NCBI GenBank assembly: GCA_964247055.1
Contig: OZ176052.1
Location: 9,982,001 to 10,046,000 of the forward strand
Length of the DNA stretch: 64,000 nucleotides
Source of the DNA: Paragordius varius
Taxonomy: Eukaryota > Animalia > Nematomorpha
Direction: 5' to 3'
A model generated the notes under the pieces. That model did not search any database. It was not told the DNA's origin and saw only the letters and a program-made list of their open reading frames with translations. Every line of letters starts with the position of its first letter. Position 1 is the first letter of the stretch. The position numbers and the translations under genes are program-made. Of the stretch, positions 1 to 64,000 are shown piece by piece.

Positions 1-1435
1 ATGACCTGGCAATAAATTCGTGTTACGTGAATCAAGTTAGGGATTAGGTAAAAATTTGATCTGTTTGTTTAAAAGAGCTGTAACGGTTGTTGTGCCATTT
101 TTAATCTTAAAATAAAATTTGTTTAACGAATATTTAACTGGAATCTGAACACGGGAAAATGGAACCATTTGAAATGTTTCAGGGACAGTTACAACCGAAA
201 CAAACAGGGGTTCAAAATTAAAATGCCGTGGTGGTGCGCAAGAAAATTGAAACAGATCAGGGATAGTCTCTAAAGGATTTAAGTAGTTTTGAATATTTCT
301 ACAAAGAATCTCCTATAACTATCTATGACGTAAAGTGTCTTTTTCAATTTAATAATAAACCGTAATGTGATTATTCGCGAAACAACAGATATTTTAACCA
401 ATTTTATTTTTAAAAGGTATAAAAGCCCAATGAATTATGATCATAATTTTGAACACATTTTAATACAACTTTAATTATGGAAACCACCTGTTTGGATGGA
501 ACCGGGGTTGCTCCTCAAGGGTTGGAGCTGAGGTGAAAAAATGGAAAAAATTTGGTTGAAAGCCCTGATTTATTATAAGTTATGATCTGCCGAAAATTAT
601 CTTGAAAACATCGGTAAAACATATTTATGACTTTAATACAAATCATACACATCATGCCTTTCAATACAAATTTGCATGACTACCCCAGACTCATTTAAAA
701 TTGCAGATATTCGAATGAGATGGAGACTATGCGGAAAAATCAATTAAACGTAAATTAGTTAAATTAAAATCTAATTATTGCATTTCGATCGGATAAATTT
801 CGCTTAATTTATCAGGTACCTCTTGTTTACGATGAATATTATAGTACGAATTCTAATTTATTTTTTCTTTTTTGACCCCTATTCTGTGTCCAAATTAACT
901 TTAGCGCATTTAAGTCTAATATTTGTTCAATGCTGATGGTGTATTGCAAAACTATACACTTAAACTAAATGGGAAAGAAAATTTCTATTTTAAAAATTTT
1001 TAAATCTGTTCTTTGCCTGCTTCAATGACAATCCTGCTATAATAATATATATAACGACACAACACGTCTTTATTATGTTTTATTTTTTTTCAAATAAATT
1101 TAATTTATTAAATAAAATAATAATACATTGTATGATTAAAATTTTTAGTGGTAGTAATAATAAAAACATAAAATAGGACAATAAAAATGCGTGTTATCCA
1201 TGTAAAGAAAATCAAATAGCTTAAAGGTCACATATTACCTATAAAAAATAACAAAATAATATAATAATATTACCTTTATGTTTATCAAGGTAGTTTAATC
1301 ATCGAAGTAAATTTTTTGCAAAAACCGAAAAATTATATTACATATATTATTGTTTATGGAATTTAAATTTAACCTTTACTAATTGTTCACCAATAAAACA
1401 ATGCACAAAATCGGGGAGTATAATAAATATGCTGA

Positions 1436-1438
<3 letters not shown>

Positions 1439-1472
<34 letters not shown>
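1439..1472. repeat. (TA)n microsatellite
   Basis: Uninterrupted TA dinucleotide run read directly. Confidence 0.95.
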
Positions 1473-1474
<2 letters not shown>

Positions 1475-1669
1475 TATATACACAAACGTATCAGGATTCT
1501 TATTTTTGATTTTGGGCCTTACGAAAAATTTAATAAGTACCACTTTTATGGTGTTTTCTTCCAACCGAAAAATCCCAAAATTTGAGCATTTTATGCTTAA
1601 ATTTTTTTGGTTTAAGTTAAAAATTCTTATTAAAATGGATCATTATAATATATCTACTCTACATAGTGT

Positions 1670-2990
1670 TTATAAAAATTATCCTGCTGATATAAATGTG
1701 CTGTTAGGAAATTGTATCATAATGATCGTGGTGATTTTGGCCCCCACGAGTCATTTAACAAAGTTATTTACACTTTTGTGGAAAGTGCCTTAGAAAATGA
1801 CAATTGAGCTCAATTTTTAAAAAATATTTTGCTCATTTAAGGCATCATTCCAAAAAATATCACTAAAATATATCATAAACTACATATAAAAAGCAAAACA
1901 AAAAATTTTAATACTTAGATTGGGCTCCGAAAATTTCTAAAAAAATTTGCTCTTTAAAATTGGCTATTTTTAACAAAAACACATAAACGATTGCGTGATA
2001 AAAATTTTAAATATATGCTAAAATTTGGTATCAACTAAAAATATTTTTTAATATTAAAAACCTAATTTTCAGCAAAATTTTGTTCAAGCGTACTTCATAC
2101 CATTTAAAGCATGATGGAAACGGTATAAAAACGCTTTATGATATTAATAAAAAAATACTTCTTCTATATTCGATAATGCTGAACATTTTTATGATTTCAG
2201 AATTTTAATTTGAAGGTTTGTTTGCTTTCAATTGTAAATTTTCAACAGAATTTCTATTTAACATATTGAATCAAAATTCTGAGGCGATAGAATATTTAGC
2301 ATATTGAAATAGAAAAGGTGTCTTTATAATATCTTGAAGCAGGGGCTGAAACTTTTTTTGAGGTAATAGAAAATTTTATGCACTCCTTTTAAATCAAAAA
2401 CCTGAAAGTGATTTTTTTAATTTTTTTAAATGCTTTGGCATGCCATATAAAAACACAAGGTCAGCCAAGTTATACTCGCGAGCCCTAGGTGGCCGATCAC
2501 TGTTCGTTTCTATCATGCCTCAAAATAGGTACACTTCAACAAAATTTTGTTAAAAATAAATTTTTAAAAAAAGTAAGTGCGCATTTTTTAATATATTTTT
2601 ACCTGAATTCAAAATTTAGCATATTTAAATTTTTTATCGCGTTCTGCATTTTTGCGTTTATTCTAAGAGAAACATATTTTAGAGTGAAAAAATTTGGGAC
2701 TTTCGGATCCAAATCAAAAATTAAATTGTTTTTAAATATTATTGTTCTTTATATGTAGTATGATGTTAGTGATACCTTTTAAAATTAAGCATTAAGCTTT
2801 CACCAAAAAATTTGTATAAAAAAAATTATGCGCAAATTTTTCATTTTCTGACACGGAGGACTTAACACAAAATTGTTATAACTTATTAAATCATCGTTAG
2901 GGCCAAATCACCATGATAATTCTGATACATTTTGCTCTCAGAGTATATATATTTCATATGGATAAAACTCCCCGATTTCGGGCGCAGTGT
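1670..2990. mobile_element. Foldback / long-inverted-repeat non-autonomous element (diverged ~450 bp arms)
   Basis: The reverse complement of ~1670-2125 aligns by eye with ~2505-2960. Shared landmarks include gtttc[ct]atcatgc, caacaaaattttg, tttagcatatttaaa, tttatatgtagt and gggcc(a)aaatcacca[ct]gat. No coding capacity. Boundaries approximate. Confidence 0.65.
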
Positions 2991-5900
2991 ATATTTAAAA
3001 AGCAAAACGCTATCTAATAAAATTTTTTAGTAGTAGGGTCGGAGATTTGTAATGTCGATGCGCGATAATTTTTATGGCAGTTTATGACATCCAAAAATAT
3101 TGAAATTCTTTGTTTAATTTTTTTGTAGCAAAATTTTAAAAAAGCGTATTTTATGAAACTACGGGGTTTGATAATGGTAGAACATAAATTTTAAACTCAC
3201 GTAAAAACATAACTTTGCTCTATATAGTTATGATGTATTTCAATGATATTTTTTAAAATGAAGGGTTTACTTTCCCCAAAAAATTGTTTTAGCATGTGCG
3301 CTGCGATATTTACATTTAAGCATTTTCAAGTGTAAATATTTTACTAAAATGAATCGTAAGGCCTCAAAACCAAAAGCACTGAAAATCCTGATGCATATCA
3401 TCAGAAATATACATTTCATCAAGATATTATTTATGTGTAGTGTGTAGTTATTAAGACAAATGTCACAAATAAAAATTAATTTTAAGGTATAAACATAAGA
3501 AGATATAAAAAATAAGTTATTTATGATTACAGTTTATAAAAATATATTTTTTTATATAATAAATAATAATTATTGCACTCTTAATAAGGCATTCTACGTA
3601 AAGTATACGTCCTTAAAAACCCAAGCTTTTATAAAAAAACAACAAATATTAATTATAAAATGGATTATTGTCCATACTATATTTACAGAATGGTTAATTG
3701 TGAAAAATAAAAATCCTTTACTCCATAAAATTTTGTAGAGCAAAGCTGTATTTTAGCAAAATCATTTTTACCTTGAAAAAATGCAGTATATATAATTTGG
3801 TATATCAAACATAAAATTAACCAACACATACATTTTCTCCCCCCTCCTTTTTAAGCTACCATTTTAGTACCCATAACCAACGTAAGATAAGTCAACTAAA
3901 ATGACTTTAAACTTTTTAAATCAACATTGTAGGTATGTATATCTAAAGGACGAAAAATAAAAATAACAATGGACATCCAATGTGTTTTTATATAATATTT
4001 TATAAATATTTGTTTAGCAAGAAGGCATAATCTCAAAAAAGACAAAATTATATTTAGAGGACCACCGTATCTAATCAAGCCGTAATTCAAACTGTATCTT
4101 AATTTTAAATTCTGTTTAAAGCCTACGAGCATGCGACATAATGACTCGGAACCTAATTTATTGTAAAAAAAATGTATTTTAAATTTGAGTATAGTGTCGA
4201 GATCAATCTCAAACCCATGAATACGATGGAGTTGGGAAGGCAGAAGAGAAAAGATAATTAAAATTTTAATACCCTTTTAAGTTAAATTATCACAACTATA
4301 AAAAATATGACTCTTCTTATTCCCAGAAATCATAAGCAATTTATTTAAATGGTTTAGAGCAAATGTTTAAAAGCTAAAAGAGAATATAAGTTGCACAGTC
4401 ATATATATCATAGTTTTTCATATGGTCTTTCCCTCCAAAAAATTTGTGGTAAAATTTAAACAAAAAGTCAATTTTCATTTTATAATTCCAAGAAAGAGGG
4501 GGTGATCGAATGAATTTTTTTCTATGATAGTTTAATCAATAGGTTTTTGAACATTAGCTATTTTCAACAAGCTCTTAATTTGGCAGTGCCATAATATTAA
4601 TACTAAACTTAAATAAATTATTTAAGTATCATATATAATTGTATAGATTTGTATACTTCGTGAAAAATATGCATGGTAAGAACACTTTTTAGGTTGATAA
4701 ATATACAAATATTTATGATTGATCGTGTTTGATTTCGACCCTCAGTATAATAAGTATATAATGAAGAAGCACTTAGATATTACCTTAACGATTCAAAGAG
4801 ATATCTATTTTTATACCTAAATTGGCTTGATGTTAGGAAATAGCAATTTGTTCTTAGGATATTTGAAAAAAATATTTGTATAAAATCATTTTTACAATTT
4901 GCATATACATCATTTAAAATGAAAAATCAAACCATGCCAAATAATAAAAAAACTATTTAGTTAATTTAAATTGCATAAAATTAGAATGGAACAAGTGATT
5001 GACTACAAAATAAATTATTTTTTTATTTTTATGGCTCTGATATTTAACTAGGTGGATGGTTGACACAATATAGGAGATTCGGGCTTTAAATTTGAATTAA
5101 TATTAAGAAATTACCCCTTTATAATAAATTAATTATACAAATCGTATGCAGAAAGCAAAAATGACAATGAATATAAAAGTTATGTTTAAAAATTATACCT
5201 TTCATACTACCAGCCAGGCTCATGATCATGCATGAAGGTTTAAAACGCTTTCTGAATTGGGTTCGCTAACTTTGAAATGAGAAAATTTAACGATATTTAG
5301 GGATTAAATTGATATTTTAAACGATATTTTTCGATTTCGAATAGGGTGTTGTTTGGGTAAGTTATTGTTTTTAAATAAATTTTATTTTATTTTATCTCAT
5401 AATGAATTATCGGTGATGACAATAGGGTCACACGCGCATTCCATTTTATAGTTATCATAAGTTTTGATTCTGTAAGTCATTGTTAATTTGGGATTGATTG
5501 TAAGGTTATATTGTTTTCGATAAAATCTTTTAAGACATATAATGTCGGCTTAAAAGGACACACATTTGTGCAAACAAGGAAACGGATTTAATAGATATTC
5601 AACCAATTCCACACATTTGTGGGGCACGCGCGACAAAAAAATGAGGGTGTATTTAATTAATCGATAAATATATTTTTTGTATCTCAATAAGCATGCCCAT
5701 TGAAGGGCTATAGGGAAGCCGGTACCTGATAATTTATATGGTGGTGCTTTATATTCTTATGCGAAAAATCAATAAAAAATCAATCTTTATATCCATACTA
5801 ATTTATATGTTATAACAAATTTTGAAAAATAATTCTATAATTAGTTGTGTTGTCCACCCCCAAACGTAATATTTTTTAATAATAAAATACATGGTTAAAC

Positions 5901-8900
5901 ATAACGTAGATAGTTAGATAGATGTAGGTATGTATATAGATATACAGTTATGAAAATAATAAATTTGCGCGAAAAATGATGCTTAGCGGGAATAACAAAA
6001 AGCTATGTTTGTATTCATTTTTTTTAATTTATATGAGAAAGAGAGTTATTTTGAAATACAAAATCTATCACCATGCATCGGAAACTATGGATAAAATATA
6101 GCGGTATTCCCACAGTGTGTGTAAAAATATAGATATGTAATAAAGTTTTAATAATTAAACTGGCATGTACATATAAATATTAGTTAACTAGCTAGCTAGC
6201 TAGCTCAATAAAGTAAATAGAAACTGTTTAGTTACACCAACGGAGATGGGAATAAAGAATGGTGAAAACTGTATATAAATTTGTTATGTTAATAAAAAAA
6301 GTTTAACAAACACATTATTATTATTATATAAAAATTTTATTTTCATATTTAAACTTTTTCGTACAAAGGAACAACTTTTCATATCAAATAATTTAAAACT
6401 GTCCCTTTAGTACAAACTGAAGCTTAAATAAAGGAATCGTTGAAGTGTCAAATACGTAAAGTTATATATTGGATGTATTTTTAACGCCGTTTGCTTCTAA
6501 ACCTACCTAGTATTTGTATTTTATCATCATTTTTCTATGATTGCTCTACCTCTCTATCTAACTATCAATATATGTTCAGTGTAACAAAAAGGGGGTATAG
6601 CTTTTGCGCCATATAATATAAAGGTGTTGCGCATAATTATATTGTTTGTTTTATAAAATTAGCCCTTTAGAGTCAAATCGAATGGATACGTTTGATAAAT
6701 ATATACCGTGTCAAATATACATAAAATAAATTTAATAATAATATATTAGCCCAAAAAGGGAGTTTCTATTCTCCAGATCCCTTTAAAATCAATACTACCA
6801 ATAGCATTAACCGTTTAATCAATAATTTTTTATGGGCCATATTAATAAATATTTTTTGTATTGAAATATTCAGGTGTTCACATTTAGCTTTGGCTATTTT
6901 TAGTAGAAAGGTCATACACGCTTTCAACTATATTACAATTGGACATTGAATAAAATTTGTAATAACATACACATACATTGATTGATCTATTATTAGGTTT
7001 TATGTGAAAAAATTGCGTTTAACCAAAAGGTTAACTATTTATAGTTTTATTGATTTAAATTTTTTTCAGATAAAATTATTAAGTAAAGCATTCATATACA
7101 TACATATAGTTAAATAATAGCCAATTAATTTAAAATCAAATTTTATTTGGAAAAAAAACTTTATTGGTTTTCTTTAGGTTATTAGAAACTTTCAAGTGGG
7201 GTCATTGGCCCCTTCCTTACAAGATTATATACTAAACATTGAACTGCAAAACGTAGTTTAATGCGCGCGCAGTTAAAACCCCTTCCCCTCTCTTCTTTTA
7301 AAAAAAGAAAAAATTAAAACAAGGTATGGAAAACTTATTTATCATTAGTAAATAGCTGCGTATAGAAAGAGGGATTATTTTTTATAAGCATTAAATCAAT
7401 GGAACAGAGGATAATCCTAATAGTAAAATGGAATGGCATTTATAATTACATAATATTTCTTTAGAGTGTTTTATCCTTAAATTACCATTATATTTTGAAA
7501 AAACTTACTTGTCATATCATCACATATAAAAAATAAACTCAATTTTATATTTTAAAACTATTTTAGCCAAAAAGTCACTGTATATAGTATTTTCGGAAAA
7601 TCCAAACTTTGACATTTTTATAATATGGTATGACATTGATATATGAGGCATTCTGAGTTAACCGATTTTTTAACTCAAATAATTTCAAAAATATATCAGA
7701 TATTTATACTGTATGTTTAATTTTTTTATCAGGGGAAAAAAACGAATTTAGATTTTATGTTTTATAGATTTATATGTAATTGTATATGGTATGTTATATG
7801 TGAGTGTGTATATTGTACTGTAAAATACTTGCGGTGGTAGATGATATTTTTGCTGCGCAGTTCACATATGAAAACAGCACTAACTATTGATTCCCTTTAA
7901 AGCAAAAAAAAGTTCAATGGTCTAATTTTGACTTTAAACACGCTACTAACTATACAGTTATACCAAAGTTGAAAAGTTATTGATTTCTTTATTCCTTCTC
8001 CCTTTCCCCTTCCCCCCTTTCCTTTCCCTGTTATGTATTTTTTGCGTACGCTCTGAAGCGCACTTTTTTAAGCTTATACTTGAAACTTTTAATTAGGTAC
8101 ATACATGTATCTAGCATTTTTGATCTTTTAAAGAAATATTTATATAAATTTAGTATCAATTTTAGCATGTCTATAAAGTTGCCAAGAGATAATGGCGTCA
8201 TCAAAAAGTAGTGTCATGTGAAACAAATATAGCACCAATAATTGCAGGGGCGAATCTATTTGTCTTTGGTAATATCCAGCTGGATTAGGCTACTGTATGA
8301 TGGTAAAAAATACTTCATCAATTTAACTTTCCGCGAAGTTTTTTTTGGTATTAATAAATTTTTAATATCTTAAATAATTTTTTCCATTAATATATATATT
8401 TATAAATATTTTATTTATTTAGCCTAAATAGAAACGCGGTTTTTTACAGCATGCATGGAATTTATATTATGTATTAATGTATCGTTAAGCGTTGTTTGAA
8501 CTATTCAGTAGCGGTTGTATTGATATATTTTGTAATAAGAAAAAAATATCCCCCGTTACATGAGTAAAATAAATAAAAAATAGGAATGAATTCCTATAGG
8601 ATTTTAACATGGTACATATATAATTTTACATAATAATAATAACTGAAAAAATACATGCATGGCCTTTCATTCAATAATAAAATATGTAATAATATGTAAT
8701 AATAGGGAAAAATAGAACATATAAGGGTTAATGATCTTTGAGAACAAATAATTTTACAATAACAATATTGCCATATAATATGTTAAAAGATTTAATGATT
8801 TTAGTCGTAGAAACATTTTTTAATCATAAAATTTTACTTCTGTAATATAATGTGACCAGATAGTCTGTTTTTCGCAGTACAGTACTGGATTTTCAGAAAA

Positions 8901-9529
8901 AAAGTGGGACTTCGGGCCCACTTTTGTACTGCTTTTTGAAATTAAGAAAAATTTTTTATGAATATATATTAGGTACCTTTTATTTATTCAGAACAATTAT
9001 TTTAGAATTTGATATAGTAACATCTGTATTAACCCCATAATTTGAAAAGAAATGGTTCATTTTGCGGTAAAAAACTAAGATCGTCCTATTTTTAATTGGT
9101 TAATATTTTATTTTCTGCTCGAATTATATATAAAATTTGATTTTGGATCAATCAAACCGCTAAGGATTGCAGCCTTTCGTGCAGTTGAGAAATTTTAAAT
9201 CTCGGCACCGTAAGATTCAGGCTAATTGCTCTTTCACACAGGTCTTCCGCAAAAAGAGGGGCCTCAAAGTTTAAAATAAAATTAATTTATTATATATATA
9301 ATAAATGTTTGGTCAAGTTTAGAAAGTTCATAGTTATAATTATCAAATGGAAAATTATATAGAAAATTGTATTTCCGTAAAATGTATAAAATTTATTATT
9401 TATTTATATAATTTCGAAATAACCTTTTACGTATTTAAAAATTAAGATTTTTGTACAGTTTCACTCATTAGGTGGGAGGTATGATATTTATTTTTTTCCT
9501 AAACTTTTTTTATTAGTTTTCTTATTATA

Positions 9530-10250
9530 AACAATTTGAGATATTTTGTTGAAGCGTATTCCAACGATTTTGAAGCATGATGGAAACGGTATAACGCTTA
9601 AAGATATAATAAAACCCTTTTTCTAATAATTTATTATGTTGAACATTCAGAATTTTAATTTAAAGGTTTGCTTTTGTAAAAAACACAATACGAATATTTT
9701 AATTAATATTATGAGTGAGAAAAATGTTTAGCATTGAATTATATATATAAAGTGTTATAAATTTCAACCGTTTATATCGTTTCCATCATGCACAAAATAA
9801 TATGAAGTATGCTTCAATAAAATTTTGCTAAATTAAATTTTTGTATGCATATTATAAATATATTAAGTTGATATCAAATAGCATATATTAAAAATTATTG
9901 CACAATGTCGGAATTTCGCGTTTATTTTACGAGAATATTTGGGACTTTCAGAGCTTACATCTAAAAAATTTTTTTTAAAAAATATTGTTTTGTTTTATAT
10001 GTAGTTTATAATATATTTTAATAATATTGTTTGAAATAAAGCAATTAGCTTTCACCAAAAAATATATTTAAAAAAATTACGAACATTTTGCTATTATTTA
10101 CGGAGCACCTACAACAAAAGTGTAAACTTTCTCTAAAACCTATAAAAGTTAAAACCGAAAGCACCATGATAATCCTGATTTTTTCTTATCTGAATATGTA
10201 TATTTCATCAGGATATTTTTTTGTGGAAAGTGTGTAATATATTATACCGA
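9530..10250. mobile_element. Second copy of the same foldback family (short left arm, spacer, full right arm)
   Basis: gcatgatggaaacggtata (~9575) faces cgtttccatcatgc (~9780). The spacer resembles 2140-2320 and the downstream arm shares landmarks with 2505-2960. Boundaries approximate. Confidence 0.6.
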
Positions 10251-10549
10251 TATGTTTTAATTTTGTACTGCGTCAAAGTTCAAAATATCTGGTCACATTT
10301 AAGTAAACGAACTTTTATATAATTCTGAAGGGATAGAAAAGTTCCAACTCAATTTATATGGAATTTTATAATATCTAAAAGCCTTTTTTATACCGTATAC
10401 ATTATGCCTAAAAATAGAATGAATTGCGTTTATATTTTGCTACTAATTGTTTTGTAAAAATTATCCTTTTTTTAAAAAATACTTTTTGATGTCAACTTAT
10501 CATATATATAAGAAATTTATAATTCCGGCATTTTTGGGTTTATATTAAA

Positions 10550-10880
10550 GAACTAGCCCATTTTAGAAGAGCGAAAAAAATTGGGACTTACCGAGCCCAC
10601 ATCTAAAAATTAAAATATTTTAAAAATATTGTTGCTTTTTTAAGATAGTTTATGGTATATTTTAGCGATATTCTTTGAAATGAAGCATTTTACTTTCACC
10701 TAAAAAATATTAAAAAAATGTGTTCAAATTTTGCCATTTTCTCATTTGGAAACTTTTTTATATCACTTGTAGGGGCCAAAACCAAAAGCACCATGATAAT
10801 CTTGATATATTTTTCTATTAGAATGTATATAATTCATCAGGTTATTTTTTTATACCCCCCAATTTTGGACGCAGTGTGCG
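10550..10880. mobile_element. Third, partial arm of the same foldback family
   Basis: Shares ttgggact, gggccaaaaccaaaagcaccatgataatc and a terminal ...cgcagtg with the 2700-2990 arm. Confidence 0.55.
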
Positions 10881-11104
10881 TGGAAGAGTACAATTAGCAA
10901 CCATGAAAAGCAAACTAACGAAAAATCATCCAGAGAAGATGGACTAAATCGCTAAAATGTTACCAACCTTTAACAAAGACTTGTGGCGCGACGATCCTAA
11001 TTAGGAAACCGAATACGACAAGATAAAAAAAGCCATCCATAAATCAATTATGATACTAAGGTAAAACTACCCATTATTTATGATAGATAATCTTAATTAT
11101 ACAC

Positions 11105-11107
<3 letters not shown>

Positions 11108-11136
<29 letters not shown>
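11108..11136. repeat. (TA)n microsatellite
   Basis: TA run read directly. Confidence 0.95.
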
Positions 11137-11141
<5 letters not shown>

Positions 11142-11434
11142 ATGTATACACAAAATTTTTTTATGCAACATTTTAAAAATAAAGATTATTATTTTTATAT
11201 GAAACAATCATGTGTCAAGACACAAAATAACGTTTGAAATTAATTGCGCTACTATCCAAATTAACACGATTTTAAATAAGATATAATTCATTTTAAATAT
11301 TGTATATTGATTTATTAACTTTATAATAAGCCCTATAAGTTAAAACATTCATATTTGGTAAATTTTCTTGGAACAATCGTTTGAGATTTATTAAAAAATA
11401 ATTGATACATTAAATATATTAATATTTATTGAAA

Positions 11435-17114
<5,680 letters not shown>

Positions 17115-19210
17115 ACCGCGGTTAAATTTAAATGCAAACTCAAAAATGTCTACTCATATGACGCATCTTTGGTAAAGATTTTATTTTTAGCATTTTACAT
17201 GTTTGTCCATAAATGTCTTTATTAATATTTCAAAATGCGTAACTTCTTTGTATAACATGCACATAAAAATAAATTGATGATTGTAAATATTTGAACATTT
17301 TATCTTAGCTAAATAATGCAATATCGATCTATTATTCTATGGAATACACAAATGTCATAAAGTAATTGCCTTGAGAAATTTATAATAGGTTAAAAAAATT
17401 AGATTTTAAGATGACCAGATTGCTTGCACGGTAATTTTTTAACAAGCCATATACTACCCAAATGTAATGACTTTTTTAAATCTTCATGTCCTATTGAAGT
17501 AGTTTCACACTCCAAGAGAGATTTAAAATATTTTAAAACTTATTTAAGATACAAAGCCAAATTTAAATATTTTGTTTAGCTTTTAAGGGGCATGCATGAC
17601 ATTTTTAAATGTAAATTTTATATCGCTAACACAATAGGCAAATTGTGATGTATACGGCGGTTAGAAAATTAAATAATTAACACTAATAATCTTTCCGGCT
17701 ACATTTTGCCAGCAAAAACTTGATATTTTTGGTTTATAAATCCCCTGTTTATTTCAATCTTGTTTTGAAACTGTTCCAGTTTTCACTTAAAACCAATAGA
17801 AGCTTTTTTTTATCTAAATACAGGCAAACAATGTTTGATATTTGAATTAAAACGACTAACAGTGGCTTATATTGAGCTATGGGATATAAAACTACCCCAA
17901 TATGTCATCGCCGATAAAAGGGTGAAAAAAGAGTGCTGGTAAAATATCAAACCAAAATATATAAAAATTTGGAAACCAGGAAATGCTTAAATTAAATATT
18001 TGCAAAATTGGAGTCGAAACCATTTTGGTAGACGTAAAGATGTTCATAAAAATTTCAATTTCTTAAATTCATTTTATTTTTATGTCTTAGATTTTCCAAA
18101 ATATGTTACCTTTTTAAAAAATATCCTATTACAATAAAATTAAGCGATCACAGGATATATGTAAATATGTATATTTCATTTTGACAGTATTAACACTAAG
18201 ATATAATACAAAATTGGGGTTTTTGGGGTCCAGGCCTGTTTAAAATCAATTACTTTTAAAAATATGGAACAAATTGGAACCATTGCCGAATTTGCAGTTG
18301 TGTAACATTAAAGCACTAAAATATGAAAAAAGATATATTTATAAAAACTTGTTATTACTTTTTATCGATAAACCAGAGGGTAAAAATTCTGCAAACATGA
18401 CTGAAAAATTATTTCTGCTCATATTTATGGGATGTGATTAATAAAAATCTAACTTTGATTTTAGCGTTAAAATCAAAAAAATACGATATTTTGAAAAAAT
18501 ATTATAAAATGAAAATGGCGACCAAGCAGTTTATGGAGATTTTTTTATTTAATTAAAACCATCTTCTTCAGTAGTTTTTTGACTAATCCAAATAAATATG
18601 GTCTAGATCCTTAAATACCCCAAAATTGAAGTGTTTTTAGCAAAAATCTAAATACGTGACCACTTTCCGAAAAAAGACTTTTATTAAAAGATGAAGAAAA
18701 TCGCTAATAATATCTAAACGGTCTCTGCATATCCCTAAACGCACTCTAAAGAGTATGTGGTGTTACCACATTTAGCAGATATCTCAGAGAATATACACTG
18801 GCTTCGGATATTTATGAGCATAATTAGTCCATATTGCGTTTAAAATAAAACACTATTTGTAAAGAATTGCATAAAAAGCATCCTTTGCCACCTTTCCACT
18901 TAGTTTTCATTTATAGAGTAAGGATTATAACCGTTGAAAGCGATAAATAAAATTAAAATATTTTTATGGACCTGCCCGACCCATTTACATAAAATCATAA
19001 ATTCTATCCATAAATATTTGTAAATTTTGGTTGACAGAATGATAAAAATTTCCACAATAAAATAGTTTGAAGGTATAGCGTCGCGATTGGAAGGATAAGA
19101 CGATTATCCACAAGCTGTAATTGAGAAACTATAAAAACAAATCTCTTTTACTTTAATACGTTAGATCCGATGTTTAGGCCTTTAGACACAACCTCTTTAA
19201 TGAAATAATT

Positions 19211-19216
<6 letters not shown>

Positions 19217-19265
<49 letters not shown>
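19217..19265. repeat. (TA)n microsatellite
   Basis: Longest TA run in the window, read directly. Confidence 0.95.
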
Positions 19266-19267
<2 letters not shown>

Positions 19268-19727
19268 AAGAATGCTTATAAAACATAAATTTGTTTTATT
19301 TCAAAAAATATAAATATATTGACGAAAGAATTTTCTTTTTTAAAAAAATAAGTACCAAAAAGAAAAATTCCGAAACCAAAGACAAAATGGGTTAGGAAAC
19401 CGCCAATTAAATTTTATTGATTTAAAGCTGAATTATATTTTATTTTTGTATTAACTCACAAGATATAATCATCTCAAAATAATTAAAAAATGGTCATATA
19501 TTTATAAATTTATTAAAATTATTAGTTAACCACAAATTTGGGAAATATTAAATTACTAAACGTTTGATATTTGAGAATTGAAAATAAGATAAAATCGTAA
19601 TACATGAACAATTTGGCGTTATCTTCTGTAAAAGTCATTTATATTAAATATGTAAAAATAAACTACAATATATATTATTTATCAATTTAATCATAAACTG
19701 AAGGTATCAAAAAATTTAAAAGGTTTA

Positions 19728-22700
19728 TTAAGATGTTATAAGTTGTGAAAGTTTGGTGGCCTTTAATTTTTGTAAGAATGGTTTTGGTTTATCGTGATGC
19801 GTTGATAAATGACTAGTGAGGGAACACGTAGATGAAGCGAATGTTTGTCCGCCCATAAATTCTAAATTAGTAGATGAAGGGGATTCAATCATTCCTTCCT
19901 CCGAGGTCGGACTTAATATAGCAGGTTGATTTTTTTCACCACAATCTTTATACATCATTCTTTGTAACTTTCCAGCCGTACTTTTACTACCCACATCATT
20001 GGGCCGATTATTTATATTGTTATCTGCATATATTTCATTGTTGTTTAAATCAATAGATGGACTATTACCATTTGTGTAGTATCCGTTCGCGATTTTATCC
20101 TCCATACCTACTCCAAAATGATTGTTAGTTGTGTTATTGTTAAGGGTACTATCGGTTTTTGTAGAAAGGCTTGATGATAAACGCGACAAAGTTTGATGCG
20201 GTGGATAAAATGCATTTGGATTTTGATGATGCATAGTATTAGCACCATTTGAGTTGCCATGGGAATAGTACAATTTGTTTTTTATGCCATTACCTAACCA
20301 AGCAAACTTAGCCGTACTTGACCGTTGTTTACACTGAGTTACATAAAATATAAAGCACACTAAAAGGATAAGAGTACTCATACTAAGAGCCAAACTTAAA
20401 TTGGAAGTCATCGTGTTGTTTGTGGATGACCAATTCTTGTTAAAATTCAAAGCTGCAGTTTTATACGGTAATTGGAATTTATCGATAACTTTGAGGCTTG
20501 TGTTTAAATGTTTAATGTTAAGATTTGTATGATTTATAAGTAACCAATACAAAACTTTAATTTGTTCCAACGTAAATGTATCGACCCTTTGCAACTCCAA
20601 TATCGAAGATTTAAGTGTGTTAATTAATGAGGATCCTTCTGAATTGACTTCAGCTACTTCGTCGTAATCAGGAGTCGTTTGTCGATCCAAAGAATTTTCG
20701 GCCGAATTTATACCATTATCATCTTCGTAATCTGAATCATCCCCTAGGTTTATAATTTGTAGTTTATAGTGATAAATTATTTAACGCTTATATATATATA
20801 TATATATATATATAAACCGATCAACAAAATTATAAAAACCTATATGCAAATTTGCCATTTTATATATTTTATTAAAAACCTGTAACATCATCTATACTAT
20901 CTCGAGGAGGCATTGCGTTGTTATTAACTTTAGCCCCATGCAAAAAATTTCGTCTTAACGATGCTTCCTCAGATTCATGTGAAATATCCAAAATTTCTCG
21001 ATTCACGGTCGAATTATTCAAGGAGTCAAATATGAATGAACGTGCTATAAATATTAAACCACAAAAAATATATTATATAATAAATGATATAATTATACCA
21101 TTTACACCCCAAAATCGCCTTAAACCTTTCATATCCACCCTTGAACATTTCAAATTCACCCTAAAAATAAATTATGTTTTTTGGCTAATATAACTGATCA
21201 TTAACTAGAAATATATCTTTATAGTATAGTTTATTGTATTATGTAAATTTTAAACTTTTCTAAAACCAAATACAAAAAAATAGGAATTAATATTCCTAAC
21301 TTTTATATTAGGTTAAATTGTTCAAGGGTCAATATGTGACGTAAATGGTATATATATAAATCTTACGGGAATTCGAGCCTTTTATAGCAGCCACAACATT
21401 AGAATTGACTTCATTATCAGAACTTTCGTGACAAACGAAAGCATTCAATGGGGGATATGACAAGGGGACCCCGCTCATATGCAATGGTGTTGCACATTTT
21501 GCACGTCCCAATATTGTACGTGCCTTAAACCGATGTAAGAAAAAGAGATTTGAGATACGGGCTTCCATCCAAATACGAAATGTTTTGAGTTTGCAATCAC
21601 AATGCCATGGGTTAACTGTTTTAATGATATATGTTATAAAAAGAAAATTATTTATATCTATTAACTTTTTGTCCTGTAATTTATATAAAAAAAAAGTTAA
21701 TGACCCCCGTATAATTTGTTTTTACGTATCTTTATTGATTTTTTACTTTGGTTTTTGAGAGGGAAATCCCTTTTTTATATATTTGATGAGTTTTATTTTA
21801 AAAGAAAATATATATTTATAATGTTCTCGACGGCACTAAATTTAAGCTTAAATTTATTCACAACAAAAAAATAACTGATTTGTAATTAAAAACTAATTAG
21901 AAATTCAGGTTTAAGGATTTATCCAAAATTTAAATTTAAAAACAAACTCGTAGACACTTAGCAAAAACTCTATTATGATATCGTCGGATTTATTGGAGTA
22001 CATAATCTCTTTTTTTATTTTTGTAATCTTTAATGATAAAATTGTTTTAGGGATATTTTTTGGTTAAATAATTTCGAGGGACGCCTTTTAGCCAACAAAC
22101 AATGTAACTGCTTCCAATAAAATTTATAAGAAACTGGAACACCTTTTTTAACAAATTTGTTAAACAATCATAGAAAAAATATCTTCTGGCCTTAAAACCT
22201 TGGTATCTAAAAGGCTATGGTACAAATATATAAATTTTTTAATAAATTTTCTTTGACCATATAACCAATTAATTTTTAAGATATTTATATATAAACTACA
22301 TCTATTGCCATTTAAAACATCTTGTTTAAAATTAATTTATAACACAGTAAAACGCTGATGATATTGATTACACTTAATTATTTTTGGGTTTTAAAAGTTA
22401 GTAAAACCAAATATCAATTATTAAAAATTAGCTTTATAAACATAAGTTTAAGCCACCATTTTTTTAACACAAAACTTACCATATATCAAATAAAATTTCA
22501 TAATTATTATTTTTCAAATATTTTAAAGTTAAAATTAAATTGTCCGTATAAGTAATTATCAAATTTGTATTAACGAAACACGGTAAATTGCATTTAATCA
22601 ATATGCATAAATAATAATTATGTAATTACATGCAATATCCATAAAAAGCAAGGAATCTTGACAATTCTCAAACAATTCGATTTGTAGATTGGTAAGATTG

Positions 22701-24715
22701 TTGTAACTTAAATCCAGGAATGTCAAATTTTTCATGTATCGTAGGACATTGGATTCCATGTTAGTTAATTGATTGTGAAAAATTTTAAAATCTGTCAGAC
22801 TTGATTCAAGCCCCTTGAAGGAACCAGATTCCAATCGACTTATATAATTTGATGATAAGTCCAATTTACTTAATTTTTTGTTGTTTTTAAAAGTGTTTTT
22901 CGACACTTTTGATATATAATTTCTTGATAAGTCAAGAGTCTCAAGATTATTTAACCGATGTAAAATCCTAGGCATTTCATGTAAAGAATTGGATTTGAGC
23001 AAAAATGTTTGTAGCCGAGATGATTCTCTTAATATATCCCCAAGGAAATGAATGCGATTAAATTTGAGTGACAAATGTTCCAAAGCCGGTAGATTGGAAA
23101 ACGAATTGTCGGGCAAAGATGTAATACTGTTACCAGATAGGTCTACATGTTGAAGGCTTTGTAGATTGTTTAAAAAATTGATGTCCCTAATTTTGTTGTT
23201 GTGTAGATCTAAATGTTTCAACGTTTGTGACAAAGGGAAAAAGGCCCCCTCATGTATCACAGATATATTACAGTTGCTTAAACTCAACTCTTCCACACCT
23301 AAGAAGTTAGATTGAAAATCTGTTTCTTTAATTGTATCAAGACCTTGGCTTGCTAGTTCCAGCTTTTTTATGGACATTGAAACGCCTAAGGTTGGTATAT
23401 GGTTTAAACCGTCTCCAGATAATACCAAATTTTTGAGTGATGGCGGAAGGGTGGTTACCGGGTTCGTTTCAACATCAGAAAGTAACGATGATTTAATAAC
23501 TAAAGTATGTAACATATCTAAGAACGATAAAGATGCAATCGAAAACACCTTTATGTTAGGGGATGTAAGATACAACTCCAATAAACTATTGGCAAACGGT
23601 TTCAGACATTCGTAGGGAAAAGCATTAAAATAATCATCGGAATCTAGGTGCCATTGATGCTCTATAATTTTCAAATGTTTTAAGCCCGACATAGTTATAT
23701 TAGGGAATTTTTTCCCATCTTTTGGCGGAGAATTGTTATTTGGGAGAAAATCATCAAATAAATCTGTTGCAATCATTTTGATTTTATTGAAATAAAACTG
23801 TACTTCAGTCAATTGATTTAGTCCATTGCCATTGTCTAGTTGTTTCAATTGGGTAAATAGATCCCTTCTAAGGAATGGGATGTTATTAAAGGAAAGAGTT
23901 AACGTTGAAATATTGTAATAAAAGTCGGATAATGCATAATTATGGCCATTAAGTAGGCCAAGATTTTTAATGGCGCCCTCATCAACGCTACCAAGCAAAG
24001 AATTTATTTCAGTCATTTCGTTTAGAAGCTTTTTTTCCGTATTCCCCAACGATGACGTTTCATTATTATGGTGAGTTGTATCTCCTCCATCATCCCATAA
24101 TCCCTCACCAATCATATCGTCAGTTAATTTAAGCCTATTTTCACGACCCCTATTACGTTTCCACAAATCATTGTTGGTCATGTTAATGAGAAGATTGGAA
24201 TTTAATCCCTGATGTCCCTTGGTGGTTTGAAGGATATTCTTACGCTGCACCTGTAATTGTGTGGCGTTCTTGATGGAATCTATGAGGATCTCATAGGACA
24301 AACTTCGACATGTAGTTTCAGATGTACCCTTTATGAGATTTAGTTTACATGCGCATTGTTTTAGACACCGTGGTCTATCCATACCGAACGGACCATTAAA
24401 ACTCGTATGGTGATTTCCTTTCATGAAAATGTCCAAGGGATGTACCAACAACAAATCTGGCATTAGGAATTTTTGGATTGCATCTAGAATACCATGTGGG
24501 CCTCGCCCCGTTGTCGTTTTAATTATAATATTATTTTGATCAACATTGTTATTGTTATTATGATTGTTATTTTGATTATTTAGCGGATGTATGGAGTGGG
24601 AAGATTGGAGGGGTGGCGGTAATATAACTACATTCCCCTGCATTGTCAAAGTCACAATAAATAACAGGAGATAAATGAAATAATAGGTGATACGAATACA
24701 AATTGTATGCTTCAT
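19728..24715 (-). CDS. Type-I transmembrane leucine-rich-repeat protein (~1171 aa; signal peptide, LRRNT-like cysteines, LRR array, LRRCT, one TM helix, low-complexity tail)
   Basis: Exons 24715-22630, 21615-21367, 21044-20880 and 20743-19728 sum to 3516 nt in frame. Hydrophobic N-terminus; CLKQCAC...TTC; many LxxLxLxxNxL repeats (e.g. LKHLDLHNNKI, LETLDLSRNYI); LRRCT FNPWHCDCKL...KCATP...FVC split by intron 1; TM LSLALSMSTLILLVCFIFYV. Confidence 0.87.
20789..20813. repeat. (TA)n microsatellite in LRR-gene intron 3
   Basis: TA run read directly. Confidence 0.9.
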
Positions 24716-26932
24716 GACCCTTAAAATTTAATTTTATAGATTTATTCCAAGGATAATATATTCGTGAGAATATGGATTTTCGTTTGACCCAATATTCAGA
24801 TATATTTAAGAGATGCTGTTTTGTTTAAAATGCGGCATTTGCTTTTCAAAGGAGTTTTTTTGTTGTGCGCTTGCCTCTTTAATGACCTATATACATATAT
24901 AAATAAATAAATATGTTTAAAATAAATTTATGTAATATTAAGTGTGAGATAATATTTTTAGCACATTTTCGATCCTGCAAATTAGTAGTATCTAATGATA
25001 ATGGTGGAAAAAAAGTAGTATTTTTAATTAAGTAATTCAAAAAATTGTGTGTAAAACCATATAAAAAAGAATGCTTGTACTGGCAGGCTAGTGTTATCAA
25101 ATCTAAAACGAAATTTAATTAGTTACTACTAACTATATAACAATTATGGTAATTAAAATAATTATAATTATTGTTCGTTTTAACTCTAAACAAAACTAAA
25201 TTTATTTATATATTTTTTGAGAATATCTACCATGTGAAAAAAATAAAAGTATCTAGGAAACCACTAGCTAAGTATTATTGCAGAATACTGAAGATAGGAA
25301 AAATATTTTAGAGGATTTCCAGTTTAAACTCCTATCAACGCAGCCCACATTGTAGCATTTAAATTAAATAACATCATGCTTGCTTCATCAATTTATGTAA
25401 AAAAAAGCTTATTGTCTCAAAACGTGTGCATAGGTCAATGGAGGTCATTTTTTGTCATTACATAACAATGCATAATCTGCATTAATACTTTTAAGTGATA
25501 AACCATGAGATAAAAATGAAGATGATATATTTTCATTTAAATAATTTTAGCCCGTGTTGATGATAAACAAATACAGTTAAATTTCATTTTTATCTACCAA
25601 ATTATGAATGAAAAAAGTACCTTTTTTTATAAAATAAGATGTTAGACATTTTTTCCAAAAATAATTTATTTATGACATTTGTGGATAATACTAGGTAGGG
25701 GATGAAAATAAATTAGTTGAAAATTTTACACCATAAAAAAAAACAAAGGCCTTTCATAACCAGTGGATACTTTCAAAAATTAACAAATGATGCTCCGCTA
25801 TAATTATTTTAGACAATTGCTTTCATATAATTATTTTGCGGTTATGGTAGGTTCGATAAATTCTAAAAGCATGTTTTAACACGTAATTTATAATTATTCA
25901 CTATTCTTTTTAAAGATTCCTTTTCTTGGCGGCTTTAATACACAACAAAATTAAATATCGGATGGAAAAAAGAAAAATTTTAATACCAATCGATTACAAT
26001 AAATTTTTTATTAAAATAAATGTATCTGATGTCATAAATATAATTAAATTTTCTGACAATTGTTAGATTCTAATTTATTTTAGAGCTGTTGGGTAATTTC
26101 TTGTTATATTTTAATGCAATTTAAGCAGCTTTTAAGTTTTGGGGGATATCAACAAATTTTGATCAAAGCGTTCCCACCCTTAAAATTATGGTGTCTTTGA
26201 GTTAAAAAGAATGAATTGTTTTAATAGTTTACCATATTTTCTATGGTTTAACTGAATATTGATTTTATACATTAATTTGATATAGATTTACCGTGTTAAA
26301 AATGCTGAAAAAGATACAAAAATTTAAACATTATTATATGGAAAAATATTCATTTCGTCCAATTATTTTTTTATCTAATCGTATTTACCAGAATTTTTAG
26401 GTAACTATACGTGATAAAATTGAAATGTACAAAGGAGATATAAAGTATTTAATGGTTTTAACGGAGAATTTGAGGTGGTCTCAAAAAGATCTCGTTTACT
26501 TATTGGGGTAGTTTTCTTCTAATAGATTAATTTAAGCTCTTACAAATATCTAAGTAAGATATAGGGCAAAATATTTTTAAGTGTTTACATCTCGTACTAA
26601 CCGAAAATTATTTGGGAATTTACTGGCTAACAAAAATGTCTAATTAAATATGTTTTTATATTTTTGTGGATTTAAATAATTATAAATTCATCTTTGTTTC
26701 AAGTAGAGTTACAAAATTTAGACTTAAAATTTACAAAACAGGAAAAAAAACTATTCATTTATTGATTGTTCAGTCAAAATACTTATAACTAGGCGTAATT
26801 ACCGATTTAAAAAATATAAAACGTGAGCAAATAAGCTGACGACTAATTTAATGGAGGCTCCATTTTGTTCATCTGACATTAAATGACAATGACACACAAG
26901 AGTCCGCTAAAAACTAGCGTCATTCAGTAATC

Positions 26933-27896
26933 ATGTCCACTTTTGTATCGGAAAAAAACTTTTGTAATACGCATTGCTTATTATTTCATCGGAAGAAAAG
27001 CACTGAAAGTTATTATTTGTCGATTTTAACATATATGAACATGCTCTATCGATTAAAGCAATTGACATGGTTTTGAAAATGTAAAGGTTGTTTTAGTCTA
27101 AAAGAGAGCAGGTGATCTGGTAGACAATGTAACTGGAAAGATGATTGAGAGTGCAAAAGAGTCAGAAGCATACAGTTTCACTATAATAATCAGTAGAAAT
27201 CTACGAACGAAACTAATAAACTCGGTAAAGAAGTCTCTCACAATGAAAACGAAAGTCAAATCGATAATCGCAGAGGGACTTACTTCTTTATCAATGTCAC
27301 AACGGAAATCATTTTAACATCGAATTGGAATGGGGGCTTCATCATGGCTTTCACTTTTCCAAGCCGGTTCATCACCAAGACTAAATAACAACCAAACTTT
27401 ATATGAAACCAGACGGTATTGTGCATTAGAGATTTTGAAACACAATCAAATCTTTACAATGCTATCTCCAACAAAGGAGTAATTTAAACCATGCATAATG
27501 GGAAAACGACCGAAATGGGCTAGTAGACACGGTAAAGTGATCTTGCTACATGATAACGTGTCACACAGCAAAACTAGTAAACGACCCCTTGAAATCGCTT
27601 TTATGGAAAATTCTTTCGCATCCGCTGAGCTTGACCTGATACCATGTGACTTATACATCTTCGCATGAATGAGGTACACCCTTGTTGAGTAACATTTCAT
27701 AATTTTAACGATGTCAAAAAATGGCTTGGGAATGGTTTGTTGGAAAAGACAAAGAATTTTTAAGATATGGTACGATGTCGAAAAATGGCTTAGGGAATGG
27801 ATTAAAAAGACAAAGAATTTTTAAGATATGGTATATAGATTACAAGAGTAATTGGCGAAATGTGTGGATGTCGATGGATATTTTGAATTTAATTAA
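26933..27896 (+). mobile_element. Degenerate mariner (Mos1/mauritiana-like) transposase relic
   Basis: Frameshifted and stop-riddled translation gives MSTFVSEK..LFHRKKSTESY..EHALS..TWF, QRKSF*HRI, DGIVH*EILK, KRPKWASRHGKVILLHDN, DLIPCDLYIFA*M, KKWL..EWFVGKDKEF and AKCVDVDGYFE. These are collinear with Mos1 transposase as recalled (MSSFVPNK..FHLKKTAAESHR, KRKSFLHRIV, RVIFLHDNAPSH, DLAPSDYHLF, KCVASDGKYFE). A ~60-bp internal tandem duplication lies near 27708-27832. Confidence 0.85.
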
Positions 27897-29196
27897 ATAA
27901 TTCATTCAATTACACTGCTCAACAAGGTTTTGCACCACTCCATTATTTTTGAATTTTTTGATACCTAATGGCATGGAAAGGCCAAAACAAAAAAGAAAAT
28001 TGAGGCCACCAATAGGATTTTTCCAAAATTTAATTTTTAAATCTGTACTTAATTCAAAAATAACAATCATTCCTCGTGTATATATGTTTAAATATTCAAA
28101 CAAGCAAGTCGATACAAGTAATATTCCATGCATGGATAACAAATTCTAGGCATTAAATAAGATACTAAACAAACTAAGAGCCAAAGTATTAAAAATCTAA
28201 AAGGGGCTTATGTATAGTGTGATAGATATGGGCGGCTGCACAAGCTCTGCATATACCCAAGCGATCCTATAATTATGCCAGATATGGCAAAGATAACAAT
28301 AAGTAATCGTAAAGTCCGATAAGAGAGACTTGCAAGCAAAATCCAAGCAAATTGACATGTCAAATTAACCAATTTACAGAATAAAGTTAAACTCTACAAT
28401 TAAAATGAATATAAATTAGGTAAATACAAATGGTCCAACCCCTACATCCATCTGAAATTCAAAATACAAAACAACCAATAATTTTAAAAAAATAAGGTAT
28501 ATCCACTAGGTATAAATAAAGGATTTTTTTATAAGAACCAACTCAAGAGAAAAAGTCTAATAAGTACTCAAAAGAACGAAAACTAACAAAAAAAATATAG
28601 CCTATCTGAAAGCCGAAGGTTTAAACCATAGAATGCCTTTTTAGTATTTTTTTAAAAATATGTGTTAAAAATTCACTTGAAAAAAAAAGACTAAATTTTG
28701 ACGTTTAAGTCCGTACTATTTTTTTCTCTCTGATATTTAAATGACATATTTATATTCAAAAGATAGAGTTTAAAACGCTTTATTAAATGATATTAAATTT
28801 ATAATATTTAATTTTCTCTCGATTTTCTCTTGTTTTTGAAAAATTAAAAAACCTATAAAATTTCAAAATTCTGATTGGCGGGATCAATATTTTTTTCAAA
28901 CACTGAAATTAGTCATAATTTAAAAAGTTTGAGTGGTGGTGCTTAAAAATGTCCAAATTTGTCGACTAGTGTTATATATTTTTTACTGATTAACTCGTTA
29001 AAACTTATGAATACACCTGTTTACCCTGTCACTGCGCATAGGCGAGTTGTCATATCAAATATATTTTTAGTTCCTGCAGCAGCGAATGATTAATATTTTT
29101 TGGCATTAGGGTTCTAACAGATTACAAAATTATAACAATATTATATTACTACTGTTTGTGTTTAGGAAATATTTTTTATAACTAAATTTCATCTAA

Positions 29197-29457
29197 CAGA
29201 GGCGTAGCTAGAGGAGGGATGAAAGGGGGCTGACGGGGCGACATAGTTAAAGGGGCGCCGGATTTTTAAAAATTTTAGTTTTATTTCAAAAAATGGGTAT
29301 ATTAAAGTTATTATTTTAAATAATACATAAAGAAAATTATCAATTTATGAGTTGTCATGATCAAAGTTTGAGTTTGATTATTTTTTTAATTCTGGTGGAG
29401 GGGGAAGGGGCGCCAAAGTATTCATGGACTGGGCGCCAGAAATGCAATGCGCCTCTG
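29197..29457. mobile_element. hAT-type MITE with perfect 8-bp target-site duplication
   Basis: Ends CAGAGGCGTAGC and GCAATGCGCCTCTG are imperfect inverted repeats. They are flanked by identical TCATCTAA at 29189-29196 and 29458-29465. An 8-bp TSD is characteristic of hAT. Confidence 0.85.
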
Positions 29458-32282
29458 TCATCTAACATTATCAAATAACTATAACTACATATTTTTAGTC
29501 ATTATCTTGGACAAATAAAATTAATAATAAAAAATGTAAAAAATGAAACAAAGATATAAATAAGATTTTTATAATTATAAAAAAGAGATGAAAAATTAAA
29601 AATTATCCTTTGAATCACCAAGATATTCTGAATTTATTTAAATCGATCAATGTAATTATAATTACCTTTTAAGGTCCTGTGTATGATTATAGTCAATTGG
29701 AGAAAATGTGTGAATATAAGATAATTAATGGATATTTAGGCAGGATAATTATGTGGCAATTTTTGTCAAAATATTTTGTAATTATTCATTTAGTTTAGAA
29801 ACAAAAAGAGACGAAAAAACAAGTGAAACGTTTAATAAACACAATTTATCCACATTTCTGTCAAATTTTATGTTGCGAAATAACACAAAAGATAGACTTA
29901 AGTTATAACTCCAGGGTAAAAATTATGGTTGCTATGCTTTTGTTGATTTTTGGACAAAAATATAAAATGTGTTATAATAATGTAGGAGACATGGCTTTTA
30001 GTTAACAACTAAGTTTTATAAATGTGAGGAAACTAATGAATTACAAAATAATAATTTATTTGATGACACGCTTGAAAATTACACACATATATATAGTATA
30101 TGCATATAATCCATTTTATCATTTTGTATCACATAATTAAATTATTCATGAAGCAAGCACCTACAAAGAATTATTTTGTTCAAAAAATGCATTCATCACT
30201 TAATGAGGTATATTTCAATGTAAAAGTTCCTGAATCAAATTGTACTGAAAATACAGAAGACTGATATATATGGTAATGTATTTGTTTGAAAAACACTTGT
30301 ATATGAAAATCTACATATTATATATTGTTATGATGTACGTTTAATGCGATTCCTATATAAAGGTTGCTGCCAAGAATAATAGGCTACGTAGCTCACTTAT
30401 GTTTTAAAAAGGATTTTATATACGAAGCAGTAAAATCCTTACCGAATGCAAGAAAAAAAGTAAAGGTAAAATAAAATCGAAAATGTGTATGTAAATTAGA
30501 GACGAGTATAAAATGCGCATTAAAAACCTATTTGAATTTTTTTATAGTAGAATGCGCAAACTTATATTCCTATATGTACATGTCATTTGTATATAATTAA
30601 TTAAAGCTTGGAAAAATATGCCATATGATATACATGAATATTAATTTATGCTATTCTGTTTAAAATAGAGAATTTGCTTTTCCATCCATATACTTTAGCA
30701 TTTCCTTCATCACCTATTCGAATGCCAAAACAATAAAATATTTTTAAAATGAAAAATGTTGTCTTTGTTAACTGTTTGTTACCAATTTTTAGTAAAAATT
30801 GAAATCAATTAAACAATGATTACTTTAATTTTTGGACATTTAAAAATTACAGATATATATTAAATATCATCAAAATGCTATAAAAACTAATTGATCGGTT
30901 AAATATATATAAATTTTACTGCTGATTTTTAACCATAATGAAGGTATTGGATTTTTCCTTTTATTAGTCTATGCTATGGTCTTTTAGCGCATTCCTTATC
31001 TATTAAAAATTTATACAGATAAAACGTTACAATAAAACTAAAAGACACCATATGTTTAAAACTTATTTCTATATTTGACTCCGTTCGATGCAAAATAAGA
31101 AATTTGAATGTAAATTAGTGACTCGCTGAAAAATATTTAAAATTTTATGCAGTAATTATCAATGTTTAAAAAGGTATAGTTTCTTTAAATATTTGTCTTT
31201 TAGTTTTTAGTCTGAATAACCATTCGCTGTTCGATAATGTCTGATTAAGTAGAAATTCAAAACTCCAGAAATAAAATTTTAAGAAAACATAAGTTTTTTG
31301 AGGTGTAAAGTGTAAACATATTTTAGGGATAACATCCTATGATCCAAAATATTTTTAAAAAAACTCTGTTGTAAAGTCTAAATTAGTTTATAGTGACTTG
31401 CAAGTGATTCATTGCTTATTTTTTCGGAAGAGGGTAGTGTTAAGATTAGGTTTAGATATTTGCACGTGACGGGTTTGACTCTTAATATTAATACAAAAAA
31501 TCAATATCGTCCCAATCGATGTAAAATGAACACTGCGTTAATTGATGTTTTAAAAAATGCTATACTTTTTATGAATATATTGGAGTGATATTTTAAATAT
31601 AATAGAATAATTTTCGCCAATTTATATCCAAATAATAAGTCTATAATGCCATCCTACGCAATTTTCGTCCATGGTGGCTTAATAAGATAATGTATAATTA
31701 AATCTATGATATTTCCTATAGGCTGCCAAAAATCCTTTAAGCATTATAATATTCCTAACAATCAATATATAAGGCCTCTGATTAAATATAAAACATGTGA
31801 CCTATATGCTTAGGTGACTTTATAACATCCCATTTAGCGGAGTCCTATCATGATTATAATTTATATCAAACCTATAAAAACTTTACTAAAAATGTTTGTT
31901 GATAAAAAATGGGTGACATTTAGATTGGTTTTCCAGTTACCACCAAAGAAGCCATAATACTTGTTATGGCTAAATAGAGATACAGCGATCGGACTCACTA
32001 TCATTTTATAATTGAAAATCTTAATTCTTAAGTTCGTATCCAACTTTAGCAAAAAATTCTTTGTTTTAAGTGGGTTTCAAAAGCATCTATTAAAAATCGA
32101 GATATTGATAGATTATATTATAATCTTTGATTTCTTACAAAATAAAATTTATACAGCTATATAATGAAAGTATGCACCTTAAAAGAAAAATAAATATTGC
32201 ACATTATTCAAGGTATAAAATAAAAACAAATAAATCAAAATAAATAATATTTAGGTATAAAATGAGTATTCGGCCCTTATAG

Positions 32283-35200
32283 TTATTTTGGTAATTTAAA
32301 AACTGAAGGCAAATCAGTTTTGGAATGTAATGATGATTTTGATTTCTTGATATCACAAAGTTGAGTTTCTGATGATAAAGATGCTTGTTTTAAATCATTC
32401 TTATCGGATGTCTCAACTTGTTTTACGTTTTCTAATTTTATCCAATCTTTGATTTTTGTATTTATCATTTTAAGGATTGGTTTCTGGAATTGAGACGCTT
32501 TCACCACAGCAAAATGTGTAGACGGTATAGGAATGGAATTAAAGGGCTAAATATAATTTTATTTTATAATGTTATTTCATGACAGATTATTATAATAAAA
32601 TATATTAATATGGTTAAAAATATTGTCATAAAAAACATTTTAATCAGGTAGCATATCCAAGTTATAAAGAGAGAGATATAGAGTTTTTATGATTTTTGTG
32701 TAAATTTCAAAAGTTATAATTAAAAACATTTTTGCGATTGAAAATTCAAAGCTGCTTTTAGGATTAACCCTTCTAATTTAAAATATTTATCCGATAAAGT
32801 TGTTAAATATTTAAGGTTGCATATATAAAGAGTAGATAGAGCCATATAAAAAACGTAAAAGGTGGGTCATGGCTTATAAAAAGCTTAGTTTTATGTTGGA
32901 CTCTCTTAAGGCTCGGGAAAATCGCTTTATTTTTAAATAATATCCTGATTGATTTACAAAATCGATATGAAAAAAAAGAATATATTACACAAAAAAGTAT
33001 TTAAAAAATATACATATATTATCTATACCTTATGCTAAGTCATTACATATTTTATTACAATAAAAACGTTTTTAGCAATTCATTATTTTATTTTAAAGTG
33101 CCTCCTTTTTAAACGAAAAAAATGATAAAATACCATAATTAATGTTTTTAAATCCGTTGGGATATTTTCAGGAAAATGTTCAATCCCATCTTTTTGACAG
33201 AAAAGATATGGCAATGCTAAAGGGTGCACATTGTATCCAAATGAAGATAGTGGTTTCTTAACCAATCCACTTTGAGGATCGTGTTTTCTTAAATTATAAG
33301 AAAATAATTATAAAAGTCAACATACTAAATTTTGTTTAACTTAGATAATTATTAAATTATAATGAGCATATATATATATATATATACCATTTCCCAGTCA
33401 AAAAAACGCTTTCCCAGACAATTGAAACGTTTTCCCAGTCAATCGAAACGAATTCCCAGTCTATTAAAACGGTTACTTTTGATGATAAATATCAAAACAA
33501 GATATAAAAATAACTTTTAAACGTTATCAAGCGTAATATTAGGATATTATTTATGATAAAAGCACAATATTGAATGACAATATTTTTCTGGCAAATATGA
33601 CTAATTTTTTAAAGTTATTTTTATTACTGTTTCAGTATTTCATGAGATATTGTTAATAAAATTTTATTTTTTATTTTATCGATGGTTCGCATTGTTAATC
33701 GGGACTAACTCTCATGATATCTATAGTTTTGGATGAAATGATAAAATTTTAACAATATACCATTTTAATTTCAAATTGGTAATTAACATTTCAAATTTTA
33801 AACATGTCAAGTTTGTCGATAAAAGTAGTGTCGAAAAAAGTGTCTAAACAAAAAAATATTTTTTAAATAAAAATGTTCATTCAAAAATATTTTATAAAAA
33901 AGGATATTTGGCCAAAACAGGGGTGTTAAATACAAATGGCTTCGCGGATCGCATTTTTAACTGGAAAAAGCTTGGCGGGCCACATTCGAAATTTATATGG
34001 GCATTCATAAATATATTCGATTTTAGACATAAGACTGTAAATTAAAAACACAATATAACAATTTTTTATGGTTCGCTGCCAATTAAATAGACTCCTTCCG
34101 AAAAATGCCTAAGAAATATCATTTTTACTAAGATATTTTAGGCATATGGTTTCCAAATTTTTCGCGGGCCACACAAAAAATCTCAAAGGCCGCGTGTTGG
34201 CCACTCCTGGAACATATTTTAAAGAGGGTAAAGTTGCATATGTTTAAAATCCAATATAAAGTGTTAAATGACCAATTTGAGATGAATATGGTATATTTTT
34301 TTAAATTTTACTATTTCATGCAAAATTATATTATGAGTTAGTCCCGATTATTAATGAAAACCATCGATAAAATAAAAAAATTATTAAATATGTTCTTAGC
34401 AGTATCTCAAATCCATGAAATAATGATCCAGTAATAATATATAACTTAAAAGGATGAGTCATTAATGATTGTGTCTTGGAAAAATTGTCATTCAATAATT
34501 GTGTTTTTATAATACATAAAATCCTAATATTACGCTTGATAATGGTTAAAAGTTATTTTTATATCTTGTTTTGATATTATCCTCAAAAAACCGTTTTAAT
34601 TGACTGGGAAAATGTTTAATCAACCTTTATCAACTATTAAGGGTTTTTTTCTCCCAACAATAAGATAACCCTTTGGATAGGATTGAGAAAATGTTTCGAT
34701 TGACTGGAAAAGATTGATTGGGAAAACGTTTCAATTGACTGGGAAAATATTTTTTTGACAGGAAAATAGTATATACATAATCAAATGTTACAATCGTACA
34801 ATCCTTGACAAATAATTTTAAAATAAAGGCATTCCTAATATTATAAGTATTTTAAACACTAAAATAAAAACAATATAGGATTTACAGGTGGTTGAAAGGA
34901 ATGTTAGTATTTTGAGTTGCATCATTGGACCAATCTAAATATTAGCAACAAATCAAAAGAAATAGGATAAATATGGATGATTTGGAATTTATCTATAGTT
35001 TATAAATATCTTATATTTTTCTATTTTCCGTTTAATAGGAGAATAAAGGATACAAATATTTTTTTAGTTATTATAGCCTACATTTCTAATATCAGCATGT
35101 TAAAGCAAGGTATATTGTTTTTTATGGTGATTTATCTTGTTTTTACAAATTACCGACTGATCATAGTAAATTATAATTAAAAAAATATGGGTTTTGCAAT

Positions 35201-38200
35201 TATTTTAATCCGTATTGTTCAACAAAAATGGATTTGACATGTTAAAGGATTATTCTCAAAAATAGAATTTATACACCCAAAAAAAATTTTAAATAAGGTT
35301 CGCAATCAATAATTATAAAAGAATATTTTTATAAATATGGTACCATTTTGTTGTTTGTATCCATCATAAGTCATGGTTTTAGATGCGAATGGCAAGCTAA
35401 GACAATAGGGACTTATAGATGAAGGGAAACAATCAAACTTCCACGTTCCAGTCACCTCATTAAAGGTTCGAAACTTCAGATATTTCAATTTAACTTGAGG
35501 CGGTATAAAGTTTTCAATAATGAGATTGCTATACCAGGATATAAGTATGATTAATATAAAATAAAAAATATTTATGTAAACGACTATAAAGTAAAATAAT
35601 TATACTTAAATTTCATTTCTTTGATCAATTTTTCAATACTCTCGTTGTACAAATCAATATCTTTCTTATATGTTCCATTTAACTCTTTGGCCTCCTTGTT
35701 GAGTTGTTTAAGTTTGTGGTAAAGCTTTGATAAAAAAATATATGTTATATCTGTCGCAAATATAAATAAATACATATTATGTATCATAAAATATGGAATT
35801 TAATTTTATTACGAATTTAAAGTTAATGGTAAAAATATATCGCTAAAAATTAATTTTAATCAAAAACATCAGTAACTTTTTTCATTTTTTTCGATTTGTT
35901 ATCCAACTCAGTCTGTAAGCCGTTTAAAGTTTCTTGAGTGATTAAAGTGTTTTCTTCTGCAACTTCAAGTTGTTTCAAAAAGTCCTGTTCTCTTTTCTAA
36001 ATTAAATATTTGCGCATAAAAGTTTATAAAGAATAATTTTCGTCTCAAAGTATGAAAAATAATAATTATTTAAGTTAAAAAAACCAACCACCTTTTCTTC
36101 AGCTATAAGTTTGCGTTTTGCAATCAAATCACGTTCCTGTTCCGATTGAAAAGTGCGTAATAAATCAATGTTTCCATTTAGTAATTGACTTTCAATCTCC
36201 TGAAATCCATAATAAAAACATTTAAAACATTAAAATTTGGAATATCATTTTTTTTCTATAAAAATAAACATACTTTAATGCGTTGAACTAATTTAGCCTG
36301 GGCCAATTCCTCATCATGTAACATATTTTCGCGGTCTTCTAATTGTGACAATAATCTATTTTTTTCCTTAGGAGAACAATAGCGTAAAATTAAAGATTAA
36401 ATCAAATAAAACACTTACGATAATATAAAGGTTTTTATTAGTTTTACTTTATATATATTCTGCTCAACCTTTCTAATTTTAGCAACAAAAGTATCAACAA
36501 AAGTAGCCAGTTATCCAATTTAAAAGTAAATTTAGATAATATTAAATATTTTAAATAAACTTCCTTGATCATATTGTGATCATTCAGAATTTTTAGGCGT
36601 TCATGTTCAAGATCCTCAAAATTGGTTATTGGTGATATTGGGCCTTCAGGAGATTCATCTATGTACAAATATTGATATATTAATGATATGTAGGCATAAA
36701 ATGGGGTAGCCTATTATTATTTTTATCGAATAAAATATTTTAGATTTTTTAAAAAAATTTTGTAATCTGCATTAAAAAAAAAGTTTAGGGCTTAGAAAAC
36801 CCACGTTTTCTAAAATAGTTTGAAATCTAATTTTCTAGAAGTTTTAAAAAGCAATACTCTCTTTTTTGATAAATTTTTTTTGAATATACCACAAATTATT
36901 GCAAAATATTACCGGAAGGTGAAGTTGGATTATCGCGCACGCTTTTGTTTTGTAATAGAAGCTTCAATCTAGTATTCATAAGATATTATAATTATTATTA
37001 TAAAATATTAGCTATTAGTTGGTTCACTTATTTATAAACTAATTTTATTAAATTAATCGTTTATTTTTTGTTATTTCTAAAATTTGCTTTTGTAGAAAAA
37101 AAGTTATATACCGTTCAATTTCATCTTGATACTTTCGTAAAGTTGCATCTTTGGGGTCTTCATTAATGATTGGGGTATTGCAAATATTTTTAGCACGATT
37201 AGCATAACTATCAAATATTTAAAAGAATTTTTATTGATATTTTCTTAGTTTAAAATTTATATAATATGTATAAACATCAATATATCGTTATAACAAACAT
37301 ATCAAAGTACATTTTTCTAATAATTAATTTTAGGGTAATTAATCGCTATAAATAAAATGATATCTTGTTTTAAGCCATGTTAAGGTTACTTAATGCCTAT
37401 TTAAATTTAAAAAAACACAGAGGTTTTAAAATAGGCGAATAAATTGATAAATAGGGATTTCTGAAACAATAAGGTGATATATAATCTTAACCGTGATCGT
37501 GGGATAAATCACATCTATTAATGCCGTAATAGGTTGATTGAGTCAAATATCATATATAAATATAGATATTATTTAAAAACTTCGTAGACTATAAAGAATT
37601 TACGAAACATTTTCCGACATTATTTAATAACAAAGGACAAGAAGATTGGGAATACCATAAACAAGGATATTATCCGTAAAATATTTATATAATATACGAT
37701 TCACAAAATTCTTTCGTATTTAGATCATAAAAGGTATGATAAATATCCTAAAATCTATTTTTTACTCTTATTTGTTATTTATAAAATTATAGTTTGATTA
37801 ATTAACACTAGCGATTGCTTGCTTTAAATGGTTTATTCCACTTGACGCAAAAAATCTAAAACTTAAAAACTACCTAAAACTGGTTCTTTTAATTAAGGTT
37901 ATAAAAATTTTCGATTAAAAATGTCTTCTTAAAAATAAAGCATAAATTAAATTCAAATAAAAGGTCGCGATCCTACATAGTTAACCATTATTTCAGGATA
38001 AAATTTATTTTTAAATATATATATATATATATATATATACCGTAATGTATTCAAAGTTTCTTCAAAGTTATAATCAGCAGGACCTATGTTTGCAATCATA
38101 ATAGTTTTTGCATTCCCGCCCAATGAATCTGTAATATTATATTTAATTTATACCAAAAATATGAGTTAATACAAGTATAGTTTTTGGTTTTAAAAATTAA

Positions 38201-40807
38201 AATCCAACATAAATTTAATTTTAAGAGATAAAAAATATGGATAAATATCAGAGCTAAGCTTTTTTAATTAATCATAAAATATGAATTTATTAATTATCTT
38301 TTAAAAAAAACTATCAATAACACATACAAAATTCATGTCATTTTCTTAACAGATTAATAAATTTTTCAAAACGTATATTTTTGATACTACCAACATAATT
38401 AAAAAGAAATTTACTACACCAAAATTTAAAAAACTTGAAAAATATTTTGGATAACTCCTAATTTATAAACATGACAAACTTATAAATATTTAAAATTTAT
38501 AAATTTTATTTGTTCACTCATGATACACACATATATCAAATATTTTACTTTGCAGGATGCGAGTTAATTTGGAATCTCGATAAGGTATGTGAGTATTTTT
38601 CCCTTCAGCAATGGCTGATATAACCTTTCCAAGCGTGCAGAGCGATAAATTAATTTTGGTTGATTCTTTAAGGCGTTCACCCTTTAAGATAATAAATTTT
38701 GTAAAGTATTGTTGGTATGTGCATATATAAGATCATTAGTTTTATAATATTGTCATAGGAAAATACATAAATTATGCAACGTTATAAACCATATAAATTA
38801 CAGTATTATACGAATTGTACTTTAATCAAGTGATAAGGGTATATTTCAATATATCACAAAAAACTATGAACCGACAAGTCAATACTATTTTACAAGAAAA
38901 GTGTTTTTTCAATATAATTAGTACTGAAAATAATAAAAGTTAATCAATATCCATGTTTATAATCTCACAAACTCGAATGTTAAAATGTAATAGGCACATA
39001 CATCTTTCAAAAATAATTAAATGATTTAGTCTCTATATAAAAATAAAAATTTTTAAAAATTAGAATGTTTAAATAAATATACCGTGGCTCCAGTTTTTGT
39101 TTGTCGTTCGCTTCCAGCCAGATCTACCAAATTTAATTGACCTACGCACAAGTGTTTCTGTCCCTTTTCATCCGTCTGCAATATAATATAAAAAATAATG
39201 AATGATAATTTATAAGGCTTTAATACACAAATAGGATATTTTATTAAATCAAAATTATTAATATATATTATGCAAATAATTAGCTAATTAAACTCAATAA
39301 AAACACAAGAGAAACGGTACAATAATCAGTTAAAAGCAATTAGTATTTACTCTACTAAATGATATCCTACTTTGGAAGATTCTATGGTAACTATGAATAT
39401 AGCATGGGATCTTGAACTGTGTTCATTCATATTTGTGGCCCTTTAATTAAATTTTTGAAAATATTAAATATATTTATTCAAAAAAATTTAATTTTATATC
39501 GTTAATATGAATTTAAAAAAATATAAATACCCGGTAGAACGATTCACATTGCCACGTTGCATAAGCTCGTATATTTCATCGAAATTTTTGGTAACAATAG
39601 CGGATAGACCCTTTAAATTTTATATATTAAATAATAATAAATAGACTATAATTTAACCGATTAAATGGTATAATCTGCTACATTGCAAAATTCACAAAAA
39701 TTTAACCAATTTAATTTCTGACAAATATAAATAAACTTTATTTTAATATCTAATAATTATTGCATGTGATAAAGAGTAGCAAATTGGAATTGGAAGAAGT
39801 CAGTAATATATATGCAACGGTCCGATTCCAAACAAAAGTATGATTTATTGTTAATGTTAGTAGCGAGCAATTTTTCCAAACATTAAAAAATTCTCGGGAT
39901 ATTTAAAAATAAACAACTAATAATTTTAAATATAATCTTATCAAAAAATAAACAAAATCATGTATATTTATTATAATACTTTCAGTATGCATTTTAATGG
40001 TTGCTTATTTCACACTATAGTTGGGCAATTTGCAACACAATAATGTATGGAAAAAACAACATATTGAATAAACAAAGTAATGTGAGTAAGGAAAATATTA
40101 TTTATTTAACATTGTGTTGTATTTTCCATCTACTACTGTGTTATAAATTAACCAACTAGAGTGTGAAATAAGCAACCATTAAAATGAATACTGTAATGTT
40201 TTAACGGTGATACATAAACCAGAAAGCTTTCCAATTTACCTTAATAAGTATGTTTGTGGTTGTATTTTTGGTCTCTTTAATTTCGATCTTAGCCTCTTTG
40301 TTCGATGAGTCTACCAAAAGATCTTTAATGCATTCCTTGTAAATTTCCAGATAAGATGCTTTAACCAAAAAAGTTGAATTATTTTCTGCAAATATTTTGG
40401 AATATATCTGTTTAAGTGAGAGTGGTATAATACCATCATCTCCGGAACAAGTATTACCTTAAAAATTTACACAACGGAAAACCTTCCATAGTGAATGTTT
40501 TTCCGGTACCAGTTTGTCCATAAGCAAAAATGGTGCCATTAAATCCTTGAATAACAAAATCTATAAGCTCGCTTATACAGCTATCATAGATGTCTTTAGT
40601 CATGGATTCTTGATCAAAAACTTTATCAAAAGTAAACGTATAAGATTTATTAGCTTCATTGCCTAAGATAATTTGATTTTCAATTGAATTAACAACACTA
40701 AATAATAATTTTGATTACTTGAAACATCTTTGCTCTAATTCCTTTTTGGTAAAAGGTCGGATCCTCACTATTACTTTAATGCGTTCATATGAGTTTGTTG
40801 AACACAT
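32283..40807 (-). CDS. Kinesin-2 family motor subunit (KIF3B/KIF3C-like), ~18 exons
   Basis: Spliced translation gives [36 protein letters not shown] (P-loop), NEHSSRSH (switch I), [11 protein letters not shown] (switch II) and [14 protein letters not shown]. Kinesin-2 hallmarks are [16 protein letters not shown], a coiled-coil stalk, LIIENFIP and KKPLSSFGY. Ends SVFKLPK-TAA. The exact orthologue cannot be fixed without a tree. Confidence 0.92.
33387..34769. mobile_element. Foldback element with ~400-bp inverted arms and subterminal ~20-bp repeats, in kinesin intron 16
   Basis: The left arm (ccatttcccagtcaaaaaaacg...cgggactaactc) is the reverse complement of the right arm (gagttagtcccga...ttttttgacaggaaaatag). 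Repeated ttttcccagtcaatcgaaac-type units sit at both ends. Flanked by TA-rich sequence on both sides. Confidence 0.72.
33918..34209. mobile_element. hAT-like MITE nested in the foldback spacer
   Basis: Starts CAGGGGTGTTAAA, ends GTTGGCCACTCCTG, with internal GCGGGCCAC motifs typical of hAT MITEs. No matching TSD seen. Confidence 0.5.
38016..38039. repeat. (TA)n microsatellite directly after a kinesin splice donor
   Basis: The minus-strand intron begins GTATATATAT...; read directly. Confidence 0.9.
40458..40482 (-). other. 25-nt spliceosomal intron (kinesin intron 2)
   Basis: GTTTTCCGTTGTGTAAATTTTTAAG. Removal joins KTFTMEG to [11 protein letters not shown]; the unspliced frame hits TAA. Confidence 0.85.
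40698..40718 (-). other. 21-nt spliceosomal intron (kinesin intron 1)
   Basis: GTAATCAAAATTATTATTTAG contains an in-frame TAA. Removal gives [14 protein letters not shown]...FTFDKVF. Confidence 0.8.
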
Positions 40808-40848
40808 TAATATTCGTAATGTCGTAAATTCAGTTGTTAAGAATTTCG
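40808..40848. promoter_or_regulatory. 41-bp interval between the divergent ATGs of kinesin-2 and PEN-2 (candidate bidirectional or overlapping promoter region)
   Basis: Kinesin ATG at 40807-40805 (minus) and PEN-2 ATG at 40849-40851 (plus). A regulatory role is inferred only. Confidence 0.4.
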
Positions 40849-41154
40849 ATGGATCTGAAAAATTTTGATAATGACGAAAAGTTAAATATCTGCAAGAAAT
40901 ATTTTTATATTGGATTATTTGGCTTACCATGCGTATGGATTGTAAATGTTATATGGTTTTTCCAGGAAGCTTTTTACAAACCAACATACTTCCAACAAAA
41001 ACAGATTAAAACCTATGTATTATACTCTATAATGGGCGCAATCATATATACCACATTAATTATGTCCTGGGTAATAATGTACCAAAAACATCGGATAGAA
41101 TGGGGAGAATTTGGCGAGAAAATAGCTTTAATATTACCAAAAGGATATTTGTGA
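40849..41154 (+). CDS. PSENEN: Gamma-secretase subunit PEN-2 (presenilin enhancer 2), intronless, 101 aa
   Basis: MDLKNFDNDEKLNICKKYFYIG...LPCVWIVNVIWFFQEAF..P.Y.QQKQIKTYV..S...W....RIEWGEFG...LPKG matches the PEN-2 pattern as recalled (MNLERVSNEEKLNLCRKY...LPFLWLVNIFWFFREAF...EQSQIKGYV...RPRWGALG...IPLG) with the same 101-aa length. Confidence 0.95.
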   Translation: MDLKNFDNDEKLNICKKYFYIGLFGLPCVWIVNVIWFFQEAFYKPTYFQQKQIKTYVLYSIMGAIIYTTLIMSWVIMYQKHRIEWGEFGEKIALILPKGYL

Positions 41155-41617
41155 TAATATCCAATAAATTGTATTTTTATAATATTCATTTATTTAATGA
41201 TGGTAAAAGATTAAACTCAGTTAAAATTTGGGAGATTTAAGAAAATATGATGACCATAGTCTGTATAACCGGTTCTAAATCCCACTCATTATGGCTATTG
41301 TCTCTCTAGGTCTCGTTACATCGTTTTTATTATTTCACTTTTATATTTTTTAATGGGCTTGTATAGAATTACAGAGCCCACCGGCTATTAGATCTGATAG
41401 TGCACAGACAAAAAGTCAAGTGTTACAAATTACGATTGATATCGTAAAAATTAAATGTTTTAGAAATTTTATGTGAAGTCTCAACCTTTTTGATAAATAC
41501 ATGCTATAGTTTTCTACAATATCTATTTAAAATTACAGTCAAACCATGTTGTTTCGGATTTTTGCCTCTTTTAGCAAACAATTGTGATCTTTTTTGTGAG
41601 ATACCAATTTTATTATT

Positions 41618-41670
41618 CAGGGGTGTCAACATACGGCCCTCCGGCACATTTTGTGTTGCCCGCGTAAAAT
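41618..41670. mobile_element. Isolated hAT-like MITE end
   Basis: CAGGGGTGTCAACATACGGCCC...GCCCGCG resembles the left end at 33918. No partner end found. Confidence 0.35.
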
Positions 41671-42777
41671 AAAAAAAGTAAAATAAACTATGTTCAACCA
41701 TATTCCATCTATTCTATATCTTTGTAAAATAATTTTAATGTTCATTATGATTTCTGTCATAATTTTTTTTAACCGTGTTTGGTAAAAGGTTTAATCAATT
41801 TAGGCCATTAAAGATTTATTAAATTGGTTTTCTCAAAGTACTATCAGCTCTTTGTGCTTATACTGTTTTAAAATGCGTCCCACATAGCCATCTATCTTGG
41901 TACCCCTACTATAAATAGTAATTAAACTAAATTTTTAACTTTTTTTATGCTTAAATTATACAATAATTATAACTAAAAATTTGAAAACACTTTTTAGAAA
42001 ATCAACTCCAAAAACTGATTGGATAACGGTAAATTTTTTAGATTAGATATTTATATCCAATCATTAATAAATTAAATATTCTATTTAAGTTATAAAAATA
42101 GATTATTTTTGTCAAAATGACCGTTTTACCTATTTTTTCCCTTGGAAAAAACCTTTTTATGTGGATTTTGTCCTGTTTAAAGTAGTTTTGCATTTTTATG
42201 CCGACAATTAACTGACAAAAGATTTAAGAAAATATGAATTTTTTTGCGAAATTGTTTTTGACTGATAATATTTGTTAAACAAAATAAACTGTTTCTAAAA
42301 GAGTTATATAAGTGTTGACCAAACATATAATCAGAATATAAAAGTTTCAAAAAAGTTTCAGATAATTTTCAAAGTTTGATACACGCCATTTTAAGCCTTT
42401 CTTAGTAACCATTTATTAATTAAAGGTGAGAAGACAATGAACTTAACATCTTAGTAATGATCAGGACCATATTCCACTGCGTTTTTATTTTAAAGTAAGG
42501 AAAATCCAGTAGCGTATTTTAACAAATAACAAATGGTTGGAATTTACATTTTTCCCTAATTAACATGCATTTTATTATATGGACAAACCTTTTTATACCA
42601 TACGCTACTGTGACTTCATACATATGACAATTTTATTGTTTAGCCATACTGGAGTGCATAATTAACAAGCTTTATTGATTATTTTAACTGAAAAAAATGT
42701 ATATGTTAAATTAAGATAAGTAAAAATATACTGTTTTTAAAGTCAGTTTTTCGTTTTTTATCAGGACTTTTGAATAC

Positions 42778-42812
42778 TCTAACACTCGCCTGCCCAGGGC
42801 TGACAGTGATGG
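42778..42812 (-). repeat. Fragment of the putative SINE body
   Basis: taacactcgcctgcccagggctgacagtgatgg versus taacactcgccttctcagggctgacagtgatga at 13871. Confidence 0.5.
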
Positions 42813-43288
42813 ACAAAGAAATTAATAATCAGAAATAAGATGCTGATTAATTGTTATAATAGTCTGTGATGCAAGATACCATTAATAAGTCACTACTAAA
42901 TTAGTTGATAATTTAAACAATGTAAGCAAATGTTGCAAATTATACTACAAGGATTACTTATTAACATGGGTCTCGAAATAAAACTTATTAGTGATAAGAG
43001 GCTCTAAAGTATTAATTAATTGTTATTATTGTATGTTATAAGCGAGCCGAAATTTCTCATAACTAACATATTTGTTTATATATAATTAAAAAGGTTATTA
43101 AATGATTGCATCATAAATACAGTGAACGTAGTAGCTTTATAGGTTACGCAGGTATATTGTTACCCCTAGAATAATTTTTAAAATATTTTCAAACCCTAAA
43201 CATCAGATGAAGAATACTACATCTTTCTCAATATTCATATTTAGTCTGTTAATGGGAATCCTAGTATGTATTATGCATTGATATAAAA

Positions 43289-43866
43289 TCTATATATTTA
43301 CAAAAATGGAAAATGCTAGCTTTGTGATCTGTTTCCGGAAAACCGGTAAACCCATTTAAATCCAAATATCGAAAAAATATAATCAATAATGAATGCCCCG
43401 ACAAGAGCTTCGCCTTTTTTTTAATTAGACCCCCAGTTCGGGCCCCCCACGTGTAAAAAACGGGTTTTTTTGAAATCAGAAGTCCACAAAAATCGTGTCT
43501 TTGAGACAATTTTCCGAAGAACGGTTGGACCATTCATTTCAAATATAATTTTTGTTTAGTTATTTTCGATTGCGCCGAACATAGTCAGCTCGCATTTTTA
43601 ATTTAGGCCCTCTTTTTACCCGCTCCCCCCTTAAAATGCCATTTTTTTCAAAAAACAAAGTCCACAAAAATAATTTTTATTTTTCGCCTAAGTAAACAAT
43701 ATATTAGTATGAATGCACCGTTTTAAAATTCCTATGCGATCATAGCTATTAAATAACGTTTGGAAATAATCCACATATTTGGATCATTTCAAATACCCCC
43801 CCCCCCTTCCCCCCAGAAGTCCAAAGGACTTCCTCGGGCTGCCTAGCAGCACGAAATTTACGCTAG
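43289..43866 (+). mobile_element. Non-autonomous Helitron-like element (solo copy, 578 bp)
   Basis: 5' A|TCTATATATTTACAAAAATGG. 3' hairpin CGGGCTGC-CTA-GCAGCACG (43835-43853), 9 nt, then CTAG|T. Inserted between A and T with no TSD. The first ~400 bp are homologous to the satellite monomer. Confidence 0.75.
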
Positions 43867-45373
43867 TATGACTATGAAATACATGCAATGTATTCGCGAT
43901 ATTAAAATCAATAAATTTGAGACGAAAAAGTTTGAGATGAGGTTTTTTTCAATTTTACTTTTTTTTAAAAAAAATTATTTGAATCATGGGCTTAATAAAG
44001 AATGCATATTTATAAATCCAAATATCTAATATACTATTTAAAATATTCGTTAAAATTTCTCTGGCCACTATTCAAAAAATGATGAGAGTGTTATCATATA
44101 ATGGCCAAGATTATCATAACCAAACATATGAGTTTACTAAGATCACATAATGATTTAAATACTATAATATTATAGACATATTGGTTCATGACACTTCCCC
44201 AACCAATTGTACAAAGTAAAGACTATATTGTTGAATTTAAACCTGGGGTGCTACATAGTCATGTTTACAAAGAAATTCCATTCAAAACCTTCATTACTGT
44301 ATGGACCCAAATTAAATATTTGCGATATTGATTTTAAATGGGTTAAGGGTTTTTTTCTTTTATTGGTGGTAATAAATATGATGATTTCTTGCAAAATTTA
44401 ATGTTTTTGATTTTATGTTTGGCTAATGCGGTCGATGATACACATATGTCGAAATAACTAGCATGGTAACCATAAATTTATTTTTCCACTCATTGTGATT
44501 CGATATACAATTTTGTCAAAGCATTATTGACCAAGTTGGTGATATATAAATGCATTTTCTGGTTTTTTGCCTTTGCCAATTATGTTTATAGTAAGAGCTG
44601 TGTGTCTATAAATGAAAAATTAACAAGGTATATGTATCAAGGTGTATCAAGAAAAGGGTGTAGCAGACCCACGTCGCCACTGTCCACATAAGACGTCCCT
44701 TGCTGCCCTTCCAAACACCAGTCAATGGTGGTTCAGTGACAGCCGTCTAGTTGCGTCGGGGGTCGGGTTGACTTCTAGGGATATAATGATAAGTTTATAT
44801 AAAGATATGTATGAAATAAAGTGAAGATATATTTGGCATTTACAGGTAAAATAAATCCAATCGACTATATCCTATATATTTATACTAATGTTTAATAGAT
44901 CTAATATTCTTTAAAGTATAACATATGGATATTCTAGCTTAATTCAACCGAATGCATATTTATTATACTGTGACAATATTTATCTTGTTTAATACGATTT
45001 TATAAACCAATAGTTAACTTTTGCTAGTGGTATGTATTTCCGTTTTTAATCCATGTTTTTTTATAGTCTATAAATTCCAGTTGGTATTCATAAAGTGTCT
45101 GATATTTAAATCAATTTTTCTCCTTTTATATGTGAATCTAACATTTATAGACCAATAAATTATATTTTCTTTAATTAATCTCTTAATTAAAACAATTATT
45201 TCCCTTTGTCCTCTTAAGATACCGCATTCGTTATCTTTAATCTATAAATTCCAGTTGTTATTTGCCTTTATAATACATTTAAAATTCCGCATTATAAATC
45301 TTTTTTCCTACTAGCAAATTAACAATAGCAAATGGTTAAAATTTAACATATTTTTAATGACTTTTTTTATATA

Positions 45374-45555
45374 CAGTGGCGTATGCAGTAAAAGATTGTT
45401 AGTGCAAAGTAATCTTAATGAACACAAAACAGGGGGATATTATGGATATGTTTATACATAGGACTGAATGATAATTAATATATGAAAATTGTCCCCCTGT
45501 TTTGTGTTCATTAAGATTACTTTGCACTAACAATCTTTTACTGCATACGCCACTG
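45374..45555. mobile_element. 182-bp MITE with perfect 64-bp terminal inverted repeats
   Basis: CAGTGGCGTATGCAG...ACAGGGGGA (45374-45437) is the exact reverse complement of 45492-45555. Flanked by TA on both sides. Confidence 0.88.
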
Positions 45556-46992
45556 TAAATAATAAATGTGTAAAATCTAACAGTAGCAAATGGTTAAAAT
45601 ATAACAAACTTTTTAATGGCTATTTTTAAAAATAATAAATGTGTAAAATCTAAAGGACATTTAAAATAATGTAAAATATAAAAATGCTTATCTCTAAGTT
45701 ACGCATGGAAGTTCCAAAGGGACTACGTTCTGCTTGGTCGTAGCAACGAAACGAAACTTTCCCCCCGTGCCTGTGTCAATCTTTCCTCCTATGCGACTAC
45801 AGCGACAGGCCCCACAGCGCTCCTATCATTATGCTAAAAAGCAAAGGCATACAAATGGAGAGCCTAAGTGAGTGCATATAGAGTGACACCTTAGACGAAG
45901 CGGTACACATCCCGCTAAGCCACAGGCTATCCGGGAAAGATCGTTACAATCAGCGTCATGCGGTCGTCCAACCAATACTGGCATGCAATACATTCCCTTG
46001 CGTGTTTGTTAAGAATATTTATTTTTAATCATAGTATTACCATTATTATAAAGTTATCTCAATTTAGGCAAAGAATTACAATGACAATGTTCGCAAGTCC
46101 CAGTAAAAACAATTTTCATTCTTTATAACTGGTTGAAGTTTCCAACATTTTGGTAGCGAAAAATCGTGTCGAAATGGACAAAAAAATCACAAGGTATATG
46201 TTTAATCAAACAAGTAAACAAGTAAAGGGTGTAGCGTCGGAAGATCGTCGGCCACCTGCCGTCAAGGCAATCCCTACCCACCCGTAATGCATTGAGCTTC
46301 AGAGCGGGGAAACACATCGGAGATTGGGGTTGACGTTAGTATCTACATACATAAATAAATGCCTTCATGTTAGATGTGTTAATGGGAGTTAGTATAGTTA
46401 ATAAGCTATATATATATATTTTAAAAGAAATGTTAATTTCGCCTTGTTAGGTAGGTAAAAGCAATATTTGAGTTTAAATAACCGTACAAACAGGGTTTGA
46501 TTACTCCAGAAAGTAATATCAAAGGTCTATGTTGGGTCAAATGTAGAGTTAATTTTAAGCTCTTATCTTTGGTGTGGAAGGGGGTCTTTTTTTGCTTCTA
46601 AATGAGTGTGGCTTTTAGGTAGACCAATTTTGGAGATCTTAGACATTACAAGCGTCAACGTTACCCCTTCGTGCGACCATGTTTCAGTTGTACCTTCAAC
46701 TGGGACGCTAACCCGGGATAAGTGGTCGTTGAGCTTGCTCTGAGCTAAGTCTCAAACTCCGACCAACAGAGATGTCGGAGATTGGTAACCAGCCCTGCTC
46801 AAATATCAGCGGCTCCAACATTGCTTTCCAGGACGTCGTCCCACAATAATTGACTAATAGTCTACTCAGAGTCGCGTCTTGCATGCTTTATACATTCAGT
46901 GGTACATTTTGTTCGTGGGATATCTGTGGGAAGCAGTCTATATTCTTAACTAACTGTATAAGTGTTTACCATTAACAGATTTTGTTGTAAAT

Positions 46993-47277
46993 ATTACATC
47001 AATACTAACTGACTTTAACAGAGCGTTGTAAAATAAAAATTTATACCATAATTACATGAATACTAACTGACATTAACAGAGCGTTGTGAAATAAAAATTT
47101 ATACCTTAATTACATCAATACTGACATTAACAAAGCGTTGTAAAATAAAAATTTATACCTTAATTACATGAATACTAACTGACATTAACAGAGCGTTGTA
47201 AAATAAAAATTTATACCTTATTTACATCAATACTAACTGACATTAACAAAGCGTTGTAAAATAAAATTTATACCTTA
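46993..47277. repeat. 58-bp minisatellite, ~5 copies
   Basis: Unit attacat[cg]aatactaactgacattaaca[ga]agcgttgtaaaataaaaatttatacctta, read five times; one copy has a small deletion. Confidence 0.92.
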
Positions 47278-48002
47278 TCCAGCAGTGGGAATTAACCTTA
47301 AAATACTACCGACTTCGCAATAGTACCATTCAATCTGGAGCAAAGTATCCGGTTCAAATAAAAGTTGAATATTGGTAATCAGCCCTCAAATATCAGCGGT
47401 TCCGATGTCATCGTCATATAGCAGGGAAGTTTTGCGTTGGCTTCAAACGGAATAGGATTAGTAACGCTGGTGTGTTTCCTCGTTGTCAAGAGCTTAAAAG
47501 TGATCGAGGTTTTCGGGGTATAATCGTAATCGCGTTCATCAGCCCAGATTCAAGAGCTCAGTTGTCCACAGTTATTGAAGTTTTTTTCGGTAAGTTTAAG
47601 GATTTACAGACATTGTTCGATTCTAGCCTGGAGAGGATATTGCGTCAGCCGGTGCCATACATCCTATGTTTAATCAAATTTGAACTAGTCTATACATGAA
47701 CATTCGATACTTTACAGCAGTGGGTCCCAACTTTTTTTTGCTCACGCTCCAGTGAATTGAAAAAAAATTTTGCGCCCTCCGCCCCCTCCTCCTCCCAAAA
47801 AAGCATAAACTTTATATATTTTAAATATCTAAAATAAACCCATTATCATATAATAAACATTATATTAATTAACATCAATTTAAGGTCGTTTCTCCAAATA
47901 TTTTTATATTTGGATATTAATTTAATATATTAAAGCCAGTATTATGGTTGCTTTCTCTAAATATATTAATATAAGATAGAAATGGTTATTTTTATTTATG
48001 TT

Positions 48003-48200
48003 ATACCATTTCTCAGTCAAAAAACGTTTACCCATTCAATCTAAACGTTTTCCCAATTAATCCCAGTCAATCGAAACATTTTTCCAGTCATTAAAAACAT
48101 TGATGATAAATATTATAACAAGATATAAAAAAATTTTGAATCATTAAGACACATTAATAAGGATATTATTTTTCAAAAACCAATACACAATAATTAACGA
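48003..48200. mobile_element. Single arm of the 33387-34769 foldback family, immediately left of the satellite
   Basis: ataccatttctcagtcaaaaaacg...cccagtcaatcgaaac...gatgataaatat..aacaagatataaaaa matches 33385-33520. Confidence 0.65.
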
Positions 48201-48279
48201 CTATTCATAAACAGTTATGTTTATTTTTTAGATAAGTATTTTTTGGTATTTGGATACTTATCTAAAAAAAATTTAAAAA

Positions 48280-51200
48280 TCTATATATTTATAAAAATGG
48301 AAAAGGCTGGCTTTGTGATCTGGTACAGGAAAACCGGTAGACCCAATCAAATCCAAATATCGAAAAAATATAATCATTAATAAATGTCCCGACAATAGCT
48401 TCGCCCTTTTTTTGAAATAGGCCCCCAGTTCGGGCCCACCCCGTATGAAAAACGGGTTTTTTTTGAAAACATAAGTCCACAAAATCGTGTTTTTGAGACA
48501 ATATTCCGGAGAACGTGTTGGACCATTCAATTTCAAATATGAATTTTGTTTACTTATTTTCGATTGCGCCGAACATAGTCGAGCCACTTTTTTGATTTAG
48601 GCCCTCTTTTTACCCGCTACCCCCGTAAAATGCAATTTTTTTCAAAAAAAAATAAAGTCCACAAAAATATTTTTTTGATTGTATTTTTTTGCCCACGGTA
48701 TGAGACTGTAAAAATTCGAGAAAGATTTTTCGTATTGCCTGTTAAAAGGCAAAAATTTTAGTCAAGCGTTTCTTTGATGATAGATGCTGAGTAAGGAGTA
48801 TCTATCATATGCATAGCATGTTAAAAGATATATGGATATTAATACATTATTTATCCTCATCTATATATTTATAAAAATGGAAAAGGCTGGCTTTGTGATC
48901 TGGTACAGGAAAACCGGTAGACCCAATCAAATCCAAATATCGAAAAAATATAATCATTAATAAATGTCCCGACAATAGCTTCGCCCTTTTTTTGAAATAG
49001 GCCCCCAGTTCGGGCCCACCCCGTATGAAAAACGGGTTTTTTTTGAAAACATAAGTCCACAAAATCGTGTTTTTGAGACAATATTCCGGAGAACGTGTTG
49101 GACCATTCAATTTCAAATATGAATTTTGTTTACTTATTTTCGATTGCGCCGAACATAGTCGAGCCACTTTTTTGATTTAGGCCCTCTTTTTACCCGCTCC
49201 CCCCGTAAAATGCCATTTTTTTCAAAAAACAAAGTCCACAAAAATAATTTTCTAAATCGATTTTTCGCCCTAGGTATGAGACCGTAAAAATTCAATAAAG
49301 ATTCCACGTATTGCCTGTTAAAAGGCAAAAATTTTAGTCCACCGTTTATTTGATGATAGCTGCTGGGTAAGGAGCTACCCGCTAAAAACTGATTTTTCAT
49401 ATAATTTTGTGAACTGTTTCCGGAAAACCGGTGATTCCAATCTCCAAATATCGAAAAAATATAATCATTAATGAATGCCCCGACAATAGCTTCGCCCTTT
49501 TTTGGAATTAGGTCCCCAGTTTGGGCCCACCCCGTGTGAAAAATGGGTTAAGTCAATTTTTTGGAGAACGTGTTGGACCATTCAATTTCAAATATGATTT
49601 TTGTTTACTTATTTTCGATTGCGCCGAACATAGTCGAGTCACTTTTTTGATTTAGGCCCTCTTTTTACCCGCTCCCCCCGTAAAATGCCATTTTTTTCAA
49701 AAAAGTCCACAAAAATATTTTTTTGATTGTATTTTTTTGCCCACGGTATGAGACTGTAAAAATTCGAGAAAGATTTTTCGTTTTGCCTGTTAAAAGGCAA
49801 AAATTTTAGTCAAGCGTTTCTTTGATGATAGATGCTGAGTAAGGAGTATCTATCATATGCATAGCATGTTAAAAGATATATGGATATTAATACATTATTT
49901 ATCCTCATCTATATATTTATAAAAATGGAAAAGGCTGGCTTTGTGATCTGGTACAGGAAAACCGGTAGACCCAATCAAATCCAAATATCGAAAAAATATA
50001 ATCATTAATAAATGTCCCGACAATAGCTTCGCCCTTTTTTTGAAATAGGCCCCCAGTTCGGGCCCACCCCGTATGAAAAACGGGTTTTTTTTGAAAACAG
50101 AAGTCCACAAAATCGTGTTTTTGAGACAATATTCCGGAGAACGTGTTGGACCATTCAATTTCAAATATGAATTTTGTTTACTTATTTTCGATTGCGCCGA
50201 ACATAGTCGAGCCACTTTTTTGATTTTGGCCCTCTTTTTACCCGCTCCCCCCGTAAAATGCCATTTTTTTCAAAAAAAAATAAAGTCCACAAAAATATTT
50301 TTTTGATTGTATTTTTTTGCCCACGGTATGAGACTGTAAAAATTCGAGAAAGATTTTTCGTATTGCCTGTTAAAAGGCAAAAATTTTAGTCAAGCGTTTC
50401 TTTGATGATAGATGCTGAGTAAGGAGTATCTATCATATGCATAGCATGTTAAAAGATATATGGATATTAATACATTATTTATCCTCATCTATATATTTAT
50501 AAAAATGGAAAAGGCTGGCTTTGTGATCTGGTACAGGAAAACCGGTAGACCCAATCAAATCCAAATATCGAAAAAATATAATCATTAATAAATGTCCCGA
50601 CAATAGCTTCGCCCTTTTTTTGAAATAGGCCCCCAGTTCGGGCCCACCCCGTATGAAAAACGGGTTTTTTTTGAAAACATAAGTCCACAAAATCGTGTTT
50701 TTGAGACAATATTCCGGAGAACGTGTTGGACCATTCAATTTCAAATATGAATTTTGTTTACTTATTTTCGATTGCGCCGAACATAGTCGAGCCACTTTTT
50801 TGATTTAGGCCCTCTTTTTACCCGCTACCCCCGTAAAATGCAATTTTTTTCAAAAAAAAATAAAGTCCACAAAAATATTTTTTTGATTGTATTGTTTTGC
50901 CCACGGTATGAGACTGTAAAAATTCGAGAAAGATTTTTCGTATTGCCTGTTAAAAGGCAAAAATTTTAGTCAAGCGTTTCTTTGATGATAGATGCTGAGT
51001 AAGGAGTACTTTTTACCCGCTACCCCCGTAAAATGCCATTTTTTTCAAAAAAAAAACAAAGTCCACAAAAATATTTTTTTGATTGTATTTTTTTGCCCAC
51101 GGTATGAGACTGTAAAAATTCGAGAAAGATTTTTCGTATTGCCTGTTAAAAGGCAAAAATTTTAGTCAAGCGTTTCTTTGATGATAGATGCTGAGTAAGG

Positions 51201-54200
51201 AGTATCTATCATATGCATAGCATGTTAAAAGATATATGGATATCAATACATTATTTATCCTCATCTATATATTTATAAAAATGGAAAAGGCTGGCTTTGT
51301 GATCTGGTACAGGAAAACCGGTAGACCCAATCAAATCCAAATATCGAAAAAATATAATCATTAATAAATGTCCCGACAATAGCTTCGCCCTTTTTTTGAA
51401 ATAGGCCCCCAGTTCGGGCCCACCCCGTATGAAAAACGGGTTTTTTTTGAAAACATAAGTCCACAAAATCGTGTTTTTGAGACAATATTCCGGAGAACGT
51501 GTTGGACCATTCAATTTCAAATATGAATTTTGTTTACTTATTTTCGATTGCGCCGAACATAGTCGAGCCACTTTTTTGATTTAGGCCCTCTTTTTACCCG
51601 CTACCCCCGTAAAATGCAATTTTTTTCAAAAAAAAATAAAGTCCACAAAAATATTTTTTTGATTGTATTTTTTTGCCCACGGTATGAGACTGTAAAAATT
51701 CGAGAAAGATTTTTCGTATTGCCTGTTAAAAGGCAAAAATTTTAGTCCACCGTTTATTTGATGATAGCTGCTGGGTAAGGAGCTACCCGCTAAAAACTGA
51801 TTTTTCATATAATTTTGTGAACTGTTTCCGGAAAACCGGTGATTCCAATCTCCAAATATCGAAAAAATATAATCATTAATGAATGCCCCGACAATAGCTT
51901 CGCCCTTTTTTGGAATTAGGTCCCCAGTTTGGGCCCACCCCGTGTGAAAAATGGGTTAAGTCAATTTTTTGGAGAACGTGTTGGACCATTCAATTTCAAA
52001 TATGATTTTTGTTTACTTATTTTCGATTGCGCCGAACATAGTCGAGTCACTTTTTTGATTTAGGCCCTCTTTTTACCCGCTCCCCCCGTAAAATGCCATT
52101 TTTTTCAAAAAAGTCCACAAAAATATTTTTTTGATTGTATTTTTTTGCCCACGGTATGAGACTGTAAAAATTCGAGAAAGATTTTTCGTTTTGCCTGTTA
52201 AAAGGCAAAAATTTTAGTCAAGCGTTTCTTTGATGATAGATGCTGAGTAAGGAGTATCTATCATATGCATAGCATGTTAAAAGATATATGGATATTAATA
52301 CATTATTTATCCTCATCTATATATTTATAAAAATGGAAAAGGCTGGCTTTGTGATCTGGTACAGGAAAACCGGTAGACCCAATCAAATCCAAATATCGAA
52401 AAAATATAATCATTAATAAATGTCCCGACAATAGCTTCGCCCTTTTTTTGAAATAGGCCCCCAGTTCGGGCCCACCCCGTATGAAAAACGGGTTTTTTTT
52501 GAAAACAGAAGTCCACAAAATCGTGTTTTTGAGACAATATTCCGGAGAACGTGTTGGACCATTCAATTTCAAATATGAATTTTGTTTACTTATTTTCGAT
52601 TGCGCCGAACATAGTCGAGCCACTTTTTTGATTTAGGCCCTCTTTTTACCCGCTCCCCCCGTAAAATGCCATTTTTTTCAAAAAACAAAGTCCACAAAAA
52701 TAATTTTCTAAATCGATTTTTCGCCCTAGGTATGAGACCGTAAAAATTCAATAAAGATTCCACGTATTGCCTGTTAAAAGGCAAAAATTTTAGTCCACCG
52801 TTTATTTGATGATAGCTGCTGGGTAAGGAGCTACCCGCTAAAAACTGATTTTTCATATAATTTTGTGAACTGTTTCCGGAAAACCGGTGATTCCAATCTC
52901 CAAATATCGAAAAAATATAATCATTAATGAATGCCCCGACAATAGCTTCGCCCTTTTTTGGAATTAGGTCCCCAGTTTGGGCCCACCCCGTGTGAAAAAT
53001 GGGTTAAGTCAATTTTTTGGAGAACGTGTTGGACCATTCAATTTCAAATATGATTTTTGTTTACTTATTTTCGATTGCGCCGAACATAGTCGAGTCACTT
53101 TTTTGATTTAGGCCCTCTTTTTACCCGCTCCCCCCGTAAAATGCCATTTTTTTCAAAAAAGTCCACAAAAATATTTTTTTGATTGTATTTTTTTGCCCAC
53201 GGTATGAGACTGTAAAAATTCGAGAAAGATTTTTCGTTTTGCCTGTTAAAAGGCAAAAATTTTAGTCAAGCGTTTCTTTGATGATAGATGCTGAGTAAGG
53301 AGTATCTATCATATGCATAGCATGTTAAAAGATATATGGATATTAATACATTATTTATCCTCATCTATATATTTATAAAAATGGAAAAGGCTGGCTTTGT
53401 GATCTGGTACAGGAAAACCGGTAGACCCAATCAAATCCAAATATCGAAAAAATATAATCATTAATAAATGTCCCGACAATAGCTTCGCCCTTTTTTTGAA
53501 ATAGGCCCCCAGTTCGGGCCCACCCCGTATGAAAAACGGGTTTTTTTTGAAAACATAAGTCCACAAAATCGTGTTTTTGAGACAATATTCCGGAGAACGT
53601 GTTGGACCATTCAATTTCAAATATGAATTTTGTTTACTTATTTTCGATTGCGCCGAACATAGTCGAGCCACTTTTTTGATTTAGGCCCTCTTTTTACCCG
53701 CTACCCCCGTAAAATGCAATTTTTTTCAAAAAAAAATAAAGTCCACAAAAATATTTTTTTGATTGTATTGTTTTGCCCACGGTATGAGACTGTAAAAATT
53801 CGAGAAAGATTTTTCGTATTGCCTGTTAAAAGGCAAAAATTTTAGTCAAGCGTTTCTTTGATGATAGATGCTGAGTAAGGAGTACTTTTTACCCGCTACC
53901 CCCGTAAAATGCCATTTTTTTCAAAAAAAAAACAAAGTCCACAAAAATATTTTTTTGATTGTATTTTTTTGCCCACGGTATGAGACTGTAAAAATTCGAG
54001 AAAGATTTTTCGTATTGCCTGTTAAAAGGCAAAAATTTTAGTCAAGCGTTTCTTTGATGATAGATGCTGAGTAAGGAGTATCTATCATATGCATAGCATG
54101 TTAAAAGATATATGGATATCAATACATTATTTATCCTCATCTATATATTTATAAAAATGGAAAAGGCTGGCTTTGTGATCTGGTACAGGAAAACCGGTAG

Positions 54201-57200
54201 ACCCAATCAAATCCAAATATCGAAAAAATATAATCATTAATAAATGTCCCGACAATAGCTTCGCCCTTTTTTTGAAATAGGCCCCCAGTTCGGGCCCACC
54301 CCGTATGAAAAACGGGTTTTTTTTGAAAACATAAGTCCACAAAATCGTGTTTTTGAGACAATATTCCGGAGAACGTGTTGGACCATTCAATTTCAAATAT
54401 GAATTTTGTTTACTTATTTTCGATTGCGCCGAACATAGTCGAGCCACTTTTTTGATTTAGGCCCTCTTTTTACCCGCTCCCCCCGTAAAATGCCATTTTT
54501 TTCAAAAAACAAAGTCCACAAAAATAATTTTCTAAATCGATTTTTCGCCCTAGGTATGAGACCGTAAAAATTCAATAAAGATTCCACGTATTGCCTGTTA
54601 AAAGGCAAAAATTTTAGTCCACCGTTTATTTGATGATAGCTGCTGGGTAAGGAGCTACCCGCTAAAAACTGATTTTTCATATAATTTTGTGAACTGTTTC
54701 CGGAAAACCGGTGATTCCAATCTCCAAATATCGAAAAAATATAATCATTAATGAATGCCCCGACAATAGCTTCGCCCTTTTTTGGAATTAGGTCCCCAGT
54801 TTGGGCCCACCCCGTGTGAAAAATGGGTTAAGTCAATTTTTTGGAGAACGTGTTGGACCATTCAATTTCAAATATGATTTTTGTTTACTTATTTTCGATT
54901 GCGCCGAACATAGTCGAGTCACTTTTTTGATTTAGGCCCTCTTTTTACCCGCTCCCCCCGTAAAATGCCATTTTTTTCAAAAAAGTCCACAAAAATATTT
55001 TTTTGATTGTATTTTTTTGCCCACGGTATGAGACTGTAAAAATTCGAGAAAGATTTTTCGTTTTGCCTGTTAAAAGGCAAAAATTTTAGTCAAGCGTTTC
55101 TTTGATGATAGATGCTGAGTAAGGAGTATCTATCATATGCATAGCATGTTAAAAGATATATGGATATTAATACATTATTTATCCTCATCTATATATTTAT
55201 AAAAATGGAAAAGGCTGGCTTTGTGATCTGGTACAGGAAAACCGGTAGACCCAATCAAATCCAAATATCGAAAAAATATAATCATTAATAAATGTCCCGA
55301 CAATAGCTTCGCCCTTTTTTTGAAATAGGCCCCCAGTTCGGGCCCACCCCGTATGAAAAACGGGTTTTTTTTGAAAACAGAAGTCCACAAAATCGTGTTT
55401 TTGAGACAATATTCCGGAGAACGTGTTGGACCATTCAATTTCAAATATGAATTTTGTTTACTTATTTTCGATTGCGCCGAACATAGTCGAGCCACTTTTT
55501 TGATTTTGGCCCTCTTTTTACCCGCTCCCCCCGTAAAATGCCATTTTTTTCAAAAAAAAATAAAGTCCACAAAAATATTTTTTTGATTGTATTTTTTTGC
55601 CCACGGTATGAGACTGTAAAAATTCGAGAAAGATTTTTCGTATTGCCTGTTAAAAGGCAAAAATTTTAGTCAAGCGTTTCTTTGATGATAGATGCTGAGT
55701 AAGGAGTATCTATCATATGCATAGCATGTTAAAAGATATATGGATATTAATACATTATTTATCCTCATCTATATATTTATAAAAATGGAAAAGGCTGGCT
55801 TTGTGATCTGGTACAGGAAAACCGGTAGACCCAATCAAATCCAAATATCGAAAAAATATAATCATTAATAAATGTCCCGACAATAGCTTCGCCCTTTTTT
55901 TGAAATAGGCCCCCAGTTCGGGCCCACCCCGTATGAAAAACGGGTTTTTTTTGAAAACATAAGTCCACAAAATCGTGTTTTTGAGACAATATTCCGGAGA
56001 ACGTGTTGGACCATTCAATTTCAAATATGAATTTTGTTTACTTATTTTCGATTGCGCCGAACATAGTCGAGCCACTTTTTTGATTTAGGCCCTCTTTTTA
56101 CCCGCTACCCCCGTAAAATGCAATTTTTTTCAAAAAAAATAAAGTCCACAAAAATATTTTTTTGATTGTATTTTTTTGCCCACGGTATGAGACTGTAAAA
56201 ATTCGAGAAAGATTTTTCGTATTGCCTGTTAAAAGGCAAAAATTTTAGTCAAGCGTTTCTTTGATGATAGATGCTGAGTAAGGAGTACTTTTTACCCGCT
56301 ACCCCCGTAAAATGCCATTTTTTTCAAAAAAAAAACAAAGTCCACAAAAATATTTTTTTGATTGTATTTTTTTGCCCACGGTATGAGACTGTAAAAATTC
56401 GAGAAAGATTTTTCGTATTGCCTGTTAAAAGGCAAAAATTTTAGTCAAGCGTTTCTTTGATGATAGATGCTGAGTAAGGAGTATCTATCATATGCATAGC
56501 ATGTTAAAAGATATATGGATATCAATACATTATTTATCCTCATCTATATATTTATAAAAATAAAGGCTGGCTTTGTGATCTGGTACAGGAAAACCGGTAG
56601 ACCCAATCAAATCCAAATATCGAAAAAATATAATCATTAATAAATGTCCCGACAATAGCTTCGCCCTTTTTTTGAAATAGGCCCCCAGTTCGGGCCCACC
56701 CCGTATGAAAAACGGGTTTTTTTTGAAAACAGAAGTCCACAAAATCGTGTTTTTGAGACAATATTCCGGAGAACGTGTTGGACCATTCAATTTCAAATAT
56801 GAATTTTGTTTACTTATTTTCGATTGCGCCGAACATAGTCGAGCCACTTTTTTGATTTAGGCCCTCTTTTTACCCGCTCCCCCCGTAAAATGCCATTTTT
56901 TTCAAAAAACAAAGTCCACAAAAATAATTTTCTAAATCGATTTTTCGCCCTAGGTATGAGACCGTAAAAATTCAATAAAGATTCCACGTATTGCCTGTTA
57001 AAAGGCAAAAATTTTAGTCCACCGTTTATTTGATGATAGCTGCTGGGTAAGGAGCTACCCGCTAAAAACTGATTTTTCATATAATTTTGTGAACTGTTTC
57101 CGGAAAACCGGTGATTCCAATCTCCAAATATCGAAAAAATATAATCATTAATGAATGCCCCGACAATAGCTTCGCCCTTTTTTGGAATTAGGTCCCCAGT

Positions 57201-60200
57201 TTGGGCCCACCCCGTGTGAAAAATGGGTTAAGTCAATTTTTTGGAGAACGTGTTGGACCATTCAATTTCAAATATGATTTTTGTTTACTTATTTTCGATT
57301 GCGCCGAACATAGTCGAGTCACTTTTTTGATTTAGGCCCTCTTTTTACCCGCTCCCCCCGTAAAATGCCATTTTTTTCAAAAAAGTCCACAAAAATATTT
57401 TTTTGATTGTATTTTTTTGCCCACGGTATGAGACTGTAAAAATTCGAGAAAGATTTTTCGTTTTGCCTGTTAAAAGGCAAAAATTTTAGTCAAGCGTTTC
57501 TTTGATGATAGATGCTGAGTAAGGAGTATCTATCATATGCATAGCATGTTAAAAGATATATGGATATTAATACATTATTTATCCTCATCTATATATTTAT
57601 AAAAATGGAAAAGGCTGGCTTTGTGATCTGGTACAGGAAAACCGGTAGACCCAATCAAATCCAAATATCGAAAAAATATAATCATTAATAAATGTCCCGA
57701 CAATAGCTTCGCCCTTTTTTTGAAATAGGCCCCCAGTTCGGGCCCACCCCGTATGAAAAACGGGTTTTTTTTGAAAACAGAAGTCCACAAAATCGTGTTT
57801 TTGAGACAATATTCCGGAGAACGTGTTGGACCATTCAATTTCAAATATGAATTTTGTTTACTTATTTTCGATTGCGCCGAACATAGTCGAGCCACTTTTT
57901 TGATTTTGGCCCTCTTTTTACCCGCTCCCCCCGTAAAATGCCATTTTTTTCAAAAAAAAATAAAGTCCACAAAAATATTTTTTTGATTGTATTTTTTTGC
58001 CCACGGTATGAGACTGTAAAAATTCGAGAAAGATTTTTCGTATTGCCTGTTAAAAGGCAAAAATTTTAGTCAAGCGTTTCTTTGATGATAGATGCTGAGT
58101 AAGGAGTATCTATCATATGCATAGCATGTTAAAAGATATATGGATATTAATACATTATTTATCCTCATCTATATATTTATAAAAATGGAAAAGGCTGGCT
58201 TTGTGATCTGGTACAGGAAAACCGGTAGACCCAATCAAATCCAAATATCGAAAAAATATAATCATTAATAAATGTCCCGACAATAGCTTCGCCCTTTTTT
58301 TGAAATAGGCCCCCAGTTCGGGCCCACCCCGTATGAAAAACGGGTTTTTTTTGAAAACATAAGTCCACAAAATCGTGTTTTTGAGACAATATTCCGGAGA
58401 ACGTGTTGGACCATTCAATTTCAAATATGAATTTTGTTTACTTATTTTCGATTGCGCCGAACATAGTCGAGCCACTTTTTTGATTTAGGCCCTCTTTTTA
58501 CCCGCTCCCCCCGTAAAATGCCATTTTTTTCAAAAAACAAAGTCCACAAAAATAATTTTCTAAATCGATTTTTCGCCCTAGGTATGAGACCGTAAAAATT
58601 CAATAAAGATTCCACGTATTGCCTGTTAAAAGGCAAAAATTTTAGTCCACCGTTTATTTGATGATAGCTGCTGGGTAAGGAGCTACCCGCTAAAAACTGA
58701 TTTTTCATATAATTTTGTGAACTGTTTCCGGAAAACCGGTGATTCCAATCTCCAAATATCGAAAAAATATAATCATTAATGAATGCCCCGACAATAGCTT
58801 CGCCCTTTTTTGGAATTAGGTCCCCAGTTTGGGCCCACCCCGTGTGAAAAATGGGTTAAGTCAATTTTTTGGAGAACGTGTTGGACCATTCAATTTCAAA
58901 TATGATTTTTGTTTACTTATTTTCGATTGCGCCGAACATAGTCGAGTCACTTTTTTGATTTAGGCCCTCTTTTTACCCGCTCCCCCCGTAAAATGCCATT
59001 TTTTTCAAAAAAGTCCACAAAAATATTTTTTTGATTGTATTTTTTTGCCCACGGTATGAGACTGTAAAAATTCGAGAAAGATTTTTCGTTTTGCCTGTTA
59101 AAAGGCAAAAATTTTAGTCAAGCGTTTCTTTGATGATAGATGCTGAGTAAGGAGTATCTATCATATGCATAGCATGTTAAAAGATATATGGATATTAATA
59201 CATTATTTATCCTCATCTATATATTTATAAAAATGGAAAAGGCTGGCTTTGTGATCTGGTACAGGAAAACCGGTAGACCCAATCAAATCCAAATATCGAA
59301 AAAATATAATCATTAATAAATGTCCCGACAATAGCTTCGCCCTTTTTTTGAAATAGGCCCCCAGTTCGGGCCCACCCCGTATGAAAAACGGGTTTTTTTT
59401 GAAAACAGAAGTCCACAAAATCGTGTTTTTGAGACAATATTCCGGAGAACGTGTTGGACCATTCAATTTCAAATATGAATTTTGTTTACTTATTTTCGAT
59501 TGCGCCGAACATAGTCGAGCCACTTTTTTGATTTTGGCCCTCTTTTTACCCGCTCCCCCCGTAAAATGCCATTTTTTTCAAAAAAAAATAAAGTCCACAA
59601 AAATATTTTTTTGATTGTATTTTTTTGCCCACGGTATGAGACTGTAAAAATTCGAGAAAGATTTTTCGTATTGCCTGTTAAAAGGCAAAAATTTTAGTCA
59701 AGCGTTTCTTTGATGATAGATGCTGAGTAAGGAGTATCTATCATATGCATAGCATGTTAAAAGATATATGGATATTAATACATTATTTATCCTCATCTAT
59801 ATATTTATAAAAATGGAAAAGGCTGGCTTTGTGATCTGGTACAGGAAAACCGGTAGACCCAATCAAATCCAAATATCGAAAAAATATAATCATTAATAAA
59901 TGTCCCGACAATAGCTTCGCCCTTTTTTTGAAATAGGCCCCCAGTTCGGGCCCACCCCGTATGAAAAACGGGTTTTTTTTGAAAACATAAGTCCACAAAA
60001 TCGTGTTTTTGAGACAATATTCCGGAGAACGTGTTGGACCATTCAATTTCAAATATGAATTTTGTTTACTTATTTTCGATTGCGCCGAACATAGTCGAGC
60101 CACTTTTTTGATTTAGGCCCTCTTTTTACCCGCTACCCCCGTAAAATGCAATTTTTTTCAAAAAAAAATAAAGTCCACAAAAATATTTTTTTGATTGTAT

Positions 60201-63200
60201 TGTTTTGCCCACGGTATGAGACTGTAAAAATTCGAGAAAGATTTTTCGTATTGCCTGTTAAAAGGCAAAAATTTTAGTCAAGCGTTTCTTTGATGATAGA
60301 TGCTGAGTAAGGAGTACTTTTTACCCGCTACCCCCGTAAAATGCCATTTTTTTCAAAAAAAAAACAAAGTCCACAAAAATATTTTTTTGATTGTATTTTT
60401 TTGCCCACGGTATGAGACTGTAAAAATTCGAGAAAGATTTTTCGTATTGCCTGTTAAAAGGCAAAAATTTTAGTCAAGCGTTTCTTTGATGATAGATGCT
60501 GAGTAAGGAGTATCTATCATATGCATAGCATGTTAAAAGATATATGGATATCAATACATTATTTATCCTCATCTATATATTTATAAAAATGGAAAAGGCT
60601 GGCTTTGTGATCTGGTACAGGAAAACCGGTAGACCCAATCAAATCCAAATATCGAAAAAATATAATCATTAATAAATGTCCCGACAATAGCTTCGCCCTT
60701 TTTTTGAAATAGGCCCCCAGTTCGGGCCCACCCCGTATGAAAAACGGGTTTTTTTTGAAAACATAAGTCCACAAAATCGTGTTTTTGAGACAATATTCCG
60801 GAGAACGTGTTGGACCATTCAATTTCAAATATGAATTTTGTTTACTTATTTTCGATTGCGCCGAACATAGTCGAGCCACTTTTTTGATTTAGGCCCTCTT
60901 TTTACCCGCTACCCCCGTAAAATGCAATTTTTTTCAAAAAAAAATAAAGTCCACAAAAATATTTTTTTGATTGTATTTTTTTGCCCACGGTATGAGACTG
61001 TAAAAATTCGAGAAAGATTTTTCGTATTGCCTGTTAAAAGGCAAAAATTTTAGTCCACCGTTTATTTGATGATAGCTGCTGGGTAAGGAGCTACCCGCTA
61101 AAAACTGATTTTTCATATAATTTTGTGAACTGTTTCCGGAAAACCGGTGATTCCAATCTCCAAATATCGAAAAAATATAATCATTAATGAATGCCCCGAC
61201 AATAGCTTCGCCCTTTTTTGGAATTAGGTCCCCAGTTTGGGCCCACCCCGTGTGAAAAATGGGTTAAGTCAATTTTTTGGAGAACGTGTTGGACCATTCA
61301 ATTTCAAATATGATTTTTGTTTACTTATTTTCGATTGCGCCGAACATAGTCGAGTCACTTTTTTGATTTAGGCCCTCTTTTTACCCGCTCCCCCCGTAAA
61401 ATGCCATTTTTTTCAAAAAAGTCCACAAAAATATTTTTTTGATTGTATTTTTTTGCCCACGGTATGAGACTGTAAAAATTCGAGAAAGATTTTTCGTTTT
61501 GCCTGTTAAAAGGCAAAAATTTTAGTCAAGCGTTTCTTTGATGATAGATGCTGAGTAAGGAGTATCTATCATATGCATAGCATGTTAAAAGATATATGGA
61601 TATTAATACATTATTTATCCTCATCTATATATTTATAAAAATGGAAAAGGCTGGCTTTGTGATCTGGTACAGGAAAACCGGTAGACCCAATCAAATCCAA
61701 ATATCGAAAAAATATAATCATTAATAAATGTCCCGACAATAGCTTCGCCCTTTTTTTGAAATAGGCCCCCAGTTCGGGCCCACTCCGTATGAAAAACGGG
61801 TTTTTTTTGAAAACAGAAGTCCACAAAATCGTGTTTTTGAGACAATATTCCGGAGAACGTGTTGGACCATTCAATTTCAAATATGAATTTTGTTTACTTA
61901 TTTTCGATTGCGCCGAACATAGTCGAGCCACTTTTTTGATTTTGGCCCTCTTTTTACCCGCTCCCCCCGTAAAATGCCATTTTTTTCAAAAAAAAATAAA
62001 GTCCACAAAAATATTTTTTTGATTGTATTTTTTTGCCCACGGTATGAGACTGTAAAAATTCGAGAAAGATTTTTCGTATTGCCTGTTAAAAGGCAAAAAT
62101 TTTAGTCAAGCGTTTCTTTGATGATAGATGCTGAGTAAGGAGTATCTATCATATGCATAGCATGTTAAAAGATATATGGATATTAATACATTATTTATCC
62201 TCATCTATATATTTATAAAAATGGAAAAGGCTGGCTTTGTGATCTGGTACAGGAAAACCGGTAGACCCAATCAAATCCAAATATCGAAAAAATATAATCA
62301 TTAATAAATGTCCCGACAATAGCTTCGCCCTTTTTTTGAAATAGGCCCCCAGTTCGGGCCCACCCCGTATGAAAAACGGGTTTTTTTTGAAAACAGAAGT
62401 CCACAAAATCGTGTTTTTGAGACAATATTCCGGAGAACGTGTTGGACCATTCAATTTCAAATATGAATTTTGTTTACTTATTTTCGATTGCGCCGAACAT
62501 AGTCGAGCCACTTTTTTGATTTAGGCCCTCTTTTTACCCGCTACCCCCGTAAAATGCAATTTTTTTCAAAAAAAAATAAAGTCCACAAAAATATTTTTTT
62601 GATTGTATTTTTTTGCCCACGGTATGAGACTGTAAAAATTCGAGAAAGATTTTTCGTATTGCCTGTTAAAAGGCAAAAATTTTAGTCAAGCGTTTCTTTG
62701 ATGATAGATGCTGAGTAAGGAGTATCTATCATATGCATAGCATGTTAAAAGATATATGGATATCAATACATTATTTATCCTCATCTATATATTTATAAAA
62801 ATAAAGGCTGGCTTTGTGATCTGGTACAGGAAAACCGGTAGACCCAATCAAATCCAAATATCGAAAAAATATAATCATTAATAAATGTCCCGACAATAGC
62901 TTCGCCCTTTTTTTGAAATAGGCCCCCAGTTCGGGCCCACCCCGTATGAAAAACGGGTTTTTTTTGAAAACAGAAGTCCACAAAATCGTGTTTTTGAGAC
63001 AATATTCCGGAGAACGTGTTGGACCATTCAATTTCAAATATGAATTTTGTTTACTTATTTTCGATTGCGCCGAACATAGTCGAGCCACTTTTTTGATTTA
63101 GGCCCTCTTTTTACCCGCTCCCCCCGTAAAATGCCATTTTTTTCAAAAAACAAAGTCCACAAAAATAATTTTCTAAATCGATTTTTCGCCCTAGGTATGA

Positions 63201-64000
63201 GACCGTAAAAATTCAATAAAGATTCCACGTATTGCCTGTTAAAAGGCAAAAATTTTAGTCCACCGTTTATTTGATGATAGCTGCTGGGTAAGGAGCTACC
63301 CGCTAAAAACTGATTTTTCATATAATTTTGTGAACTGTTTCCGGAAAACCGGTGATTCCAATCTCCAAATATCGAAAAAATATAATCATTAATGAATGCC
63401 CCGACAATAGCTTCGCCCTTTTTTGGAATTAGGTCCCCAGTTTGGGCCCACCCCGTGTGAAAAATGGGTTAAGTCAATTTTTTGGAGAACGTGTTGGACC
63501 ATTCAATTTCAAATATGATTTTTGTTTACTTATTTTCGATTGCGCCGAACATAGTCGAGTCACTTTTTTGATTTAGGCCCTCTTTTTACCCGCTCCCCCC
63601 GTAAAATGCCATTTTTTTCAAAAAAGTCCACAAAAATATTTTTTTGATTGTATTTTTTTGCCCACGGTATGAGACTGTAAAAATTCGAGAAAGATTTTTC
63701 GTTTTGCCTGTTAAAAGGCAAAAATTTTAGTCAAGCGTTTCTTTGATGATAGATGCTGAGTAAGGAGTATCTATCATATGCATAGCATGTTAAAAGATAT
63801 ATGGATATTAATACATTATTTATCCTCATCTATATATTTATAAAAATGGAAAAGGCTGGCTTTGTGATCTGGTACAGGAAAACCGGTAGACCCAATCAAA
63901 TCCAAATATCGAAAAAATATAATCATTAATAAATGTCCCGACAATAGCTTCGCCCTTTTTTTGAAATAGGCCCCCAGTTCGGGCCCACCCCGTATGAAAA
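48280..64000 (+). repeat. Complex satellite array (~580-bp A monomer, ~470-bp B variant, 196-bp partial), Helitron-derived, runs off the window end
   Basis: Twenty A-unit heads (TCTATATATTTATAAAAAT) at 48280, 48860, 49908, 50488, 51264, 52316, 53364, 54140, 55188, 55768, 56543, 57588, 58168, 59216, 59796, 60572, 61624, 62204, 62784 and 63829. Copies are near-identical. Confidence 0.97.

Follow-up and report, generated by a model that had tools for sequence, protein, structure and literature searches.

The window, i.e. the whole stretch of 64,000 nt of Paragordius varius DNA analysed here, contains on its minus strand a kinesin-2 gene, whose open frames and splice signals could be traced through 16 exons separated by 15 introns, all of them of the GT-AG kind (Table 1). 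Its coding sequence begins with the ATG at 40804, is terminated by the TGA at 35308-35306 and comprises 1896 nt or 631 codons, which are devoid of internal stops once two segments of 21 and 25 nt are removed. In 5' to 3' order, the introns measure 21, 25, 629, 90, 195, 401, 420, 833, 143, 254, 194, 74, 95, 152 and 77 nt; 13 out of 15 range from 74 to 833 nt, the median over the gene amounts to 152 nt, and the tiny pair constitutes introns 1 and 2. The probability that two tiny introns occupy the first two of 15 ranks by chance is 1 in 105. When the DNA is read unspliced, the frame opened by the ATG at 40804 extends over 29 codons and then encounters a TAA inside the 21-nt segment, while the second frame, which harbors the P-loop, continues past TFTMEG into ...FPLCKFLR and a subsequent TAA, i.e. 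retention of intron 2 causes a frameshift into a stop. That a 21-nt segment with an in-frame TAA and a frameshifting 25-nt segment interrupt the kinesin-2 motor domain had been proposed by the first-pass annotation, and this is borne out by the present analysis: each of the strings GTAATCAAAATTATTATTTAG and GTTTTCCGTTGTGTAAATTTTTAAG was located once, on the minus strand, and their removal yields continuous Pfam kinesin coverage. The A+T content amounts to 66% in the exons of the gene, 86% in intron 1, 72% in intron 2 and 76-92% in the long introns.

Table 1. Positions within the window of the kinesin-2 gene model and of the 25-nt segments of MCM4
Feature	Position	Strand	Description
Exon 1	40719..40804	-	ATG at 40804; 29 residues plus 2 bases of a split Asn codon
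Intron 1	40698..40718	-	21 nt, GTAATCAAAATTATTATTTAG (GTAATC...TTTAG); phase 2; in-frame TAA formed by bases 2-4
Exon 2	40483..40697	-	215 nt; FTFD motif and P-loop; Pfam Kinesin E 4.4e-22
Intron 2	40458..40482	-	25 nt, GTTTTCCGTTGTGTAAATTTTTAAG (GTTTTC...TTAAG); phase 1, in the Gly codon of TMEG
Exon 3	40240..40457	-	218 nt; loop L5, GIIP, SYLEIY; Pfam Kinesin E 3.2e-12
Intron 3	39611..40239	-	629 nt; the 13 introns of ordinary length begin here
Exons 4-16 and introns 4-15	35306..39610	-	Switch I (NEHSSRSH), switch II (DLAGSE), kinesin-2 neck, tail with LIIENFIPP
MCM4 25-nt GT..AG segment	16986..17010	-	Near the 5' end; GTTTTATT...TTTAG; removal links two open frames
MCM4 second 25-nt GT..AG segment	16596..16620	-	GTTTTTTATT...TTCAG

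In addition to the kinesin-2 gene, an MCM4 gene of the same window requires the removal of two 25-nt GT..AG segments near its 5' end, between which an intron of about 78 nt is situated; this second gene likewise speaks for reading the kinesin-2 segments as introns. The G+C content across the window is 23-35%, and no Rfam families were detected within it. A palindromic MITE-like repeat is located at 39980-40196 inside intron 3 of the kinesin-2 gene, and in the DNA runs its word depth exceeds that of its flanks about 1000-fold. Moreover, a 15-kb satellite lies near the kinesin-2 gene, and the surroundings are rich in repeats. A homology-free scan of the entire window for GT..AG removals that restore a reading frame was too noisy to be of use and was discarded, with boundary dinucleotides tracking the G+C bias of coding sequence; likewise, a 25-nt GT..AG candidate at 2549-2573 was rejected, being placed in non-coding DNA.

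Judged by its sequence, the gene encodes a KIF3-type kinesin-2, though a rather divergent one. All database searches were conducted with single exons, and the joined frame served only for determining length and number of stops. The Pfam kinesin motor family PF00225 matches on seven exons, P-loop, switch I and switch II are all present, and the beta-1 motif IKVIVRIRP of exon 1 aligns with the N-termini of kinesins. Exon 2 covers positions 32-93 of the Pfam kinesin model, while residues 6-68 of exon 3 cover positions 99-162, so that nothing is absent or added at the 25-nt junction. Among structures in the PDB, KIF3C and KIF3B are the best matches of exon 2, the end of which corresponds to chain residue 120, and KIF3B (3b6u) is the best match of exon 3, residues 7-65 of which correspond to chain residues 129-185. 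Between chain residue 120, where exon 2 stops, and residues 129-130, to which residues 7-8 of exon 3 correspond, the present protein thus falls one residue short of KIF3B in loop L5. The neck exon (exon 9) has OSM-3, KIF3B and KIF3C as top matches. It is hence KIF3B and KIF3C (3b6u, 3b6v) together with OSM-3/KIF17 (7a3z) that exons 2, 3 and 9 match best in sequence, also in the neck NEDPKDA-LR-YQ-EI, while the present gene differs from KIF3B by its divergent sequence, the shortened loop L5 and the small size of the protein (631 amino acids). A word search furthermore named fragments as 'kinesin-II 95 kDa subunit' and 'kinesin family protein 3/17'. In an exhaustive search of 1.84 billion representative proteins, exon 3 was 39-57% identical to the representatives and to none by more than 57%, and the two best scores belonged to proteins with duplicated motor domains. 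With regard to close relatives, a word search with exon 2 yielded only fragments of 47-71% identity from other phyla, and the neighbouring PEN-2 gene gave no match when employed as the query of a word search; these searches thus supplied no closely related orthologue for comparison. The top word-search match to exon 2 (L001) was rejected, as the gene is kinesin-1-like and stems from an AT-rich organism that is unrelated. Within the window, no partner gene encoding KAP or a second motor subunit was found.

The two segments are present in genomic DNA of independent origin. A run search open to any kind of run yielded no RNA run that contains the locus, and the four best runs aligned to 35300-41200 all consist of DNA contigs. 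In the best-matching sample, one contig (X1 record 7, 40351-40789) comprises both segments without any gap, and in a second sample a contig spanning 40168-41200 (X4 record 24) likewise contains both, a single gap of 1 nt, unlocated, being present in its 1033 nt. A further contig of this second sample (X5 record 31, 40304-40608) includes the 25-nt segment free of gaps, so that the length of this segment is unchanged in the contigs of two samples. Because the segments are carried by contigs of two samples, they are not assembly errors. Compared to the window, the second sample differs by about 1% in the exon-rich stretch and by 3-8% in long introns; the lower divergence of the exon-rich stretch is as constraint would give. 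Among the differences listed, two fall into exons 1-3, one of them synonymous and the other a Phe/Tyr replacement. No DNA contig that skips either segment was encountered among the joints listed.

The positions of both tiny introns are shared with kinesin-2 genes of distant animals. Orthologous loci were reached via fragmentary public proteins that stop just past TFTMEG, and positions were matched by ungapped counting from the RP motif in combination with the DNA, as MAFFT, when applied to the short N-terminal pieces, did not place the final three residues of exon 1 correctly. Intron 1 resides in phase 2, 13 codons past the R of the RP motif (TTC AA/gt...ag/T GTT). At the same offset and in the same phase, an intron of 593 nt is found in Lingula anatina (CAA AG/gt...ag/G ATT), one of 447 nt in Toxocara canis (CAA AG/gt...ag/T ATT) and one of 40 nt in Heterobilharzia americana (GAG AG/gt...ag/G TGT). 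Intron 2 divides the Gly codon of TMEG past its first base (GAA G/gt...ag/GT), and both codon and phase are common to Lingula, Toxocara, an animal contig termed L004 (1064 nt), which is without intron 1, and Heterobilharzia (35 nt). The match of codon and phase at two sites in genes of three phyla indicates that these are the same ancestral introns, coincidence being very unlikely. As a side observation, the public annotation of the Heterobilharzia KIF3 orthologue is broken in two exactly at its 35-nt intron.

To evaluate the boundaries of the tiny segments, all deletions of 12-45 nt were considered by which the frame is restored between anchors that are conserved. Among the 160 such deletions at site 1, a single one is bounded by GT..AG, and at site 2 this applies to 4 of 201; the chance expectation for GT..AG-bounded deletions is about 0.2-0.3, as calculated from p(GT)=0.038 and p(AG)=0.039. 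Of the 15 donors of the gene, just 2 have G at +5 and 14 have A or T at +3, while G at -3 of the acceptor occurs in none of the 13 longer introns. The acceptors of the tiny introns, TTTAG and TTAAG, are similar to those of the longer introns. Their T-rich 3' ends TTATTATTTAG and AAATTTTTAAG are accompanied by A runs 8-11 nt from the AG, the two to four examples at hand being too few for a branch-point consensus.

It is at site 2 that the most serious alternative arises, according to which intron 2 is real and has other ends, measuring 43 nt (40482-40440, giving TME-DD-GIIP), 31 nt (40470-40440, giving TMEGFPLY-DGIIP) or 13 nt. All three forms are bounded by GT..AG and leave the frame open; in addition, the 31-nt form would employ the donor GTAAAT at 40470, which equals the donor of intron 3, and an intron of 43 nt would be ordinary in size. 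However, both the 31-nt and the 43-nt form require the acceptor CCGGAG, i.e. the G at -3 that the longer introns lack, and the stretch 40457-40440, which either form would assign to the intron, is exon-like with an A+T content of 56%. The 43-nt form would moreover abolish the conserved Gly of TMEG and leave hardly anything of loop L5; with the 31-nt form, the intron would be shifted away from the conserved codon, and a 13-nt intron would be smaller than any known spliceosomal intron. Such alternative ends are therefore considered improbable, and the 25-nt form is the one that agrees best with the conserved position, with the acceptor sequence and with the length of loop L5.

An in-frame stop next to a frameshift is also what a decaying pseudogene would exhibit, and the same picture might result from assembly or sequencing artefacts with GT..AG ends that are coincidental. 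This explanation is very unlikely, since the other 631 codons, 13 pairs of splice sites and all catalytic motifs are intact, both lesions coincide with conserved intron positions in the right phase, and the segments recur in the DNA contigs described above, gap-free in X1 and X5 and with one unlocated 1-nt gap in X4.

The unconventional intron of XBP1 measures 23-26 nt. The size of 21-25 nt is thus reminiscent of this intron as well as of the short sequences eliminated by ciliates, which brings up removal by means other than the spliceosome, be it RNA cleavage of the IRE1/XBP1 type or the tRNA-endonuclease type, or somatic DNA excision as in ciliates. On the contrary, the junction flanks fold no better than shuffled sequences (z = -0.73 and +0.58), paired stem-loops of the IRE1/XBP1 type are missing at the two junctions, and the GT..AG ends occupy the sites of ancestral spliceosomal introns; excision of the DNA itself is additionally opposed by the lack, among the joints listed, of any contig with a segment skipped. 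Removal of this sort appears even less probable than a pseudogene or an artefact.

Least credible of all is a retention of the segments in the mRNA, with the ribosome reading through the TAA of site 1 and undergoing a programmed frameshift at the second site: although the length of the 21-nt segment is divisible by three, seven extra residues would result from read-through and eight from the frameshift, where orthologues have no insertion, the kinesin-2 gene has no in-frame stops elsewhere, and neither a slippery site nor a structure for frameshifting was found at the segments. The assertion of the first-pass annotation that TAA terminates three genes in the window, which had been advanced against recoding, was not reproduced, as both genes checked, kinesin-2 and PEN-2, end in TGA; its conclusion nevertheless holds on other grounds, given that a 25-nt frameshift is not recodable and that the remaining codons are without in-frame stop. 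Its reading of the segments as ultra-short introns rather than recoding or error is likewise upheld, namely by the open model of 16 exons, by intron positions in three to four distant animals and by independent DNA samples.

Hence, we infer that both segments are excised and regard them, at a rough probability of 0.85, as true spliceosomal introns of the U2-type GT-AG kind, 21 and 25 nt in length. According to this interpretation, the KIF3-like kinesin-2 gene would be intact and of the expressed type, with the tiny introns opening its series of 15. These two would be old introns, common to the lophotrochozoan and nematode orthologues, which have presumably shrunk in the present lineage to near the physical minimum, while the introns further 3' in the gene would have remained at their ordinary lengths. 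As regards the mechanism, we infer that a conventional U2-type spliceosome would pair both ends across the tiny intron, and that it may be guided by a donor that is reduced to GT(A/T) and lacks G at +5, by an A/T-rich body and by a T-rich (T/A)AG acceptor. Retention of a tiny intron would expose a TAA almost immediately, so that a mis-spliced RNA would make no motor; unspliced mRNA would be useless for translation and would probably undergo degradation. In Paramecium, retained introns reportedly yield premature stops as a rule (Jaillon et al. in 2008), and the kinesin-2 pair would fit this rule, with two to four cases being at hand here. The A run 8-11 nt from the AG might serve as branch site, as has been proposed for myxozoans (PMC13644364).

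Several systems with short introns provide a frame for these observations. Introns below 30 nt were long believed to be absent in animals. A survey of 51 genomes published in September 2026 reported animal introns shorter than 30 bp only in myxobolid Myxozoa and in Dicyema japonicum, with a median intron of 22-27 bp in the Myxobolidae Henneguya, Thelohanellus and Myxobolus as well as in Dicyema japonicum, which demonstrates that the spliceosome of other animals handles introns of such size (PMC13644364). The kinesin-2 pair resembles the introns of these likewise parasitic organisms in comprising GT-AG introns below 30 nt at conserved positions, with donors close to GTa and A/T-rich bodies (PMC13644364). 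The Myxobolidae and Dicyema, however, possess compact genomes in which tiny introns are the norm and have short neighbours, whereas here all but two introns of the gene are of ordinary length and the surroundings are repeat-rich. The text of that survey makes no mention of a nematomorph (PMC13644364), a literature search retrieved no paper combining 'Nematomorpha' with 'short introns', and in the preprint on the Gordionus genome the word 'intron' is absent. The published Gordionus genome is characterized by 26.9% G+C and 64% repeats, values with which the present DNA is consistent in G+C content and repeat load.

A polarity similar to that of the kinesin-2 gene is known from schistosomes. In Schistosoma mansoni, the first introns of sgtp2/3 measure 31-41 bp, while the 3' introns are large (PMC4653847), and this arrangement of small 5' and large 3' introns parallels the present gene, as do the homologous introns of 40 and 35 nt in the KIF3 gene of Heterobilharzia. 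The small introns of schistosomes are 31-41 nt in the examples seen (PMC4653847; Heterobilharzia), in contrast to 21 and 25 nt here. Among ciliates, introns of about 25 nt in Paramecium and of 15-16 nt in Stentor (PMC5014332, PMC13644364) are of similar size, and the kinesin-2 pair is like them also in that retention exposes a premature stop, one intron being a multiple of three with an in-frame stop and the other not being a multiple of three. Ciliates are, on the other hand, unicellular, all their introns are tiny, and some of them use other genetic codes. For an animal gene with introns below 30 nt beside introns of 800 nt, no published precedent was found. Position-restricted ultra-short spliceosomal introns beside long ones very probably constitute a new form of a known phenomenon. 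A more far-reaching proposition, according to which the lineage possesses a distinct cap-proximal class of 20-33-nt introns beside ordinary and kilobase-sized ones, and with it a third, mechanistically different animal origin of introns below 30 nt, is put forward only tentatively and is rather doubtful at present.

Should the interpretation as spliceosomal introns be correct, the confinement of 21- and 25-nt introns to the front of a gene whose other introns reach up to 833 nt, and this in a repeat-rich genome, would separate the miniaturisation of introns from the compaction of genomes. It would point to a rule that depends on the position within the gene, with a polarity as in schistosomes, and would amount to a clean experiment of nature on the smallest distance that the animal spliceosome needs. 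Finally, tiny introns of this kind would give rise to apparent stops and frameshifts that break the models of automated gene prediction, so that gene loss may be overestimated in a little-studied phylum.

Among the splice sites of the kinesin-2 gene (all 15 introns, window 35300-40804, minus strand), a G at donor position +5 is present in only two of the 15 donors, and position +4 is a T in eight. At the 3' end, five of the 13 longer introns terminate in AAAG and one more in TAAG.

Next to intron 1, the window differs from the DNA contig sets at position 40722, where it carries an A and every run covering the site (X1, X4 and X5) carries a T. The difference alters the codon immediately preceding the intron from TTC (Phe) in the window to TAC (Tyr) in the runs, and the base in the window may reflect an error in the consensus sequence or an allele in the minority. 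A further change, at position 40691, is synonymous and occurs in one DNA run.

Several repeats lie in or near the gene (see table). In the DNA runs, the word depth of the MITE-like element is approximately 1000 times that of its flanks, and the element therefore belongs to a very abundant repeat family. The microsatellite, as a repeat, was left out of the read comparison. Within the tandem array, open frames and GT..AG matches recur with a period of about 0.6-2.4 kb, as revealed by a GT..AG scan of the window.

Features in and near the kinesin-2 gene (window coordinates)
Feature	Position	Strand	Details
KIF3-type kinesin-2 gene	35306-40804	-	intact
(TA)n microsatellite	38001-38046		starts directly at the donor of kinesin-2 intron 8 (CG|GTATATATAT...)
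Palindromic MITE-like element	39980-40196		within kinesin-2 intron 3; 87-nt arms, 84% complementary
PEN-2 gene (gamma-secretase subunit)	40849-41154	+	intronless; Pfam E 9e-35
Long tandem array	48280-64000		G+C up to ~35%

The kinesin-2 and PEN-2 genes are arranged head-to-head, and just 44 nt separate their start codons, an interval with scarcely any space for each gene to have its own promoter and 5' UTR. A word search with PEN-2 retrieved zero proteins with three 5-residue words in common.

In the flatworm Heterobilharzia americana (assembly GCA_944470555.2), the KIF3B-like gene (6001-12449 of locus L005 from this species) is publicly annotated as two separate models of 112 and 644 amino acids, the break between which falls exactly on a 35-nt intron. 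This split constitutes a concrete example of gene prediction being broken by a small intron.

With respect to the role of the motor in a hairworm, a passage of PMC12094185, citing Cunha et al. 2023, describes these animals as a phylum without most ciliary genes. Despite this reported lack, an intact KIF3-type kinesin-2 has been retained in P. varius, where it may fulfil a non-ciliary transport role.
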